Positions 1 through 64,000 of a DNA stretch of 64,000 nucleotides are shown here, in pieces. Under the pieces are notes generated by a model. That model did not search any database. It saw only the letters and a list, made by a program, of their open reading frames with translations, and was not told where the DNA came from. The stretch is taken from the sequence record OR896837.1; one strand, written 5' to 3'. Source of the stretch: Escherichia phage vB_Eco_mar004NP2. The position numbers and the translations under genes are program-made. Position 1 is the stretch's first letter; each line of letters starts with the position of its first letter.

Positions 1-201
1 AAGGTAGATAAAGAACGTATCTATTTTATTATGGATTCTGGGGCGTATGGTTCCATTCTCCGTGGGGATATAGCTAAATTATGTTTAGTAAATACTTGGA
101 TGGACGAAGGGAAGATTGATCCTAGGGTGGGATTGTGCTTATCTGGGCCCGCCCTTTATATTGCTAGTGCAGAAATTGAAATGTTTGAGGAACAAGAATG
201 A
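1..201 (+). CDS. hypothetical protein, 3' fragment (gene starts upstream of window)
   Basis: Frame 1 is open from position 1 to TGA at 199-201; the stop overlaps the ATG of the next ORF (ATGA coupling). Confidence 0.4.
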   Translation, partial: KVDKERIYFIMDSGAYGSILRGDIAKLCLVNTWMDEGKIDPRVGLCLSGPALYIASAEIEMFEEQE

Positions 202-401
202 AGAACGTAAAACATCTTAAATATCGCTTAATTTACAACGGACGTATGGAAACAGAAGACCTGGCCCAGTTAGCTATTAATTCTAATGAGGTTACAGTGC
301 GTGCGCTGGCAATTGAAAAGTTGCGTGCTTCTTATGAAAATCGTGTTATGGAACTAGAGGAGAAACTTTATGGCATTCTCGAAGCCGATGCTACCAGATA
401 A
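198..401 (+). CDS. hypothetical protein (67 aa)
   Basis: ORF in track; ATG coupled to upstream stop; no recognisable motif. Confidence 0.4.
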   Translation: MKNVKHLKYRLIYNGRMETEDLAQLAINSNEVTVRALAIEKLRASYENRVMELEEKLYGILEADATR

Positions 402-591
402 GGGTTTAAATGCCGCTTTGGAAAACGCATTAATGCAGCATTGGGAAACTGGCTATAAGGATGGTGTTGAATCCTGCGCTAATATGCTAGAAGTTATTGC
501 TAATACCTTAATGGAGAAAGGCAATAAAGAATTAGCTGAGCTATTAGACAGTATTGGGCAAAACTTCAGAGAACAGGTGGAAAATGCGTAG
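370..591 (+). CDS. hypothetical protein (73 aa)
   Basis: ATG at 370 preceded by GAGGAG (357-362) with 7-nt spacing; overlaps neighbours. Confidence 0.45.
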   Translation: MAFSKPMLPDKGLNAALENALMQHWETGYKDGVESCANMLEVIANTLMEKGNKELAELLDSIGQNFREQVENA

Positions 592-1402
592 ATTAATTAT
601 TATTAGCGGTGCGGGTTTGAGTGTTGAAAGTGGTGTACGAGCTTTTCGTACTGATACTGCTAGTGGTAAAGCACTGTGGGATGATTATGATCTAGAAGAA
701 GTATGTAATATTCATGCCTTTCGTAGTAATTTTTACCATAAAACCCATATGTTTTACAACAAACGTCGTGAAGAGCTAAAAACTGTTGAACCCAATCTTG
801 CACATTTGCGTATTGGTGAATGGTATAAACAATATCCAGGTCAGGTAGTAAACTTGACTACCAACGTTGATGACCTTATTGAGCGTGCTGGCGTTCCACA
901 TAGTGACATTCTGCACATTCACGGATATTTAAAAGAGGTTATTGTAGCTGATAGCTACAATAGTAGCAATAAACGGATTATTGATGTAGGGTACAATTCT
1001 ATTGATCCAGATGATTATAAATGGGTTAAACCTAATGTAATCTTCTTTGGGGAGCATGCTCCAGCGTATGCAGAAATGTACAATATTTTTGATGGTATTA
1101 CCAGTCAAGATATGATCATTGTGGTTGGTTGCTCTAACCAAGTAATTAACTTCTACTGGGAATTATTTCCTGTTCTTAATTTGACTGCTGCGAAACTTAT
1201 GGTTGTTAACTACTATGATAGTGCCCTCGCAGCGGAACCGGGCTATCAAGGTATGACTCGTAGTGAGATGTACCAGCTGGAAGAACGTGGTATCCCTTAC
1301 TGGAGTAAAGGTGCGGTAGATGCTTTCAACGACCCTGATTTTATTGCTCGTGTAGAAGCCCATTTAGAGGGTAGACCTTATGTGTCGAGAAGCAAGAAAT
1401 AA
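584..1402 (+). CDS. Sir2 (sirtuin) family NAD-dependent enzyme, no zinc ribbon
   Basis: Translation contains sirtuin motifs GAGLSVESGVRAFR, TTNVDDL, ILHIHG (catalytic His), VIFFGE and VVGCSNQV; no CxxC pairs. Start placed at ATG 584 (track start 554 is TTG); ATG overlaps the upstream stop. Confidence 0.75.
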   Translation: MRRLIIISGAGLSVESGVRAFRTDTASGKALWDDYDLEEVCNIHAFRSNFYHKTHMFYNKRREELKTVEPNLAHLRIGEWYKQYPGQVVNLTTNVDDLIERAGVPHSDILHIHGYLKEVIVADSYNSSNKRIIDVGYNSIDPDDYKWVKPNVIFFGEHAPAYAEMYNIFDGITSQDMIIVVGCSNQVINFYWELFPVLNLTAAKLMVVNYYDSALAAEPGYQGMTRSEMYQLEERGIPYWSKGAVDAFNDPDFIARVEAHLEGRPYVSRSKK

Positions 1403-1494
1403 TGAATGGGATATTTTTATAGCTTAGTCTGGCACTTGGTGTTATATATATGTTGATACGGTTGAGTATGATACGTTCTTAGAAAGGAACAAAA

Positions 1495-2001
1495 ATGGAA
1501 ATAAGTAATACTCCAATTATTTTTCTAGACATTGATGGGGTGCTCAATTCGAGCATCTCCCATCATCATGCACCTGATAATGAAAAGATTTTCTTTGGAA
1601 GTGACTGGGTTTTCAAACCGCTTCTCAAGGCTTTTCAGGATTTTATTCGTCCTTCTCCGATAATGATTGTTGGAGTATCCTCATGGTTCTCTGTTAGGAA
1701 TGAGATGGAGAACGTTCAGATTATGACCGGATTAGGTCTTATCGATCGTTTTCTTGGTACAACTGATTTTACTGGGGGTGGGCTATCTAGAGGTAATTCT
1801 GTTCTCCGTTTCGTTGAAAAGCATAAGCTCAAACATTGGTGTGTGCTTGATGATGCTGGTGCTACGATGTATCAGTATCCAACGGTTATAGTCAACGGTA
1901 GGACTGGGATAAATCTTCAAGATTTAAAAGCTGTTAGCTATATGCTAGAATTTAGCCCAGATATTGAAATGTGTAAATCCTTACAACAATTTAAGGTGTA
2001 A
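1495..2001 (+). CDS. HAD-superfamily phosphatase-like protein
   Basis: N-terminal FLDIDGVLN matches HAD motif I (DxDG[VT]); later VLDDAG; RBS AAAGGA upstream. Confidence 0.5.
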   Translation: MEISNTPIIFLDIDGVLNSSISHHHAPDNEKIFFGSDWVFKPLLKAFQDFIRPSPIMIVGVSSWFSVRNEMENVQIMTGLGLIDRFLGTTDFTGGGLSRGNSVLRFVEKHKLKHWCVLDDAGATMYQYPTVIVNGRTGINLQDLKAVSYMLEFSPDIEMCKSLQQFKV

Positions 2002-2003
2002 AT

Positions 2004-2432
2004 ATGTTCAATAATGTATTCTCTAAAGAAGCTAACCCAATTTTGGTTAACTTTTGGCGTACTCTCCCAGCTAGCCTGTATAATGAGGCTATTAACTCTT
2101 TGAAAATATGGTGTGAGAATAACGAAATCTCCTTTGCTTTTAAGGATGATATTGATGAGGCCCCCTGTATTGGTTTAATTGTGCAGGTAGAGGATGGTCT
2201 TGAAGAGATTGTGGGCTGGAAAGAGTTAGACGAAATGGGCTTAGTTTTTGCGTTAAACTATAAGCTGTTTATGCCTGCTAAGCATCGCCTAGTTGTTAAC
2301 TATAAAACTAGTGAATCTCCTGGTTTTCAGGTTAATGAACGTTATGGTTGGTCTTACTCACCGGAAGAAGTGAATGAGGGGATTCAGAAACTTCGCCGTT
2401 TCGGGTATATGATCCCAGGTTTAACTGCTTAA
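2004..2432 (+). CDS. hypothetical protein, paralog 1 of tandem pair
   Basis: 142 aa; shares W-x-ELDEMGL-x-F-LN and C-terminal IPGL with the next ORF. Confidence 0.5.
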   Translation: MFNNVFSKEANPILVNFWRTLPASLYNEAINSLKIWCENNEISFAFKDDIDEAPCIGLIVQVEDGLEEIVGWKELDEMGLVFALNYKLFMPAKHRLVVNYKTSESPGFQVNERYGWSYSPEEVNEGIQKLRRFGYMIPGLTA

Positions 2433-2441
2433 GGAGGCAGA

Positions 2442-2834
2442 ATGGAACAAGTATATTGGCGTCAGATTGATCCTAGTTTGGTGAAGCGTGCTGAGAAGCT
2501 GCTACAACGTTGGTTGGGGGTAAAGCAAGCCTCCTTCACTTTTCCAGAGCAGCAAATAGATGATCCCTGCACTGGCGTTTTCCTGTCTGGATATGCCGGG
2601 GAATGGGAGATGGACTGGAATGAATTGTCCTCTATGGGTTTAATTGTTTCCCTAAATTTCTCTTTGTTCCATCCACGTGGTTTTGCCATATGTCGTGTGC
2701 CTGATGACGGTTGTTCGCCCCATCTTTTACAGGTGAAAGATGATATTTGGGAGTACACTCCAGATATTCTCAAAGAAGCTAAAGAACAATTAAACCGTGT
2801 TGGGATTTATGTTCCAGGCCTAAATGATGAATGA
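2442..2834 (+). CDS. hypothetical protein, paralog 2 of tandem pair
   Basis: 130 aa; RBS AGGAGG; same ...ELSSMGLIVSLNF...VPGL pattern as 2004..2432. Confidence 0.5.
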   Translation: MEQVYWRQIDPSLVKRAEKLLQRWLGVKQASFTFPEQQIDDPCTGVFLSGYAGEWEMDWNELSSMGLIVSLNFSLFHPRGFAICRVPDDGCSPHLLQVKDDIWEYTPDILKEAKEQLNRVGIYVPGLNDE

Positions 2835-2857
2835 TTTTTACTAGCTGAACTCTGATT

Positions 2858-2885
2858 ACCGAGTCATTTTGGCTCGGTTTTCTCT
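2858..2885 (+). terminator. rho-independent terminator
   Basis: Hairpin CCGAGTC-ATTTT-GGCTCGG followed by TTTTCTCT, just after the 2442..2834 stop. Confidence 0.5.
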
Positions 2886-2925
2886 GTACTCAAAGACACT
2901 GATAGCACCTTTGGGAAAAATTTAC

Positions 2926-2954
2926 TTGCACGGTGCTCAAAATCTTGATATAAT
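2926..2954 (+). promoter_or_regulatory. sigma70-like early promoter
   Basis: TTGCAC (2926-2931), 17-nt spacer, TATAAT (2949-2954). Confidence 0.5.
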
Positions 2955-3453
2955 ATTTATATTGAATTGAGAGACATTAGTAAAAATTGATTTTGCTAAT
3001 TTTTCTTGTTTACAATCCGCGATACGGAACAGTTAGGCTGCCCCATTAAGGGTTGTTTTAACTGTTACGTGTTAGTTTTTAAACAAATAGTTAATAGAAT
3101 ACTTAGCGATCTGCGTCCCGTAGGAACCCTGGTAAGGCCTCGAAGCAACCTAGATAGAGGTGGTTGTGAAGTGAGACGGGAGGAGTGAAAAACTCCGAGA
3201 CGTGATTCTGTAAGTTATATTGCATCTAGTATGAGCTAGTATATGAAGCATTAGGTGAGCAAATCTGGCTTAGCGGCCATCCTCAAGGATTTGTGCGGTA
3301 TAGCAAAGCAGCAGCGCAGCGTGAAAGTGGAAGTTGCCACCCCACTTCAGTATTTGCGATTAATTTGTTGAGAAATTGACAGTAACAGTTGTTCTATTCT
3401 TTCTGAATAGTCCTAAAGAAAACTTATTTCATTTCCAACACAGGAGTATTGTT

Positions 3454-6243
3454 GTGTTTTCAATCCTACAAGGTCATGCAGGATTTCATCGCGATTTAGC
3501 CACAGGCAATTGGCGAGAAGTTAAAGCAGAAGATTATCTTTTTGCTAAAAGATTTTCCTCAAAGCATCCTGAAGGTAAACCAGCTTCAATGCCCTTCAAG
3601 TTTGATGTAATTGACGAAGTTGATCCTCAAACCCTAGTAGAAATGCTTCCTCTTATGAGACGTTTAACGTCTGACCCTCATATCGTTGCGGTACGAGGTC
3701 GATGTCTTGCACCTAAAAATAATGTGCGGCGTAAGAATGGCAACTTTAATGTATCTAACCCAAGTCATATAATTGCAATGGATGTGGATGGTATTGTAGA
3801 TACAGGTGGTTGTAACAAGTTTGATCTTGTTGGCATGGCTCGACATATTATTAGAATGTTAAATAGTATTAGTGAGGATATGTTTCCTCTTGATGCAGGG
3901 TTTATCGCTCATGCATCGTCTTCGGCTGGGCTAAAACCAGGTATCCGAATGCACTTAATACTAGAATCTAATGTTAAAGTAACTCAGGGTCAAATCAAAT
4001 TCTTATTTACATCTATCAACGAAAGTAGTAGACAAAAGTATGGCTTTGATATTGCCGACTTAGCTTATTACTCTTCCGTACAGCTCCATTATTTTGCAGA
4101 TCCGTTATTTACCGATGGTATAGTAGATCCGTTTAAAGAGGAGGGTGCTTCACGTCTGGTATTTGTTAAGGGTTCTAAAGTAAATTTACCCAATAATCTG
4201 GTTGACTATGAAACAACTAGAGGTGAGTTTAAAGAAGAGTTCTACTCTTTACTAGACCAAATTAAGGGTAAAAAAGCTGCCTCTGATAAAGTAGAAGAAA
4301 CCATCAGCGAACTAGAAGAAGCTGAGGATGGAGTGTATCTACGTATTATTCCTAAACTCTATCACAGGGCTTTAGAGGATGGTGTTGATTTTGCATGGCT
4401 AGAAAAAGAAATCCGTCCAGCCTTATCAGAATATATTGCAACTAAAGATAATAGTCGTAATATTCAAGACTACTTTAATAATGGTCGTAAACAGGCTCTA
4501 AAAGCATTTGTTAATAATTCTAAACGTTATATACCGGATGTTTTAAAAGGTATTCCACTCAAAAAGCTAGAAACTAACTCTTTAGAGACTGATAACTTCT
4601 TGAAATTAAATACTGTGCCACCAGAAGGTTATATGACTTTTGTAAAAGCGAGTCTAGGTACAGGTAAAACTACAGCGGTTGTGCGTTGGTTAGATTCAGG
4701 AGTTATTAAAGGTAATTTCTTAGCAATTACCAATACTCGAGCACTGGTATCTTCCAATGCTAAGAAATTTAGTGCAGGACAATATGATAAGTCTGTAGAT
4801 ATGCTTAATTTTAAGCGTGGTGCTATTGACCGTATGTCCACAACTATTCACTCTTTGCATAAGTTCAAGAGTTTTATTGGTCAAATTGATGCAATCTTTA
4901 TCGATGAATGTGATGCAGTAATGAACGACCTATTATTCGCCCCGGTTGTTAAACAACGTCGTGAATGTATTCAGGTTCTTCGGGATATTCTTGCAACTGC
5001 AAAAATCATTATATTATCAGATGGTGATATTAGTGCAGAAACAATTGAAGCATATGGTTCTTTGATCGAGTTTGATAAACCGGTTGCATTTTATAATCAT
5101 CACCGTAAAATGCTGTCAAAAGCTCATGCTTATGAGTTTCCTGATGAATCCAGTATTTGGGTTGCACTTCAGACTTCTCTAGAGATGGGTGAGAAATCTA
5201 TTCTGGTATCTGATTGTGGCCCTGATGAGCTGAATGAGAAGGGTATGGCATTACGTCGTAATACGGGTGCGTTAGTTAAGGAAATCCACTCAAATTCTAC
5301 GTCTGATGTGGATATTAGACGTATTCTGGATTACACAACTAATGAGCTGATTGATCAACAAATTGATTGCTTATTATGTAGTCCATCCGTAACGAGTGGA
5401 GTTGACTTCAACTATTTTGATAACGTATTCGTTATTACTAGAACCAGTAACCAAGCGCCAAACATGCGTTTTCAAGCAATCAGGCGCGACCGTGGTGCTC
5501 AGAATATCTATTATTTTATTGATAAATCTACGAGTGGATTCTCTGCAGGTTCTGAACAATATAATATTGATGAGGGCTGGCTGGAGTTAGCACAGCAATT
5601 ATATGCACGTCGTAGAGAGCTGGAATCTAGAAATTATACTAGTACTTTACGTTATTACTTGCTTGATCAGGGTGCAACTATTGATATTTTCAGCGAAAGC
5701 TGGGGAACTATTGAAGGTGCAGGGAAAGAATATATGGAAGAGCGAATCAAAGCTATTCTACATTCAACTCCTGATTATTGTGCTCCACGTCATGCGGATG
5801 CGTATGAAGCTAAACTACTTCTTGTTCGCTATTATCATCTTGAGTCTATTAAAGATGTAACAGTTGAGCATGTTGAACAATATATCAAGGATAAACCTAA
5901 TGATCGAGCGGCATTCTTCCATAAAATGCACGAGATGTTTTGGGAAGATATTAAGAAGTGTTCAAACGTCACTATCAAACCATTCATAGAAGCTCTGAAA
6001 GGTAAGAAGAAGGACTTCTTCCTTAAAACAGGTCAGAGTGCTAACCCAAAATATGCTAGAATGTATCTTGGTATGATGGGTATTGGTAAGGATATGAACA
6101 CTGAAAATATTGTAGACTGGTACAGAACCTATTGTAAAATCGAGTGTATGCCAATTCCTTATAAGTTTATGACTGATGAGGAGAAACATATGCATGATGA
6201 AGCAATGGCAGAGCTAGGTGCTAGAAATGACAGTGAAGAATAA
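3454..6243 (+). CDS. replication helicase, UL9/origin-binding-protein-like SF2 helicase with a possible primase-like N-terminal domain
   Basis: Walker A ASLGTGKTT and Walker B IFIDECDAV in the translation; N-terminal AMDVDG acidic motif. Start placed at GTG 3454 with AGGAG 7 nt upstream (track start 3376 is TTG). Confidence 0.6.
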   Translation: MFSILQGHAGFHRDLATGNWREVKAEDYLFAKRFSSKHPEGKPASMPFKFDVIDEVDPQTLVEMLPLMRRLTSDPHIVAVRGRCLAPKNNVRRKNGNFNVSNPSHIIAMDVDGIVDTGGCNKFDLVGMARHIIRMLNSISEDMFPLDAGFIAHASSSAGLKPGIRMHLILESNVKVTQGQIKFLFTSINESSRQKYGFDIADLAYYSSVQLHYFADPLFTDGIVDPFKEEGASRLVFVKGSKVNLPNNLVDYETTRGEFKEEFYSLLDQIKGKKAASDKVEETISELEEAEDGVYLRIIPKLYHRALEDGVDFAWLEKEIRPALSEYIATKDNSRNIQDYFNNGRKQALKAFVNNSKRYIPDVLKGIPLKKLETNSLETDNFLKLNTVPPEGYMTFVKASLGTGKTTAVVRWLDSGVIKGNFLAITNTRALVSSNAKKFSAGQYDKSVDMLNFKRGAIDRMSTTIHSLHKFKSFIGQIDAIFIDECDAVMNDLLFAPVVKQRRECIQVLRDILATAKIIILSDGDISAETIEAYGSLIEFDKPVAFYNHHRKMLSKAHAYEFPDESSIWVALQTSLEMGEKSILVSDCGPDELNEKGMALRRNTGALVKEIHSNSTSDVDIRRILDYTTNELIDQQIDCLLCSPSVTSGVDFNYFDNVFVITRTSNQAPNMRFQAIRRDRGAQNIYYFIDKSTSGFSAGSEQYNIDEGWLELAQQLYARRRELESRNYTSTLRYYLLDQGATIDIFSESWGTIEGAGKEYMEERIKAILHSTPDYCAPRHADAYEAKLLLVRYYHLESIKDVTVEHVEQYIKDKPNDRAAFFHKMHEMFWEDIKKCSNVTIKPFIEALKGKKKDFFLKTGQSANPKYARMYLGMMGIGKDMNTENIVDWYRTYCKIECMPIPYKFMTDEEKHMHDEAMAELGARNDSEE

Positions 6244-6460
6244 AAAATGGGAAACAAGGAAGTTCCCAGTAAAAGAGCGTAAAGTTCCTGTTTACGATAC
6301 TTCGGAAAAGCTATGTAGGGTGGTTCCTGCTAGATTAGCTGGCATCCCTAACATATCCGAGTGGTTACTTAAACAACGGAAAACAAACGTGTCTCTTCGC
6401 ATCGGCTTTGAATTAGATAAAGTCTATGCTGAACTTGCTTCTTTGCTCAAGGAATCGTAA
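6227..6460 (+). CDS. hypothetical protein (77 aa)
   Basis: ATG 6227 overlapping the end of the helicase gene; basic small protein; weak RBS. Confidence 0.3.
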   Translation: MTVKNKKWETRKFPVKERKVPVYDTSEKLCRVVPARLAGIPNISEWLLKQRKTNVSLRIGFELDKVYAELASLLKES

Positions 6461-6468
6461 AAATTTAT

Positions 6469-6497
6469 TTGCATAGTGCAAAAAATTTCTGTATAAT
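6469..6497 (+). promoter_or_regulatory. sigma70-like early promoter
   Basis: TTGCAT-17 nt-TATAAT, followed by AT-rich CATAAATTTGAGAGAGGAG leader ending in the RBS. Confidence 0.55.
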
Positions 6498-6528
6498 AGA
6501 TTCATAAATTTGAGAGAGGAGTTTAAAT

Positions 6529-7233
6529 ATGGCTGGTTCTCGTAGAAAGAAACATATCCATGAAATCCCGGATGAAGTCTTTAAAAAGGTTATAGAGCAT
6601 CTGGAGAACGGTGGTACTAAGAAAGCAGCATGTGAAATGCTCGGCGTATCATCTAATCCAACTATGGAAAGAATGATTGAAGAATGGCAAGACCGCCAGA
6701 TTCAAGTTGCCGAAATGAAGAAAAAGAAACGTGGCACACTCATTGAAGGCATTGAGTTAGCTAACGTTATTGAGCAGTATTTATCTGGTGATTCTTTTGA
6801 AGAAATTGCCGATCGTAATTACCGCTCTGTAGCAATGGTTAAATCTGTTCTGGAACGATATGGTGCTCTACTTCGTTTGAACGATATTGTAGATCCATTG
6901 AATCCTCCAATTATTCCTGATGATGCTGTAGCAGAAGAATTTGCAGTTGGTGAGCTTGTTTGGGTTCCTGGATACCAGTGTATCGGTGAAATCAAAAAAG
7001 CAATGGATAATCCTGTTGGTTGTTACCGTGTATGGCTTCTATCGGAAGGCAAACAACAGAACGTCCATTATATGAATTACGAGTTGGCCTCTGTTAAGCA
7101 TCTAGAAAAGTTAGGGGTTGACGTAAAATCTCTAGGGTACAAGTGGACTCGTGAAGAAATTATTACGTTGATTAACGAAGCTGTTAAGGCCGCCCTGAAG
7201 CTTGATAAAGAAAAAGGAAAACGCCGTGAGTAA
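6529..7233 (+). CDS. putative DNA-binding (HTH) early protein
   Basis: N-terminal GGTKKAACEMLGVSSNPTMERM resembles a helix-turn-helix; strong RBS GAGAGGAG. Confidence 0.45.
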   Translation: MAGSRRKKHIHEIPDEVFKKVIEHLENGGTKKAACEMLGVSSNPTMERMIEEWQDRQIQVAEMKKKKRGTLIEGIELANVIEQYLSGDSFEEIADRNYRSVAMVKSVLERYGALLRLNDIVDPLNPPIIPDDAVAEEFAVGELVWVPGYQCIGEIKKAMDNPVGCYRVWLLSEGKQQNVHYMNYELASVKHLEKLGVDVKSLGYKWTREEIITLINEAVKAALKLDKEKGKRRE

Positions 7234-7489
7234 GCTAACAGATTTGCTTAAAGATGGAGATGTAAAATATCTCCAGCGGGATAGCTGGGGTAATTGGGAC
7301 GCTCGTACTTATTACTCTACTATTATAAAAGTAGATGTTGATAATAATGATATTGTCGAGTTTACCTGGTGGCTCAATGAAGGTGGGTATACCAAGTTCG
7401 ATATAAAAGACGCAACATGGAAAACCTCCTCCCTAACCCTAGAAGAAGCTCTGGCGGATGATTGGGAGATCGTTGAGCTAGATGTGTAG
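7226..7489 (+). CDS. hypothetical protein
   Basis: GTG 7226 with AAGGA 7 nt upstream, overlapping the previous stop (track start 7202 is TTG). Confidence 0.4.
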   Translation: MSKLTDLLKDGDVKYLQRDSWGNWDARTYYSTIIKVDVDNNDIVEFTWWLNEGGYTKFDIKDATWKTSSLTLEEALADDWEIVELDV

Positions 7490-7510
7490 CAATTACAGAA
7501 AAAATTTCAG

Positions 7511-7539
7511 TTGCTTAATCCTATAATTCTTGATATAAT
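7511..7539 (+). promoter_or_regulatory. sigma70-like early promoter
   Basis: TTGCTT-17 nt-TATAAT. Confidence 0.55.
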
Positions 7540-7596
7540 ATTCTCATAGTTTGAAAGAACTATTCTGTTTAATTATTAATTAAGGAAATATAAAAT

Positions 7597-8007
7597 ATGA
7601 CTACTCCAACTCAGTGGACTGATGAACTGTTCGAAAAAATGTCTTCCGAATACGTTGCTCGTATGGAGCAATTCCCAGAGGATGAACGTCCGGGTGTTAG
7701 CATGGAAATTGTTAGCGAAATTGCCCAGGAAAATGGTGTAACTCCGAACGGTTTTCGTATGAAGCTAACTAAAGCAGGTGTGTATATCAAGAAAGCTGCT
7801 GGCTCTGCTTCTAAATCTAGCGCATCTACTGGAGAAAAAGCTTCTGGTGGTTCTCGTACTTCCAAAGCCCAAGCTCATGCCGATCTTCGTTCAGCATTCT
7901 CTGATGCTGGCTTAGCACCAGATTTTCTGGATGATGCAATTATCGACAAACTGACCGGTAAAGCGGCTGCTCATCTGGCAGAAGCAATCCGAGCTATCAC
8001 TAAGTAA
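7597..8007 (+). CDS. hypothetical abundant early protein with one HeH-like module
   Basis: Codons biased to GCT/CGT/CTG/GAA; contains TPNGFRMKLTKAGVYIKKA, related to the repeats of ORF 10733..11500. Confidence 0.5.
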   Translation: MTTPTQWTDELFEKMSSEYVARMEQFPEDERPGVSMEIVSEIAQENGVTPNGFRMKLTKAGVYIKKAAGSASKSSASTGEKASGGSRTSKAQAHADLRSAFSDAGLAPDFLDDAIIDKLTGKAAAHLAEAIRAITK

Positions 8008-8043
8008 TTTCTAGATAAATCCACCAACAAAAGGAACACAGTT

Positions 8044-8337
8044 ATGACCAAAGCTGAAATTATCGCACAATGTGAAAAATTTGGTGAGTTTTATCTTCAT
8101 TACGAGAAACTTCGTCAGAAAGGAACCACGTACCTTCAGGGTACGATGGAATTTGATCCAGCCCAAGATAAATATCTGGCTGAGCGTATTAAACGTGAAC
8201 GTATTCGTAAAGCGAAAGATGATGAGATCCTTGTCTTCTCTCGTACTAATGATAGCTTCCGTTTTATTCCTGTCGAGAAAGTCCGTCGTGTGACTAGCCT
8301 CCAATCAGAGTTAGATCGTGCTTCTCCAGTAGGCTGA
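8044..8337 (+). CDS. hypothetical protein
   Basis: 97-aa ORF with RBS AAGGA; basic, lysine/arginine-rich. Confidence 0.45.
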   Translation: MTKAEIIAQCEKFGEFYLHYEKLRQKGTTYLQGTMEFDPAQDKYLAERIKRERIRKAKDDEILVFSRTNDSFRFIPVEKVRRVTSLQSELDRASPVG

Positions 8338-8350
8338 TAAGAAACCAATT

Positions 8351-8378
8351 AGCCCCTATATGGGGCTTTTTGTGTATT
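8351..8378 (+). terminator. rho-independent terminator
   Basis: AGCCCC-TATAT-GGGGCT followed by TTTTTGTGTATTT. Confidence 0.6.
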
Positions 8379-8390
8379 TGGGATATGTAA

Positions 8391-8699
8391 ATGAGCGAAC
8401 AGGTAAATCAAAACTATGAAGGACACGTTGATGACCAGTCCATCATACTCTGGGAGAAGGAGGGAGAACAAGTAAGATTAACAGTATCTGAATTTCGTGG
8501 GAATCTATACATGGGTATTCGTTACTGGCTTCTTGATATTAATGATGAATGGTTTCCAACGAAATCTGGCTTCTCTTTTCCTTACACCCTAGAAACAACA
8601 TCGCAGCTTTTCTATGCGTTTACACAGATTCTTAGCGAATCTGAGGTTTTACATGAAGTACAGAAACGAGCTGAAGAACTCAAAGCCAAGAATGCCTAG
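8391..8699 (+). CDS. PC4/p15-like ssDNA-binding protein (putative)
   Basis: Pattern RLTVSEFRGNLYMGIRYW...WFPTKSGFSFP resembles the PC4 coactivator fold signature (K..VS...F.G...IDIREYW...PTKKGISL). Confidence 0.4.
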   Translation: MSEQVNQNYEGHVDDQSIILWEKEGEQVRLTVSEFRGNLYMGIRYWLLDINDEWFPTKSGFSFPYTLETTSQLFYAFTQILSESEVLHEVQKRAEELKAKNA

Positions 8700-8718
8700 T
8701 TCTTGGCTTTTTCTTTAT
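8684..8718 (+). terminator. rho-independent terminator
   Basis: AGCCAAGAA-TGCCTAG-TTCTTGGCT followed by TTTTCTTTAT; the stop codon lies in the loop. Confidence 0.55.
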
Positions 8719-8726
8719 AAATGTAT

Positions 8727-8755
8727 TTGCTTTCAACTCAGTTTTGTTATATAAT
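8727..8755 (+). promoter_or_regulatory. sigma70-like early promoter
   Basis: TTGCTT-17 nt-TATAAT followed by TATAAATTAATGAGAG leader. Confidence 0.55.
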
Positions 8756-8786
8756 ATTTATATAAATTAATGAGAGATACAAATAA

Positions 8787-9758
8787 ATGACTAATGTAAA
8801 AGACTTTATTAAACGTTGCCAAGAAGCATATTACCAGGGAATGTCTTTAATCTCTGACGAAGAATATGATCGTCTGATTAAAAGATTTCCGTTAGAAGAA
8901 GAGATCGGGCCTAAGGGCGATATTCCACATCTGTATCGTATGTATTCTTTACAGAAAGTTTATTATAATCGTGGAGATAAACCTCCGTTTAACCCATTAG
9001 GTCAGGTAGAAACTGATAAGTTAGATGGTTGTGCGATTTCTCTGTTATATATTAATGGCGAATTTGTTCAAGCATTAACTCGTGGTAATGGCATTCTAGG
9101 GAATGATGTCACAAGCAACGTAAGATTGCTGAACATCCCTAAAAAGATTTCCCAAAAAGTACCTACTCAAATCACTGGTGAAGTTCTAATTACAAAAGAA
9201 GTAGAAAATAAACGTAACTTTGCCTCTGGTGCTATTAACCTCAAGGATAGAGATGATTTCGTACAACGTATCGGGGAAGGTGGTTTAATCTTCGTTGCAT
9301 ATGGTATCCAGTGTTCTGCTGAATCTGTAGGTATTACAGAAGCGTATTTAAAAGATATGCTTTGGCTGGAGAATGAGAACTTCTTAACAGTTGTTAATGT
9401 GCGTTCCTTCTTTAAATGGATTCCGACGGACGGTAAAGTTGTTCGTATCAATGACAATAACAAATTCTTCCGAGAAGGCTGGACTAATAAATTCCCTCGT
9501 GGAGCATTCGCTATTAAAGAGGATGAAGAAGGCGAAATTACAACTCTTACTAAAGTTGAATGGCAGGTAGGGGCTTCTGGTAAAGTAACTCCAGTTGGTT
9601 ATTTTGAACCGGTAATTATTGATGATGCTACAATTGTTAAAGCGACTCTTAATAACGTTGATTATATTAACTCTCTCGATCTAGAGATCGGTTGCCAGAT
9701 TCGAGTGATTCGTGCTGGTGGTGTAATCCCGTGTATAGTAGAGCGAGTATACGATTAA
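8787..9758 (+). CDS. NAD-dependent DNA ligase, N-terminal (adenylation/OB) subunit
   Basis: LigA-type adenylation motif ETDKLDGCAIS (KxDG lysine), RGNG and EGxV motifs; 323 aa; ends before the Zn-finger/HhH/BRCT part. Confidence 0.8.
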   Translation: MTNVKDFIKRCQEAYYQGMSLISDEEYDRLIKRFPLEEEIGPKGDIPHLYRMYSLQKVYYNRGDKPPFNPLGQVETDKLDGCAISLLYINGEFVQALTRGNGILGNDVTSNVRLLNIPKKISQKVPTQITGEVLITKEVENKRNFASGAINLKDRDDFVQRIGEGGLIFVAYGIQCSAESVGITEAYLKDMLWLENENFLTVVNVRSFFKWIPTDGKVVRINDNNKFFREGWTNKFPRGAFAIKEDEEGEITTLTKVEWQVGASGKVTPVGYFEPVIIDDATIVKATLNNVDYINSLDLEIGCQIRVIRAGGVIPCIVERVYD

Positions 9759-9901
9759 TACATAACCCTTTGCTACCCATCTACCATATCGGAATTATAA
9801 AGTGGTTATTGACATTTTCGCCGCTTAGGTATATACTATTATCATTCAGTTGAGGGATAGAAAGTTATGGCGAGGGTAAGCAAAGTTAGTTAAAATTGTA
9901 G

Positions 9902-9930
9902 TTGCTAAATGCTTAAATACTTGCTATAAT
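9902..9930 (+). promoter_or_regulatory. sigma70-like early promoter inside the ligase split
   Basis: TTGCTA-17 nt-TATAAT; a second candidate TTGACA-17-TATACT lies at 9813-9841. Confidence 0.5.
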
Positions 9931-9960
9931 ATTTATATAAATTGATAAGGAAGAAATTTG

Positions 9961-10740
9961 ATGAAAATCGAAATTCCAACACAATGTCCCTCTTGTGGTT
10001 CTAAGCTAGATCTTGTCAACGGACAATTATTCTGTCGGAATAAGTCCAACTGTCCAGCGCAATCAAGTAAGTTAATTGAGAACTTCTGTTCAAAAATGAA
10101 GTTAAAGGGCTTTGGCCCAAAAACTATTGAGAAGCTGGAGCTGACGAAGATTTCAGAACTATTTTACCTAACCGAAGAAGATTTGGTTAGAGCCGTGGGT
10201 AGCAAGGTTGCCGCTAAGTTAATTAGCGAATTAAATACTAAAGTTCGCGGAGACATTGACTTTGGTTCAGTTCTCGGTTCTTTAGGAATCCCTCTAATTG
10301 GAGAGGTTGCAGCAAAGAAATTATCCCAAAATTACACTAGCTTCCATGATGTGAAGGCTGACGGCAAGGCTGGAGAAAATTACAAAGCCTGGCTAAATTC
10401 CCCACAAGGCAAGGATGTTATCGAACTACCGTGGAAATTTTCAACTGGTATTAAGGGCACTAAAGCTGACGTCATCATTACAGATGAATTAGTTGCCCAG
10501 CCAAATGGAATCGCGGTATGTATTACCGGATCTTTGCAAGATTTTGCAAATCGAACGGATGCAACAAACTATTTAGAAGGTCTAGGGTATACGGTTAAGA
10601 AATCCGTTACTAAAGACGTCAAATACCTAATCTGTGAGGATGAATCAAAACGTTCTTCCTCATCTTATAAGAAAGCCGAAACGAATGGGATAGAAATCCT
10701 GTCGATTAAAGAACTATTGGAGAAAAATAATAATGTCTAA
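9961..10740 (+). CDS. NAD-dependent DNA ligase, C-terminal (Zn-finger/HhH/BRCT) subunit
   Basis: CPSCGSKL...FCRNKSNCPAQ four-Cys zinc finger, glycine-rich HhH-like segment (GFGPKT, GIPLIGE), BRCT-like C-terminus; ATG 9961 (track start 9958 is TTG). Confidence 0.75.
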   Translation: MKIEIPTQCPSCGSKLDLVNGQLFCRNKSNCPAQSSKLIENFCSKMKLKGFGPKTIEKLELTKISELFYLTEEDLVRAVGSKVAAKLISELNTKVRGDIDFGSVLGSLGIPLIGEVAAKKLSQNYTSFHDVKADGKAGENYKAWLNSPQGKDVIELPWKFSTGIKGTKADVIITDELVAQPNGIAVCITGSLQDFANRTDATNYLEGLGYTVKKSVTKDVKYLICEDESKRSSSSYKKAETNGIEILSIKELLEKNNNV

Positions 10741-11500
10741 ACTGAACTGGAACGTAGAAGGTGTAACCGAGTCTCTGAAAGCAAAAGCCACTGCTCTGGG
10801 TGTTGCTGTAATCTCTCAAGAACAAGTAGCTGCTATCGCTGCTGAACTGGCTGCTGAAACTGGCAAAGACGTTACCGCTCGCTCTGTTGGCTCTAAGCTG
10901 CGTAAAGAAGGTTTTGAAGTACAAAAAGCTAACGAAGTACAGAAATCCCCGTGGACTCCTGAGCAGGAAGCTGAACTGGTTGATTTCCTGAACGCTCATG
11001 CTGGTCAGTATACCTATGCTGAAATCGCTGCTGCTGTAGCTGGTGGTCAATTTGGTGCTAAGCAGGTACAGGGTAAGATCCTGAGTCTGGAAATGACCGC
11101 CTCTGTTAAACCAACTGAAAAAGCTGCTGCTGTTCGTTCCTTCACTCCTGATGAAGAAACCGATTTTGTTAATCAGGTTGTTGCTGGGGCTACTATTGAA
11201 GCTATCGCTGCTCACTTCGGTCGTAATATCAAGCAGATCCGTGGTAAAGCTCTGAGCCTGCTTCGTGAAGGTCGTATCGCTGCTATGCCGGTACAGGAAA
11301 CTTCAAGTGCTAAAACTCGTGAAGATCTGTTAGAAGGTCTGGATCTGGCTAACATGACTGTTGCTGAGATCGCTGAGAAAACTGGTAAATCTGAGCGCGG
11401 TGTTAAATCTATGCTGTCTCGTCGTGGTCTAGTTGCTAAGGACTATGATGGTGCTGCTAAGCGTGCTAAACTGGATGCAAAAGCTGCGGCTGCTGAATAA
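10733..11500 (+). CDS. hypothetical abundant protein with four tandem ~40-aa HeH/SAP-like repeats
   Basis: Four repeats of the type [TQ]x[AE]EIAxxxGxxxxxVxxKxLSLxxxG; strongly host-optimal codon usage. Confidence 0.5.
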   Translation: MSKLNWNVEGVTESLKAKATALGVAVISQEQVAAIAAELAAETGKDVTARSVGSKLRKEGFEVQKANEVQKSPWTPEQEAELVDFLNAHAGQYTYAEIAAAVAGGQFGAKQVQGKILSLEMTASVKPTEKAAAVRSFTPDEETDFVNQVVAGATIEAIAAHFGRNIKQIRGKALSLLREGRIAAMPVQETSSAKTREDLLEGLDLANMTVAEIAEKTGKSERGVKSMLSRRGLVAKDYDGAAKRAKLDAKAAAAE

Positions 11501-11517
11501 TCTGGTAAATTAAACCT

Positions 11518-11553
11518 AAGGGGAGGGGGCTATGCTCCTTCCCCTTTTTTGCA
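11518..11553 (+). terminator. rho-independent terminator
   Basis: AAGGGGAGGGGGC...CCTTCCCCTT hairpin followed by TTTTTTGCATTT. Confidence 0.6.
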
Positions 11554-11583
11554 TTTAGAAGGCACGAAAGCGTGCAAAGGAGA

Positions 11584-13056
11584 ATGACCTTGTTTAACGT
11601 GCAAGCTGTAGTGTTGAAGATGCTTCTTGCTTCTGAACAGAAGCAAATAGCATTGGAAACATTCTCAAAACTGCATAAAGATCATTTTAATGACGCTTTC
11701 TCCTCAATTTACCAAGCCGTCCAGAATTATTATAAAAAATATAACACAATGCCGTCCATTGACGCACTTATGCTTGAAGCTAATAGGAACGCCCGCCTTT
11801 CTCAAGCTCTAGTCGTCTTAGCTAACACTCAAATTCCAGAAGTGAGCATGGAACAGGCACTTGAAGTCCTAGAGGCCGAATATACACAAGATTTATTCCT
11901 AAAGCTTCTAGAAACAGATGTGCTTCAAGATTTAACAATGCTGGATCAGGGAGAAATTCTCAACCGAGTTGCCTCCCTTCACTTAAAATTAGAAGAGAAA
12001 GTAACGAATACTGGAAAAGTATTCAACGCAGATAACATGCGTATTTTCCAGAGAGAAGAAGATACCAAACTGAACTTAATCGCTCTTGGTATTTGTAATG
12101 AGTTCGACGCTCAAATTGGTTTAGCTCGCACAGAAACGTTACTGCTTGGTGGTTGGCGTGGTACTGGTAAATCCATTATCTGTTCAAACATACAGGTTCA
12201 GCAATATTTGAATGGAGATATTGCTCCATACTTCTCAATTGAGATGAAAGAACATGAAGTATTTAGACGTAATCTAGCCATGTTAGCTGGTGTATCAGCA
12301 TTAGCAATGCGTAATAATACTCTAGAAGGTGCAGCTCTGTTGAGATTGGCCAGAACTAGAGCTAGGATGTTCAACGGGGGTGAGGAGCTTTTCGATAACT
12401 TCGTTAAACAGTATACAATGGCTAAGATGAGTGATTTCTACGATATGGAGAGTAAGCTAATAGAAGGATATGAGCTACATACTCCTATGATTATTGTTTA
12501 TGACCCTGAGCTGTCCATTACAACAGTTGACGTAGAATTAAATAAATTAGTTGCTAGATACGGAGATAAAGTTACAGTAGCTTTACTGGACTATATTAAC
12601 CAAACCCGACTTCCAGACTCTAAAACCATTGATATGTATGACTGGAAAGAACAGATGGTTGTCAGCTCGTCTTTCAAATCTATCTGCCAGAAACATAACG
12701 TGGCTGGTGTAGCTCCTTACCAGATTGATCAAGATGGTAGAACACGTATGTCAAAGGGGATTCTTGATTCCGCAGACATGGCTGCTAATCTTAATGCTGC
12801 AAAAGCTGATAATGGTCAAGGTGCTATTATGTTTGACTTCGTTAAGACCCGTTCTTCTGATAGCGTGAAGTTTATGCCTAAAATGAACTGGGAAACCCTG
12901 CGGATGGATAACACTATCAACCTAGCAATGGAAGATATATCTCAAATGGAAGCTGAGTTCGTTATCCCTATTGAGAAGGATAAGCCGGCTCAATCTAAAC
13001 GTGCTAAGAAAGACAAAGCTGAAAATTCAACAGGTGAACAGGCCAGCGATATATGA
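11584..13056 (+). CDS. replicative DNA helicase (DnaB/RecA-fold, SF4-like)
   Basis: Walker A GGWRGTGKS and Walker B-like MIIVYD; sits directly upstream of and overlapping the primase gene; start uncertain (GTG 11572, ATG 11584 or TTG 11590). Confidence 0.65.
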   Translation: MTLFNVQAVVLKMLLASEQKQIALETFSKLHKDHFNDAFSSIYQAVQNYYKKYNTMPSIDALMLEANRNARLSQALVVLANTQIPEVSMEQALEVLEAEYTQDLFLKLLETDVLQDLTMLDQGEILNRVASLHLKLEEKVTNTGKVFNADNMRIFQREEDTKLNLIALGICNEFDAQIGLARTETLLLGGWRGTGKSIICSNIQVQQYLNGDIAPYFSIEMKEHEVFRRNLAMLAGVSALAMRNNTLEGAALLRLARTRARMFNGGEELFDNFVKQYTMAKMSDFYDMESKLIEGYELHTPMIIVYDPELSITTVDVELNKLVARYGDKVTVALLDYINQTRLPDSKTIDMYDWKEQMVVSSSFKSICQKHNVAGVAPYQIDQDGRTRMSKGILDSADMAANLNAAKADNGQGAIMFDFVKTRSSDSVKFMPKMNWETLRMDNTINLAMEDISQMEAEFVIPIEKDKPAQSKRAKKDKAENSTGEQASDI

Positions 13057-13943
13057 GTAGAATAACAGAACTACTTGATCTGAAAGGCATTGAGTATAAA
13101 GACACAGGTGGGGACATCCTCATCTGTTGTCTCAATCCAGATCATGACGATAAACATCCAAGTTTGCGTATTGATCCTGAAACAGGTATTATGCACTGCT
13201 TGAGTTGTGGCTTCGGTAAAGGTATACCGAGCATTTACCATTATTTTAATGAGACTCAGTACCGACAGTCTCCAAGACTATCGCAGGTACGTAAAAAGAT
13301 TTCAGAGATTAGGAATGGATCTACGAATCTTGCAATTCCTGAATCTGCTTACCTTTTCGAAGGTGATTTCCGAGGTATAAGTTCTAAGACCTTGAAGAAA
13401 TATTTTGCTTTCCAACACCAAGCAGATTGGGAGGGCAGAATTGTATTCCCAATCACAGATGCTGTTGGACGCAATATCCTATTTTTGGGTCGTTCTATAA
13501 ACAGTTCTGCCCCTCCTAAATACTTAGTAAAACCAAAACAAGTTTCACCACCGATTTTCCCTGTACGATATAATACTCCAGTTCTTATTCTAGTTGAAGG
13601 TATCTTTGATATGCTGAACCTAGAGGATAATGGTATAGACTATGCTTCTTGCTGCTTTGGTACACATCAGTTTACTTCGGATAACATTGCAGATAAGTTC
13701 AGTCCTTATATTATTGCTGGTGTAAAAGTTGTTGTTATCTTACTAGATAATGATGCTTCTGGTAATAAAACTGCACAAGCATTGGCTAAGCTAATTCGTA
13801 CAAAAACGCGTTTAACACCTGTAGTTGCTAACTTTCTCCTACCTGAAGGCAAAGATCCAGGTGATTTAAACAAAGATGAAATTGATATGTTAGCAAAACG
13901 TATTGAAATTTTAGTTGCTGAATCGCTTAAAGATTTGGTATAA
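13053..13943 (+). CDS. DNA primase (DnaG-like zinc finger plus TOPRIM)
   Basis: CCLNPDHDDKHPSL...HCLSCGFGKG zinc-binding motif; TOPRIM-like LVEGIFDM and LLDNDASG. Confidence 0.8.
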   Translation: MSRITELLDLKGIEYKDTGGDILICCLNPDHDDKHPSLRIDPETGIMHCLSCGFGKGIPSIYHYFNETQYRQSPRLSQVRKKISEIRNGSTNLAIPESAYLFEGDFRGISSKTLKKYFAFQHQADWEGRIVFPITDAVGRNILFLGRSINSSAPPKYLVKPKQVSPPIFPVRYNTPVLILVEGIFDMLNLEDNGIDYASCCFGTHQFTSDNIADKFSPYIIAGVKVVVILLDNDASGNKTAQALAKLIRTKTRLTPVVANFLLPEGKDPGDLNKDEIDMLAKRIEILVAESLKDLV

Positions 13944-13969
13944 TAGTCCTAAATAACTGAGGAGCTACT

Positions 13970-14299
13970 ATGGAATATGTATATATTTATGCGGATGTTC
14001 CAGTGTATGATAGTGTAACACACAAAGAGGTTAAACTAGAGCGGTTTACAACACTGGAGTCCCTTAATAAACGAAAGAATTTCCATTTATTTGGTGATCC
14101 TAAATTACCTGCATCTTATATTTACTTTAAAGTAAAAGATACAGGTCAAGAGGTATACCTAACATATGATTGGGCTGTTGTAGAAAATACTGAGCAATCT
14201 ATGAAAGCGCTAGATGCTTTTCTGCGTATAGATGAAGAATTTCGGGTACTAGAAAAGCAGCGCAATGAAATGCGTAAATTACTTCACACCTATAAATAG
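13970..14299 (+). CDS. hypothetical protein
   Basis: 109 aa; RBS GAGGAG; no recognisable motif. Confidence 0.45.
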   Translation: MEYVYIYADVPVYDSVTHKEVKLERFTTLESLNKRKNFHLFGDPKLPASYIYFKVKDTGQEVYLTYDWAVVENTEQSMKALDAFLRIDEEFRVLEKQRNEMRKLLHTYK

Positions 14300-14302
14300 T
14301 AT

Positions 14303-14331
14303 TTGCTATTATCCCAATATTTTGATATAAT
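14303..14331 (+). promoter_or_regulatory. sigma70-like early promoter
   Basis: TTGCTA-17 nt-TATAAT upstream of the DNA polymerase gene. Confidence 0.55.
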
Positions 14332-14392
14332 ATATTGGTAAGTTAGAGAAGAAACACTGAAGTTATACTTACTTACCAAGAGGAGATTAAAT

Positions 14393-16960
14393 TTGAAAAT
14401 CGCAGTAGTTGATAAAGCTCTAAATAACACTCGTTATGATAAACATTTCCAGCTATACGGCGAGGAAGTTGATGTATTCCATATGTGTAACGAGAAGTTA
14501 TCCGGTCGTTTGCTCAAAAAGCATATTACTATCGGGACTCCGGAAAACCCATTTGACCCGAATGATTATGATTTTGTTATACTGGTAGGTGCCGAGCCTT
14601 TCCTGTACTTTGCAGGTAAGAAAGGCATTGGTGACTATACTGGTAAACGTGTAGAGTATAATGGATATGCTAACTGGATTGCGAGTATCAGCCCCGCCCA
14701 GTTACACTTTAAGCCTGAAATGAAACCAGTTTTCGATGCAACAGTAGAGAATATCCACGATATTATCAATGGTCGTGAGAAGATTGCAAAAGCTGGTGAT
14801 TACCGTCCTATTACTGACCCTGACGAGGCGGAAGAATATATCAAGATGGTGTATAATATGGTTATCGGACCTGTCGCATTCGACTCCGAAACCTCAGCAC
14901 TATACTGTCGAGATGGTTATCTGCTTGGTGTTTCTATGTCTCACCAAGAGTATCAGGGTGTATATATCGATTCTGATTGTCTCACAGAGGTTGCAGTATA
15001 TTATCTCCAGAAAATTCTGGATAGTGAAAACCACACTATTGTTTTTCACAACTTGAAGTTTGATATGCACTTTTATAAGTACCATCTGGGACTTACTTTT
15101 GATAAAGCACATAAAGAACGCAGGCTCCATGATACCATGTTGCAGCATTATGTTCTAGATGAGCGTCGTGGTACTCATGGCTTGAAATCTCTAGCAATGA
15201 AGTATACCGATATGGGCGACTATGACTTTGAACTAGATAAGTTCAAGGAGGATTACTGCAAAGCACATAAAATCAAGAAAGAAGATTTCACCTATGATTT
15301 AATTCCGTTTGATATTATGTGGCCTTACGCTGCAAAAGATACCGATGCCACCATACGTTTGCACAACTTCTTCTTATCAAAAATTGAGAAGAATGAAAAA
15401 CTTTGCAGTCTGTATTATGATGTCCTAATGCCTGGTTGTGTATTTCTCCAGCGTGTTGAGGATCGTGGTGTACCTATTTCTATTGATCGTTTAAAAGAAG
15501 CTCAGTACCAGTTAACCCATAATCTGAATAAGGCTCGTGAGAAACTGTATACTTATCCAGAAGTCGTTCAGCTAGAAAAAGACCAGAACGAGGCGTTTAA
15601 CCCAAACTCTGTTAAGCAACTGCGTGTTCTTCTGTTTGATTATGTTGGCTTAACTCCAACAGGTAAATTGACGGATACTGGGGCAGACTCTACAGATGCA
15701 GAAGCTCTGAATGAACTGGCTACGCAGCATCCAATTGCTAAGACTCTACTAGAGATTCGTAAGCTGACTAAGCTGATCTCTACTTATGTTGAGAAGATTC
15801 TTCTGAGTATTGATGCAGATGGTTGCATTCGTACTGGTTTCCATGAACATATGACTACTTCTGGTCGTCTGAGTTCTTCTGGTAAACTGAACCTGCAACA
15901 GTTACCTCGTGATGAATCTATTATCAAGGGTTGTGTAGTAGCTCCTCCCGGGTATCGTGTAATTGCATGGGACTTAACAACTGCGGAAGTTTATTATGCT
16001 GCTGTTCTATCTGGTGATAGAAATATGCAACAAGTATTTATCAACATGAGAAATGAACCTGATAAATACCCTGACTTCCACTCTAACATCGCACACATGG
16101 TATTTAAACTCCAATGCGAGCCTCGTGATGTTAAAAAGTTATTCCCAGCTCTGCGTCAGGCTGCTAAAGCAATCACCTTTGGTATTCTGTATGGTTCTGG
16201 CCCGGCTAAAGTAGCTCATTCTGTTAACGAAGCTCTTCTGGAACAGGCTGCTAAGACAGGTGAACCGTTTGTAGAGTGTACTGTTGCGGATGCGAAGGAC
16301 TATATCGAAACTTACTTCGGTCAGTTCCCGCAGCTTAAGCGTTGGATTGATAAGTGTCACGACCAGATCAAGAATCATGGATTTATCTATAGTCACTTTG
16401 GTCGTAAACGTCGTCTGCATAATATCCATTCCGAAGACCGTGGTGTTCAGGGTGAAGAAATCCGTTCTGGATTTAACGCAATCATTCAGTCTGCTTCTTC
16501 CGACAGTCTCCTTTTAGGTGCTGTAGATGCAGATAATGAGATCATTTCTCTTGGCCTAGAACAAGAGATGAAGATTGTTATGCTAGTTCATGACTCCGTA
16601 GTTGCTATTGTTCGTGAAGACTTGATCGACCAATACAATGAAATCCTGATTCGTAATATTCAGAAAGACCGTGGTATTAGTATTCCTGGCTGTCCGATTG
16701 GTATTGATTCAGATTCTGAAGCAGGAGGTTCTCGTGACTATTCTTGTGGTAAGATGAAGAAACAGCACCCATCAATCGCTTGTATTGATGATGATGAATA
16801 TACTCGTTATGTCAAGGGTGTATTACTTGATGCAGAGTTCGAGTATAAGAAACTAGCTGCAATGGATAAAGAGCATCCAGATCATAGCAAGTACAAGGAT
16901 GATAAGTTTATTGCTATATGTAAAGATTTGGATAACGTGAGAAGGATTCTCGGTGCTTAA
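14393..16960 (+). CDS. DNA polymerase, family A with 3'-5' exonuclease domain
   Basis: 855 aa; exonuclease motifs (VAFDSETSAL, YAAKDTDAT) and Pol-I-type polymerase motifs (RQAAKAITFGILYGSG, VMLVHDS); TTG start with AGAGGAG RBS; 855 aa matches the T5 polymerase length as I recall it. Confidence 0.95.
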   Translation: MKIAVVDKALNNTRYDKHFQLYGEEVDVFHMCNEKLSGRLLKKHITIGTPENPFDPNDYDFVILVGAEPFLYFAGKKGIGDYTGKRVEYNGYANWIASISPAQLHFKPEMKPVFDATVENIHDIINGREKIAKAGDYRPITDPDEAEEYIKMVYNMVIGPVAFDSETSALYCRDGYLLGVSMSHQEYQGVYIDSDCLTEVAVYYLQKILDSENHTIVFHNLKFDMHFYKYHLGLTFDKAHKERRLHDTMLQHYVLDERRGTHGLKSLAMKYTDMGDYDFELDKFKEDYCKAHKIKKEDFTYDLIPFDIMWPYAAKDTDATIRLHNFFLSKIEKNEKLCSLYYDVLMPGCVFLQRVEDRGVPISIDRLKEAQYQLTHNLNKAREKLYTYPEVVQLEKDQNEAFNPNSVKQLRVLLFDYVGLTPTGKLTDTGADSTDAEALNELATQHPIAKTLLEIRKLTKLISTYVEKILLSIDADGCIRTGFHEHMTTSGRLSSSGKLNLQQLPRDESIIKGCVVAPPGYRVIAWDLTTAEVYYAAVLSGDRNMQQVFINMRNEPDKYPDFHSNIAHMVFKLQCEPRDVKKLFPALRQAAKAITFGILYGSGPAKVAHSVNEALLEQAAKTGEPFVECTVADAKDYIETYFGQFPQLKRWIDKCHDQIKNHGFIYSHFGRKRRLHNIHSEDRGVQGEEIRSGFNAIIQSASSDSLLLGAVDADNEIISLGLEQEMKIVMLVHDSVVAIVREDLIDQYNEILIRNIQKDRGISIPGCPIGIDSDSEAGGSRDYSCGKMKKQHPSIACIDDDEYTRYVKGVLLDAEFEYKKLAAMDKEHPDHSKYKDDKFIAICKDLDNVRRILGA

Positions 16961-17450
16961 TTTCAAATTGCCCGTATATGCTTTACGGGCGTTTGTATCA
17001 ATTGAGCAAGAAGGTGATTATTCCGTAATTACAACAAGATATAATAAATATGTGCTAGATAACAGGAAGTTGCCTGGCACGTTTTCTCAACGTAGACTTA
17101 TTCTATTTGAGAAACGGAAAGAATTACCATACAAGCTCTACCCTATTAGAGGTAGAATATCAATGTTGTCTCAATTAGTTGGGTCAAAGCGTAGCCAATT
17201 TATAGATTCTGATGGAAATCTTATTAACTGGAAGAAAACTACGTTCTATGATGTTGTCACCTCTAAAGTTTTGCATTCAGCTAGAATTTATAATGGAAAA
17301 TACCAATGCTATGTGGCTAAAGTTCCTTATCCATTTGTATTATCCTATGTTCCAGCTTATATAAGCTATATTCTGGTAAATAATAGCCCTGTTATTTATC
17401 AAGTCCATCAAGAGGAGCCTGAAATTCCTAGACTTAGAATAAAATTATGA
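16953..17450 (+). CDS. hypothetical protein (start uncertain)
   Basis: Frame open between polymerase and helicase genes; track start is GTG; first internal ATG is far downstream; ends in ATGA coupling with the next gene. Confidence 0.3.
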   Translation: MLNFKLPVYALRAFVSIEQEGDYSVITTRYNKYVLDNRKLPGTFSQRRLILFEKRKELPYKLYPIRGRISMLSQLVGSKRSQFIDSDGNLINWKKTTFYDVVTSKVLHSARIYNGKYQCYVAKVPYPFVLSYVPAYISYILVNNSPVIYQVHQEEPEIPRLRIKL

Positions 17451-18799
17451 AGGTTGTTATATCTAATAAAGCCTATTTCAAGCCCGATGATGAACTTTGG
17501 GATTATTGTAGTAAGCAAACCACTTATCACATTGAGACAATGACTAGTAAATACCCTATTATGTATAAGAATAGTGGTGTTGTTGCCAAAGAGATTAAGT
17601 GGATTCCTATTACGCGTCTGGACTTACTAGATGCTAAAGGAGTAAAATACGAATTAGTCGATAAACGCACATTAGCTCCGGTAGATATACCAAAACCTAA
17701 GTTCAAGCTGCGTGAAGAAGACCAGCTCCCAATATATGAAGAGTGTGATGATACCTGTATTATTAATGGTAAGCCTGGATTTGGCAAAACTATCCTAGCC
17801 CTTGCACTTGCGTATAAATTTGGCCAGAAAACTCTGGTAATTTGTACTAACACATCTATTCGTGAGATGTGGGCAGCAGAAGTTCGTAAATGGTTTGGAT
17901 TTGAGCCAGGTATTATAGGTTCTGGGAAATACAATATTGATCCACCAATTGTAGTCAGTAATATTCAAACAGTGAATAAACATGCGAATAATCTTTCTAA
18001 AGTATTCGGTACTGTTATAGTTGATGAAGTTCACCATTGTGTGGCTACAACTTTCATTAACTTCCTAGAAATATCATGTGCTCGCTATAAGATTGGGCTA
18101 TCTGGAACATTAAAACGTAAAGATGGTCTACAAGTTATGCTCAAAGATTTCTTTGGATATAAGATCTTTAGCCCACCGGTTAATAATACTGTTGCACCTA
18201 CAATCCACAGGTACTCCGTACCAGTTGAGTTGTCTGGAAACCAAAACGTACCGTGGGCATTACGTGCTAATGATGTGTATAATCATCCTGAATATCGAGA
18301 AACTATTATAAACCTAGCACATTTATATGTGAATATGGGACATAAAGTACTCATTGTAAGTGATAGAACAGAGTTAATCCAAACAGTACTAGAAGCTCTT
18401 GCACAACGTGGTGTTACAACATATGAAATTATAGGGTCAACTCACTTGGATGACCGATTAAAAATTCAGGAAGATATAGCAAAAGGTGGGCCTTGTGTAC
18501 TTGCAGCAGCTCAAAGTATCTTCTCTGAAGGTATTTCCCTTAATGAGCTGTCTTGTTTAATAATGGGAAGCCTCATTAATAATGAATCTCTCATTGAACA
18601 GCTTGCAGGACGTGTTCAACGTATTGTCGATGGTAAACTCGACCCTATTGTTGTAGATCTAATTATGAAAGGTGGCACTGGACTAAGGCAGGCTTCTGGA
18701 CGTATGGCAGTATATCATAACAATGGGTGGAAAACTATTACCATGACTCCTGAGAAAGCAGTTCAATTAGCTAAAATTGCATTTGGCAACAGCTCATAA
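17447..18799 (+). CDS. SF2 DNA helicase (D10-like)
   Basis: Walker A NGKPGFGKT, DExH box VIVDEVHH, SGTLKR motif. Confidence 0.8.
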   Translation: MKVVISNKAYFKPDDELWDYCSKQTTYHIETMTSKYPIMYKNSGVVAKEIKWIPITRLDLLDAKGVKYELVDKRTLAPVDIPKPKFKLREEDQLPIYEECDDTCIINGKPGFGKTILALALAYKFGQKTLVICTNTSIREMWAAEVRKWFGFEPGIIGSGKYNIDPPIVVSNIQTVNKHANNLSKVFGTVIVDEVHHCVATTFINFLEISCARYKIGLSGTLKRKDGLQVMLKDFFGYKIFSPPVNNTVAPTIHRYSVPVELSGNQNVPWALRANDVYNHPEYRETIINLAHLYVNMGHKVLIVSDRTELIQTVLEALAQRGVTTYEIIGSTHLDDRLKIQEDIAKGGPCVLAAAQSIFSEGISLNELSCLIMGSLINNESLIEQLAGRVQRIVDGKLDPIVVDLIMKGGTGLRQASGRMAVYHNNGWKTITMTPEKAVQLAKIAFGNSS

Positions 18800-18811
18800 A
18801 TGATGTATAAT
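18783..18811 (+). promoter_or_regulatory. sigma70-like promoter overlapping the helicase 3' end
   Basis: TTGGCA-17 nt-TATAAT followed by ATATACATAAATTTGAGAGAG. Confidence 0.45.
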
Positions 18812-18883
18812 AATATACATAAATTTGAGAGAGAAAGTTTCGGATTGATAAGAAAGTCCGAAGCAGAAAAATAAAAATTTTAG

Positions 18884-18913
18884 TTGCTAAATTCTCTCGA
18901 AATCTAGTATAAT
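18884..18913 (+). promoter_or_regulatory. sigma70-like early promoter
   Basis: TTGCTA-18 nt-TATAAT followed by ATATACATAAATTCGAGGAG. Confidence 0.5.
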
Positions 18914-19020
18914 ATATACATAAATTCGAGGAGAAAACAAAAATTAAATTCTTCGATTATGAAAAGCTATACTTACTAGCTAGAGGAAATTCCGACCTAA
19001 TTATTAAGTTATTCAAAAGA

Positions 19021-19305
19021 ATGCTCATAGAGCCTGATGCTCACCAATTATTGGTCGGTTCCTCATTCATTTTGAATGAGTCAACAATAGTTGATAATCC
19101 AAATAAATTGTCTAATAGACAACTGGCAGAATATCTAGGAATTTTAAGTCTACGAAATTATGCCGAATACAAGTTTACAAACGATCCTAGTTTGAACATA
19201 CAATATGTTCCAGTATGGATACCACGTTTAGTAATCGACACTAACCCACTAATCGCAATTAACAAATCGAAATTAATCTTTAAAGAGGAAATAAAATATG
19301 GCTAA
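19021..19305 (+). CDS. hypothetical protein (doubtful; may be untranslated leader)
   Basis: 94-aa ORF with no RBS; region carries perfect palindromes. Confidence 0.25.
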   Translation: MLIEPDAHQLLVGSSFILNESTIVDNPNKLSNRQLAEYLGILSLRNYAEYKFTNDPSLNIQYVPVWIPRLVIDTNPLIAINKSKLIFKEEIKYG

Positions 19306-20071
19306 GTCTTGGGGCGAAACTACTGGCGGTTCTAACGATAAAATCGAATTCCTGAAGTTCAACAACGGTATCACTCGTGTCCGTATCGTTTCTGGTGTTC
19401 TTCCACGTTATGTCTATTGGCTGACTAATAAAGAGGGTAACGTAGCTCCTTTTGAATGTCTCCGTTTTAACCGTGACAAAGAGAGCTTTGTTCGTGGTAA
19501 AGCTGATCCGGTTCATGAGATGGGCTTCTTCGAGAAAGAGCTGGATAAAGACGGTAATCGTGTTCCGCTGAAACCGAAGAAAAACTATATCGCTTTTGTT
19601 ATCGACCGTTCTGATAACAAACTGAAAGTAATGGAAGTCAAGGCTACTATTCTGAAAGGCATCCAGTCTATCATGAAGCAGTTGAATCTGGCAACTCCGT
19701 TTGATATTGATATTTCTATCGAGAAAAAAGGTAAAGGTTTCGATACTGAGTATGATGTACAGCAGATTGCTGCTATGCAGTTCCAGATTAAGCTGCAAGA
19801 TCCTAACAGTGCAGAATCTAAGCAATATGCTGCAGATGTAGATCTGATCGGTGAAGCTATGTGTGATGAAGATGGCGACATCATTAAGTTCGAAAAAGTT
19901 CCTTCTCTGGAACAAACCTATCCGGTTCCTACCTATGAAGAGCAGAAAGAAGCAATTCAAGCCTTCATGGAGGGTCGTGAGAATAAAGATGATGATGCCA
20001 AATCTGGTAATAGCAATGCAGGCTCCCAGAAAGGTATTGACACAGAAGCTGCAAGCGATCTGGACGACTAA
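19298..20071 (+). CDS. single-stranded DNA-binding protein-like
   Basis: Strong RBS AAAGAGGAA; highly optimal codon usage; acidic C-terminal tail ...EAASDLDD typical of SSBs. Confidence 0.55.
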   Translation: MAKSWGETTGGSNDKIEFLKFNNGITRVRIVSGVLPRYVYWLTNKEGNVAPFECLRFNRDKESFVRGKADPVHEMGFFEKELDKDGNRVPLKPKKNYIAFVIDRSDNKLKVMEVKATILKGIQSIMKQLNLATPFDIDISIEKKGKGFDTEYDVQQIAAMQFQIKLQDPNSAESKQYAADVDLIGEAMCDEDGDIIKFEKVPSLEQTYPVPTYEEQKEAIQAFMEGRENKDDDAKSGNSNAGSQKGIDTEAASDLDD

Positions 20072-20076
20072 TAAAT

Positions 20077-20104
20077 AGAGGGGCTTCGGCCCCTTTCTTT
20101 TTAA
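20077..20104 (+). terminator. rho-independent terminator
   Basis: AGGGGC-TTCG-GCCCCT followed by TTCTTTTT. Confidence 0.65.
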
Positions 20105-20107
20105 CTT

Positions 20108-21085
20108 ATGAGAATATTATTTAGTGCTGATCATCATATTAAGCTGGGCCAAGATAAGATACCCAAAGAATGGCAGAAGCGTCGCTTCCTGATGCTAGGA
20201 GAACGGTTAAATGATATATTCCATAATCATAACTGTGATTTGCATATTATTGGTGGTGATTTATTTGATCATTCCGACCCGTCGTCGGAAGAAGTAGAAC
20301 TTCTAGAAAAATTTATGTCTAGGCTAGATCATATAGGAATGGTATTTACAGGTAATCATGAATTAATAACTAAGACTATTTCATGCCTATATCATTATGC
20401 AGGAGTTATTAATAAAGTAACGAGTGGTAAGTGGGAAGTAATTACCAAACCATATCGTTCCCCTGAATTTGATATTGTTCCATATGACGAAATCCATAAA
20501 TCTAAGTGGAAACCTCCTGTATCAAAACTATGTTTCACGCATGTTCGTGGTGAAATCCCTCCACATGTAAAACCAGAAATTGATCTAACTAAGTACAACT
20601 GTTATGATACTGTAATTGCTGGCGATTTACATTCTTATACTAATAGCCAGACTATCGGATCTACTAGACTTCTCTACCCAGGATCTCCATTAACTACATC
20701 GTTCCATAGAGAACGCACAAAAGGTACAAATGGTTGCTTTATCATTGATACCGACACATTAAAAGTAGAATGGATTGAACTAGGTGATTTACCACAACTG
20801 ATTCGTAAAACAATCGGAGCAGGTGAAGAGATGGAACCTAGTGATTATGATCGTGTAGTCTATGAAGTTACTGGTGACGTTGTTCAATTAAAGTCTATTA
20901 AAGACTCTGATTTGTTAGATAAGAAGATTAACCATCGAGTTACTAAAGACGCTAAGTTAAATCTTGTTGATCTTGATATGTTAGGGGAACTTGAACTTTA
21001 CTTCCGTGAAGTCGAGAAGCTGTCTCAAGGCGACATTGATAGAATCTTGGCTAGAGCTGCGAAATATGTCAAAGATTACAATTAA
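20108..21085 (+). CDS. SbcD/Mre11-like nuclease subunit
   Basis: Calcineurin-like phosphoesterase motifs ADHH, GGDLFDH, TGNHE. Confidence 0.8.
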   Translation: MRILFSADHHIKLGQDKIPKEWQKRRFLMLGERLNDIFHNHNCDLHIIGGDLFDHSDPSSEEVELLEKFMSRLDHIGMVFTGNHELITKTISCLYHYAGVINKVTSGKWEVITKPYRSPEFDIVPYDEIHKSKWKPPVSKLCFTHVRGEIPPHVKPEIDLTKYNCYDTVIAGDLHSYTNSQTIGSTRLLYPGSPLTTSFHRERTKGTNGCFIIDTDTLKVEWIELGDLPQLIRKTIGAGEEMEPSDYDRVVYEVTGDVVQLKSIKDSDLLDKKINHRVTKDAKLNLVDLDMLGELELYFREVEKLSQGDIDRILARAAKYVKDYN

Positions 21086-22904
21086 GACACTAAAATTTAG
21101 TAACGTTATGTCTTACGGTAGGGACATCGTAATTCATTTCGATAAGAATCCAGTTACTCAGTTAATCGGAGGAAACGGTCTAGGGAAGTCCACTATTGCT
21201 ACTGTTATTGAGGAATTGTTTTATAGCAAGAACTCACGTGGTATCAAGAAGGACGCCCTATTCTCTTGGGGTTCTCCGAAGAAAGAGTATGATATGCATG
21301 CTTACTTCTCGAAAGATGAAGATGAGTATGAATTGCATAAAGTAGTTAAATCAACTGCTAAGGTTACACTGATTAAGAATGGAGAAGATATCAGTGGACA
21401 CACAGCAACTCAAACGTACAAGATGATTGAAGAGATTATGGGTGGTGACTTCCAAACATTCACTAAACTAATCTATCAATCTGTTGGTTCCAATCTAGAC
21501 TTCCTCAAAGCAACAGATGCAACACGTAAGGCTTTTCTTGTTAACTTGTTCAATCAAGAACAGTATAAAGAAATGTCAGAAACTATTAAGGCTGACCGTA
21601 AAGAAATAGCAAATACCTTAAATAATTTGCAGGGCCAAATGGCTGTAATTACAAAAATCCTTAATGGAAAGAATAACTTGGGAACCTTACAAGAACCAGT
21701 CGAAGTACCAGAATTTGATGAAGAACCATTAGCACAAGAACTTACAGAATCGAAAATTAAGGCGGCATTAGCCAAGTCTCAAGAGGCTAATATTACTAAA
21801 TTGCGTAATTTGGACAAAGCTGTACAAGTTGCCGAACAATCTTTCGAGCCTTTCAAAAATTTGCCTGCGCCCACCGACCAAAATGAAGAGATCTCGAGTG
21901 TTACGCGTGACCTAACGATTGTGACCTCACGTGCGGGCGAAGTCAAGAAACGTTATCAGAAGTTCAAGCAAGAGGCTTCAAATACTGAATGTCCTACTTG
22001 TGGTACTCACCTGGATACAACTGCTGCTCAAAAAGCAATGGATATGGCTAGAACAGAATATGATCCTCTGTTCAAAGAGAAGCAATCTCTTGAAACCAAG
22101 CTAGAACAGCTGAAGAAAGAACAACTTGAGTACACTACGTATATTAGAGCAAAGGATGCTTTGGATAAAGCAGTAGCAGCTAGAGACGAGTTCAAAAATT
22201 CAATGAGTGATGCTTCTTTTGAAGAACTCAATGTGCAAAACCTACAGGTGCAAATACGACAATTAGAACAGGAAATTGCTGATGGACGTTCTAAGGTTGC
22301 AATTGCCAAAGAGCATAATGCAAATGTTGAATTAGCCAATGCAAAATATAAAGCGAAACTAGAACAGATTGAGAAAGCTGAGGCAGAAATGTCTGAGATT
22401 ACTTCCAAACTGGATGAAGTATCAGAAGCTGTTGCTGATCTCGATATTCTGATCGCCGCATTGAAAAATCTGGTAGGGTATAAGCTAGAGCATAGTGTGA
22501 AAGTATTTGAAGAACTAATTAATAAATACCTTTCCATTATGACTGGTGGTAAGTTCGCACTTGGATTTGAACTTGATGAAACAAAATTACAAGTAGTAAT
22601 CTTCAATGATGGAAACCGTACCAGTATGGAGAACTGCTCTACTGGTCAGCAAAGTCGAATCAACCTAGCAACTCTGTTAGCTATTCGAATGCTACTAACA
22701 TCTATTAGTAAAGTTAATATTAATCTTCTATTCCTTGATGAAGTAATTAGCTTTATTGATACGAAAGGACTTGACACCCTTGTTGAATTATTAAATGAGG
22801 AAGAAAGTCTAAACTCTATCATTGTTTCTCATGGGCATACGCATCCATTGGCCCATAAGATTACTGTCAAAAAAGATGCAGAAGGATTTTCCTACTTAGA
22901 ATAA
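21066..22904 (+). CDS. SbcC/Rad50-like ATPase subunit
   Basis: Walker A GGNGLGKST, long coiled coil with CPTCG zinc hook, Walker B LLFLDEV; start taken at ATG 21066 (MSKITIK). Confidence 0.8.
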   Translation: MSKITIKTLKFSNVMSYGRDIVIHFDKNPVTQLIGGNGLGKSTIATVIEELFYSKNSRGIKKDALFSWGSPKKEYDMHAYFSKDEDEYELHKVVKSTAKVTLIKNGEDISGHTATQTYKMIEEIMGGDFQTFTKLIYQSVGSNLDFLKATDATRKAFLVNLFNQEQYKEMSETIKADRKEIANTLNNLQGQMAVITKILNGKNNLGTLQEPVEVPEFDEEPLAQELTESKIKAALAKSQEANITKLRNLDKAVQVAEQSFEPFKNLPAPTDQNEEISSVTRDLTIVTSRAGEVKKRYQKFKQEASNTECPTCGTHLDTTAAQKAMDMARTEYDPLFKEKQSLETKLEQLKKEQLEYTTYIRAKDALDKAVAARDEFKNSMSDASFEELNVQNLQVQIRQLEQEIADGRSKVAIAKEHNANVELANAKYKAKLEQIEKAEAEMSEITSKLDEVSEAVADLDILIAALKNLVGYKLEHSVKVFEELINKYLSIMTGGKFALGFELDETKLQVVIFNDGNRTSMENCSTGQQSRINLATLLAIRMLLTSISKVNINLLFLDEVISFIDTKGLDTLVELLNEEESLNSIIVSHGHTHPLAHKITVKKDAEGFSYLE

Positions 22905-22907
22905 AAC

Positions 22908-23390
22908 ATGGCTGTAGATAGTAGAGAGAAAGGTAAACGTGGTGAATATCAGGTAAGAGATATTCTACGCGAGCGTACAGGTCTTGAGTGGGAACGTGTT
23001 CCTGGCTCTGGTGCTTTTGGCCAGAGCCACGGACTGAAAGGTGACATCTACCTTCCACCACAAAGCGGACACATTAGTAAATACTGCTTCGAAGTTAAGT
23101 GGTATAAAGATGATAATATATCAAGTAATTTATTTAATGTCGGTGAATCCACTCTAGAGAAGTGGTGGCAGCAATGCTCACGTGAAGGTGAGCAGATGAA
23201 CTCCAAGTCTGCATTAATATTCAAAAAAGACAGAGGACAGTGGTTAATAGCTTTGGATAGCGCAGACCCGATGGTTGACAACTTAATGAGTCGTACCCAT
23301 ATGGTGTTAAATAAGAAAGACATGGAAATCGTAATTGGTTTATTTGAACCGTGGCTACATCATGCATCTGTTGAGGACTTAATTAAATAA
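22908..23390 (+). CDS. PD-(D/E)xK nuclease, putative Holliday-junction resolvase
   Basis: GDIYL...CFEVKW fits a D...E-x-K active-site arrangement; lies between SbcC-like and flap endonuclease genes. Confidence 0.45.
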   Translation: MAVDSREKGKRGEYQVRDILRERTGLEWERVPGSGAFGQSHGLKGDIYLPPQSGHISKYCFEVKWYKDDNISSNLFNVGESTLEKWWQQCSREGEQMNSKSALIFKKDRGQWLIALDSADPMVDNLMSRTHMVLNKKDMEIVIGLFEPWLHHASVEDLIK

Positions 23391-24265
23391 TGAGTAAATC
23401 CTGGGGAAAATTTATTGAAGAAGAGGAAGCTGAAATGGCTTCCCGTCGTAACCTAATGATTGTTGATGGAACTAACTTAGGCTTCCGCTTCAAACATAAC
23501 AATAGTAAAAAACCATTTGCCTCAAGTTATGTTTCCACTATTCAGTCTCTAGCAAAATCTTATTCTGCTAGAACTACAATAGTTTTAGGGGATAAAGGAA
23601 AGTCTGCATTCCGCCTAGAGCATCTTCCAGAGTATAAAGGGAATCGAGATGAGAAATACTCTCAGCGTACGGAAGAGGAAAAAGCGTTAGATGAGCAGTT
23701 TTTCGAGTATTTGAAAGATGCTTTCGAACTATGTGAAACTACATTCCCAACCTTCACTATTCGTGGTGTAGAAGCAGATGATATGGCAGCTTATATTGTT
23801 AAGCTGATTGGGCATCTATATGATCATGTTTGGCTAATTTCTACCGATGGTGACTGGGATACTTTATTAACTGATAAAGTTTCTCGCTTCTCTTTTACAA
23901 CACGTCGTGAATATCATCTTCGTGATATGTATGAGCACCATAATGTTGACGATGTAGAGCAGTTTATCTCTCTGAAAGCAATTATGGGTGATTTAGGGGA
24001 TAATATCCGTGGTGTTGAAGGTATTGGGGCAAAACGCGGGTATAATATTATTCGTGAATTTGGTAACGTTCTGGATATTATTGATCAGCTTCCACTACCT
24101 GGAAAACAGAAATATATACAGAATTTAAATGCTTCGGAAGAATTGCTTTATCGAAACCTAATTTTAGTTGATTTACCTACCTACTGTGTGGACGCTATTG
24201 CTGCTGTAGGTCAAGATGTATTAGATAAGTTTACAAAAGATATTTTGGAGATTGCAGAACAATGA
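23390..24265 (+). CDS. 5'-3' exonuclease / flap endonuclease (FEN family)
   Basis: 291 aa; N-terminal LMIVDGTNL, central GVEADDM and C-terminal H3TH-like GIGAKRG motifs; 291 aa matches the T5 D15 length as I recall it. Confidence 0.9.
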   Translation: MSKSWGKFIEEEEAEMASRRNLMIVDGTNLGFRFKHNNSKKPFASSYVSTIQSLAKSYSARTTIVLGDKGKSAFRLEHLPEYKGNRDEKYSQRTEEEKALDEQFFEYLKDAFELCETTFPTFTIRGVEADDMAAYIVKLIGHLYDHVWLISTDGDWDTLLTDKVSRFSFTTRREYHLRDMYEHHNVDDVEQFISLKAIMGDLGDNIRGVEGIGAKRGYNIIREFGNVLDIIDQLPLPGKQKYIQNLNASEELLYRNLILVDLPTYCVDAIAAVGQDVLDKFTKDILEIAEQ

Positions 24266-24708
24266 TTAAAATTAAATTAACTCATCCAGATTGTATGCCT
24301 AAGATTGGTTCCGAAGATGCCGCAGGTATGGATCTGCGAGCATTCTTTGGTACAAACCCTGCTGCAGATTTACGTGCTATTGCGCCAGGCAAATCCCTAA
24401 TGATTGACACCGGTGTCGCGGTAGAAATTCCGCGAGGTTGGTTCGGTTTGGTGGTTCCTCGTAGCTCTTTAGGTAAGCGCTATTTGATGATTGCAAACAC
24501 CGCAGGGGTGATCGACTCAGACTATCGTGGTACTATTAAGATGAACCTCTATAATTACGGTTCTGAAATGCAAACTCTGGAGAATTTCGAGAGACTTTGT
24601 CAGCTAGTGGTATTGCCACATTACTCAACTCATAATTTTGAAATCGTTGATGAGTTAGAAGAGACTGTACGTGGAGAAGGAGGATTTGGAAGTTCAGGAA
24701 GTAAGTAA
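24262..24708 (+). CDS. dut: dUTP diphosphatase
   Basis: dUTPase motifs AGMDL, PRSSLG, GVIDSDYRG and C-terminal RGEGGFGSSG. Confidence 0.9.
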   Translation: MIKIKLTHPDCMPKIGSEDAAGMDLRAFFGTNPAADLRAIAPGKSLMIDTGVAVEIPRGWFGLVVPRSSLGKRYLMIANTAGVIDSDYRGTIKMNLYNYGSEMQTLENFERLCQLVVLPHYSTHNFEIVDELEETVRGEGGFGSSGSK

Positions 24709-24732
24709 TCTACATATAAAATAAATAATAAA

Positions 24733-24770
24733 CCCCAGTGGATTTTGTCCACTGGGATTTTCTTTTATTG
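24733..24770. terminator. bidirectional rho-independent terminator between convergent early and late genes
   Basis: CCCAGTGGA-TTTTGT-CCACTGGG with T-runs on both sides. Confidence 0.7.
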
Positions 24771-25412
24771 TGATACTAATTGTACCTTTAATTGCTCAAG
24801 CTCTTTCTCTAGATCTTCAATCCGTTTAATAAGATCTTGCACAACATGCATAGTGTCAAGAAGCATTGGAGTTGTATCTAATTCCTTTTGCTCCTGCTCT
24901 ATTCCGTCATCATTATAAAATTTTCTAGTTTTTACATAAAGTGGTTCTATAGTCTCTACTTGCTGAGCAATAACCCCACGTCGGACACGAGATTTTTCAT
25001 CGTTATTATATACAAAGGATTGGAATTCTAATCCTTTTAATACCTCGATGGACTTAGTTGCGTCTATAGCCTTAATATCATGCTTTAAGCGAGAATCAGA
25101 TACAGCATTTAATTGCAAAGTATAGGTTGCTGAAGCACCTGGCCACCAAGAATAAAAATAAATACTATTATTATTCGGCTGAATTTTTAAACGCACACCA
25201 AATTTATTATCATCATCTCCCGCTACCTGCCAACAAGAATCTGCAAATGAGCCTAAGTCATTATGAATTAATCCAAAATGTGCAGATGTCTTATACCCTG
25301 CGGAAGAAGACTGGGAACCGCTCAATATACTATTAAAGTTAAATGTACTACCTATATTGACCTCGTTCTGAGAAAGAGTACCTTGTACCCAGCCAGTCTG
25401 AGACCACGCCAT
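24765..25412 (-). CDS. tail fibre distal segment with C-terminal intramolecular chaperone (S74-like) domain
   Basis: ...NAVSDSRLKHDIKAID... matches the autoproteolytic site and chaperone signature of phage fibres; the frame stays open 5' of the ATG up to 25463. Confidence 0.55.
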   Translation of the reverse strand: MAWSQTGWVQGTLSQNEVNIGSTFNFNSILSGSQSSSAGYKTSAHFGLIHNDLGSFADSCWQVAGDDDNKFGVRLKIQPNNNSIYFYSWWPGASATYTLQLNAVSDSRLKHDIKAIDATKSIEVLKGLEFQSFVYNNDEKSRVRRGVIAQQVETIEPLYVKTRKFYNDDGIEQEQKELDTTPMLLDTMHVVQDLIKRIEDLEKELEQLKVQLVSQ

Positions 25413-25431
25413 GCCAGTAACTAATCTAGCT

Positions 25432-26181
25432 TTAAAACGATCCGTTACAAAATCCCCATTTATCTACAAGCTGGGCGGAATTCGATTTACCGGTAGATTT
25501 ATTGTCTATTAGTAGTTCAGTAGAGTAGGTGCCACCAATAGTAGCTTTAGCTCGTAGTGTACTTACAGCCTCACTACTAGTACCTACTTTATACTCAGAT
25601 AGTACACTCCCGCCATAAACAGTAGTACCAGTATTAGGTTTGACAGCATCACCACTAATAACACTCCACGAAGTCTTTGCAGCCACGAACCCACCAGAAG
25701 CACGGATTACCCAGACACCTATAAAGCTGTTTGGAATAATAGTACCTTTTATTCCATAACGCCCATAAACAGGGTCCGCTAAGTTTGCATCAAAACTAAA
25801 TCCGTATTGGTTATCAGGATTAACTACGGCGAATGATTTAGATGCACCTCCAGGAGCGGCACCTAAGCCGTTTTCACCACCAATCGCCCCAATAAGACCA
25901 AATCTAGATGAATATCTATTAAGCGCTTCTTCATATGCACCAGCAATAGCGCCAGGAAAACTACCAGTAATATTGGGTGCTGCAGCTTCTGATATTGAAC
26001 CAGCTTGACCAGCATCCCCCCCCCCCCCACCGTCACCACGAGCGAATAACCCTTTGATTGAATTTAGTTGCACACCATTACGATCTGGGACGCGGAAAGT
26101 AGTGGTACCATCTCCCGTAGAATATTTCCCACGTTGTCCTACATCTGCTAACCAAACTGAATCATCTATAGCTCCAACCAT
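25432..26181 (-). CDS. tail fibre segment with phage tail-collar-like domain and glycine run
   Basis: DGQLLNRADWPELWAYA...GDGTTTFRVPDRNG is the tail-collar pattern; GGGGG is encoded by a G13 tract; the frame stays open 5' of the Met up to 26340. Confidence 0.5.
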   Translation of the reverse strand: MVGAIDDSVWLADVGQRGKYSTGDGTTTFRVPDRNGVQLNSIKGLFARGDGGGGGDAGQAGSISEAAAPNITGSFPGAIAGAYEEALNRYSSRFGLIGAIGGENGLGAAPGGASKSFAVVNPDNQYGFSFDANLADPVYGRYGIKGTIIPNSFIGVWVIRASGGFVAAKTSWSVISGDAVKPNTGTTVYGGSVLSEYKVGTSSEAVSTLRAKATIGGTYSTELLIDNKSTGKSNSAQLVDKWGFCNGSF

Positions 26182-26240
26182 TTGTGCATACGCCCAAAGT
26201 TCAGGCCAGTCAGCCCTGTTAAGAAGCTGCCCATCAGAAA

Positions 26241-26537
26241 CTACCTCATAAGGTTGAATATACGCACGGCTATCTCGAAGATGAAAATCCCCACCCCGTA
26301 GTTCATAACACCATTCATTGTGGGTCCTACTGTGCCAGTATTAAGTTTGTTCTCCACCCAACGCTTAGTTGCGGCATCATAGTCACTAACAGGATCTCCA
26401 GCAAGAGGGGTAGATCCAATAGGACGCACATTTAGCCATGCTGCACGGTCTGCTAAGTCACTCAGGTTATTATTTTTATTAAGTGACTCATTTTTAAGTT
26501 TTGTAATATCCGTAGGAATTACTGTTTTAGTTACCAT
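26241..26537 (-). CDS. tail fibre N-terminal segment
   Basis: ...DYDAATKRWVENKLNTGT... resembles fibre N-termini; the frame terminates 60 nt before the next fragment. Confidence 0.4.
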   Translation of the reverse strand: MVTKTVIPTDITKLKNESLNKNNNLSDLADRAAWLNVRPIGSTPLAGDPVSDYDAATKRWVENKLNTGTVGPTMNGVMNYGVGIFIFEIAVRIFNLMR

Positions 26538-26546
26538 TATAAAACC

Positions 26547-26825
26547 TTATGCCCATACTCTAAGAGGCTGTTCTAGCTGAACTATAAAAGGCTCGAAGGA
26601 TTCGTAAGTAAAGGATTCATCAAGAATCCTTACATTAATATAATACCCTTCATTACGGATGCATCTAGGTTCCTCATCACCTAGCGGAGAGATTTCAGTA
26701 TAAGTATATCCAATTTCGTCAAGCATTATTTGGTTTTGCAAATTTTCATTAGTATCCCACTCTATTTTTAAGAGAAAATCTTTATATGCTGATTTATCCG
26801 TGAATTTTAGGATTATATCTCTCAT
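26547..26825 (-). CDS. hypothetical protein in the tail fibre locus
   Basis: 92 aa; ATGA start/stop overlap with the upstream fibre gene. Confidence 0.35.
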   Translation of the reverse strand: MRDIILKFTDKSAYKDFLLKIEWDTNENLQNQIMLDEIGYTYTEISPLGDEEPRCIRNEGYYINVRILDESFTYESFEPFIVQLEQPLRVWA

Positions 26826-28879
26826 ACATACTCCTTCATTTGTCTATCAGTTAGTTCCTTATGCCAGATTCTAAAGTTTCTAACGTGCCCGAAAAGATGA
26901 CGTTCGCCCCTAGTTGTTTGTCCTCCAATCCTTATAGTAGCCGTTGATTGTATGTATCTCCATTCCGTTTTTGTTTCGCTTGATATTCTGGCATTACTTA
27001 CACAGCAAGTATTGTAATCACTCTTTACTCTCATTCCCATGATCATCTTTTTTAGTTTTGCATTCTCGTAAACCCTTCTGTTTGATTTACCTATATCGCA
27101 ATAAGGGAAACCATCATTATCGCCTTCGGCAGATCCGAAAGCAAGAATAATAGCCGCTTCGGTTTGATGACCTCTGGTATCAAAAACACGTGGCGCTGCA
27201 CTTGGCGTTATACTCCAGTTTTTATGAGCTTCCACAAGTACTGTAAACGGCAAATTGTAAAGGTTGTTTTTTATTGGTAATGTGACCATATCGCTTGCCC
27301 GTGTTACTGGAGTCTCTTCTGTAATAATAAACGATGAAGCGCACGCCCCGCCTTCAACTTGAGGGGTAGCTACCTGTAAGTACTCTCCACCAGAATAAGT
27401 GCCAGGTGAAACAGGTGGAGCAATTTGGATCTGAGAGCTAACCATATTATCAATAGCTTCAGATTGATATGTAACCTCGAAATAAATCCATCCATTAGAT
27501 TCTTTCTCCGCTCGGGCGGTTATTCTTGCAGCCCCTACTTCCGTTTTTCTAATGGACATATCTGTTATATTAAGATATGCATCTGCTAGATAAAAATATG
27601 CGGATCCGTCATATCTTTCAAATCTTATACGACATTGTATATTAGCACTATCGCTTTTTACACGACATGATGTTGTAACATACTTTTCAGTTCCGGTAAC
27701 ATCGACACCTCTTCCTCCTGAAATCGCAGCGATATTCATTGCCGTATTTGTCCCAATTTTTTCGTCCTTTATTTGAAACCGCCCATAAGTAAATCCAAAC
27801 TCATCAACACCACTTTCTGTTATAGTTACACTTGTTGTAGCTTCCCACTTAGATGGCGTAAGTGAGTTAAGATGATAGTTAGTTCTTTGCCCCTCAATGA
27901 GCAAACCATCCTTTTCAAATCTAGGTTCATTAATCCCCGCAACAGTTAATACACCTGATTTATTAATATATGTCGCAGTTGATGCACGTGTAAAGCTAAC
28001 AATCTTGTCACTGGGCAGTGTTATTTCCTCATCACCGACTGTTATTTTTTTTTTATAGTCTGGCGCAAAGCCGGTGATCATATCTAGAGAATCGTTAAAC
28101 GGTATCCATACATCTGGAAGAGGTTGAATGTCGGGGGTAGAATTAGCAGCAGCTTCTGATCTATCAGCCTCAGTTTTTGAACGATCGGCTTCAGTTTTAG
28201 CAGTATTAGCACTATTAGCAGCATTAGTAGCTTGTTTTCCTGCTTCAGTAGCAGAATTAGCAGCACTAGTTGCAGAATTAGCAGCTTGGTTTTTTAGCGT
28301 GGTAGTTTCTGTTATCGCGCTATTCTTAATGCCTTGTGTGTCTGTTTTTAACTGCGCAACATCTGCCTTTATAGCTGTTGTCTCTGTTACAGCACTGTTT
28401 TTAATGGCCTGAGTATCTGATTTTAGCTGCTCAACATCTGATTTTAAGCCTTGAATAGTAGTTACTGACTGACTAGCTGAAGTTGCGGAACTAGCTGCGT
28501 TATTCTCACTAGCTTTGGCTTTAGTCTCACTAGCTTTGGCTTTAGTCTCACTAGCTTTTGCATTAGTCTCGGATACTTTAGCAGCGGATGCAGATGTTGC
28601 AGCTTGTCTAGCGAATGTTTCTGCTTCATCCCTAAAACCTTTAGAATTGGCAGCAGACGCAGCAGCATTAGTCTCACTAATTTTAGCGTTAGTTTCGCTA
28701 ATTTTTGCAGCCGCAGCAGATTTAGCAGCAGCCTCTATAGAAGATACTAACTCATTAGCAGTAATAGAGCTAATAGAATTTCCAAGAGTTACTGTGTATC
28801 TAGGAAATTTACTAGCAGTAGCTTTAGTATCATCAATATTTAATATTTGTTGTACAATAATCTTAGTAGTTATTGCCAT
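26822..28879 (-). CDS. L-shaped tail fibre protein, proximal component
   Basis: 685 aa; Ala/Ser/Thr-rich repeats (SETNAKASETKAKASE), beta-rich C-terminal domain; position matches the T5 pb1 locus. Confidence 0.6.
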   Translation of the reverse strand: MAITTKIIVQQILNIDDTKATASKFPRYTVTLGNSISSITANELVSSIEAAAKSAAAAKISETNAKISETNAAASAANSKGFRDEAETFARQAATSASAAKVSETNAKASETKAKASETKAKASENNAASSATSASQSVTTIQGLKSDVEQLKSDTQAIKNSAVTETTAIKADVAQLKTDTQGIKNSAITETTTLKNQAANSATSAANSATEAGKQATNAANSANTAKTEADRSKTEADRSEAAANSTPDIQPLPDVWIPFNDSLDMITGFAPDYKKKITVGDEEITLPSDKIVSFTRASTATYINKSGVLTVAGINEPRFEKDGLLIEGQRTNYHLNSLTPSKWEATTSVTITESGVDEFGFTYGRFQIKDEKIGTNTAMNIAAISGGRGVDVTGTEKYVTTSCRVKSDSANIQCRIRFERYDGSAYFYLADAYLNITDMSIRKTEVGAARITARAEKESNGWIYFEVTYQSEAIDNMVSSQIQIAPPVSPGTYSGGEYLQVATPQVEGGACASSFIITEETPVTRASDMVTLPIKNNLYNLPFTVLVEAHKNWSITPSAAPRVFDTRGHQTEAAIILAFGSAEGDNDGFPYCDIGKSNRRVYENAKLKKMIMGMRVKSDYNTCCVSNARISSETKTEWRYIQSTATIRIGGQTTRGERHLFGHVRNFRIWHKELTDRQMKEYV

Positions 28880-29301
28880 TATCTAGTTACCCCATCACTG
28901 ATAAATACTTTACCCTCCATTATACGAAAAGAGCTAATAGCTGATCCTATGACATCTCGTGTCATAATTATATCATAGTATCCTGCAAAACGTTGGCGAG
29001 GGTTATACTTATCTCTCTCTTTGGTAGCTTTTTCACCAATATTATCTACCGCCTCTACAGGTAAACTTATAGCTATAGCACCTTGAGCAGCATCAATAAT
29101 TTTAGTAGTAAAAGATGCCAAAGTTTCCGCGTTCTCATCAAGCCCCGCCTTTATAGTACCCCTTAGGGAATACCCTGTTAAGTTAACAGGGGTATTTGTA
29201 GGTGGATAAGTACTATCATCAACATCTAAGAATTGCATCATTAGACCATAAGGTACTTTTTCATCTATTACTAAGTCTATAACTCTATTTTCAGTACTCA
29301 T
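28879..29301 (-). CDS. tail collar protein (p132-like)
   Basis: 140 aa, between the fibre and baseplate genes, matching T5 p132 by size and position. Confidence 0.45.
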
Positions 29302-29307
29302 TATTTA

Positions 29308-31380
29308 TTACCTTATATGGATATACCCACTATTTAGGTCTATCTTCATCTTGTAGTATGCCTCAGGGTTTACCGATAATGCAGCATTCTTATCATAAAT
29401 GATGTTAACACCGATCTGAGATAAGAAAGCATTTCCTGCTACAATTTTATCTGCCGTCACCGTCCCATTAACAATCATGTTTCCATGGAGAACCATTGCA
29501 GGGTTAACCCAACCAGACCCGTTCCATTGCCTTGTAAATGCTGATTGGGGGGCATTACTATTAAATTCAGTTAATACATCGTATTTAACTGGTGGAGAAC
29601 CGAAGTTACTTTGAAAGAAGGAATTAGCTTGTCCATCATCCCAACCACCTAAACCTGCTATACCTACAGAATACATCCCAGGACCACGTTGTCCATCATG
29701 CCCTATAGTACCTTCAGTACCACTCCACTGAACTACATCCGACCAGCTAGTACCCTCTAATAACCTATTAGTAACTGGATCAAGCGTACCTGTAGTGGTA
29801 TAGATATTTTGTGTCATATCTGTACGGTTAGGTGGAGTTTTTGACCAACCAGGAGGCGGATAATCTTGTTCTAGTGGTTTAGCAGGTAGAGATGTTGCTA
29901 ACTTATAAACAAATACTGTTTGCTTACCTTGCATACCAGTACCCAGATCTACATCGCCATTAGGAGTTCCAATAACTACTCCACTAGAAATACGTAGCAC
30001 ATCACCATCATAACGTATCCATTGTGTGGCGTTACCAATGTCTAGTTTAGCTTTGGCAGAAGTATTATCCATACCCATCCAAATACCGGAGTTATTATCA
30101 CCCCAAGATTTACCTTGAGTGTAAATTGCTGGATTATCCTTACCAGATAAGTTAGTCATGATAAAGTTCGCAGCATTAATATCTCTAGTAATTACTTTAC
30201 CATCAACGTTAACAACACGGTTTATAGGGTCAAAAGAAATAGGTGCTTTTCCTTCTTCATCTAGCAGACCAATGTTAATAGCACCAGTAGCTGCGTCGAT
30301 TAAGAATGTCTGTCTCCAGATTTCTCCATCTTTCATGCTGCCCTTAATAAAGGCATAGTTAACATCAATACCAGTCTCATTGACAAAGCTGTTGTCTAGA
30401 GGAGTATCTTCATTAAGTATAAACGTTACAGGAGCTGATTCTGCTATATCTTGCTTATTTGGTCCCCAGGCAATTGATGATACCTTAAAAGTATGCTCAA
30501 CTTTCCATGGGAATGATATAATCGTTGCGGCTCTGGCAGCACCAACGTTTATCTTTTGAGCTTTAGCCCAGCCAGTCTTAGAATATTCTTCAGAGTTTAT
30601 ATAAGTAACCAGAAATTCACGGACATTAGCACCAGCACCACGTTCCCAGTCCCACTCTATTCTAACATCATATCGTTCCTTACCGTCTGCGATTCGTGCA
30701 GCTTTAAAGTCAATGTTAGTAGGTGCAGTAGGTGGTACGAAATTATAAGCTACAGTGAAAACGCTAGGATATTCATAATAGCCAGATGAGTCAACTGTAA
30801 CACCATCTGGCATAGTAACTTGACCAGATATTCTGATCTTATAGTTGCCAACAGGAACACCACCAAATTTGATAGTAGGTCCCAGTGCTCCTATGTAATA
30901 TTTAACCCATTCACTATCTTCTGATGCAGTACTTTTTAATTCAATAGTGCAGTAACTAGCCTCACCAGCAGTCTCTACAACAACTATTGGAGCACCAACA
31001 CCAACGTCAACGGGTTCTGATTCAGATCTTGCTGCAGTAATTATTGGCTTTTCCTTTGTTCTAAAGTTAGTTTCATTAGAGAGGTTGATACCAATCTTAG
31101 CTTCTAGTAACTCTGAGTCAATAATTGAGTCATAGAAAGCCCCCTGAATCTCATAGGAGGTAGAGGGGGTTAAATTATTAATCATTACGAAGAAAGTATC
31201 TATACCGGTGTAATCACGTCTATCTATACTTTCTCCTATTTTTAACCAAAAAGATCTACCAATAACATCATAATCAGTATAAATGGAGTGCTGGACATAA
31301 GCCAAAGTATATCCAGTCATTATACTATTTAAGACCATTTTGGCTGGTGCATTATTTGAAATCATTAAATGGATGCCCAC
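29308..31380 (-). CDS. baseplate/central fibre protein (pb4-like)
   Basis: 690 aa beta-rich protein; by T5 gene order and size (pb4 about 688 aa as I recall). Confidence 0.5.
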   Translation of the reverse strand: MGIHLMISNNAPAKMVLNSIMTGYTLAYVQHSIYTDYDVIGRSFWLKIGESIDRRDYTGIDTFFVMINNLTPSTSYEIQGAFYDSIIDSELLEAKIGINLSNETNFRTKEKPIITAARSESEPVDVGVGAPIVVVETAGEASYCTIELKSTASEDSEWVKYYIGALGPTIKFGGVPVGNYKIRISGQVTMPDGVTVDSSGYYEYPSVFTVAYNFVPPTAPTNIDFKAARIADGKERYDVRIEWDWERGAGANVREFLVTYINSEEYSKTGWAKAQKINVGAARAATIISFPWKVEHTFKVSSIAWGPNKQDIAESAPVTFILNEDTPLDNSFVNETGIDVNYAFIKGSMKDGEIWRQTFLIDAATGAINIGLLDEEGKAPISFDPINRVVNVDGKVITRDINAANFIMTNLSGKDNPAIYTQGKSWGDNNSGIWMGMDNTSAKAKLDIGNATQWIRYDGDVLRISSGVVIGTPNGDVDLGTGMQGKQTVFVYKLATSLPAKPLEQDYPPPGWSKTPPNRTDMTQNIYTTTGTLDPVTNRLLEGTSWSDVVQWSGTEGTIGHDGQRGPGMYSVGIAGLGGWDDGQANSFFQSNFGSPPVKYDVLTEFNSNAPQSAFTRQWNGSGWVNPAMVLHGNMIVNGTVTADKIVAGNAFLSQIGVNIIYDKNAALSVNPEAYYKMKIDLNSGYIHIR

Positions 31381-34217
31381 TCCACAGACTGTTCTCCATC
31401 ATCCCCTTCAGCCCTAATACGAAAATACAATTTTCTATTTATACCTAGAGCACCGCTGTTCTGGAGAGCAAAGTCTGCCTTATTATATGTTAATAAATAG
31501 TCATAAGTATACTGATTTTCAATACGTACACTTCTTAACATCCTATTTTGCGAATCGTGTATTTCAAGTGTATAAAATATACTCTCTATTATATCTTCTT
31601 CAGGTATTTTATCCCAAGCTAGTTTTACATCTGGGCCAACAAACTCAGTTACATCTCCAGAAGCAGTATTAGTTACCATAAAATTAGATACTACACTAAG
31701 GTTTTTAGCAGAGTTAAGTTCTATAGACAGAGTCACCGGGGAACTTCTTCTACCATTAATATCTACTGCTCTTATCTCAAATATAGCCAGACCTGCTGGT
31801 TCCCCAATTATTTCTTGGATCATACGTTCGTTAGGATTGGTCTCTAACTGTTGTACTATGTAAGGTTCGGCATGGCCTGAGTGCACAATAGAGTAATAAA
31901 CTACATTATTGGTTAGACTCGGAAGCCAGGATAACTCACCATTTTTACCTATAGAACCAACTAAGCCATCAGGTGGCTTAGGAGTATACTTAAAATCTCT
32001 AGGAGGAAGAACGTTGTTACTAATATCTGGTATATCATTACCACTATTATCTATTTGATCAGAGTTGATGAATACATCTTTTCCATACTCCTGTAGAGTA
32101 ACATTTATCTTTCCTTCCCTAGAGTTTTCGACTTCATCTACTAAAAAGTACTTCTTATCCCATCCGTAACGGTCGTATGTAAATGCAATAGCATCATTAG
32201 GCTCAATACCAATGAATTGATATGGTAAAGAAAATGAGAGGGTTCTAGAATACCTAGATTTCTTAAGTTCTCTGTCTGCAAAACTTCTAGCAGTATAGTA
32301 GTTAGTTATATTTGCAAAAGATAATTGTAATTTTTTGTCTAGGTTCTTGTCCTGTTCCTTATACTTGGAGTTATAGAATGTAATGGAATTAGTTTTCCAG
32401 CTAAGGGCTGGATCTACGATAGATGCTTGAACTGAGTTGAATTTATTTCTACCAGTAGTATCTGATAGCTCCAAATCACCGTAAGTATCTAGAAAATTAA
32501 TCTCTAATGGAGTATTAGAGTATTTTTCTACAGTAATCCTGTACTGGCCAGATAAGTTGTTAATAGCCCCACCGTAGGACTCTAATAAACCTTGCACATT
32601 TTTAAATACTGATTCAGATGTATCCAGAATAGTATTCATTTGTACTATTTGTCTATTTTCTGCTAGTGGATCAGTCCACCCAACGTATCTCCAATATGGC
32701 TGCCAAGATACCTGATAGGATTCATCTATAATATCTAAAATAGCTGCTTCCTGTATTAATTGCTGAAGAGGGAACTGATCAATGGTAATATTAGCACCGT
32801 ATCTATCGGAGGTTAAGTAGTCAAGTGTTTGCCAAATACCATTTAAACTAGTACTATTAGCAGTTACTCTACCATCAGAATGATAGACTTTTACTTTTTT
32901 ACCTTGAATTTCAGCACTAACTTCAGGAATCTCAGTCCTATTTTCATTAATAGTGAAGCGCACCACTGCGTATGCAGTATCTAGTAGTTTATACCTAGCA
33001 TCCCAGTACTCCGGTCCATTGCCATTCATATTCTGAAGGTAGAACCCACGTTCTTTCGCTATGTCTACTAATACTTCAGAAGCCGTTTGATCAGCTTTTC
33101 CATGATAAGTCCAAATCCTTATATCACCATTACCATCATTATACTTATATTCCTGACCATGCACAGAAGGACTACTAGAAGATATTCCTGATGCTATTCT
33201 TTGCATGGTGTCTCCTGCTACTTTTTTAACACCGAAACAGGTTCTAGCAGAGCTATCATTAGAGTCCATACAAATCATAGGGTTATCCCCGAAGGAAAAG
33301 TCAAGAAAACCGTCTATCTCCCCTTCAGCAAAGGCGTATACTACATAAACTATATTAGGATTGTGTAGTTCCGTATCCGCAAAAATAGGTATTCCTGGTA
33401 TTTTCTGTACACCATAAACTACTGGTATATACTTAGCAGCAAGGTTAAAATCTATATCTACTTCTTTAGTAACAGTCTCATAATACTTTTTAAGACTATA
33501 GCTTCTAGATAGGCCAAATAGCTTTTTCTTAGACTTTAGCTTGTATCTCTCTTCCTGTACCTGATATTTTGCTAAAATAGAGATACTTTTATTAGCATGA
33601 AAGAACCCATAATCTTCTTGGTACTCAAGTCTTTTAGCCCCGTTAGATGGAACTAATTGCCCTGCTACAACCTCAAGCCCTCTATGAGAAGCATCATCAG
33701 TAAATCTACCGTTAACCCTATCAAAGTCATAGAATTGGTTAGAACAATTCCAAGTAATTGTGGAGGTTCCAACCCCAGAAGTACTAATGTTGTCCTTAAT
33801 ACCCCCACCGGTAATTCTCCCTCTAAAGTATAATAAAGGGCCATTTGTGTCTGGGTCTACAGGTAAAATAGAACCATCCTCTGTAATAATTGCTTGGTGG
33901 ATTGTTACTATTCTATCTAAAAAGGACACACCATTCTGCACTAATTTCAGTACTTCATCCTGCGCTGTACCCGTAATAGTAAAAGATAGACTGCCAATAG
34001 ATAAATCTCTATTTTGTTTATGTGTGCTAATGGACTTAACCTTACCGGCCTGGTACAAAATACCATTATATAGTACATCTCTAAAATAATCAGTTAAATA
34101 AATAAAAGCAGTACTAGTACCAGTAGAGCCAGGTAATTCTAGGGAAATTAGACTAGCAGTTTTTATTCTGCTATTATTTTTTAAGTAGTTTCTAGCACTA
34201 TCTAGTATTTTCTTCAT
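31365..34217 (-). CDS. baseplate hub protein (pb3-like)
   Basis: 950 aa; by T5 gene order and size (pb3 about 949 aa as I recall). Confidence 0.55.
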   Translation of the reverse strand: MKKILDSARNYLKNNSRIKTASLISLELPGSTGTSTAFIYLTDYFRDVLYNGILYQAGKVKSISTHKQNRDLSIGSLSFTITGTAQDEVLKLVQNGVSFLDRIVTIHQAIITEDGSILPVDPDTNGPLLYFRGRITGGGIKDNISTSGVGTSTITWNCSNQFYDFDRVNGRFTDDASHRGLEVVAGQLVPSNGAKRLEYQEDYGFFHANKSISILAKYQVQEERYKLKSKKKLFGLSRSYSLKKYYETVTKEVDIDFNLAAKYIPVVYGVQKIPGIPIFADTELHNPNIVYVVYAFAEGEIDGFLDFSFGDNPMICMDSNDSSARTCFGVKKVAGDTMQRIASGISSSSPSVHGQEYKYNDGNGDIRIWTYHGKADQTASEVLVDIAKERGFYLQNMNGNGPEYWDARYKLLDTAYAVVRFTINENRTEIPEVSAEIQGKKVKVYHSDGRVTANSTSLNGIWQTLDYLTSDRYGANITIDQFPLQQLIQEAAILDIIDESYQVSWQPYWRYVGWTDPLAENRQIVQMNTILDTSESVFKNVQGLLESYGGAINNLSGQYRITVEKYSNTPLEINFLDTYGDLELSDTTGRNKFNSVQASIVDPALSWKTNSITFYNSKYKEQDKNLDKKLQLSFANITNYYTARSFADRELKKSRYSRTLSFSLPYQFIGIEPNDAIAFTYDRYGWDKKYFLVDEVENSREGKINVTLQEYGKDVFINSDQIDNSGNDIPDISNNVLPPRDFKYTPKPPDGLVGSIGKNGELSWLPSLTNNVVYYSIVHSGHAEPYIVQQLETNPNERMIQEIIGEPAGLAIFEIRAVDINGRRSSPVTLSIELNSAKNLSVVSNFMVTNTASGDVTEFVGPDVKLAWDKIPEEDIIESIFYTLEIHDSQNRMLRSVRIENQYTYDYLLTYNKADFALQNSGALGINRKLYFRIRAEGDDGEQSVEWASI

Positions 34218-34828
34218 AAACTTTCCCGTAAATTTAATGAGATGCCGGAATATGTTCCGTTATTATTTAATGTAGATCCGAAAGCATCACCATTCATGAG
34301 TTTTGTTCTAAATAGTATTCCGTTAAACACTGGTTTCTCAGCCCCAGTAGTAGTTATAAATAAATCAGGGTATAAGTTTATAGACCACGTATTGCCTGAT
34401 TTATTGAATGATGTTATTTTATATACTTTTGGATGGTTAGATAGCTTAAATAGATCCCCTGGTTTTGGAATACCTGTGAGAAGTCCTTTTGTATCCATAG
34501 TTATATTAGAACTCTTCTGTCCAGCAGGTATATTTACTAGGCTAGTATTACCTCTAACTCTAAAAGCTTCGTATTGTGGTAATATAACATCTATATAACC
34601 ACCAGTACTTTTGTATTCTAGAATAAATGCATCTAGAACACTATATTCATCTGGAAATAATTCTGGATAAGAAATATTTATACCCCAGTATTGAGCAGAT
34701 ACCTTAACTTCGTTAACTTTACCATTTGGTAACTCATCACGAATTACTGGGTCATTATCAATCAGGTTAACACTTTCGAATCCTAAGCCTGAAAGTTCTG
34801 GATTCGTGTATGGGTCTGGTAATCTCAT
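34214..34828 (-). CDS. distal tail protein (pb9-like)
   Basis: 204 aa, immediately downstream of the tape measure gene. Confidence 0.55.
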   Translation of the reverse strand: MRLPDPYTNPELSGLGFESVNLIDNDPVIRDELPNGKVNEVKVSAQYWGINISYPELFPDEYSVLDAFILEYKSTGGYIDVILPQYEAFRVRGNTSLVNIPAGQKSSNITMDTKGLLTGIPKPGDLFKLSNHPKVYKITSFNKSGNTWSINLYPDLFITTTGAEKPVFNGILFRTKLMNGDAFGSTLNNNGTYSGISLNLRESL

Positions 34829-34899
34829 AGTTAATTTCTCCTCTTTAATAACAATATTATAATAGTATTAGAAAATTTTATCAAGAAATTTTTATTTTT

Positions 34900-34931
34900 C
34901 CATAAAGAAAAGGAGGACTTTGAGTCCTCCT
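34900..34931 (-). terminator. rho-independent terminator after the tape measure gene
   Basis: Minus strand GGAGGACT-CAAA-GTCCTCC followed by TTTTCTTTATGGAAAAATAAAAA. Confidence 0.55.
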
Positions 34932-34937
34932 CCAGTT

Positions 34938-37900
34938 TTAAGAATTTCCTAATGTTTTCAGACTAGTACCGTTCTCATTCAGAGCTAATTCCACTGCGTC
35001 TCTTAGAGCACTACTATTACTAGAAGCAAACTCTCTAAAACTTGCAGCATCCATAGCACTAATATTCAGGATGATAGGTCTTCCTGAAGTTGAGTTAGAT
35101 GAGGTTTTTAGCTCATCATTAGGCGTAGCTTTCATAGGAACCATAGGGGTAACTACTTCTGTACCATGCTCACCCATTTGATAGCTAACCCCAGGGTACA
35201 TATTACCACCTTCGGCACGCGGCACAAATGAATTAGCATTACCAATACCTTGATCACCACGTACATAAGATAGTTCTCCAGCATTAGCAGACATAGATAC
35301 ATCAATGTTCTTCTGACGCTCTCCAAGAGTTAAATAACTAGTGGTATCAGCTCCAGAATCTGCAATACTTGACATACTAGAGGCAGAGGATGCCTGCGCT
35401 AATGCCAGAGCACCTGCTAATCCTGCCGCTACCATCAGAGGGATAGAGAACGGGTATGGTACAGCTGTTGCTGCCTGCATAACTGCTACTGCAGTTTGGA
35501 TGATAATCCGCTTCTTAGCTGCATCTTGTTGAATCTTCAGCTTTTCAGCTTCTAGCTTCTTCAATTTAGCTTTAGATGCTTCTGATTTACCATCACGTTT
35601 CTGCTCCGCTGCGATAGCTGCATCAATAGCACTAACCTGTTGACTAGTACTATACTGAATCATAGAAGATACAGTTTGCATGCCAGAAGCAATCAAGGAG
35701 GTAGTATCTAGGGATCCCTGAGAGAACTGAATCATAGCGTTAGTTAAGTTACCCATACTTTGAGCCACAGCGGTTGCTTCAGAATTTAATTCAGATAGCT
35801 TAGAGATTGCTTGGTCATAAGAAGCCATTCTATTTTGCATATCAGCAAAATCTTTATCTTCTCCAGATAATCCCGTTGTAGGAGTGTACACAGCACCTAC
35901 AGAGGATCCTACCTGTTGTTGCATTTGAGCATTACGTTGCGCCGTTAAAGCAGACATTTGAGCCCTTGTCTTAGCTATTTCAGCATTCCAGCGCATTTGC
36001 TCGTTAGCATTACCTTTGGTAAGTTCCTTCATCTGAGTATAAAAATCTAACTGCATTTCCATTTTTTGCATTTCCCCTGCCAGAGGGAACATGGAAGTTA
36101 GAGTATTTTCAAAGGCTTCTTGCCTTTTACTGGTCATTTCAGCTTGCTGATCCTGACGGAATTTCCATATTTCACGTTCAATTTGAGCTTGAGAACGTCT
36201 AGACTGTTCAGCCTCTTTCTGTTTATCAGCCTGTTTTGTATACCATTCGTACTTCTCTTTTTCAATGGTCAATTCAAGATTTAACTGTGCTAGACGATAC
36301 TGAGTATCTGTCATAGTACGGTTATTTAAGAGAGCTATCTCACGATCTACGCCAAGAATTTTATCTGTGTAATCCTTGACCTTCTTCTGAGCTTCCATAC
36401 CCTGATTAGTAAGTTTAAGTTTCTCCAGCTGAATTTTTTCAATTTCTTTCTCAACAGCTTTATTTCCCTGGTTTGTTTGAAGAACACGGCGTAAAGCAGC
36501 TTCTTGCTCTTCTAACTGTTGGAGTTCTAAACGTCTACCAGCTTCCTGAGCCTTTTCCTTATCCTTAGTTTGATTATACACATCAGCTATTTTCTGTTGA
36601 ACTGCTAACTGATTTTTAGTTTCATTACCAGTTAGTTTAACATACTCAGATAGAGCCTGAGATGCAGTTTTCATTTCAGACAGGGTGTTATAACCCAGGT
36701 TAAGGTTTTTAACATATTCATCGGCACTCTTACCGGTACCTAAGGATAGAGATTCTATATTTTTTATAGCATCTGCCAAAGTAGCACTAGTTTTAGCAGC
36801 AGTATCTGTATTCTGAGCAACGTTCTGTATATCATTAGCTAAGTCACTAGCCGTTTTCTTAGTCTGATTGTACGCTTTCTGCTGCTCAGTTAGTCCTTTT
36901 AATACAGTAGAGTTAAAATCGTATACAGCATCAGGATCAGTAGTATCTCTCTGTAGATTAATTTGCTTCTGAAACTCTGGACTAGCCTTTGCAGCAGCGG
37001 CACCAGCAGCTTGATACGCTGATTTCCAAGCATTGAGATTCTCTGTAGAATCCTCTACTTCCTTACCAAGTCTAGTTACTTGTAGACCCATAGCTGCAGT
37101 TTCTGCTACAAATTGCTTATTGGCCTCCGAAGCACCTGCTGCTACAAGACCAACAGGAATACCTTCACCAACTTGACGTATAGCTAATTTTGTATAGAAA
37201 TCTGCTTGTTCCATTCGTTTATCAAACTCAGATTTTAGCTTATTACGCTTATCAAGAGATTCCTTATACATATCTAGAGCTTTATTATAGCCTTCTTCAG
37301 AAGCAGCTAAACTTAAAGCAACAGCACCAACGTTGGTAGGGTCTATCTGTCTATTAGTTTTTTCTTGGGCCCTAGCTGCTTCAGCAGATATAGAAGCCTG
37401 AGATGTATAAAATACTGTGTTGATAGCATCAATTACTGGCCCTAAATACTTAGCAGCAGCTTGTTGTATTTTTCTTAGTGCAGCATCTGCATTAGCAGCA
37501 AATTGCTCCCACGGAGTTGCACGTAGTACTTCATCTAGGTAGCCAAAACGCTTAGTAGATTCAGCAATTACCGCGTTAGCGTATGCTTGTTGCTTCTGGA
37601 AAGTGGTAAGACTATTAACATTATATGTTATACCTGTGTTTGCAGCATTTAACTGTTTAGCATAATCAGCGTATGCATCATTAAGACGGATGGTGACACC
37701 CAGCTCATCCAGAAGTTCGATTTCTTGTTTAGATACGCCCTTAATTACACGGTTAAGTGCATCAGTCATATCAATGCCAAGAACAGCAGCCGCACGACGA
37801 GCTACTAAACCAAATTTATTAAGTTGTTCGGCATCAAATCCATAAGCAGATGCTGAAGATGCCTGTCTCATTGCTTCCTCAAAAGAAATAGCATATCCAG

Positions 37901-38621
37901 CAGCTTCTTGTAGTGATCTAGCAAGGGTCTGAACAGGAGTACCTGTCTGAGTACCTACTATAACACCAAATTTTTCTAGACGATTTAGCTGATCACCTAG
38001 TTTAAGTTGTTCAAATGCTGATTGCAAAACGAAGATGTTGGAAGCAAGAGCTGCGTACATAATAGGTAGACTACCACCGATCTTAGCCATTGCCGCAAAA
38101 TCACGAGTTGCACCACGTGCTGAACCAGAAGTATTACCAATAGCTCTAGAAGCTCTACCAGCGGCACCAGCAGTATCATTAAAACCCCTAGCTGTGCCAC
38201 CTAATGCTCTATTAGTATCATATAATCTATCCTGGACTTTTTCTGTTGCAGCTGCAACATCATTACCTATTGTTTTAACAGATCTAGAAACTCCATCGAA
38301 TCCAATTTCTAGTTTATCTGTCACTTCAATAAGCTGGATAGCTAGGTAATCTAGTTTATCACCAATATCATTAATAGATTTGGTGATACCAGCCATACCC
38401 CTACTAGCTTGCATTTTAGTAAGACTTTTTGCTGCTCTGTCTGCTGCCCTCTCAATGGAATAAAGAGTTCTGGGCATTTTACCTAACTGCTCATTTGTCA
38501 GTTCGGAAGCAGCAGCAGCATTTTCCAACGCATCAGATACGTTTTCAATAGACTTTGCAGTACGAGTTGCTCCCTTCTGTTTAACGTCTATTAGTAATTC
38601 TCGTATTAGCTTATCAGTCAT
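34938..38621 (-). CDS. tail tape measure protein (pb2-like)
   Basis: 1227 aa, long Ala/Gln-rich coiled coil, hydrophobic segment near the C-terminus (VAAGLAGALALA). Confidence 0.85.
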   Translation of the reverse strand: MTDKLIRELLIDVKQKGATRTAKSIENVSDALENAAAASELTNEQLGKMPRTLYSIERAADRAAKSLTKMQASRGMAGITKSINDIGDKLDYLAIQLIEVTDKLEIGFDGVSRSVKTIGNDVAAATEKVQDRLYDTNRALGGTARGFNDTAGAAGRASRAIGNTSGSARGATRDFAAMAKIGGSLPIMYAALASNIFVLQSAFEQLKLGDQLNRLEKFGVIVGTQTGTPVQTLARSLQEAAGYAISFEEAMRQASSASAYGFDAEQLNKFGLVARRAAAVLGIDMTDALNRVIKGVSKQEIELLDELGVTIRLNDAYADYAKQLNAANTGITYNVNSLTTFQKQQAYANAVIAESTKRFGYLDEVLRATPWEQFAANADAALRKIQQAAAKYLGPVIDAINTVFYTSQASISAEAARAQEKTNRQIDPTNVGAVALSLAASEEGYNKALDMYKESLDKRNKLKSEFDKRMEQADFYTKLAIRQVGEGIPVGLVAAGASEANKQFVAETAAMGLQVTRLGKEVEDSTENLNAWKSAYQAAGAAAAKASPEFQKQINLQRDTTDPDAVYDFNSTVLKGLTEQQKAYNQTKKTASDLANDIQNVAQNTDTAAKTSATLADAIKNIESLSLGTGKSADEYVKNLNLGYNTLSEMKTASQALSEYVKLTGNETKNQLAVQQKIADVYNQTKDKEKAQEAGRRLELQQLEEQEAALRRVLQTNQGNKAVEKEIEKIQLEKLKLTNQGMEAQKKVKDYTDKILGVDREIALLNNRTMTDTQYRLAQLNLELTIEKEKYEWYTKQADKQKEAEQSRRSQAQIEREIWKFRQDQQAEMTSKRQEAFENTLTSMFPLAGEMQKMEMQLDFYTQMKELTKGNANEQMRWNAEIAKTRAQMSALTAQRNAQMQQQVGSSVGAVYTPTTGLSGEDKDFADMQNRMASYDQAISKLSELNSEATAVAQSMGNLTNAMIQFSQGSLDTTSLIASGMQTVSSMIQYSTSQQVSAIDAAIAAEQKRDGKSEASKAKLKKLEAEKLKIQQDAAKKRIIIQTAVAVMQAATAVPYPFSIPLMVAAGLAGALALAQASSASSMSSIADSGADTTSYLTLGERQKNIDVSMSANAGELSYVRGDQGIGNANSFVPRAEGGNMYPGVSYQMGEHGTEVVTPMVPMKATPNDELKTSSNSTSGRPIILNISAMDAASFREFASSNSSALRDAVELALNENGTSLKTLGNS

Positions 38622-38633
38622 GTTTTATTTTTC

Positions 38634-38669
38634 CCAATAAAAAAGGCTCTGGGCAAATCACCCAGAGCC
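38634..38669 (-). terminator. rho-independent terminator fused to a conserved motif upstream of the tape measure gene
   Basis: Minus strand GGCTCTGGG-TGATTTG-CCCAGAGCC then TTTTTTATTGGGAAAAATAAAAC-ATG. Confidence 0.6.
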
Positions 38670-38704
38670 AAGCCTCATCGTGGAACGCCCATTGGAGGAA
38701 ACTT

Positions 38705-39073
38705 TTACCGTGCACGAGATCTAGCATGTGGCTTAACGTTAGGAATCCTTCCGTTTTGCGGTTTATGCTTCTCAGCACGTTTACGTGCAGCATCTACAGC
38801 TTTAGCATCAAATATATTGATAATGTGTAGAACAAATTCTTTCTCTATAGGATCAGTAATCCCATAAATATCAAATAAAACACCTAGAGCAGCCTTATCT
38901 TTACCTATAAAGATAGGAAAGTCACCTGGTATGAAGCAGTCAATTAGACTGTTATAAATATTCATACTAGTAGCCACAATAGGTGGAAAGTCTTCAAGTT
39001 CAACAGGCATGGCCTTAGGATCAGGCTCTATACCCATTGATTCACAAAGTATTAAATATTGTTGTTTAGTCAT
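38705..39073 (-). CDS. tail assembly chaperone (putative)
   Basis: 122 aa, between the tail tube and tape measure genes (position of G/GT-type chaperones). Confidence 0.4.
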   Translation of the reverse strand: MTKQQYLILCESMGIEPDPKAMPVELEDFPPIVATSMNIYNSLIDCFIPGDFPIFIGKDKAALGVLFDIYGITDPIEKEFVLHIINIFDAKAVDAARKRAEKHKPQNGRIPNVKPHARSRAR

Positions 39074-39134
39074 TTTAGATGCTGAGCTTTTAATACACTT
39101 ATCTGCAAAATCAGCAACAGCATCTAGGAGTTCT

Positions 39135-39554
39135 TTACGCTTTTGGGCTACGAAAAGTGTCTAAGTGGAACACTGTCTGGTTGATCCAAGAATCAAACGC
39201 AGCAGAGTTCTGCATGAGCATTACAGCATTATCGCGGCTAAAAGGAACTTCAGTAGCAGGATCAGCATCTGTTTCAATCAGCATCAGTTTTTCAACGTCA
39301 CCTACAGTCAAACCGGTCCAACCTTTAATAGCTGCGTCAACGAAGGCTTCAATGAACTTATCATCATCCTGTACCTGAATCAAAGTACCATTAACCCATT
39401 CATCGCGTTTAGCAGAAGAAATAACACGTTTAGAGGTAGCACGAGACATATAGTTAAGTTCTAATTTAAAGTTCGGCATACCTGGGTAGGAAAGAGTAAT
39501 AGTACGAGTATCAAGAGTAATATCTTTTAAATTAATCATTTTTAATTTCTCCAA
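39135..39554 (-). CDS. tail assembly chaperone (putative)
   Basis: 139 aa, position as above. Confidence 0.4.
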   Translation of the reverse strand: MEKLKMINLKDITLDTRTITLSYPGMPNFKLELNYMSRATSKRVISSAKRDEWVNGTLIQVQDDDKFIEAFVDAAIKGWTGLTVGDVEKLMLIETDADPATEVPFSRDNAVMLMQNSAAFDSWINQTVFHLDTFRSPKA

Positions 39555-40434
39555 AGAAATCTATTCTCACTGGGTCTGAAGAAGCAGTAGGTATAATATC
39601 CCACTCAACTCTATACACATCTGAGAAATCTAGGCGTTTTGTAATACGTGCTGAAGGAAAATCTATAGAAATATTATTATTTCTTATATTTAAAGGTACA
39701 TCTGTCTCCGGTTCGATATTGTAAACCATATCTCCTGCAAAACGTTTTAAGTAATATAGAGAAATGGTTGCCGAAGCATTCATTTCAGTTACATAGGCTC
39801 TTTTATTATTATAAATTTTATTTATATCAAAAACACTCTTATCCTCTCTCCAAGAGCACTGCTGCTGGAAAGATAAAGAGGCAGAAATAAGACCGGGTAA
39901 GATGCTGCCATTAGTAGAAGCTATTACTGGGCTGTAAGACATTACTTCACCCTGTATAATAGAAGCTGCTTCTCTATAGGTAGATACTTCTGAGAATTTC
40001 CCAGACTCAATACCAACATTAAGAATTGGTATGTTCTTATCTAAAGAAAAATCTACCGTAGATACATAACAGTTTTCAAAATATACACAGTTATTATCTT
40101 TATTTACTATATAGATATTGAACATAATAGGTTCAATATTACTACTATATAGTGGGAGTAAGAAAGTATTACCTTTTCTATCAAAACCTAACCATTCAAA
40201 GAAGTTAGCTTCAGTAAGAGTATTACTGAAATTTACTGCTAGAGAGATAGAAGAGGGGGTTTGAGCATTTATAATAGAGTCTGCATAGTTAGTTCTATGA
40301 TGAACAGTCCTACGAAGAGTCTTGAATTCCTCGTAGGAAGTCTGTATATCATAGTTTGATAGGGCATCAAAATGAAATGCCCTACCATCATACTCAACTA
40401 TAACTTTTGACTCTCTCATTAGAGAGTAGTACAT
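39532..40434 (-). CDS. tail protein (p140-like)
   Basis: 300 aa, directly downstream of the tail tube gene as in T5. Confidence 0.4.
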   Translation of the reverse strand: MYYSLMRESKVIVEYDGRAFHFDALSNYDIQTSYEEFKTLRRTVHHRTNYADSIINAQTPSSISLAVNFSNTLTEANFFEWLGFDRKGNTFLLPLYSSNIEPIMFNIYIVNKDNNCVYFENCYVSTVDFSLDKNIPILNVGIESGKFSEVSTYREAASIIQGEVMSYSPVIASTNGSILPGLISASLSFQQQCSWREDKSVFDINKIYNNKRAYVTEMNASATISLYYLKRFAGDMVYNIEPETDVPLNIRNNNISIDFPSARITKRLDFSDVYRVEWDIIPTASSDPVRIDFFGEIKND

Positions 40435-40438
40435 TTAA

Positions 40439-41809
40439 TTAGCCACCAGAACCGTCTTTAGCTACAGCTTTCACAGTAACTTCTCCAGTCTTAGTAGTAT
40501 CCGCAGTTAATAGACCAGATTCTGGATCAATTGTAGCTGCATCACCGCTAGAAATAGACCAAGTTACAGCACTATTAGTAGCATCTGACGGAGTTACTTC
40601 AACAGACATCTGTAGAGTATTGCTATTCTCCACTGAAGTGACATTACCAGCTGATTTAACTGTGATTGATTCAACTAGTTTTGGTGGAGTTTTAGCGCCA
40701 TCTCCTGTAGCAATCAGATTAGCCACAGTGGTTTTAGTATACTTGTTAGAAAAACCAAGATAACCTTCATCACCAGTATCCAGATCTGTAGGGATAGCTT
40801 TAAACTCTACTGAAGTACCAAGTACATCAACAGTCTCAATATTAGGAATATTAACATGCGCCTGTTTAGCAACTAACACAGCTGCCGGACGTTCATCATC
40901 ATATTCACCACCAAGGATAAGTGCAACTTCAAACTTGTTAACTACCTTAAGAGTTTTAATTAGATCTTTATATAGCTCCATAGATCCTAGAGCTTTATCA
41001 TTAAGGTAAGCTGTCAGAGAACCAGTTAGTTCAAACGCACCAGTAAATGAACCGATCGGAATATTTACACGGGACATAATATTGGGGGTTAGGTACGTAA
41101 TATTGTTATTAATGGTGAAAGTACCTCCAGTAATAGGGATATCATATGCCTTATCAGAATCCATATCCTTAATTTTCAGGATAGTCAATTTGTTCTTGAT
41201 ATAAGAACTCTGAATAGTCATATAAGTTTCATCATCAACACCTACAGTATCAGGATCAAATGGTTGCTCATCCAAAGGAATAAGCTGGTTACCATTACCT
41301 GACCAAGTTACACGACCAATATCCTCAATATCAACGTTAACTTCTGCCTGGTTGATCTGGCAAGAGTCGATGTAACTCCATGCTTTGTCAGTCAGGATGT
41401 AGATATGCAGCATTGCCAGTTCGTGGTACGCGTTATCTTTAAAGTTAACCATAAAATTGGTTTCGTTATTATGTGCTCCTGTATCACCTTTTAGGTTAAG
41501 AGCTTTACCGCTAGAAATAGCATGCCATAACATATAGTCAGGGACAATCTGTTTGTTAGTAGTTTTATCTATATATGGCAGGATATAAGTAGAGAAACTC
41601 CACTCAGCCGCGTTTAAAGAGTCATTAAAACGTTTAGAACCACGAGTTGGACGCGGACCAGCTTCATTAACAGTAATATCTGTTAAGTTACTGTCCTGAC
41701 CCCAAGAAATATCATCCTGAACTAGAATCTCTTGCGTGTTGGTCTTATTATGACCAGTCTTAACCGTAGACACGAAGATTCGAGTATTACGTAATAGTTG
41801 TAAAGACAT
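40439..41809 (-). CDS. major tail tube protein (pb6-like) with C-terminal Ig-like domain
   Basis: 456 aa; C-terminal ITVKSAGNVTSV...VTWSISSGDAATIDPESGLLTA... resembles Big_2 Ig-like domains. Confidence 0.7.
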   Translation of the reverse strand: MSLQLLRNTRIFVSTVKTGHNKTNTQEILVQDDISWGQDSNLTDITVNEAGPRPTRGSKRFNDSLNAAEWSFSTYILPYIDKTTNKQIVPDYMLWHAISSGKALNLKGDTGAHNNETNFMVNFKDNAYHELAMLHIYILTDKAWSYIDSCQINQAEVNVDIEDIGRVTWSGNGNQLIPLDEQPFDPDTVGVDDETYMTIQSSYIKNKLTILKIKDMDSDKAYDIPITGGTFTINNNITYLTPNIMSRVNIPIGSFTGAFELTGSLTAYLNDKALGSMELYKDLIKTLKVVNKFEVALILGGEYDDERPAAVLVAKQAHVNIPNIETVDVLGTSVEFKAIPTDLDTGDEGYLGFSNKYTKTTVANLIATGDGAKTPPKLVESITVKSAGNVTSVENSNTLQMSVEVTPSDATNSAVTWSISSGDAATIDPESGLLTADTTKTGEVTVKAVAKDGSGG

Positions 41810-41835
41810 TTAATTATTTTCTCCTAATCTGTAAC

Positions 41836-42321
41836 TTATCTGCGAAGTGACCTACGTGGAGGCTGATACCTCACTGTTACATTTATTTCTGCTAAACCAT
41901 ATGGGGCCAGTAGACCCTCATCTGTACTAACTGATGTAATGATCATATCAGTTGCCTCACATGGGAAGGTCGATCCATTAGGTTTACTAACAGTATATTC
42001 TAAATTTCCACCTGTGTCAATAACGGTTTTTATATCCACTACGAGTTTTTCAAGTTGCTCTTGAATGTCTGTTTTCTCTTTATCATACACCAGGATTGGA
42101 AGTTCTAAAAACATCCACTGTTGGCCTGAAGGAAGATACTGCCCAGTTTCAGTTCCGATATGAACTGCCACATAAGGAAACTCTCGTATTTCCTCAAATT
42201 TATAAGTTTGACGAGAAACGTTTCCATATAGGTTATTAAAATATTCGTCAGGTTGAGAACCGTCCAACTGTTTAGATATACGGTCAACCAGAGCTTGTGC
42301 AATACTTGTTCTATGGTCCAT
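41836..42321 (-). CDS. tail terminator protein (p142-like)
   Basis: 161 aa, immediately upstream of the tail tube gene. Confidence 0.5.
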   Translation of the reverse strand: MDHRTSIAQALVDRISKQLDGSQPDEYFNNLYGNVSRQTYKFEEIREFPYVAVHIGTETGQYLPSGQQWMFLELPILVYDKEKTDIQEQLEKLVVDIKTVIDTGGNLEYTVSKPNGSTFPCEATDMIITSVSTDEGLLAPYGLAEINVTVRYQPPRRSLRR

Positions 42322-42324
42322 TTA

Positions 42325-43092
42325 TTAGGTTCCTTGATTAACCTTGATTTTATATCTAGAGTGAATCAGGTCTCTTGCAGCTTTTGCTATAGCCTCACCA
42401 ATAAGTTTTTGTGGATTTCTAGCGCCAGGATAAGGTCTTAGAGATAATCTTCTATACGTAGATACTGCAGGGTTGAATACAGAATATGGACGAGTCATAT
42501 AATTATATGTTACGTTCAATTCAGGAGAGCCTTTACTAGTCTCTGCATCTCTAAGTATAACATCCTTAATTTTCAGAGAATTTGCAAAGCGACCGGTTCT
42601 AAATTTTAATGGCGCTCCTGTCTTTTTCATATCCTTTATTAAGTACTCTTTAGCAACTATCTCTAATATAACCTTCATATTGCTATTTGATACAAAACGT
42701 CCGGAAGCACCTGTTATTGCACCTGAGTATCCATCCTCTACGTCTCTAGGATCCCCAAAGTTTACCTGTACTCTGCCTGTAGAACGTTTTTTACCTACAG
42801 CAGATTTTTTACCAGCGGTTGCTTGTATTAAATTCTCTAAAGCACCTAAATCTCCCGAAAGATCTAAACTAGAGGATACAGCTTTTAGTATAGAGGCTGT
42901 TCTAACATCAAGAAGATCTTGGGATACAGGCTTTGAAAACTTAAAAGATACTTGAGCAACAGTACCATCTCTGGTAGGATCTTTTAGCCCTGTTTCAACA
43001 GAGTATACAACAGTATTCTTATTATTTTCAGATCGTCCTGCAGTATCTAGCTGCTCTTTAATAATTTGTTTAGCTAGATCGGAAAGAGACAT
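42325..43092 (-). CDS. neck/tail completion protein (p143-like)
   Basis: 255 aa; position between head and tail modules. Confidence 0.4.
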   Translation of the reverse strand: MSLSDLAKQIIKEQLDTAGRSENNKNTVVYSVETGLKDPTRDGTVAQVSFKFSKPVSQDLLDVRTASILKAVSSSLDLSGDLGALENLIQATAGKKSAVGKKRSTGRVQVNFGDPRDVEDGYSGAITGASGRFVSNSNMKVILEIVAKEYLIKDMKKTGAPLKFRTGRFANSLKIKDVILRDAETSKGSPELNVTYNYMTRPYSVFNPAVSTYRRLSLRPYPGARNPQKLIGEAIAKAARDLIHSRYKIKVNQGT

Positions 43093-43604
43093 TATACTCT
43101 CCTATATACTTCAATAATAGTACGAATATGCTCTGGAATACCAGACTTAGTGCTATTGAAGGTTACTGTTTCACCACCAATTGTTTTAGCTTGGCGATAA
43201 TCTTGTTTGTGCCAATGATCTACTAACATACATGCTGCAAGTTTGAGATCTTCAGGTATTGGATTGAATCCACCTTGTGTATATGCTACATCCATATAAC
43301 CTTCTGGAGGATTAAATTTGAGAAGGATAATACCGTCAGAGTATAGCCTATACTGCTCTGGGTCAATCTCATTATCGTTAATCGTCACTTTAGTTACGGA
43401 GGTAGCAGATGGTGAGCTCAGAAAATATTTCCTACGTGTAGGTTTTGTATTGATTAACTGGTCTACCGCATCAGCGTCATCCATGCCTAGAAGGCTTGTG
43501 ATCAGCGCATTGGCAGCAGTAATCATCATTTCTACACCAGATTCTAATTCAGGTCGTTTTAAACCACCATATAATCTATAATCTTCGTCTGTGATGATTT
43601 GCAT
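43092..43604 (-). CDS. head completion/connector protein (p144-like)
   Basis: 170 aa; ATGA coupling to the downstream gene. Confidence 0.4.
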   Translation of the reverse strand: MQIITDEDYRLYGGLKRPELESGVEMMITAANALITSLLGMDDADAVDQLINTKPTRRKYFLSSPSATSVTKVTINDNEIDPEQYRLYSDGIILLKFNPPEGYMDVAYTQGGFNPIPEDLKLAACMLVDHWHKQDYRQAKTIGGETVTFNSTKSGIPEHIRTIIEVYRRV

Positions 43605-43613
43605 TTATTTTTC

Positions 43614-43642
43614 CCAATAAAAAAGGAGAGCCGAAGCTCTCC
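43614..43642 (-). terminator. rho-independent terminator after the major capsid gene
   Basis: Minus strand GGAGAGC-TTCG-GCTCTCC then TTTTTTATTGGGAAAAATAA-ATG. Confidence 0.65.
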
Positions 43643-43663
43643 TTATCGGCTGAAAAGCCTGTA

Positions 43664-45040
43664 TTAAGATGCAGCGTAAGCACCAGATACAACGCCGTTT
43701 TTGAAGTAACGTTGCAGGTTAACACGCTGAGTAACGTAGTACGCATCACGCTGTTTACCAGCTTGGCGCTCACGTTCAACAGTAACAGCACGCTGACGCG
43801 GCATTACGAAGTTATCTTTATAAACAATAACTGCGAACTCTTTACCTACTGCTTTATCTGGGAAGTATTCAGAAACTACAACCGGAAGACCATAGATACG
43901 ACCAACCTGACCTTGCAGTTTAACAGCATCGTTACCAACCTGTGCAACATCCTGCCATTCTTCGTCTTCCAGCAGATCGTAGTAAGCATCCATAGATACT
44001 ATCAGTACCAGTTTGCTCAGTTTCAGACCATGACGACCCAGTTTACGACGCAGTTTAGAGATAGTTTTAGCAGTTACCAGAACAGTACCATCAGCTTTAG
44101 CTTCAGTAGTAACTTTAGCTTTATCATCTTCAGCCAGTTTCAACAGACCTTTCGGCTTACCAGTACCATCACCAGTCATAAAAGCTTCTTCGATAGAAAC
44201 AGCATGTGCTTCAATCAGACGCTTACGCAGCAGCGGCAGCAGGGAGAAGATTGCATCTTCTTCAGTTTCATCAGTAATGAAGGACTTAGCAGCCAGTTTG
44301 TAGGTTTTAAAACTAATTTCAGTCAGAGTACCTTGAACTTCGTTACCAACAGTATCATCAGTACCGTAGGAACCAGCATCTACCCAAGTAGCTTTTCCAG
44401 CTTCAGGCTCAACCAGCATAGTAAGAATTTTGCTGGACATTGGCAGTTCATCGAACAGTGCACCAACTACTAACTCTTTCTGCAGGTCACGAAGGATACG
44501 GGTAGAGAAAATAGTTTCGTAGTTTTCACTGAAAACCTGTACAGAGGAAGAAGTATTAACAGCGTTAATGTGGGCTTTACCATGTTCAGTTTCAAATACG
44601 TCCTTCTCCATCATATAAGACAGGAGAACTAGTTTTTCAACTTCATCTTCAAAAGCTTCCTGAGTACCATACAGTGCTTTAGCTACGCTATCACCGACGA
44701 AGGAACGACCTTCACGAGCTGCTAGCAGAGATTTAATTTCATCCTGAAGACCAACAATGGTTTCCTGCTGCTTTTCTACAGTCTGTGCGAACAGTTCTGC
44801 GCTCTTCTTAGATTTTTCATCCAGAGACTTAACCAGTTCCAGAGCTTGTTCCAGTTTCTGACGATCTTCGCCAACTGCTTTAGAAACCAGGTCATTCATA
44901 CGAGCCAGTTCTTTTTCTTCCTGCTCTTTACGCATACGTTCAGCTTCCTGGGCTTTCTGAGCAGCGGTCAGACCTTCCAGAGATTTAGCCAGATCACCCA
45001 GACCAAGTTCTTCTTTCAGCTTATTAATATCAATAGTCAT
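43664..45040 (-). CDS. major capsid protein with N-terminal scaffolding-like domain (pb8-like)
   Basis: 458 aa; N-terminal coiled-coil region, HK97-fold-like C-terminus; optimal codon usage; 458 aa matches T5 pb8 as I recall it. Confidence 0.8.
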   Translation of the reverse strand: MTIDINKLKEELGLGDLAKSLEGLTAAQKAQEAERMRKEQEEKELARMNDLVSKAVGEDRQKLEQALELVKSLDEKSKKSAELFAQTVEKQQETIVGLQDEIKSLLAAREGRSFVGDSVAKALYGTQEAFEDEVEKLVLLSYMMEKDVFETEHGKAHINAVNTSSSVQVFSENYETIFSTRILRDLQKELVVGALFDELPMSSKILTMLVEPEAGKATWVDAGSYGTDDTVGNEVQGTLTEISFKTYKLAAKSFITDETEEDAIFSLLPLLRKRLIEAHAVSIEEAFMTGDGTGKPKGLLKLAEDDKAKVTTEAKADGTVLVTAKTISKLRRKLGRHGLKLSKLVLIVSMDAYYDLLEDEEWQDVAQVGNDAVKLQGQVGRIYGLPVVVSEYFPDKAVGKEFAVIVYKDNFVMPRQRAVTVERERQAGKQRDAYYVTQRVNLQRYFKNGVVSGAYAAS

Positions 45041-45057
45041 TTTTAAATAATTCTCCG

Positions 45058-45690
45058 TTATTCTTTAACGTAGCCTAAAGCTATCGCAAGTTTTTCTAGT
45101 TCAGAAAGATTACGTTCTTGAGCTGGGACAGCTTTAGAACTTATTGCAGTAAAAGATTTACGCCATTCAGTATAATCATGACCATTCATGCTCTTAGCGA
45201 GATTGAATGTTGAGTCCTGATTACAAGGTACAGAAACTACCGAAACTTCGTATAGTTCTAAATCTTTAATAATAAATATATCAGTAGCTTCATCCCACTC
45301 TGCATCTAGGCAGTGGAATCCGATACTAAAAGTTTTCAGTACACCGTTTTTAATTAGTGAAAAGATAGCCGGGTCAGAACTTTCATAGATCTCGCATTCG
45401 ATTTCGAGACCCATTTCAGTGGGGTTAAGATCAATACACTTACCGATTGGACGACGATGATCGTGTCCGAAAAGAATAATCGGGTTTTTCATGTAGTTAG
45501 TAAGTGCATTAGATGTTTTCCATGCAGAAGCAGGAATTACATCACCAGCGCGATCTTTACTAATTGTATTAGCGAATCCACGTATTTTTACAACACCCTC
45601 TTTGGATTCGCTATCAATAGATTTAATATAAGCATCTAAATGAACCGGTGCTGATTTTAACTTGTTATAGTCAATAGCAGCTTGTGTCAT
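45058..45690 (-). CDS. prohead protease (pb11-like)
   Basis: 210 aa between the capsid and decoration/portal genes; conserved His in ILFGHDHRRPIGK. Confidence 0.55.
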   Translation of the reverse strand: MTQAAIDYNKLKSAPVHLDAYIKSIDSESKEGVVKIRGFANTISKDRAGDVIPASAWKTSNALTNYMKNPIILFGHDHRRPIGKCIDLNPTEMGLEIECEIYESSDPAIFSLIKNGVLKTFSIGFHCLDAEWDEATDIFIIKDLELYEVSVVSVPCNQDSTFNLAKSMNGHDYTEWRKSFTAISSKAVPAQERNLSELEKLAIALGYVKE

Positions 45691-45693
45691 TTA

Positions 45694-46176
45694 TTAGCCT
45701 CCAGAAACAGTAGGATTAACTGTTACAGCACATGCAGTAGAATCCTTACTTACTTGCTTACTATCTGTTACAGTTACTTTATAAGAGCCGGCATCCTTAG
45801 CTGCTGTAGGCTTAGTATAGGTAGCTCCTGAAGCACCAGGAATAGGAGAACCATCTTTAGTCCATGCATAAGTATATGGACCAGTACCCCCAGTTGCAGT
45901 AACAGAAAGTGTTAATGCTGCTCCCTCTTCAACTGACATGCTCGCAATTAAATCTTTAGAAAGAGTTAATGGTGGAGCCGGAGGAATTGCTTTACCATAA
46001 GCCTCTACAAATTTCTTCCATACTTTACGATTAGTATGCGCAGATGAAAGCCCTAGTTCTCTACGCAGAAAAGCATAGCTAGGAACATATTTATGCGCAG
46101 CAACCGTAGCAAAGAAGATATGAGATTCTGGCAGTTTTTCACCAAAAATGGTCCTCAGACCACTATAATCAATCAT
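45694..46176 (-). CDS. capsid decoration protein with Ig-like domain (pb10-like)
   Basis: 160 aa; TLSVTATGGTGPYTYAWTKDGSPIPGASGATYTKP resembles an Ig-like domain. Confidence 0.5.
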   Translation of the reverse strand: MIDYSGLRTIFGEKLPESHIFFATVAAHKYVPSYAFLRRELGLSSAHTNRKVWKKFVEAYGKAIPPAPPLTLSKDLIASMSVEEGAALTLSVTATGGTGPYTYAWTKDGSPIPGASGATYTKPTAAKDAGSYKVTVTDSKQVSKDSTACAVTVNPTVSGG

Positions 46177-46178
46177 TC

Positions 46179-47390
46179 TTAATCTCCCTCGGTGGAACTC
46201 TTGGGTCTACCACCTTCTTGACCAGATACACCTGTTGCAGAACCAGCGACGTTAGCAGGAATACGGATCTTATTCATCTGCTCATCATCTAAAGGTTCAA
46301 GGTTCAGCTCTGAACGAGCTTCGTTACCGGTTATAATACCATTATTAACCAATGAGGTTAAATGTTTAGCCTCTGCTTCTTTATCTGGTGTTAATGCTGC
46401 GACTTCCTTAGTATTCGGAGTGATCTTATAACCAAAAAAGAAAGTAAGAGAACTAGTCAGTTTGCTCAGCATAGGAATGACAGTCATATAATAGAACAGT
46501 TCGATGTTTGGTCGAATGTTCGCATTATTACCCCCACCAAGCAACACTTGCGGAACACCAAAGGCTAGACAGATAGATTTATTAAATCCTTCAATGTCTT
46601 CCTTAAAGTCTAGATCTTTAAAGGAGGATATTTGGGAGTACGGTTTAGCTTTCATACCACCATCTAGAATCAGGACAGAAGACTGACCAGTACTAGGATT
46701 ATAATCGAGTTGTAATTCTTCTTGTTTACGCTCACGCAATTTCTTGTTCAGGATTTCATCCGTCTCAAGAATAAGACCAATCACGGTTCCGTTATCTAGG
46801 AATTTCTCTTTAAAGTTAAGCATCTTAGAACGCTTTTCAAGAGAATCAATAACAGTAGCAACACGAGATTGTCCAGAAATTTGAGAATTTGTGCCACACA
46901 CGTAACTGTTATCCTTTATGAAGATAATCTCATCTACGCGATAGTCTATCTGATTATTAAATGTAAATTTTTTGATAAACTTATTGGCATCTGCCTCGAC
47001 CTGCATAAGAGCAGCCGGGACATGGTAAAGCGATGTGCCATCCCAATAGATGTATGCACAACCTTCAAAAAGTAGGTCAGTGACTACAAGTCTACGGAAT
47101 GTGCTTATATCCATGAATGGATTAGGTCGTACATTTAAGAGAGTGTCTAGAGTCTTTGTTTTGACGCCATTAGCGTACGTAACAATATTATATTTATCTC
47201 CGACAGTATAAGAACACTCCGCCGCACTATCTATAACCATATTGGCAGTTCGATTGAGAATCTCAATCTTGCTATAGGCTTGTCCAGTGGTAAAAGGCTT
47301 ACGGTTAGTGCGATGACTAACTGGTTCCATGTCTCTTATAATACGTTGACCCGGATTTAGCTTTTCAGTAATCCAGCTTTTAAAACCCAT
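46179..47390 (-). CDS. portal protein (pb7-like)
   Basis: 403 aa, between terminase and protease/capsid genes. Confidence 0.7.
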   Translation of the reverse strand: MGFKSWITEKLNPGQRIIRDMEPVSHRTNRKPFTTGQAYSKIEILNRTANMVIDSAAECSYTVGDKYNIVTYANGVKTKTLDTLLNVRPNPFMDISTFRRLVVTDLLFEGCAYIYWDGTSLYHVPAALMQVEADANKFIKKFTFNNQIDYRVDEIIFIKDNSYVCGTNSQISGQSRVATVIDSLEKRSKMLNFKEKFLDNGTVIGLILETDEILNKKLRERKQEELQLDYNPSTGQSSVLILDGGMKAKPYSQISSFKDLDFKEDIEGFNKSICLAFGVPQVLLGGGNNANIRPNIELFYYMTVIPMLSKLTSSLTFFFGYKITPNTKEVAALTPDKEAEAKHLTSLVNNGIITGNEARSELNLEPLDDEQMNKIRIPANVAGSATGVSGQEGGRPKSSTEGD

Positions 47391-47842
47391 TATAAGAACC
47401 TTGCGAATCCTGATTTTGTTTCAGTCTTGACTTGTGTCTTTTCTTGAGGATTCTGTAATTTGTCTTTCTGCTTTTGAACCCACGCTTTTTGCTTATTAGC
47501 AGAAAATAAAGGAGGTTCTTTTGTGTAAACCTTATGTAATAATTGGTGATGGTGCTGGCACAATGTTACCACGTCCCTAACTAACTCATGCTCATATTTC
47601 TTGTAGAATGCTTCCCTATTTGAAAGGACGATATTCTCATCAGTGAAATCCAGCTGGAGTTCTTTAGCAAATTTTTTTATTAGCTGAGATATAGTATGAT
47701 AATGGTGAAGTTCTAGGTCTTCACTACTACCACATATAGCACAGCAACCATCCTTACTATACCTAGATTTTATACCATCCCTCATTATGGAAATGGCATC
47801 ACGTTTGTACTTAGTATTAGTGGCCATAATCCTCCAATCCAA
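47390..47842 (-). CDS. HNH endonuclease
   Basis: CAICGSSEDLELHHYH...LCQHHHQLLH is an HNH signature. Confidence 0.65.
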   Translation of the reverse strand: MDWRIMATNTKYKRDAISIMRDGIKSRYSKDGCCAICGSSEDLELHHYHTISQLIKKFAKELQLDFTDENIVLSNREAFYKKYEHELVRDVVTLCQHHHQLLHKVYTKEPPLFSANKQKAWVQKQKDKLQNPQEKTQVKTETKSGFARFL

Positions 47843-48491
47843 AGCTACTTAGAAAGATTACTATATCCTCAGGAGCAACATTAAAAAATTCCGTGCTTCC
47901 TGTAAAATTAGAAAACCCACAGTTTTTATTATAATATTCTCTGTGAACTTCCTTTTCTAAATCTAAAGCAGTCTCTCTATCTGGCAGATGATACATGGTG
48001 AACAAGTATAGGTCAGAAAATCCAGATTCTCTTTTAACTTCATTCAGCCGTTTCTCAGGGTATAAGCTTATGCCTACTTTAGTACCACTAGAGGAGGACA
48101 TGATATAGAGGAATCCGCCATTCTCCCACTTAAGAGAACAATAAGGACATCTCTTACCTTGAGTCAATCCATCTAAGGTAATTAAACAGTCATGCCCATT
48201 ATTGCAGCGTAGATGTAGTTTTGTTTTAGCATTAGTATAGCTGCTTAACAGAGTATACCCTATATTAGATATTCTGTTATTAACTTCATCTAACGATATT
48301 GTATTATTGGAGCAGTGTGGACAACCTCTCCCCATATGGAGTATAGAATGTGGTGTTGCTTCCCAAACATGTGCTCTCTGGCATTTAAATACTGTTTTTG
48401 TACGTTGGTTTACATACTCACCGACAATTTGGATTCCACGATCAGCTAATCTAATATTTATATCTTTTATTGTTAGCTTTTGTCGACCCAT
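47817..48491 (-). CDS. putative GIY-YIG-superfamily (T5orf172-like) endonuclease with two CPxC zinc ribbons
   Basis: CPHCS and CPYCS motifs; C-terminal GFLYIMSSSSGTKVGIS...R...E resembles a GIY-(x10)-YIG-like core. Confidence 0.4.
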   Translation of the reverse strand: MGRQKLTIKDINIRLADRGIQIVGEYVNQRTKTVFKCQRAHVWEATPHSILHMGRGCPHCSNNTISLDEVNNRISNIGYTLLSSYTNAKTKLHLRCNNGHDCLITLDGLTQGKRCPYCSLKWENGGFLYIMSSSSGTKVGISLYPEKRLNEVKRESGFSDLYLFTMYHLPDRETALDLEKEVHREYYNKNCGFSNFTGSTEFFNVAPEDIVIFLSSFGLEDYGH

Positions 48492-48662
48492 AGAATCTCC
48501 TACACCCCATGTAGAGCATTAATTTTTCTTGTTTACGTTCTATTATGGGAGAAGTTCTCCCGATCAATGAATATAGTATACATAATCGTATCGAATTTGT
48601 AAAGGGGATTTTAAAATGCAGGAATGGGATACCAACTGAGTAGTATCCCTTCCTATACTTAT

Positions 48663-49979
48663 TTATTTACCACGGGAAATAGAGTAAATTCCATAGCGCA
48701 GTGCATCACAAAGGTGAGAGTTAGCATCATGACGTGGTTTTTCACGTGATAATTTTTCTTCACCTTCTTGGAAATCCCATTTATAGTTCTGCAACGCATG
48801 GATTAATGAGGAACATGAAACATCTACAATAATCTTGCCTTGTTGGAATAGCGCTTGCAAGCATGCTAGGCCATCTAGGACAGATTTTTTAGCAGGGGCT
48901 GATGCAATTTCATGTTCATAAGCTAAGTCCTGGCGGAACTGAGCTGCCGCGGAGTCAACAAAAATACGATCAACTTTATAACGATCTATACAGTGCTGAA
49001 TGTAAGCAGCATGCTGAGCTGTAGTTTTCTCCGCCTGCTGATACTCTTCTAATACATAGTAAGTATCCGTATCGTAATGATACTTAATAGTAAGAACTGC
49101 TGTAGGATCACGATAACCAACGTCGATACCAAGCAACGTTTCGAATGCTTCATCATCTTTAAAGAAATGACGCATACCCTTAAGGTCTTTAACATGGTCA
49201 ATAGCATTGAAAGTATCAAAAATCTGACCTTCAAATACAGAGAAGTCAGCTTCATATTCCTGGCGGAAGTAGTTTTTACTAACCGTACGACGTGCTTCTT
49301 CTATATCATTCAGGTCAGCACGAGGGTTATCACGATATGTACCATGAATAGATACCCAGTTAGGCAACGTATCATCAAATCCGTAGGCGTAAAACTCTTT
49401 AAACCAGTTACCTCCACGAGGTGTGGAAATAAATAGAGCCTTAGAATTAGGTTTATCTAGAGTAGGACGCAGCTGAACCCTGAAGGCATCACCACCCACA
49501 TCGGAAATTGCCGCCTCGTCAAAGATGATAAAATCATATGAACGTCCAACCGCGGAGTCAGCCTGAGCAGCGGAAGCTAGTTTAAACAGAGAACCATTAG
49601 CTAACTCAATTTCCTTATCTTTAGCGTTCTCACGTTCAGTTTGTAGGCCATATTTTTTAATAAGACCACGAATCTGAGACCATCCGATGTTGGCCAGTGA
49701 ATAGTTAGGAGCAACTACTAACACCTTCACATTAGGTTCCAGCAATTTTAGGAACCCAAGAGTATATGCGATGAAGGATTTACCTACACGGCGTGATACA
49801 CACGCCGTTACAAAACGATGTCTAGGATCCTCTAGAGCATTAATAATCGCTATTTGAGGACCATTAGGTGTAATACCTTCTTGTGCTAGTATTCCCGAAA
49901 CAGGTAGACGAAAGAAACGTTTATCTATTCCGAAATCAATAACATCTACTGTATTAACGTAAGGTCTTGATACTTCCAT
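48663..49979 (-). CDS. terminase large subunit
   Basis: 438 aa; N-terminal ATPase P-loop-like VSRRVGKSF, C-terminal nuclease-like acidic residues (FVDSAAA). Confidence 0.8.
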   Translation of the reverse strand: MEVSRPYVNTVDVIDFGIDKRFFRLPVSGILAQEGITPNGPQIAIINALEDPRHRFVTACVSRRVGKSFIAYTLGFLKLLEPNVKVLVVAPNYSLANIGWSQIRGLIKKYGLQTERENAKDKEIELANGSLFKLASAAQADSAVGRSYDFIIFDEAAISDVGGDAFRVQLRPTLDKPNSKALFISTPRGGNWFKEFYAYGFDDTLPNWVSIHGTYRDNPRADLNDIEEARRTVSKNYFRQEYEADFSVFEGQIFDTFNAIDHVKDLKGMRHFFKDDEAFETLLGIDVGYRDPTAVLTIKYHYDTDTYYVLEEYQQAEKTTAQHAAYIQHCIDRYKVDRIFVDSAAAQFRQDLAYEHEIASAPAKKSVLDGLACLQALFQQGKIIVDVSCSSLIHALQNYKWDFQEGEEKLSREKPRHDANSHLCDALRYGIYSISRGK

Positions 49980-50461
49980 TACTTCTTACCTCCAGTAGCT
50001 AGGGAAGTAATTAAGTCCATGTAGTTTTGATCCCCAGCTCCAGCAATAATATTATTCTGGATGTTGGTCTGGTTAGCTGGAGTACGGGCTGCTGCCTTCA
50101 CTTTCTCCAGTTCTACCATCATTTTCATTTCTTCCATTTTCATTTTATGTGCTTTCCAGAGAATATCCATAATATCTTGGTCAGAACCCATGCCAGTTTC
50201 TTCTAGTTCCTCTAGTTTACGCTTGATAACTTCATCCAGAACACCAAATAAACGATCTCTGTTACGGAAACCACTCTCCATAAAAATATCATTTAAGTAG
50301 TTCTTAACTTCACTACGATTCATAATATCTCGAAAAGCAATTTCGGACATCCCAAGACTACGTGCGGCAGAAGGCACATCGCTGCCACACTGTAAATATG
50401 CTTCAATTACATCCATCCCTTCAGGGGACATAAGATCTGGTACTAATACATCATTTGCCAT
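49979..50461 (-). CDS. putative terminase small subunit / DNA-binding protein
   Basis: 160 aa, HTH-like N-terminus, directly upstream of and coupled to the large terminase gene. Confidence 0.4.
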
Positions 50462-50471
50462 ATTTCCTCCT

Positions 50472-52229
50472 TTAGGTAAGGCGTTGAACTGTTACTCTTA
50501 ATCTCGGTAGGAAAACTGCACTACCTAAACTTACGTGCATAACTACCCCTAACTCTACATTTCCATTCCCCAGATTTTTAGCAGTATATATAAAACTATT
50601 TCTACTTAGGGCATTGTTAGGTGTGTACCTAAAAGCAGATGTAGTATGAAAAGGTACTAAATACCCTACTGGTAATGTTAAAATCTGGTGGAATATTGCA
50701 TCTCCATTACTATAGCTATATGCTCTTCTTCCTTGCACTTGAAACACACCGTTATTCCATGTATTAGCAGGAACACCTGCACAGTTAAGGTTACCTGATA
50801 TAACTTCAGTGGTAAGAATTACTGTAGCATTGCCACCCGGTATACCTAGCCCAATAGTTGATAAACCAACGTATCTATCCCCTGTTCCCGGGTAGCTGGG
50901 AGTAATATCATCCCCCATGTAAGAGCTACCTACATTTCCACCAAAAAGTCGTAATGGAACTGCTGATGGTCCCCAAACAACCCCGTGTTCATTACCGATA
51001 GTATTATCCCTAGAGTTTACATACCATTGCTTACCCGCTCCGAATTTGTAAATGCTAATTTGGGATTTAGCTCCACCATAGTCTACAGGAGACCATAATC
51101 CTCCATTACTAGACCCTACAAGTTCACACCTTGCCGTGGTATCCCCAAAAACCCCGGTATACGCTGCGTTATTTCCTATATACTCCATATCAGGACGGTA
51201 ACCTAGGTTACCAAAAGCATTCTGATTTATAAATTTATACCCGGTATTAGGGAGACTTACCCCTTTAATTATGAAATTAGAAGGAGATATAAGAATATCA
51301 GAACCAGTAAAGGGGTTGCCTGAAATACTCATTCCACCATTAGAGTACCTTAAATTAAGAACATACCAAATAACCTTAGTAGGGGTTATATTATACCAAT
51401 CCTGTAGTATTGTAGAGTCACCCGACTGGTTAGCTAAATTAGTAGTAGATCCCCTACAAACAAATCTGTTCCCACCGTCGTGGTACATAGTATTTACATT
51501 ACCTGGGAGCCCTTGTCTAACCCCACCGTATCCACGTATATTAGAGTTGCAAACATAAAACCAATCATGCCCTCTATGTGCTGCTCCTAGAGGCGACATC
51601 CATCCAGGATCCCAATAGTACGGGTTATTCCCATCTACAGGTACTGTGCTACTATTAGTAGGAAAACCTAATTGTGCAAAGGCTTCTGCAACAGTAACAC
51701 CTACAGGAGCTCCCGCACCAGGCCTAACTATCCCATGGTAGGTACTATGTAACGTAGTACCACCTGTACCACTCCTAGAGATAGATTCTTCGTGCCATAT
51801 CGATGGGTTATAATTATAAGTTCCAGATGCTAGACTATTACCAAATGCAAATCCACTGGTTTGAGAAACACTAGCAAAAGATCTAAAGGGGTCTGCTTGA
51901 GTGGCAACTATAGTTTGACCAACTTTACTCTGAGTACCATTAAGAAAAGCTCTGTGAGTACCATTAATCTCAATAGCAGTTAGTATAACTCTACCAGGAT
52001 CATTAGATTTAATATTTACTATATCAGGAGGCATCTGACATACGAAAAACCCATTCCCGGCATCACCTAATCCTGCCTCATAAGTACCCTCAACTAGAAC
52101 AAATGGCATATCACTATGAAAAATACTATTATTACTTGGACTATAGTGACGATTAATGTCACCCCCAGATTCAGTATTTAAAGATAGTACGGTCTTACCA
52201 TCGCTATACTTTCCAGCGAAAAAACCCAT
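50472..52229 (-). CDS. receptor-binding tail protein (pb5/Oad-like)
   Basis: 585-aa Gly/Asn/Thr-rich beta protein, divergent from the lipoprotein gene as in T5 oad-llp. Confidence 0.5.
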
Positions 52230-52254
52230 ATAATCTCCTATTATAAAAATGTAT

Positions 52255-52283
52255 TTGCTTTCATCCCTCTATTTTGCTATAAT
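52255..52283 (+). promoter_or_regulatory. sigma70-like promoter for the lipoprotein gene
   Basis: TTGCTT-17 nt-TATAAT followed by AAATTCATAAATTAGAAATGGAGAG. Confidence 0.55.
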
Positions 52284-52314
52284 AAATTCATAAATTAGAA
52301 ATGGAGAGATAAAT

Positions 52315-52581
52315 ATGAAAAAGTTTGTAATTGCACTAGTTGCCACAGTTATATTATCTGGTTGTGTACCTGCTCCCAAACCATTTTGTACGGGATTTGT
52401 AAAATCTTTTGGTGGTGCGGGAGAAGAATATTACGGTCTCAAGGTTCAAAAAGTTCGTATTAAGGGAGATCGCTTTCCAGTAGTACAGCTCCGTACTAAA
52501 TTTGGGTGGTGGGATCTCAGTCAGTTTGACCTTAAATATGGTGATTGTAAATTTAAACTAGAGCAATCTAATTACCTGTAA
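52315..52581 (+). CDS. llp: lytic-conversion lipoprotein (Llp-like), predicted receptor blocker
   Basis: Signal peptide with lipobox: MKKFVIALVATVILSGC; 88 aa; divergent from the receptor-binding protein gene. Confidence 0.6.
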   Translation: MKKFVIALVATVILSGCVPAPKPFCTGFVKSFGGAGEEYYGLKVQKVRIKGDRFPVVQLRTKFGWWDLSQFDLKYGDCKFKLEQSNYL

Positions 52582-52748
52582 TTAGTATAAAACAAAAAGA
52601 CATCCAAGTAAACTAAATTTTTTATTTCTTGGATGGTATATTGGCAGAAACCACTATGTAAGAAAAGTAGAAGTCCTTCTAGGAGTCCACAAGCACGGTT
52701 GGTTATGCACATATTTTAAAATATCACATTTATGGGAGCACGAAAGAT

Positions 52749-52877
52749 ATGTCAAACAAAAGAAATAATAGACGCGGAGAGGTGTATGAGAGTTGGATAA
52801 ATAGTTTTGGGTTCGGAACTCTCCTATTCTTTATTTTCGTAGGTTTTTGGTTAGCAGCTATGGCGGGGTGGATTTAA
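52749..52877 (+). CDS. small membrane protein (42 aa)
   Basis: ORF below the track cutoff, translated by hand: MSNKRNNRRGEVYESWINSFGFGTLLFFIFVGFWLAAMAGWI; one predicted TM helix. Confidence 0.3.
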   Translation: MSNKRNNRRGEVYESWINSFGFGTLLFFIFVGFWLAAMAGWI

Positions 52878-52984
52878 TGGAATGGGTAATTATTGCACTA
52901 TTAGGGATTGTGATTATTGGGCAATGTATTTTAGATAATCACTTAGCTAGAATTGAAACTTTATTGCTGGAGAAACGTAAATGA
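52877..52984 (+). CDS. small membrane protein (35 aa)
   Basis: Hand-translated MEWVIIALLGIVIIGQCILDNHLARIETLLLEKRK; start overlaps the previous stop (TAATG). Confidence 0.3.
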   Translation: MEWVIIALLGIVIIGQCILDNHLARIETLLLEKRK

Positions 52985-53175
52985 TGGAAGTGGCAGCTAC
53001 ATTAATAGTAATATTAATCTGGGCAATTTTCATTGTTTCTTATACCGCGTATGTTCGCCTAAAAACTCTAGAGGCCCAGGTAAAGCAGCAACAATTTGCA
53101 CTAGAAAAATTAGTAGAGCTTCAACGCTGTGATAGTACCCGTATTCTGCAAATTGAGAGGGAATTAGATGTTTAG
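52981..53175 (+). CDS. small membrane protein (64 aa)
   Basis: N-terminal TM helix (AATLIVILIWAIFIVSY) then coiled-coil-like tail; ATGA overlap with the previous ORF. Confidence 0.4.
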   Translation: MMEVAATLIVILIWAIFIVSYTAYVRLKTLEAQVKQQQFALEKLVELQRCDSTRILQIERELDV

Positions 53176-53413
53176 TATTGTAATTGCTTTTATTATCGGG
53201 ATACTCGCGGGAGTTTTCGGGACGACTGCGGCAATCAATAAGCATCGTAAATATATTGCGGGAGTGACGCGGGAGATTGCGGAAAGGGAGCGGAAGTTTG
53301 ACGAGAAACGTGCGGAGTTTGAGCGGGAGTGGTCGGATGGATCTCGGGCGTCGCGGAAGAGATTCCGTGAGTTCAGACCAGAATACAGGTTTGATGACCC
53401 TTCTATGCGCTAA
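53168..53413 (+). CDS. small membrane protein (81 aa)
   Basis: N-terminal TM helix (IVIAFIIGILAGVFG), highly charged C-terminus; 3' end lies in the 76-bp tandem repeat. Confidence 0.4.
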   Translation: MFSIVIAFIIGILAGVFGTTAAINKHRKYIAGVTREIAERERKFDEKRAEFEREWSDGSRASRKRFREFRPEYRFDDPSMR

Positions 53414-53519
53414 TTTGACTTTTGCCAATTTCTTTGGATTACGTGAGTTCAGACCAGAATACAGGTTTGATGACCCTTCTATGCGCTAATTTGACTTTTG
53501 CCAATTTCTTTGGATTACG
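53368..53519. repeat. 76-bp tandem direct duplication (2 copies)
   Basis: GTGAGTTCAGACCAGAATACAGGTTTGATGACCCTTCTATGCGCTAATTTGACTTTTGCCAATTTCTTTGGATTAC occurs at 53368-53443 and again at 53444-53519. Confidence 0.9.
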
Positions 53520-53641
53520 TACGCGTGGGTGTGTCCAGTGGCCCCCCAGATGAGAATGAGTCTCATTACCGCCCGGTACTTAGCAGGCTAATAGTCACGG
53601 CATGGTATCATTACACACCGTGACTATTTCAACTTTAATTG

Positions 53642-54376
53642 TTAGGCAACTTTTAATTTCTCAATATATTGTTGAGGACTGCAACTATATTCTGCGCGTT
53701 CTTCCTCGGTCATACCTTCCCAGCATAATTTTAAACGGTCAGCTAGGAATTGATAATCATTATCATCGTCGAGAGATTCATCAATAAAGGTTTCACCTAT
53801 CAATGCCACGCCGATTGATAGAATATCATTAACGGCTTGTGCGTCCAGCGTTTTAAATCCGTATGACGCTGCCGCTGATAGCACGCCTTTATGATCATCA
53901 ATCATTGTAAAATCAGCGTTAGGATATAACTGTTTAAATAATTCAAAATAATAAGATTTATATACTGCGTCTTTGCTGTGGTATATTTCGCTAACCTTAT
54001 CAGCTTTAAAATATTTGTGTAGTGTATCGCGGGAAAATACGCGGATATTACTATTACCACGACCGCGCAACCCTTGTTTACGCAAGAAATAATAGTCCGA
54101 CTTACTCATCAGTCGAGCGGTGCAAATAATGTTTAAAGTATTTGCGTCATTCATGCACTGGCGCATATATTCAACCAATGGCAATAAAGTATCTTGCATT
54201 ATTAAATGGTGTTTACACGCTTCATTTTTATACTTATTTAAATCTAAATTGCCCTCGCTATCAAAGCAGGGTGCTATACGATGGAAAGAATTAATGATAG
54301 TGCCGTCTAAATCCCAAATCATGACGCGGGAAATATGCGGGAAGCTGCGGGAAAGATTCATGATAGCTTTATTCAT
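53642..54376 (-). CDS. dmp: HAD-family 5'-deoxyribonucleotidase (Dmp-like pre-early protein)
   Basis: HAD motif I IWDLDGTII; 244 aa; next to the A1-like gene. Confidence 0.65.
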   Translation of the reverse strand: MNKAIMNLSRSFPHISRVMIWDLDGTIINSFHRIAPCFDSEGNLDLNKYKNEACKHHLIMQDTLLPLVEYMRQCMNDANTLNIICTARLMSKSDYYFLRKQGLRGRGNSNIRVFSRDTLHKYFKADKVSEIYHSKDAVYKSYYFELFKQLYPNADFTMIDDHKGVLSAAASYGFKTLDAQAVNDILSIGVALIGETFIDESLDDDNDYQFLADRLKLCWEGMTEEERAEYSCSPQQYIEKLKVA

Positions 54377-54455
54377 TTGTTACGTTCTCCATTTAAGGGA
54401 TTAGATTAATTCAGCATTACCCGCTATTTATAAGCGGGTAATAATAAATTAACTA

Positions 54456-54848
54456 TTAAAGACCATAAGCCAACGCATCGGCGATAAAACTAACATCCTC
54501 ACCTGATACATGGGAACGAATCCCCGCACAAGTATATACTTTTGCAGAAATCAATTGATCATCAAGGCAAGCGGGGCAAGGCGCGACAACTGCAAAGGCT
54601 AGACCGGATTTTACTGCGTCGATGATAATCGTTTCTTGTTTCGCCGTGTCAACATAAACGCCTTTTGCTTTAATATGGCTAGTTAGTTTGCCTTGCATAT
54701 ATGCAAATGTTGTAACCTGCAAAGCGTCATTGAAATCTAGCAATTCATCAATAACGTGCCCCGCCTCGACGTGGTAACGCTCACCATTAGAATAAACCAG
54801 AACAATTGAGGATTGAGCGCGGTCAAATGGAATATTTTGCTTTTTCAT
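54456..54848 (-). CDS. hypothetical pre-early protein
   Basis: 130 aa; GC-richer codon usage than the late genes. Confidence 0.45.
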   Translation of the reverse strand: MKKQNIPFDRAQSSIVLVYSNGERYHVEAGHVIDELLDFNDALQVTTFAYMQGKLTSHIKAKGVYVDTAKQETIIIDAVKSGLAFAVVAPCPACLDDQLISAKVYTCAGIRSHVSGEDVSFIADALAYGL

Positions 54849-54886
54849 GTTTATAAAACTCCAATTAGTTTAATAATGGATTTAAT

Positions 54887-55144
54887 TTATTTGATAATAA
54901 TCTGCATCTGGTACGGTGTTAATTCACCGTTTACGGGTAAATTATTATCGCTTAGCCACTCATAAAAAGCACCATCATCGTCAAAGGGTACAATATCATT
55001 ATCACTATAATCGACCGTAATAATCCCATCAGTATTAGTTTTGGCGGCTAGAATAGGCCCGAAGCTGTAAACTTTATCGGATTCCATTTCATCCGGTGAA
55101 ATAAATGCTTTTTCGTCTAGCGTTTTGGGTAATGTAACTTTCAT
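54887..55144 (-). CDS. hypothetical protein
   Basis: 85-aa acidic protein. Confidence 0.4.
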   Translation of the reverse strand: MKVTLPKTLDEKAFISPDEMESDKVYSFGPILAAKTNTDGIITVDYSDNDIVPFDDDGAFYEWLSDNNLPVNGELTPYQMQIIIK

Positions 55145-55200
55145 TCTAATTTAGCTCCTGTAATAGCGGCTATATTTCAAGCCGCTAGGGGATTAATTAT

Positions 55201-56865
55201 TTACGCAAAGAATTTACCGTTTTTAAAGTCAATCAAAGTGCGCTGACCGTTTGCATAGGTAATTAAATGCGTTTGCGTCCAGCTTGACGCGCCAACGTTG
55301 TAACCCATGTCCAGACTACCAGCTACGCCAGCGGTATACACGCCGCCATAAATGCTGGCGGTGTGAGTGTGTCCGGTGTTTAATTTGCCCAATTTCTTAA
55401 ATTGTTTAGGATTGCCACGGCTGCCGTTAATGCCGTTGTGACCGTGTACGCCGCATTCAATGCCTACAATCTTGAAAGATTGGTCAGTAGTTAGAAAAAT
55501 GGCGTTAAACTCACAACCTGCAACCTTGCGCAGCGCATAATCTAGCACGTTGAAAGTATCGTCTTTTTCTGCAATAGCTCCATAAATCGCGGCATTTAGG
55601 CGGTGATATAGTTCCGCGTTTGCTGGATCGTCTTTAATGTTAGCATTACGATCATCAAGCCAACGGGATAGCGCCAAATCGTGATTAGATTCAACAATGA
55701 TTGTTTGCGAGAAATCACGTTCCATTGATTCCAGCACGCGCCCCGTATCGATAAGATCATCTAATACCTTATCACGTCCGGCGGCGTATTGTTTTGCTAG
55801 GAATACACCGGATGCGCGGTTGTGATGGTTGCGTGATGTAAAATCATGCACGTCATGGATAAACTGATATTTAGGCTTGAGAATATCAAGCAAGCTATTT
55901 TCGCCAGCCCATGACGCAACGGCACAATCATCATCTAGTTTTTCTGCGTGAATATCGCCGTATTGCAAGCCTAAAACATGCCCCGATGTCTCATAGCATC
56001 CGGCAGGAGTAGCGCACACATTCAGATCATAAAATACCCCGCTTTCGTCCATCGTTTCGAGCTGGCGTACAAAAAATTCCCCGTCCTCGTCGAACTCGAC
56101 AATTAGCGCACCGAAGTTATGCAGCGCCTCGGCCTTTTGTCCTGCTTTCTGCTGAATGTAGTTTTTGAGCGTTGCCGTTCCGGTTGAGTACATACGGCGC
56201 ACTACTTCACCTTTTAAAGCTGGCACGCTTTCAGCGGTAATTTTAGCGTGACCAATTGCCAGACCTTCCAGATTAAGCGCCGTTGCAGTTTCAGCGAATC
56301 CAGAAAGCGGATAATCTGCGGTTGGCAAAACGTTAATTTCAGCCATGAAAGCAAAACGGCGGTTATTTAAAAACACGTTTTTATTGCAGATATATTTGTC
56401 AAATGCGGAATCATATTTTATTCCTTCTGCACCCTCGCCATTTTGAAAACCGTTTTTGTTATAAATAAACTTGCTAACCAGCAAATCAGCGCCGATATAT
56501 TTAGCAAATTGCTCCAATGAGGCTAAAAAGTTTTTATGCGGGAAAGTATTATTCTGAATCGACGTAATAATAAAGCGTTTACCCTGCTTTACTTCCCATT
56601 GCTCAACCGTGCTAGAAACAATCCCCGCCGCTTCTGGACGCTCATCGTTTTTAATGGCTTTTGCTACTTTCGCCGCTTTCGGTTTAGCTGGTTTATTTGC
56701 TTCCAACCAGTCGCAGATAGCGGTCGAGTGTTTTGTTGTATCGTAGACCGCTTTTGATATATCGTCGCAGACCTCCAGTTTAGTAGCGCGCAGACGTTTA
56801 CCATAGAAATTAAAGTCAGCGGCCATTTTCAGGATAACGGTTTGTTTTTCTGTGGAAATAATCAT
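55201..56865 (-). CDS. A1: A1-like pre-early metallophosphatase/nuclease
   Basis: 554 aa with calcineurin-like motifs (GDIHAE, ESNHD, GVHGHNG, GHTHT); size close to T5 A1 (about 556 aa as I recall). Confidence 0.65.
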   Translation of the reverse strand: MIISTEKQTVILKMAADFNFYGKRLRATKLEVCDDISKAVYDTTKHSTAICDWLEANKPAKPKAAKVAKAIKNDERPEAAGIVSSTVEQWEVKQGKRFIITSIQNNTFPHKNFLASLEQFAKYIGADLLVSKFIYNKNGFQNGEGAEGIKYDSAFDKYICNKNVFLNNRRFAFMAEINVLPTADYPLSGFAETATALNLEGLAIGHAKITAESVPALKGEVVRRMYSTGTATLKNYIQQKAGQKAEALHNFGALIVEFDEDGEFFVRQLETMDESGVFYDLNVCATPAGCYETSGHVLGLQYGDIHAEKLDDDCAVASWAGENSLLDILKPKYQFIHDVHDFTSRNHHNRASGVFLAKQYAAGRDKVLDDLIDTGRVLESMERDFSQTIIVESNHDLALSRWLDDRNANIKDDPANAELYHRLNAAIYGAIAEKDDTFNVLDYALRKVAGCEFNAIFLTTDQSFKIVGIECGVHGHNGINGSRGNPKQFKKLGKLNTGHTHTASIYGGVYTAGVAGSLDMGYNVGASSWTQTHLITYANGQRTLIDFKNGKFFA

Positions 56866-56962
56866 ATTAATAAAACTCCATTAAAGGGATTAAAAAACGT
56901 TTGTTATTGGCAAATATTGCCAAATATAACGCCTTGAATAATAGGCGTTATAATTTGCAACA

Positions 56963-57160
56963 TTAATTTAAAGGCATAAGGCTAGAACTAACACCACAAG
57001 CAATGGCGGCAATAAAACAAATCAGACCTAAACGCTTTGCCAATTTAGACTTACGTTTAAAATAATATGAGTCTAAATCATTTTGAAAATAAGCGAATAA
57101 TAACGAGGCCGCCATAATAAATAAGCCTAGAATTAACGATTCAGTGGGGTAAAAGATCAT
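56963..57160 (-). CDS. small membrane protein
   Basis: 65 aa with two hydrophobic helices. Confidence 0.4.
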   Translation of the reverse strand: MIFYPTESLILGLFIMAASLLFAYFQNDLDSYYFKRKSKLAKRLGLICFIAAIACGVSSSLMPLN

Positions 57161-57216
57161 TTTAAAACTCCAGTCAAAGAGAAATTATAGTGGGGAATAT
57201 TCCCCGCTAATTAAAT

Positions 57217-57624
57217 TTATTCACCTGCGGCCTGTTTTACTTCATCGGCAACGCCTAACAGTTGCGCTACGGCGTCCAGCGTTTCAAGTTTTGCACTTTC
57301 CAGACTTGCCAGACCGTCGGCGTCTTTAATAATGCCGGAATCAATAGCATGTTTAGCGATAACGCGTACATAGTGAGCTTTGCGGATTGAGCTACCGCCG
57401 CCAACTTTGCGAGGCTTATCGCTTTTCTGATACGCTTTTGCGCTGGTCAATTTTGATCGAACAGACACGGGAGAAGACGCGCCCACTGCTTTTGCAATCT
57501 CTTTTAAACCGTCGCTATTTGCGAAATCTAAACCGTTTTCATTAATTAACTGCTGGTACATAGAAACAGCTTTTTGAGTGTTTTCTTCATTCCAAGCAAA
57601 TTTTGCGGTTTTAACGTTAGTCAT
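57217..57624 (-). CDS. hypothetical pre-early protein (candidate A2-like by size and position, unverified)
   Basis: 135 aa, immediately upstream of the A1-like gene. Confidence 0.4.
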   Translation of the reverse strand: MTNVKTAKFAWNEENTQKAVSMYQQLINENGLDFANSDGLKEIAKAVGASSPVSVRSKLTSAKAYQKSDKPRKVGGGSSIRKAHYVRVIAKHAIDSGIIKDADGLASLESAKLETLDAVAQLLGVADEVKQAAGE

Positions 57625-57720
57625 GGTAAAAACTCCTATTAGTTTAATTTAAGGGATAAGATTAACATAATGTTAATCGTTATATCCCCCGAACTACTGG
57701 GGGATATAAAAGTAACACTA

Positions 57721-57972
57721 TTACGCTACAGCTTCCCATTTTTCGTTACGCTGTACAACCTTTACAACGTCGCCGGATTTAACGCGAACGCTAAAAACGG
57801 TTTTGCCGTTGTTACTACGTTCATTTTCAGCGTATACCGCGTCGATTGTATCAAACGGCATAAGCGCCGCACCTTTAATACGTTCGGCTTTTCCGGTTAG
57901 TTCATCCGTTTTAGTAACGAAAGGAATAAAAACGGATTGACCAATTTTAGGCGCGGTAATAACGTTTTGCAT
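57721..57972 (-). CDS. hypothetical protein
   Basis: 83-aa ORF with an RBS. Confidence 0.4.
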   Translation of the reverse strand: MQNVITAPKIGQSVFIPFVTKTDELTGKAERIKGAALMPFDTIDAVYAENERSNNGKTVFSVRVKSGDVVKVVQRNEKWEAVA

Positions 57973-58202
57973 AGTATAAACTCCAAGTTATTTAGGGGAT
58001 TGTTCCGCATTACCTGCTAGAAAGTAGCAGGTAATAAGCAACAATCCGCTCACCGCTATAATCAATTTAAGGAACTCCACGCAGGCTGCTATATCCCAGT
58101 TAGGGGGCAGGATGATTTATGGGGAATCACCTAACCGTCAAATTGTATCAAGTTATCGCTCTCATCGAACTGGGTACATCTTAAAGCCTATCGGCTAGGG
58201 TG

Positions 58203-58406
58203 TCAAACTGTTTTTTGCAGTTTTTTATGATTTTCTTTCAGGTCGATCATAATATTACGCCAGATCATTTCTAAACCCTGCTGGCGGCCTTTCTTGTACT
58301 GAGCAAATCGGTATTTTACGGATTGCTGGGCTATTGTCAACAATTTTTTAGTAGTACCATCTAATTTTTTAGCTGGTTTACCAGTGATCAATAAAGTTTG
58401 TTTCAT
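58203..58406 (-). CDS. hypothetical small basic protein
   Basis: 67 aa, Lys-rich. Confidence 0.35.
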   Translation of the reverse strand: MKQTLLITGKPAKKLDGTTKKLLTIAQQSVKYRFAQYKKGRQQGLEMIWRNIMIDLKENHKKLQKTV

Positions 58407-58863
58407 ATCTGCGATTCCTTATAATATAAGTTTACCGCCGATAGACTTTAAGATGTACCCAATTTTTAAAGAGCGCGGCGGTAAACTTCCCGCCGTGTAG
58501 TTCGTCATTGCCGCCCTACGAGATAAATAATAGCAAATAGTAAAAATGGCGCAACCTTATTTTTGTAAAGAAACGTAAAGACAAAATGCCACCGGACACC
58601 GTGCGGCGACCTGGGCGCGGCGCACTAAAATTAAAGGAAACGGGCGCGCGAATACCATAAAACCCAGCAGGTTGGCAAGTAATTTTTTCATTTATATTTG
58701 CCTTGCCCTACTTGACAAAAACTAAAAAGCTCGTGGTAGCGATAAACGAGGGTAGGCAATGCAATGGCATGGCTAAAAACTTCATCGCGTTATAGGGCGT
58801 TTTAGGCGCATTCTAGCCTTGTTGATAACTTATCCCCAAAAGCAAAAATGAAATTTTCCTAGT

Positions 58864-58895
58864 TATCCACTTGACTTTTATTTTCCAGTGGATAA
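58864..58895. promoter_or_regulatory. inverted pair of DnaA-box-like sites
   Basis: TTATCCACT (58864-58872) and AGTGGATAA (58887-58895) form a palindrome around TTGACTTTTATTTTCC. Confidence 0.4.
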
Positions 58896-59156
58896 CTACT
58901 TATTTTATGAAATAAATTAATTGACTTTTATTTGTTAGTATGCATCGGAAAGATAGCAGACTAATAGTTGCTAGGATGATAATCATGCTGGTGGATTGTA
59001 ATAGCCGGAACTGTTAGCAGACTATTAATCACGGAAAATCTCATTAGCCAACTAACTATTTCATGATATATAATATACTTATAAATTAATGAGAAATAAT
59101 AATTATAAGAAATCGTAACCGATAGAAATAATAACTATAAGAAACTATCGTCCTAA

Positions 59157-59286
59157 GTGAGAACCACTATCGTTTAAGTTATCCACAAGTTTATTAACAG
59201 CACAAAATGATTTGACACGATAGGCGACGATATAAGGACTTATCCACAGACTTATCCACATGTTATCCTACTGTATAAATATACAG
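59157..59286. repeat. left inverted repeat with three DnaA boxes
   Basis: TTATCCACA at 59179, 59240 and 59252; ends in palindrome CTGTATAAATATACAG; about 80% reverse-complement match to 62758-62884. Confidence 0.7.
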
Positions 59287-59552
59287 GGTAAAAAGGTAGT
59301 GTTAACAACTGCAATCAATTTTAGGCGGCCTAAAACGCTTTCTAACGAGCTAAATGCGGTGGGGTAATATTAAAGTGAAGCCTTCACCCGTCGCCCTGGT
59401 GGCTTCACCGTGTTTTGCTCTTTACTGTACCGCTGCGCGGTTAGCATAAAACTAGGCGCTAGGCAAGGAAAATAAAAAGGTAAAATAATATTTGCCTATG
59501 CTAGAAAATTGCCTTTATCATTCACTCACCGATTAACGAGGGAGGCCAACAA

Positions 59553-60314
59553 ATGAGGCTATATAAACCAGGTAACGCAACCGTCTTAAAAGGTGCGCTG
59601 CGTAACCTGCTGGACGGTAGCAGAACAACCAGCATTAAACATTTTATTAACAAGGCTGAAACTATTCACCAAAACTTTTTTGGTGATTTCGATGCCTATG
59701 ATATGAATAGTTTTCTACCGTTATATAAACAAGGGGCAACGCTTGTTTTATATAATCAAGATTATCAATTGCTCACTAGTCGAGGGCCGGATACTGATTT
59801 CATAATCGTAAAAGGTAGCACAGTAAAAGCCTATGATACTGGGGCAGGCTTAGAAGTTTTTTCAATAGAAAATTATGAAGCCAACCCCAATGATCTTTAT
59901 GATATTGAAAATTTTCTTGATTCATTTTGGCGTTATTTATCAGTTGGCTGGAATCGGTCGGATTGTGACGGGTATCGTTTCGCGGCTGTAATGGCCTTTG
60001 ATGATAACGGTAATTTTTTGTTACCGTCGGAAGTGTACCCTTATGTATATGAGGGGGATATTGAAAGCGCGGGCTTTTCTTTCTGGAAGGAGGAAGATCA
60101 GCCTATTGACAACACGGAAAAACATGCTGTAAATTCTAACACTCAAAGCGTTAACACTCAAACTACTGAAAACAAAGGAAATAATACCATGACCAAGATC
60201 GCTAATATCGTTGCCGCTAATAAATCCGCTGTTGTAAATGCTGCAAAACTGGAAGCTGGCAAAATTGCATTGACTCAAATCACGAAAGTAGCGGCTAAAA
60301 ACCGCCGTTTATGA
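59553..60314 (+). CDS. hypothetical pre-early protein
   Basis: 253 aa; RBS GAGGGAGG. Confidence 0.5.
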   Translation: MRLYKPGNATVLKGALRNLLDGSRTTSIKHFINKAETIHQNFFGDFDAYDMNSFLPLYKQGATLVLYNQDYQLLTSRGPDTDFIIVKGSTVKAYDTGAGLEVFSIENYEANPNDLYDIENFLDSFWRYLSVGWNRSDCDGYRFAAVMAFDDNGNFLLPSEVYPYVYEGDIESAGFSFWKEEDQPIDNTEKHAVNSNTQSVNTQTTENKGNNTMTKIANIVAANKSAVVNAAKLEAGKIALTQITKVAAKNRRL

Positions 60315-60544
60315 TTAAAGGTTATATTGATACGCCGATTGGTCGGGTAGTTATTGCTAACCTGCTGAGCGTAGCGGTTGACCAGTACGCCCCGAATAAC
60401 CAGAAAGCGAAAGCGGTAGCAGGCGCAGCTATGGAAGCGGCAATGCTAGAAATGGTGCAAAGTTTTAACATCGCTGAAATGATTGATGAAATGGTGAAAG
60501 GTATCGATATTTCTACTTTTACCACTAGCACCGAAAGCGAGTAA
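60311..60544 (+). CDS. hypothetical protein
   Basis: 77 aa; ATGA coupling. Confidence 0.45.
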   Translation: MIKGYIDTPIGRVVIANLLSVAVDQYAPNNQKAKAVAGAAMEAAMLEMVQSFNIAEMIDEMVKGIDISTFTTSTESE

Positions 60545-60609
60545 TAATATTTAGTGGGGATTGTTTCCCCGCTTTACTATTCCCTTATTAATTAATAGGA
60601 GGCTAATAA

Positions 60610-61104
60610 ATGGCTGAGGAAAAATATGGGTTTTCGCTAGGGGAAGTGAGCAAGGCTAAACATGATATGATCATTTTGGTCGATTGTCATACTGGCTATT
60701 GCGGTGAAGGGAATACTGAGGAATATTTTGTTCCTGCTGGTACGGATCTCGACGCTTTCGCTCATGAAATGGCTGTTGATAATGCTTCTCGTTTTGGTAG
60801 CGATGGCTATGAAGATGAGGAAACGGGCGAATGGTATGAGAATGATAATGTATATGCAAGCCTTTATCATTATCAATTAAGTAAATCCGGCACATATGTA
60901 AACGGCGGCGATCCTATTAATTCCGTCATGAAATTAATTATTAAATATGGTGGCGCTGAAATAATCGGAAATAAAGCGGTAATATACGCAAACCGACTAA
61001 AACAGCTTGTTTATATCCCTGATAGTACCCGATGGGATGAATACGCTGTTTTGCATGACGAATTGAAACGATGTTTCAATATTGAAACATTACAAGTAGT
61101 TTAA
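60610..61104 (+). CDS. hypothetical protein
   Basis: 164 aa; RBS AGGAGG. Confidence 0.5.
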   Translation: MAEEKYGFSLGEVSKAKHDMIILVDCHTGYCGEGNTEEYFVPAGTDLDAFAHEMAVDNASRFGSDGYEDEETGEWYENDNVYASLYHYQLSKSGTYVNGGDPINSVMKLIIKYGGAEIIGNKAVIYANRLKQLVYIPDSTRWDEYAVLHDELKRCFNIETLQVV

Positions 61105-61210
61105 TGTAAAGTTTTGTAAAGGTCGCCATAATTGGTGGCCTTTTTTGTTATAATGCCTTTACACCGTTTAAGGACGGTTGAAAATTTTCCCAAAAATTTG
61201 GAGGCTTAAA

Positions 61211-61441
61211 ATGGTTGCTTATTCTTCTGCTAGTCATCTGTTTACCGCGCAAGGCTGGGTATCTAATCATGCTGTCATCTATGAAATGGTGCAGGAGTTC
61301 GGTATTGTTAAAACCTATAATACCATTCAGGAACTATATAACGCCGATAAAATCGATCAGCAAACGGCTGGCTTTTTGCTGGATACCCTGAAGGCGGAAC
61401 ATTGCACCAAAAAACAAGCTGCAAAAATTGTTTTAATGTAA
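61211..61441 (+). CDS. hypothetical protein
   Basis: 76 aa from ATG 61211 with GGAGG RBS (track start 61178 is TTG). Confidence 0.4.
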   Translation: MVAYSSASHLFTAQGWVSNHAVIYEMVQEFGIVKTYNTIQELYNADKIDQQTAGFLLDTLKAEHCTKKQAAKIVLM

Positions 61442-61491
61442 TTAATAACGGGGGATATAATATCCCCCGATAACTAGGAGGATATCACAAA

Positions 61492-61641
61492 TGGTTATTT
61501 TTCGAGCTATTCTAGCAGGTATCTTGGGCGCTATTTTATCACTTTTTGCAATAGCTTTCGGCGTTCACGCGGTTATTATTGGTGCGGGTATCGCTGTATT
61601 TTCTTATCTGCTGGGCTGCATGACTAGTAAAGGAGAATAAA
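61492..61641 (+). CDS. small membrane protein (49 aa)
   Basis: Hand-translated MVIFRAILAGILGAILSLFAIAFGVHAVIIGAGIAVFSYLLGCMTSKGE; RBS AGGAGG. Confidence 0.35.
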
Positions 61642-61642
61642 A

Positions 61643-61855
61643 ATGATTCGTAACGTTTCCCTTGCACGTTCAAAAGGCTTTAAGCTGGTGGACGTTAACA
61701 CGTTCGAGCGGGAAGATTGTAAAATTGAATATGTAGCGCGAAATAAAAACGTCTTCCGTGTTACCGAGAAAAAATTCGATAAACGGGGCAACGTGATAGC
61801 TGAAACAGTTAAACATTTTGCCACCTTTTACGCTGCGTTTCGGGGAGTGCTATAA
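61643..61855 (+). CDS. hypothetical protein
   Basis: 70 aa; RBS AAAGGAGA. Confidence 0.4.
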   Translation: MIRNVSLARSKGFKLVDVNTFEREDCKIEYVARNKNVFRVTEKKFDKRGNVIAETVKHFATFYAAFRGVL

Positions 61856-61856
61856 A

Positions 61857-62201
61857 ATGGTAATTTATGAAGGCAATCGTTTTGTTGCTAATTGCCGTCC
61901 GGCATTACTAGCAAACTACTTAAATCAGCTTTCCCCAGCTTATAAGGGCGTTATTAATATTTATGAAGGCAAGGCGCATTATAAAATCAATGCGGTCGTT
62001 GCCCGTGAACTAGCGTTTCAATTTTTGACCTTTGCATCTTGCGACGTTCAGGTCATGGGTGAGGCGTTAATTGCAGAAAATGAAGATGATTTTATTAATA
62101 TTTTTCGCAAGATATGCACCGAGCGCCTGATAATGAAAGGCGCGTATATTCAATCCACTGCGGATAGTATTGAAACAGCGTTTCGAAAGGTGGCGCAATG
62201 A
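61857..62201 (+). CDS. hypothetical protein
   Basis: ATG 61857 directly after the previous stop (track start 61818 is further upstream). Confidence 0.4.
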   Translation: MVIYEGNRFVANCRPALLANYLNQLSPAYKGVINIYEGKAHYKINAVVARELAFQFLTFASCDVQVMGEALIAENEDDFINIFRKICTERLIMKGAYIQSTADSIETAFRKVAQ

Positions 62202-62301
62202 GATTATATATTTTCGCGGGTAATGTTGAGGCTGCAAATGATTCCGCTGGTGGCGATAACGTTCGCCACTATTGGCAAAAATATATTTACTAGGGGTTAT
62301 T

Positions 62302-62496
62302 ATGAACAATAAAATTGTTGTAACCAAAATCAGTACAATGGTTGATGTTTTTTACGTGCCCGATACGCCGGAGAATCGGCAAGCGGTCGAGCGTGGCGAA
62401 TATGATAGCGTTATTTATGATGCCGATGGTTATTATCAGCATTTGGTGGATTCCTACGGGGAGGAGGAAAAGATCACGCATCGACTACCAGACTAA
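62302..62496 (+). CDS. hypothetical protein
   Basis: 64 aa from ATG 62302 (MNNKIVV...). Confidence 0.3.
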   Translation: MNNKIVVTKISTMVDVFYVPDTPENRQAVERGEYDSVIYDADGYYQHLVDSYGEEEKITHRLPD

Positions 62497-62757
62497 TAAT
62501 AACGGGGCGCAACTACCAGGGAGTGCCCCCAATTCTCAAATGAGAGTGATTCTCATTTAACCGCGCCCGCGATGGTTAGCCTGCTAATGATTAAGGTGTT
62601 ACATGTCGCCTTGTGTGATCGTTAGCAAGCTAACTAATTTTTAAGCCTCCTCCAATTTTGCCCTTGTTTTAGTATCCCCATCAAAATTAAACGCGTTAGA
62701 ATGCGATTCAGGACGTTTTAGGCCTATATTAGAATTATTCACTACATAGGAATATTG

Positions 62758-62884
62758 TATATTTATACAGTAGGATAAGCTGTGGATAAGTCTGTTAATA
62801 ACGCCTCAAAATGGCTAGGATTCTGTCAAATCAAATCGTGCTGTTAATAAGTCTGTGGATAACTTAAATAACAGTGTTTCTCAC
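62758..62884. repeat. right inverted repeat with DnaA boxes
   Basis: TGTGGATAA at 62781 and 62854; reverse complement aligns with 59157-59286. Confidence 0.7.
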
Positions 62885-63060
62885 TTCCATTCTTAAATGA
62901 GAATCATTATCATTCGCATTCCACTGTCTAACCGATAATCATTTCCTTTCTTAAATGAGAATCATTTCACTTTTTGAATAGTTCTCATTTCACTTCTTAA
63001 ATGAGAATCATTATCATTCGCATTCCACTTCTTAAATGATAATGATTCTCATTCAAAGTC
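62885..63060. repeat. array of TCTTAAATGAGAATCATT-type repeats
   Basis: At least four direct or inverted copies of AAATGAGAATCATT / AATGATTCTCATT; related palindromes at 53547-53568 and 62537-62560. Confidence 0.7.
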
Positions 63061-63078
63061 GCAGGGCAATTGCCCTGC
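63061..63078. repeat. perfect 18-bp palindrome
   Basis: GCAGGGCAATTGCCCTGC. Confidence 0.9.
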
Positions 63079-63084
63079 GCTTTT

Positions 63085-63685
63085 GTGCAAATCCGACATA
63101 TGCCACCATGGATTACGCGCGGGCGTGTATGTGCGAATCCGACAATTTTTGGTAGTGTGCAAATCCGACCCCAAAAATTTTTATAGTGTGCAAATCCGAC
63201 AATGAATTTTCCCAAAAACTCCAGCAATCACGAACTGCGTTCGAATCCTGTGGGATATGTGCAAATCCGACACGGTTTTTCTAGGATTAAGATGTGCGAA
63301 TCCGACAAGATTTTTGTGACTTCGATTGGAGGGTGTGTGATTGTATAGGTTTGAGGAGAAGATGAGAGAGCGAGAGAAAATAAGGGGAGAAACTGGAGGA
63401 GCAGCATGGGTGGCGTGCAACGCCTGATTTGCTGCGTTTTTGGGAAGAGTTGAGAAGATTTGGGTTAATTTGAGATTAGTGGAGATAAAGTAAAATTTTA
63501 TTTGCTAAAGGTGGCAAAATAGCTTGACAAGTGAAAATTTTTTGTGACCCTAAAAACTCAGGCAATCATGGGCCTTCGGCCCGAAATAATGCTGCCATTT
63601 TCAGGAGATTATGTATTCATGAAAACTTAGGCGTTTGTGCAAATCCGACCATAAATTTCTAGAAACACAATGTGCAAATCCGACA
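63085..63685. repeat. dispersed array of GTGC(A/G)AATCCGAC(A/C) 14-mers
   Basis: Eight copies, at 63085, 63131, 63157, 63188, 63259, 63294, 63637 and 63672, all in the same orientation, irregular spacing, no ORF. Confidence 0.85.
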
Positions 63686-64000
63686 GTAATTTCTGGAAAT
63701 GTGTTTTCAAAAAATGTCTCCTAGAAATAACCGCCCTCCCTATAACCGCCCTGTATTAAACCGGCCTAGGATATGTAACGTTGGAGAGAAACTGCCCTAG
63801 AGTGTAAGAGTTTTCCTAGAAACTTAGGAGTCTAGAAGAAAGTGTTGTGCCATCCTAGCAGATGAGCGGCAACAGGTGTATCATCTTGAATGTAAATTAT
63901 ATGGTCAAAAAGTTTTACTTTTATTTTAAATATAAGATCCCCCAGGGTTCTCATATAGAGCTTTGCCCCCGCCAGAAGGTCTCGTGATGTTTCTAGTAAT

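Follow-up and report, generated by a model that had tools for sequence, protein, structure and literature searches.

The window, a 64,000-nucleotide stretch of Escherichia phage vB_Eco_mar004NP2 (OR896837.1), contains a T5-type terminal repeat at ~53.52–63.56 kb. A repeat search identified two inverted arms at 59155–59285 and 62756–62886, each 131 nt long, 79% complementary and separated by 3470 nt. They lie in a region that is 99.5% identical to Salmonella phage PMBT29 and corresponds to kb 5–10 of a Tequintavirus terminal repeat, as mapped onto annotated left terminal repeats. Ungapped alignment of one arm with the other gave 104 identities out of 131 (79%), compared with at most 74 when the 6-kb region was shuffled 20 times. 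Inverted repeats of about 80% identity, as described in an earlier note on this DNA, were thus borne out, and the inverted alignment on which that description depended was recovered over 131 nt. The left arm (+ strand, outer to inner end) has the leftward A2 operon on one side and the rightward 011 operon on the other. The right arm (− strand, outer to inner end) has the last pre-early gene on its inner side and, on its outer side, the DRC/DRD repeats of the iss region. Immediately outside it are TTCTTAAATGAGAATCATT direct repeats and palindromes (62878–63056), equivalent to T5 DRC and palE–I, where the calculated FST shear point is located. T5 direct repeat D is represented by seven copies of TGTGCAAATCCGAC (63079–63693, + strand), which extend across the terminal-repeat end at ~63560.

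The arms bracket an accessory pre-early operon on the + strand (59553–62496) composed of T5.011–T5.017 homologues. Shortly before the operon there is a promoter-like site (TTGCCT, 18 nt, TATCAT; 59492–59521, + strand), whose location matches that of the promoter annotated ahead of gene 011 in T5. The earlier note had counted eight small genes here; the bracketing holds but the number is seven, because ORFs 59553–60314 and 60311–60544 are two parts of one T5.011 homologue (DUF7566), which is interrupted by the loss of 1 nt that PMBT29 retains. Pfam and PHROGs scans covering the seven block genes and two A2-side genes, with the T5.011 homologue scanned as the intact PMBT29 copy, revealed no recombinase, invertase or transposase in or beside the block; only DUF and PHROG families of unknown function and a T5.015-like endonuclease, which acts with host Ung, were found. 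Between relatives the interior varies in length (1.6–4.1 kb) and in gene content while the arms are constant.

The arms are the T5 elements annotated in GenBank AY587007 as the inverted repeats IRC–spacer–IRD (left arm, Repeat Region 2) and IRD'–spacer–IRC' (right arm, start of Repeat Region 3, the iss region). A four-way alignment with the annotated T5 copies established homology, with 84% mean column identity, and in blastn against AY587007 the left arm was 78% identical and the right arm 92% identical. The finding itself is therefore already known: Davison (bioRxiv 10.1101/866236, 2020) reported 131-bp repeats with eight paired DnaA boxes and a membrane–DnaA injection-stop model, and attributes the first notice of a DnaA box to Heusterspreute et al. 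(1987). A host or plasmid source of the arms was rejected, as blastn of 5,426 E. coli genomes and 72,556 plasmids returned no match.

DnaA boxes and a LexA-like palindrome

Perfect TTATCCACA DnaA boxes occur at five sites in the 64-kb window, starting at 59179, 59240 and 59252 (+ strand) and at 62781 and 62854 (− strand). All five are inside the arms, exactly where the earlier note had placed them; 0.85 sites were expected and none of 100 shuffles reached five. Consensus 9-mers (TTWTNCACA) are likewise clustered beyond chance, with seven sites at ≤1 mismatch in the 58–60 kb bin against a per-bin mean of ~0.7. Each arm contains four DnaA/DnaA* boxes arranged as two pairs 61 bp apart in a single orientation, with 3 bp between the boxes of a pair (12-bp phase) and a fixed 52-bp spacer; the boxes start at alignment columns 34, 46, 95 and 107. 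In the left arm, pair 1–2 (59179–59199, + strand) consists of TTATCCACA (59179–59187), 3 nt and the non-consensus DnaA* box TTATTAACA (59191–59199), and pair 3–4 (59240–59260, + strand) of two copies of TTATCCACA separated by GAC. In the right arm, pair 1–2 (62842–62862, − strand) is formed by TTATCCACA (62854–62862) and TTATTAACA (62842–62850), and pair 3–4 (62781–62801, − strand) by TTATTAACA (62793–62801) and TTATCCACA (62781–62789). Among the 57 distinct arms, 48 have TTATCCACA as box 1 and 40 have it as box 4; boxes 2 and 3 are non-consensus in most arms (TTATYAACA, TTTTRCACA). Motif content together with conservation predicts that the arms are binding sites for host DnaA.

At their inner ends both arms carry a palindrome that is, by sequence, a near-consensus LexA (SOS) box. 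In the left arm, TACTGTATAAATATACAGGG (59269–59288) has three mismatches to the LexA consensus TACTGTATATATATACAGTA, and is overlapped by a third phased DnaA half-box, TTATCCTAC (59264–59272, + strand). The right-arm counterpart TATTGTATATTTATACAGTA (62753–62772; T5 'palindrome D') has two mismatches, and one of its CTGT half-sites carries a mutation seen in this genome only. The palindrome CTGTATAAATATACAG, which the earlier note had assigned to both arms, is accordingly perfect only in the left one (59271–59286); the right copy reads TTGTATATTTATACAG. The pattern CTGT-N8-ACAG with an AT-rich centre and TA flanks is exact in the left arm, and 25 of the 29 distinct right arms have it intact; the commonest right-arm form, TACTGTATAAATATACAGTA, differs from the 20-bp LexA consensus at a single position. 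LexA-like matches within three mismatches had an expectation of 0.00 in shuffles. With a weight matrix built from known E. coli LexA sites, the arm sites were the top two in the window and scored 20.8–26.4, as compared with 12.8–24.8 for the known sites. LexA probably binds at the arms, judging from this resemblance. The LexA-like character of the palindrome goes beyond the Davison preprint; no statement of it was found in the searchable literature, and the primary papers of 1987 and 2005 could hold an earlier mention.

Two further motifs accompany these sites. The 52-bp spacer contains a TTGACA hexamer (59212–59217, + strand; TGTCAA at 62824–62829 in the right arm) shared by 55 of the 57 distinct arms. 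Its candidacy as a promoter −35 element was rejected, since neither arm has an acceptable −10 element 16–18 nt after it. The motif AAGTGAGAA is invariant in the arms.

Conservation of the arms and inversion of the block

The distinct arm sequences, 28 left and 29 right, could be aligned with no gap at all. Orthologous arms are 89–98% (right) and 78–97% (left) identical to those of the window, whereas the two arms within one genome share only 75–81%. Orthologues being far more alike than same-genome pairs, concerted evolution or gene conversion between arms was rejected; each arm has been kept by selection. The arms occupy the same place in every locus that covers the region, so that the absence from relatives named in the earlier note as evidence against it was not observed. 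The LexA-like 20-mer core is nearly invariant across the 57 distinct arms. All further genera in the sample have a LexA-like box. Convergent DnaA-box clusters with a strong LexA-like box beside them are retained by Klebsiella, Pectobacterium and Proteus phages and by the Vibrio phages Ceto and L058; in the latter two, the boxes are kept though the remaining arm sequence is unrecognisable. Three further Vibrio loci (L053–L055) also keep the DnaA boxes, but of the palindrome no more than a half-degenerate form. Cross-genus conservation is therefore greatest at the host-factor motifs, the DnaA boxes and the LexA-type palindrome.

The block is inverted between the arms, with homologous genes in reversed order, in relatives infecting Klebsiella (Sugarland, IME260) and Pectobacterium (My1) and in locus L050, and an A1 tree requires two inversion events. 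Both orientations, which the earlier note had suggested looking for, thus exist across genera, but close relatives show only one: the 37 Tequintavirus/Epseptimavirus loci with both arms identified (L001–L040 except L037) share a single orientation, and an in-silico inverted junction was carried in one piece by none of the 327 closely related matching records in a search of 50,697 phage records. Were the 3.5-kb block an active cassette with the arms as its recombination sites, programmed inversion or transposition would account for the two orientations and the two events on the A1 tree. This reading is, however, hard to reconcile with the lack of any recombinase, invertase or transposase family in or beside the block, the 79% identity of arms that have not been homogenised, the missing inverted junctions, the same locus in every relative examined, and the lack of a target-site duplication at the arms (the flanks CGTCCT and CCATTC are not direct repeats). 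The active-cassette reading is already largely refuted, and we regard it as extremely improbable. What survives of the mobile or invertible cassette proposed in the earlier note is evolutionary inversion, in Sugarland/IME260 and My1/L050: the repeats can mediate inversion in this limited sense, as the inverted block in other genera indicates. The arms tolerate inversion of the block and are probably its cause, homologous recombination between them having probably flipped it at least once in Demerecviridae as an evolutionary event rather than a switch. Within the explanation we favour, the inverted-repeat relationship of the arms is due to an ancient duplication and not to a programmed switch.

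Possible roles of the arms

Arrest of T5 DNA entry at 8% of the genome has been a question since the 1960s, and the arm repeats are the leading cis-acting candidate. We think it reasonably probable that the arms are T5-type terminal-repeat elements that serve as conserved non-coding landing pads for the host DNA-binding proteins DnaA and LexA and have a role in the injection stop. Symmetric DnaA sites tied to the T5 injection stop, an option raised in the earlier note, have been proposed before for the same repeats, and the hypothesis fits the conservation described above. The left genome end would enter the cell before any phage protein exists, and host DnaA, probably with LexA, would load on the arm arrays. 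The right arm, abutting the injection-stop repeats, would contribute to a nucleoprotein complex that arrests transfer at ~8% of the genome, and the left arm may act as an accessory copy between the divergent pre-early promoters. In a T5 mutant from 2026 lacking the segment from hegG to 017, AY543070 ~5394–9160 is deleted, including the left arm (6098–6227); the mutant is viable and differs only in its smaller plaques. The left arm is therefore dispensable and the two-arm structure is not essential, which makes the right arm the target for mutagenesis. Also weighing against the landing-pad reading are the mostly non-consensus boxes 2 and 3, the mutated right-arm half-site of this genome and the half-degenerate palindrome of the Vibrio loci L053–L055. 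A bolder version of the landing-pad model, possible but doubtful, would view each arm as a DnaA array plus a high-affinity LexA operator overlapped by the third phased DnaA half-box. LexA would then belong to the injection-stop/pre-early complex, A1-driven destruction of host DNA would cause LexA cleavage and hence release or reprogramming of the complex, and recombination between arms would have flipped the operon repeatedly.

Alternatively, the arms could be transcriptional control modules unrelated to the DNA-entry stop, in which DnaA and/or LexA serve as repressors, roadblocks or insulators, the left arm acting on the strong divergent pre-early promoters and the right arm stopping 011–017 read-through into the iss repeats. 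LexA boxes are classical operators, annotated divergent T5 promoters lie on either side of the left arm, and one consensus-level promoter-like match on the − strand (59305..59278) overlaps the LexA-like box and has its −10 element inside it. Moreover, the operon start adjoins the iss-proximal arm in the inverted genera, so either arm can adjoin the operon promoter. We nevertheless judge this explanation unlikely, given that the annotated T5 promoters are ~85 and 180 bp outside the arm and not over it, that the promoter scan found no excess of promoter-like sites (21 versus 15.9 ± 3.5 in shuffles), and that the T5-type right arm is better conserved though no promoter is nearby. A phage ligand offers another route: what actually binds the arms could be a conserved phage protein, for example A2. 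In its full form, which appears distinctly improbable to us, the resemblance to DnaA and LexA sites would be incidental and the arms would be recognition or cleavage sites for the pre-early proteins A2, a DNA-binding protein, and A1, a nuclease cutting the palindrome to free the arrested DNA. The cut by A1 is taken from Davison's model, in which palD is a candidate cleavage site (bioRxiv 10.1101/866236). Second-step transfer needs only A1 and A2 among the pre-early genes, both are present in every arm-bearing genus, and AAGTGAGAA and TTGACA fit none of the host-factor consensuses tested. However, both motifs are missing from the Vibrio phages, whose A2 is only 40% identical, while every one of these phages has exact DnaA 9-mers, and Ceto and L058 also have a strong LexA-type palindrome. 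Incidental resemblance is also unlikely because two independent host consensuses are matched within 0–3 mismatches, the LexA-like one against a shuffle expectation of 0.00.

The original repeat observation adds nothing beyond the published and annotated T5 data; the comparative results sharpen the experiments. Three points go beyond the Davison preprint, namely the LexA box, the evolutionary inversion and the dispensable left arm.

Comparison with known systems

Like the E. coli DnaA-box clusters (oriC, datA, DARS), the arms are non-coding and contain several R-type TTATCCACA 9-mers, closely phased and in one orientation. The arm phase is 12 bp whereas oriC arrays have an 11-bp phase, and nothing similar in sequence to the arms turned up in the E. 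coli genomes and plasmids searched. Origin function is not expected, since the T5 origins are located mid-genome and the first-step DNA has no replication genes (Davison, bioRxiv 10.1101/866236). With the LexA operators of tisAB, recA and sulA, the palindrome shares TACTGT, an AT-rich centre and ACAGTA; unlike them, it is not demonstrably over a promoter, and it resides in a virulent phage that has no SOS-regulated lysogenic switch. Large flipping inverted repeats such as chloroplast IRs and herpesvirus isomers resemble the arms in that related genomes show the intervening block in both orientations while the repeats stay where they are, but the flips of the present block are rare evolutionary events and not population-level isomers. 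The closest match is T5 itself: the arms agree with IRC/IRD and IRD'/IRC' in their 131-bp length, terminal-repeat position, 52-bp spacer and DnaA pairs 3 bp apart, and apart from eight recognisable boxes here versus seven in T5 and the point mutation in the right-arm palindrome, nothing essential distinguishes the two.

Inverted-repeat arms and their DnaA boxes

A repeat search of 58-64 kb of the window identified a single outstanding inverted repeat, whose left (59155-59285) and right (62756-62886) arms are 131 nt each, 79% complementary and 3470 nt apart. An ungapped count gave 104/131 identities; shuffling the same 6 kb 20 times produced no 131-nt inverted match above 74. This bears out the repeat of about 80% identity claimed in an earlier note. 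The DnaA box TTATCCACA occurs five times in the 64-kb window (0.85 expected; five or more in 0 of 100 shuffles), and all five copies lie inside the arms, where that note had placed its perfect boxes.

When aligned to T5, the window has its terminal repeat at about 53520-63560. A terminal repeat in the interior of the window implies that the source assembly is permuted, with a single copy of the repeat. In records starting at the physical genome end, the 5 kb around the arms falls within the annotated left terminal repeat, at about kb 5-10.4. The genes dmp (53642-54376), A1 (55201-56865) and A2 (57217-57624), all on the minus strand, lie just upstream of the arms. Outside the right arm are TTCTTAAATGAGAATCATT repeats (62878-63056) and TGTGCAAATCCGAC repeats (63079-63693), the DRC/DRD of the T5 injection-stop region. 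Over these 5 kb, identity to Salmonella phage PMBT29 is 99.5%; the same query matched 456 phage records, of which T5-like Salmonella and Escherichia phages make up nearly all. Upstream of the left arm, 58818-58898 (T5 Repeat Region 1) carries four further one-mismatch DnaA-like boxes, including the inverted pair AGTTATCCACTTGA, 9 nt, TCCAGTGGATAACT. Weak inverted similarity also runs about 90 nt inward from both arms (59286-59380 and 62660-62755); a CGTTAGAA...CGTTTTAGGCC-type motif within it recurs at 58781-58807 (T5 IRB/IRB').

We compared 40 loci around A2 from IMG/VR and additional ones from GenBank. Both arms were full length (129-131 nt aligned) in all Tequintavirus/Epseptimavirus loci covering the region, the right being 89-98% and the left 78-97% identical to those of the window, while the inter-arm DNA ranged from 1.6 to 4.1 kb and differed in gene content. 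Within a single genome the left and right arms are only 75-81% alike, less than orthologous arms, and concerted evolution is thus absent. Each copy is conserved independently, the right one more strongly. A gap-free alignment of 57 distinct arms (28 left and 29 right) revealed a common layout. From the outer end, AAGTGAGAA is followed by box 1 (TTATCCACA in 48/57 arms), 3 nt, a variable box 2 (TTATYAACA or TTATCCACA) and a spacer, with TTGACA in 55/57; then come a variable box 3, 3 nt, box 4 (TTATCCACA in 40/57), a third phased half-box TTATCCTAC and, at the inner end, a 20-bp palindrome.

A candidate LexA box at the inner end of each arm

The inner-end 20-mers, TACTGTATAAATATACAGGG (left) and TATTGTATATTTATACAGTA (right), have three and two mismatches, respectively, to the LexA consensus TACTGTATATATATACAGTA; shuffles yielded 0.00 such matches. 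With a weight matrix built from E. coli SOS boxes, the arm sites scored 20.8-26.4 versus 12.8-24.8 for known sites and were the top two in the window. The arm palindrome is a candidate LexA-type (SOS) box. The palindrome CTGTATAAATATACAG had been claimed for both arms; it is exact in the left, and one half-site is altered in the right. This right-arm box (62753-62772) carries ACAG to ACAA in vB_Eco_mar004NP2, and both half-sites are intact in PMBT29 (99.5% identical) and in 25 of 29 distinct right arms.

The right-arm 20-mer of most relatives has a single mismatch to the consensus and reads TACTGTATAAATATACAGTA or the reverse complement of it. TACTGTATAAATATACAGTA and TACTGTATATTTATACAGTA, the two forms common among related loci, are each the exact reverse complement of the other, so the asymmetric centre changes direction from phage to phage. 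No intermediate was seen, which suggests palindrome-templated flipping and not stepwise mutation. Klebsiella, Pectobacterium and Proteus relatives have two strong LexA-like sites per 14-kb locus, one per arm in the first two; in Proteus phages the A2-side site lies ~300 nt inside the closest DnaA box. Strong sites adjoin DnaA boxes in the Vibrio phages Ceto and L058, and three other Vibrio loci retain no more than a half-degenerate palindrome. Extra half-degenerate palindromes (CTGTATATTTATACAT) adjoin DnaA boxes in My1 (L044; 7248 and 7452) and Ceto (L046; 521). A third site in the window, AACTGTATACTTATCCAGAA at 15543-15562, far from the terminal repeat, scored 17.6, near the median of the known E. 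coli sites in the matrix.

Orientation of the inter-arm block

Eight ORFs had been counted between the arms. The first two are one gene, a T5.011 homologue (DUF7566; 59553-60544) of 330 aa in the closest relative PMBT29. Here a 1-nt deletion relative to PMBT29, at about 60297, leaves ORFs of 253 and 77 aa; it is either a true frameshift or a sequencing error.

The suggestion of an invertible cassette is not supported for an active element and holds for inversion in distant genera. Among the genes in and next to the block, none belongs to a recombinase, invertase or transposase family, the window's orientation is found in 37/37 Tequintavirus/Epseptimavirus loci with both arms (L001-L040 except L037), an in-silico inverted junction had a single-piece match in 0 of 327 matching records, and the arm has no relatives in E. 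coli genomes or plasmids. An active cassette is essentially excluded. In Sugarland and IME260 (Klebsiella), My1 (Pectobacterium) and its relative L050, block homologues (T5.011 and a 164-aa gene, plus a 74-aa gene in My1) lie on A2's strand in reversed order, with both arms and outer flanks in unchanged orientation. According to Davison, other sequences that run on the opposite strand have replaced this region; the protein homologies show inversion of the inter-arm block instead. The T5 orientation is also that of Proteus phages (Novosibvirus), as a T5.011 homologue proves, and in Vibrio phages the block diverges from A2 with convergent DnaA clusters on both flanks. Neighbour joining of A1 sequences gave the tree (Vibrio,(Proteus,(My1,(Sugarland,(T5, Epseptimavirus))))), which requires two inversion events; a single event would be enough only with My1 and Sugarland as sister groups. 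In our reading, these inversions come from homologous recombination of the two repeats on rare occasions and not from a switch.

Proposed host-factor binding and the known T5 elements

Less likely rival readings make the arms transcriptional control modules, or sites recognised by A2 or A1. The conserved content of the arms is host-factor motifs, kept across hosts sharing the DnaA and LexA consensus sequences, and landing pads for host DnaA, probably also LexA, are the most likely reading. On the first DNA entering the cell, the arms would be loaded with host DnaA and probably LexA; the right arm may be a component of an injection-stop complex, and the left, sited between divergent pre-early promoters, an accessory copy. 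DnaA/LexA binding and any arm role in the injection stop are inferences. In a 2026 preprint, a T5 mutant lacking the stretch between hegG and 017 was constructed; it is viable and forms smaller plaques. Mapping of the junction primers put the deletion at about 5394-9160 of AY543070, which takes out the left arm (6098-6227) and leaves the right (9412-9542). T5 can thus dispense with the left arm, and with it any structure that would require both arms.

The window's arms align column for column with the inverted repeats annotated in T5 (GenBank AY587007; C 6022-6060, D 6112-6152, D' 9332-9372, C' 9424-9462), where a palindrome D is also annotated at 9330-9349. LexA or SOS is not mentioned by Davison ('Phage T5 two-step injection', 10.1101/866236), and in the searchable literature, which does not extend to the 1987, 2005 and 2015 papers, no paper was found that connects LexA with the T5 first-step region. 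That preprint describes 131-bp IRC-spacer-IRD and IRD'-spacer-IRC' units with a spacer constant at 52 bp and eight DnaA or DnaA* boxes paired with a 3-bp gap, conserved in 25 T5-like phages at variable inter-copy distance; it credits Heusterspreute et al. 1987 with the first DnaA box and proposes that membrane-bound DnaA halts the entering DNA. The host-DnaA-site reading of the earlier note is thus the published hypothesis, and papers from 2023 and 2026 still treat the role of these sites as a proposal. What the earlier note found is a rediscovery of a known element. To this the LexA-box reading and the demonstrated inversion are small additions, which make the old injection-stop question easier to test.

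Follow-up and report, generated by a model that had tools for sequence, protein, structure and literature searches.

The non-coding tract at positions 62497-63720 of the window, by which we mean the whole 64,000-nucleotide stretch of Escherichia phage vB_Eco_mar004NP2 (OR896837.1) that was analysed, is very probably the orthologue of Repeat Region 3 of phage T5, which is annotated in T5 as a cis-acting injection stop signal. The phage is T5-like (Demerecviridae) and 99% identical to Salmonella phage PMBT29. T5 positions 105-10717 are collinear with window positions 53623-64000, window 62661-64000 shows 85% identity to T5 9317-10717, and T5 Repeat Region 3 (9194-10409) is the counterpart of 62497-63720. 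The tract starts directly after the last rightward pre-early ORF (62272-62496) and the homologues of T5.018 lie past the end of the window; as in T5, it lies at the right end of the terminal repeat, flanked by the last of the rightward pre-early genes and by the first of the leftward early genes. The terminal repeat, of about 10 kb, corresponds to window 53532-63550, and the tract covers its final ~1.05 kb and ~170 bp outside it. An earlier note, made from the letters of the sequence, had proposed the tract as the injection-stop region of a T5-type phage; this reading is borne out by the T5-like genome, by the 85% alignment to T5 9317-10717 and by the annotation in the T5 records, and the comparable repeats that it expected in T5 are the same ones.

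The T5-type injection-stop repeat tract is already a known feature, and nearly all of its repeats are listed in T5 GenBank records. An 'injection stop signal (iss)' is annotated at 9140-10149 in AY543070 and likewise in AY692264, and AY587007 itemises the T5 repeats as palindromes C-J, IRD', IRC', DRB, DRC1-4, DRD1-9 and DRA2-3. Davison (bioRxiv 10.1101/866236) named the tract Repeat Region 3 and considered it the probable iss, the homologous tract of Salmonella phage S114 is labelled 'similar to DNA injection stop signal', and the probable iss has been described as conserved across 25 T5-like phages. In T5 itself the assignment is positional, resting on the shear point at ~7.9% and on conserved repeats just left of it; according to a 2023 paper the exact iss position is settled in a minority of phages at most, and no experiment tying the stop to one specific repeat is cited in the T5 literature searched. 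The injection-stop reading of the present tract is therefore supported as far as position and homology to T5 reach, and any specific mechanism for the stop should be regarded as rather unlikely at best.

The repeats are real, lie far above chance and are concentrated in the tract instead of being scattered over the window. The eight same-orientation copies of GTGC(A/G)AATCCGAC that had been pointed out are all exact and all on the + strand, and the spacers given as about 12 to 330 bp proved to be gaps of 13-330 bp. The palindromic units described at 62885-63060 correspond to AAATGAGAATCATT, with 3 exact copies plus degenerate or inverted ones, and the perfect 18-bp palindrome at 63061-63078 is GCAGGGCAATTGCCCTGC. 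Both exact copies of the proposed second repeat family, AAAAACTC(C/A)(A/G)GCAATCA, are present as well, but as a two-copy family they are not significant on their own. The statement that the tract contains no ORF holds with a correction. Mechanical ORFs reach 79 aa, but each is disrupted in at least one of the 21 diverged relatives compared, most of them in more than half, and Pfam gave no match to any; those that survive lie in the conserved repeat block, where they overlap one another in different reading frames. A small-protein reading was therefore rejected; the numerous small CDS of PMBT29, like the CDS of 177 aa in saus47N, most likely reflect over-annotation. A Rfam scan of the tract (E-value up to 1) and ARAGORN gave sub-threshold chance matches only and no tRNA, and a passing likeness of tRNA T-arms to the DRD repeats and to GTTCGAATCC was given no weight.

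The tract is present in 543 phage records. The order of DnaA boxes, DRC dyads, (GCGC) and DRD repeats is kept in relatives from Klebsiella, Pantoea, Serratia and Pectobacterium, the flanks of which are no longer alignable. Conservation, expressed as mean identity to the window over the 21 diverged relatives, peaks at the DnaA-box element (0.94), the palindrome with its GCGC (0.97), the DRD 13-mers (0.95, against 0.79 for their spacers) and the boundary block at 63551-63583 (0.98-1.00), which is the most conserved part of the whole tract. Three features of the interval go beyond the earlier note, namely two pairs of DnaA boxes at 62781-62862, a 73-nt duplication (DRE1/DRE2) and the terminal-repeat boundary.

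At its left end the tract begins with a variable spacer (62497-62660), which does not align to T5, has the lowest conservation of the tract and carries an extra DRC-type dyad, AAATGAGAGTGATTCTCATTT, at 62538-62558. It is followed on the - strand by the IRD'-spacer-IRC' inverted-repeat element of ~130 bp (62756-62885), which is homologous to features in AY587007 and contains four DnaA-type boxes arranged as two pairs with 3 bp between the partners, namely TTATCCACA at 62781 and 62854 and TTATTAACA at 62793 and 62842, all on the - strand. An inverted partner sits 3.6 kb upstream on the + strand as the IRC-spacer-IRD element (59155-59286; 'Repeat Region 2' of T5 in the naming of Davison), recognised by an inverted BLAST match to T5 9542-9411, and has four DnaA-type boxes at 59179, 59191, 59240 and 59252 on the same strand. 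Perfect TTATCCACA boxes number five, all in these two ~130-bp elements and none elsewhere in the 64 kb. Like oriC-type DnaA-box clusters, the elements show consensus 9-mers in close pairs, in an arrangement conserved throughout the family; unlike oriC, the phage tract lacks a neighbouring unwinding element and an initiator function, the origins reported for T5 lie elsewhere, and the role proposed in the literature for the DnaA boxes is membrane tethering, not initiation.

The DnaA boxes are followed by DRE1 (62878-62950) and DRE2 (62982-63054), two + strand direct repeats of 73 nt with 84% identity, which lie in an AT-rich region (27-33% GC) and carry the DRC dyads. The dyad AAATGAGAATCATT is exact at 62895, 62953 and 62999, and degenerate or inverted copies lie at 62977(-), 63034(+), 63041(-) and 62538/62545. 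Within 2 mismatches it is matched 12 times against 1.8 expected, and 8 of the 12 matches are inside the tract. A 19-bp stem is predicted between 63000-63018 and 63035-63053, adjoining the GC hairpin of the palindrome that follows.

This palindrome, GCAGGGCAATTGCCCTGC, corresponds to palindrome J of T5 and, together with a following GC, occupies 63061-63080. The junction ...CCCTGCGC/TTTT is aligned to the T5 site 9748/9749, where the major 7.9% single-strand interruption is annotated at palindrome J, and a nick on the - strand is accordingly predicted at 63080/63081. The nick is annotated in T5, whereas both the nick and the termini of the present phage are placed by homology. On the + strand, the palindrome element also matches an intrinsic terminator, and the palindrome with its GCGC is probably the terminator of the rightward pre-early operon. 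The junction between CCTGCGCTT and the first DRD is retained in the Klebsiella, Pantoea and Serratia relatives.

Directly to the right begins the array of DRD repeats (GTGCRAATCCGAC), which is split into two clusters on the + strand. The proximal cluster (63085-63306) comprises six co-oriented copies of (A/T)TGTGC(A/G)AATCCGAC(A), at 63085, 63131, 63157, 63188, 63259 and 63294, and the distal one (63637-63684) two copies at 63637 and 63672, 87 and 122 bp past the terminal-repeat boundary. Their spacing is irregular (26-343 bp). Elsewhere in the 64 kb, GTGC(A/G)AATCCGAC is matched within 1 mismatch only once, at 22248, against a chance expectation of 0.11; this site looks like chance and was discarded as a related element, since an SbcC-like exonuclease gene encloses it and it bears no relation to a nick site. 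Co-oriented DRD arrays were found in every Demerecviridae lineage examined, and DRD pairs in T5-sized viral contigs only. In 596 Gb of bacterial genomes just 8 paired matches occurred, none of them on an enterobacterial chromosome, and a host origin of the array was dropped, given this near absence. Being lineage-specific and absent from host genomes, the DRDs appear to be the target of a phage-encoded binding protein. Since A1, A2 and dmp have no Pfam domain and A2 has no relative in the PDB, protein families offered no argument for a binding partner. To our knowledge, the DRD does not convincingly match matS, the dif/XerC arms, or the CRP, IHF, Ter or RcsAB boxes. Neither the DRD nor TTGACA at 63525 was retained as a promoter, promoter-like matches being no commoner than in shuffled sequences and no usable -10 being present.

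The right boundary of the terminal repeat is placed between the two DRD clusters, at 63550/63551, by homology to T5, BF23, phiR201 and four other two-repeat contigs; the present assembly holds a single collapsed repeat, and its boundaries are therefore derived from relatives. The repeat-end sequence ...TTGACA-N19-21-(C)TGTGGMTC/TAAAAAC, in which the slash marks the boundary, is common to two T5 records, BF23 (the ends of which had been determined with PhageTerm), phiR201 and three further Tequintavirus-sized contigs, and the TTGACA and /(T)AAAAAC parts of it are retained in Sugarland-like and My1-like genomes. By homology this is the point where the mature ends form, as would be required of a terminase recognition site, but some public records place the right end elsewhere, at window ~63344 in saus47N and chee130_1 and at ~63125 in Kenya-K20. 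The last 250 bp of the repeat (63300-63550, + strand) are G-rich and C-poor, with a GC skew of +0.55, and hold the conserved block TTGACAAGTGAAAA and the equivalents of T5 DRA2/DRA3 (about 63436-63476). In six lineages this stretch alone is skewed, with G>C values between +0.44 and +0.68 that fall to ~0 on either side. The first bases outside the repeat (63551-63583, + strand) consist of TAAAAACTCAGGCAATCA (63552-63568), the second copy of the second repeat family, and the hairpin GGGCCTTCGGCCC (63570-63582); the first copy, AAAAACTCCAGCAATCA, is at 63214-63230 on the + strand. In T5-like, Sugarland-like and My1-like genomes alike, 4-6 DRDs are found 148-497 bp left of the repeat end and 2-5 DRDs 87-431 bp right of it.

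Compared over its whole length, the tract follows T5 Repeat Region 3 element by element, with IRD'-spacer-IRC' and its paired DnaA boxes, the DRE duplication with its DRC dyads, palindrome J with the GCGC nick site, the co-oriented DRD array, DRA, the repeat boundary and two further DRDs in the same order. The two phages differ in that T5 has no counterpart of the first ~165 bp past the last ORF, where the extra dyad is located, in that T5 has 9 DRD copies and this phage 8, the ninth T5 copy sitting in a segment deleted here, and in the boxes of the IRD'-IRC' element, which are two consensus TTATCCACA and two variant boxes in this phage and one consensus and three variant boxes in T5. Three properties are without counterpart in the T5 literature searched: the near-consensus match of the DRC dyads to Fur sites, the DRDs flanking the repeat boundary (in three lineages) and the G-skewed last 250 bp (in six phages).

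Taken together, the tract is composite, a fixed series of protein-binding and structural modules rather than a single repeat array. These are the paired DnaA boxes in their inverted repeat with the partner 3.6 kb upstream, the DRE/DRC dyads, the GC palindrome with GCGC as the 7.9% nick site and probable terminator of the rightward pre-early operon, and the DRD 13-mers in two co-oriented clusters bracketing the G-skewed 250 bp and the terminal-repeat boundary. When DNA transfer pauses, once ~8% of the genome is in, the first two modules, just left of the measured shear point, might hold the DNA through bound host proteins (DnaA, and possibly Fur), through strong hairpins or cruciforms near the nick, or through both; DnaA binding as a component of the pause is a proposal of Davison. 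The DRD clusters and the boundary block might serve a separate task, in which a conserved phage protein recognises the end of the genome, be it for cutting by terminase or for the restart of transfer by A1/A2. That the two halves differ in function in this way is our inference.

It is a possibility of some weight, to be held tentatively, that the right half (63085-63690, with the DRD clusters, the G-skewed tract and the boundary block) is mainly a genome-end or packaging signal and not a stop, the DRD 13-mers on either side of the boundary being putative terminase recognition sites in concatemers. The repeat-end sequence shared by T5, BF23, phiR201 and the related contigs, the DRDs bracketing that end in T5-like, Sugarland-like and My1-like genomes, the top conservation of the block directly outside it, the skew limited to the last 250 bp in six lineages and the phage-encoded binder suggested by the lineage-specific DRDs all agree with this. 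As a general rule, packaged DNA obeys 'last in, first out'; T5 DNA exits the capsid left end first and should thus be packaged right end first, in which case terminase must recognise and cut the right repeat boundary. The lambda cos site (cosQ-cosN-cosB, with its R sites) and the arrays of short repeats around the terminal repeat of T7 serve packaging recognition and resemble the DRDs in that short sites for a phage protein are repeated to the left and right of the mature-end cut, are present once in each genome unit and are conserved along with the packaging machinery; the DRDs differ in being non-palindromic 13-15-mers spread over 600 bp and absent from the left repeat boundary, and terminase binding is putative for them. 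No DRD is indeed found near 53532, the repeat end is placed elsewhere in some records, the packaging direction rests on the general rule, and the literature searched held no terminase-DNA data for T5-like phages. A packaging role is compatible with the modular arrangement proposed above and does not exclude it. A stop of a mechanical kind, in which palindrome hairpins or cruciforms beside the nick could not pass the tail or portal channel until A1/A2 act and no sequence-specific host protein is involved, seems unlikely. The 19-bp stem and the GC hairpin are predicted to fold with a dG of -28.5 kcal/mol (z = -10.6 against shuffles), the nick homologue is directly beside them, and the measured shear point of T5, at ~9618 in AY587007 coordinates, falls within the hairpin block (Davison). 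However, the prediction applies to a free single strand, whereas packaged DNA is duplex and the structure would have to be extruded from it. Mutants without nicks, in older T5 genetics, still transfer their DNA in two steps. Moreover, ejection into FhuA proteoliposomes runs to completion in vitro (Davison). On a further view, the DnaA boxes and 13-mers would recruit an initiator or a ParB-like protein, and the tract would serve as an origin of replication or as an iteron-type locus for copy control or partition; replication control, iterons and partition sites had been mentioned in the earlier note as well. This view could appeal to the confinement of the five perfect TTATCCACA boxes to two elements, to the repeated co-oriented DRD 13-mers and to the low GC content of the DRE region, but is extremely improbable: the DRD spacing of 26-343 bp is unlike that of phased iterons, and the flanking ORFs are small pre-early proteins without Rep, ParA or ParB domains (the only Pfam match being DUF7566 in the ORF at 59553-60314), so that regularly spaced iterons beside an initiator or centromere-binding gene are not found. 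In addition, the tract lies between two convergent operons at the genome end, the electron microscopy studies cited by Davison place the T5 origins near mid-genome, and replication genes are not yet expressed at the pre-early stage.

The DRC dyads could also be sites for the host iron regulator Fur, which, alone or with DnaA, would coat the first-step-transfer DNA and aid the pause or pre-early control. Scored by mismatches to the consensus and Markov simulations, not by a weight matrix, the 7-1-7 Fur motif TGATAATNATTATCA is matched at 13 of 14 specified positions at 62898, 63002 and 63037, the 19-bp consensus GATAATGATAATCATTATC at 15 of 19 positions at two sites, and a perfect TGATAATCATTATCA is located 220 bp from the left genome end. 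Four sites match the 7-1-7 motif within 1 mismatch, all in the 10-kb repeat (0.05 expected per 64 kb), and 11 strand-sites match the classical 19-mer within 4 mismatches, again exclusively in the repeat, the remaining 53.5 kb having none (0.06 expected). The 15 consecutive nucleotides AATGAGAATCATTAT are also found just upstream of iucA in 641 plasmids, iucA is among the footprinted E. coli Fur regions, and real Fur boxes are described as 50-80% identical to the consensus, the DRC dyads being 79% identical. At least one site within 2 mismatches is present in the 350 bp left of the first DRD in 10 of 13 diverse relatives. Near-consensus and clustered, as real Fur sites are, the dyads nevertheless differ from Fur operators such as the iucA promoter: they do not overlap a promoter (weak promoter-like matches numbered 6, against 5.0 expected from shuffles, in a tract between convergent operons), they belong to phage DNA, where they sit at an operon's 3' end, and their closeness to the consensus varies by relative, which leaves them candidate sites by sequence. 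In most relatives the dyads are 2-3 mismatches off the Fur consensus, the family consensus being nearer to TGMGAATSATTMTCA, and Serratia Kamaji and Klebsiella Roth39 have no Fur-like site within 2 mismatches; the motif may therefore belong to another dimeric protein, for which A2, reported as a DNA-binding dimer, is a candidate. The left-end box is inside the dmp coding sequence and may owe its conservation to codon constraint. It is also not obvious how further entry would be stopped by a protein on DNA that has already reached the cell interior. FhuA, the receptor of T5, is itself under Fur repression; the conditions that favour infection are therefore those in which Fur binds DNA least well, and an essential role of Fur is hard to reconcile with this. 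On balance, we consider a contribution of Fur to have a low probability.

The finding itself is the rediscovery of a textbook T5 feature, the repeats of which are already in GenBank. It would be a long shot that Fur is a part of the host factor for the T5 injection pause, in the two-step model of the 1960s, that the DRC dyads are genuine Fur operators beside the paired DnaA boxes, that the first-step-transfer DNA is seized by these two abundant host proteins as it emerges, and that the DRD clusters are also the recognition sites for the right-end cut. If the emerging DNA were indeed seized by Fur and DnaA, the pause or the timing of pre-early expression would be tied to the iron state of the cell. 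For the T5-like phages, the question of two-step transfer is narrowed to separable conserved modules, namely the DnaA boxes, the Fur-like dyads, the nick with its hairpins and the DRD clusters at the repeat end.

The tract at 62497-63720 contains all the repeats and the palindrome listed in the earlier note. The 13-mer GTGC(A/G)AATCCGAC occurs eight times at 63085-63684, every copy on the + strand, and enumeration of the motif over the 64 kb gave a single further match with at most one mismatch, within an exonuclease gene (0.11 expected). AAATGAGAATCATT is present in three exact and several degenerate or inverted copies (12 matches at ≤2 mismatches vs 1.8 expected), the perfect 18-bp palindrome lies at 63061-63078, and a second family, AAAAACTCMRGCAATCA, has two exact copies. 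The region had been described as free of ORFs; mechanical ORFs of up to 79 aa do occur, but comparison with 21 diverged relatives showed none to be intact in every one of them, and no Pfam match was obtained for any. Rfam and tRNA scans of the tract gave no matches. Several public records annotate small CDSs, even one of 177 aa, across the repeat tract.

The tract is 99% identical to its counterpart in Salmonella phage PMBT29 and was found in 448-543 T5-like phage records. Positions 53623-64000 are collinear with T5 (AY543070) 105-10717 and thus represent the terminal repeat, of which the first-step-transfer DNA consists, the left genome end being placed at 53532 by alignment. A base-by-base alignment sets T5 9317-10717 opposite 62661-64000. 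AY543070 and AY692264 annotate an injection stop signal (iss) at 9140-10149 and a major single-strand interruption at 9748/9749, and AY587007 annotates palindromes C-J, IRD', IRC', DRB, DRC1-4, DRD1-9, DRA2-3 and a "major single-stranded nick 1, 7.9%". In the T5 nomenclature, AAATGAGAATCATT corresponds to DRC, GTGCRAATCCGAC to DRD and the 18-bp palindrome to palindrome J. Davison named this 1.2-kb region Repeat Region 3 (9194-10409), called it the 'probable iss' and found it, with its eight paired DnaA boxes, conserved in 25 T5-like phages (bioRxiv 10.1101/866236). Homology and position therefore bear out the injection-stop reading of the earlier note, and we consider the identity of the tract as a T5-type iss region to be settled with high confidence. 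As the T5 records and Davison already itemise it, the tract itself is known; how it stops injection is what we infer.

From left to right, a variable spacer without T5 counterpart (62497-62660) is followed by the IRD'-spacer-IRC' element (62756-62885), in which DnaA-type boxes form two pairs on the - strand. Four further boxes lie in its inverted partner at 59155-59286, and the window has five perfect TTATCCACA sites, each of them in one of these two elements. The 73-nt DRE1/DRE2 duplication bearing the DRC dyads (62878-63054) precedes the palindrome plus GC (63061-63080). On the + strand the latter is the only terminator-like site of the region, and its predicted fold with the 19-bp stem that directly precedes it has an energy of -28.5 kcal/mol (z = -10.6). 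The T5 nick maps by alignment to 63080|63081, so that the 5' end of the - strand would read GCGC. Further right are six proximal DRDs (63085-63306), a G-rich, C-poor tract (63300-63550), an invariant block (63551-63583) that holds copy 2 of the second family as well as a GGGCCTTCGGCCC hairpin, and two distal DRDs (63637-63684). A third short motif, (T)TCTAGAAA(C), is found past the last DRD, in the unique region, in both orientations (63656, 63719, 63813, 63829 and 63988); the sequence from 63656 to 64000 is highly conserved with T5 and near-identical over 63824-64000. To the left of the tract, at a distance of ~250 bp, a small pre-early ORF contains a Chi sequence, GCTGGTGG, on the + strand (62249-62256).

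Among 21 relatives differing pairwise by >3%, identity to the window peaks at 0.94 in the DnaA-box element and 0.97 in the palindrome plus GCGC, reaches 0.98-1.00 in the block 63551-63590, and is 0.95 for the DRD 13-mers vs 0.79 for their own spacers. In Klebsiella, Pantoea, Serratia and Pectobacterium relatives the flanks are unalignable but the order of modules is kept, from DnaA boxes through DRC-like dyads to co-oriented arrays of 5-9 DRDs; the GCGC junction is retained in all but the Pectobacterium phage. No locus among those compared has DRDs on both strands. Paired DRDs were found only in T5-sized contigs among the viral contigs searched, and 596 Gb of bacterial genomes contained essentially none, which suggests that the DRD is recognised by a conserved protein of the phage itself and was not borrowed from a host. 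In two metagenomic T5-like contigs (L026, 832-892; L061, 5147-5207) five consecutive DRD 13-mers are strictly tandem with a 15-bp period, in contrast to the irregular spacing in T5, so the putative DRD-binding protein evidently tolerates back-to-back sites. Many Tequintavirus genomes have a solitary extra DRD in the same orientation ~1.8 kb downstream of the main array (12154 in T5, a position past the window end).

The earlier note had also offered a replication-control or iteron locus. This reading was rejected, since the T5 origins are reported to be mid-genome (Davison, bioRxiv 10.1101/866236), no initiator or partition gene was found near the tract and its DRDs are irregularly spaced.

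The DRC dyads are candidate Fur binding sites. Of the 14 positions specified in the 7-1-7 Fur motif TGATAATNATTATCA, three dyads share 13; two dyads share 15 of 19 with the classical 19-mer, natural Fur boxes being 50-80% identical to the consensus. Such sites are enriched over chance in the terminal repeat, which holds all four 7-1-7 sites with ≤1 mismatch (expected 0.05) and all 11 strand-sites of the 19-mer with ≤4 mismatches (expected 0.06; 0 in the other 53.5 kb). The core AATGAGAATCATTAT is identical over 15 nt to a sequence just upstream of iucA, a footprinted Fur region. A perfect 15-bp palindrome corresponding to the 7-1-7 consensus, TGATAATCATTATCA, is located at 53751-53765, ~200-230 bp from the left genome end (220 bp in the window; equivalents at 233-247 in T5 and 202-216 in the related genome L048). 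It is conserved in T5, BF23, phiR201 and one Sugarland-like phage, and, unlike the codons around it, shows no variation in five of six diverged phages; it sits, however, in the coding sequence of dmp. Moreover, the dyads of most relatives are 2-3 mismatches off the Fur consensus, two relatives have none at ≤2, the consensus of the dyad family itself is nearer TGMGAATSATTMTCA, and no overlap of the dyads with a promoter was found. Binding by a dimeric phage protein is an equally good explanation, and the phage protein A2, reported as a DNA-binding dimer, would fit it. Fur is not mentioned in Davison's T5 analysis, and no link between T5, Fur and injection was found in the literature searched. 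Further Fur-like 19-mers lie at 53552 and at 57666, the second of them preceding the A2 start by ~40 bp.

The repeat end ...TTGACA-N19-21-(C)TGTGGMTC|TAAAAACTCAGGCAATCA is common to two T5 records, BF23 (whose ends were determined with PhageTerm), phiR201 and three more two-repeat contigs of Tequintavirus size; Sugarland-like and My1-like genomes retain its TTGACA and |(T)AAAAAC parts. By homology, the boundary in the window is 63550|63551, inside the tract and directly ahead of copy 2 of the second family. This boundary is bracketed in T5-like, Sugarland-like and My1-like genomes by 4-6 DRDs on the left (at 148-497 bp) and 2-5 on the right (at 87-431 bp). Six lineages (the window, T5 (L001), L006, L009, L036 and L048) show a GC skew between +0.44 and +0.68 over the final 250 bp of the repeat (63300-63550), the + strand being G-rich and C-poor; the skew is ~0 on either flank and stops at the boundary. 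No description of a G-skewed repeat end was found in the T5 literature searched. As a general rule the genome end packaged last exits first. Since T5 DNA leaves by its left end, its packaging should start from the right, which would make the DRD-bracketed boundary a plausible terminase recognition region; the literature search gave no data on this.

Annotated right ends of the terminal repeat lie up to ~425 bp apart among closely related phages (MF431733, MF431736 and OQ291032 vs AY543070, AY587007 and OR083247), with saus47N and chee130_1 at window ~63344 and Kenya-K20 at ~63125; in AY692264 the repeat feature ends at the nick. At the other end, a 76-bp unit in two tandem copies (53366-53520) takes in the 3' end of the final ORF in the right unique region together with the adjoining spacer, reaching ~12 bp short of the inferred left genome end. 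It is single-copy in T5 and all closest relatives listed (99.5-99.8% identical), a 401-bp query spanning 323-325 bp in 12 of 12 listed records, and the second copy reflects a very recent duplication or else an artefact of assembly at the collapsed-terminal-repeat junction.

We favour a reading in which the two halves of the tract would divide labour. In the left half, the DnaA boxes, DRC dyads, hairpins and nick are located at the T5 shear point (~9618 in AY587007 coordinates) or just to its left and would form the arrest point, acting through bound host proteins and/or DNA structure, and the palindrome would in addition act as a terminator for rightward pre-early transcripts. In the right half, the DRD clusters, G-skewed tract and boundary block would function in recognising the end or in restarting transfer. 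The T5 tail tube, 40 rings of ~40 Å or 160 nm, has a computed capacity of ~470 bp of B-DNA, so that arrest with ~63080 on the cell side would put the boundary block (~63550) near the head-tail connector, a numerical coincidence to which we give no weight. Beyond the known tract, the possible link of DRC to Fur, the DRD-bracketed boundary and the G skew remain as modest but testable leads.
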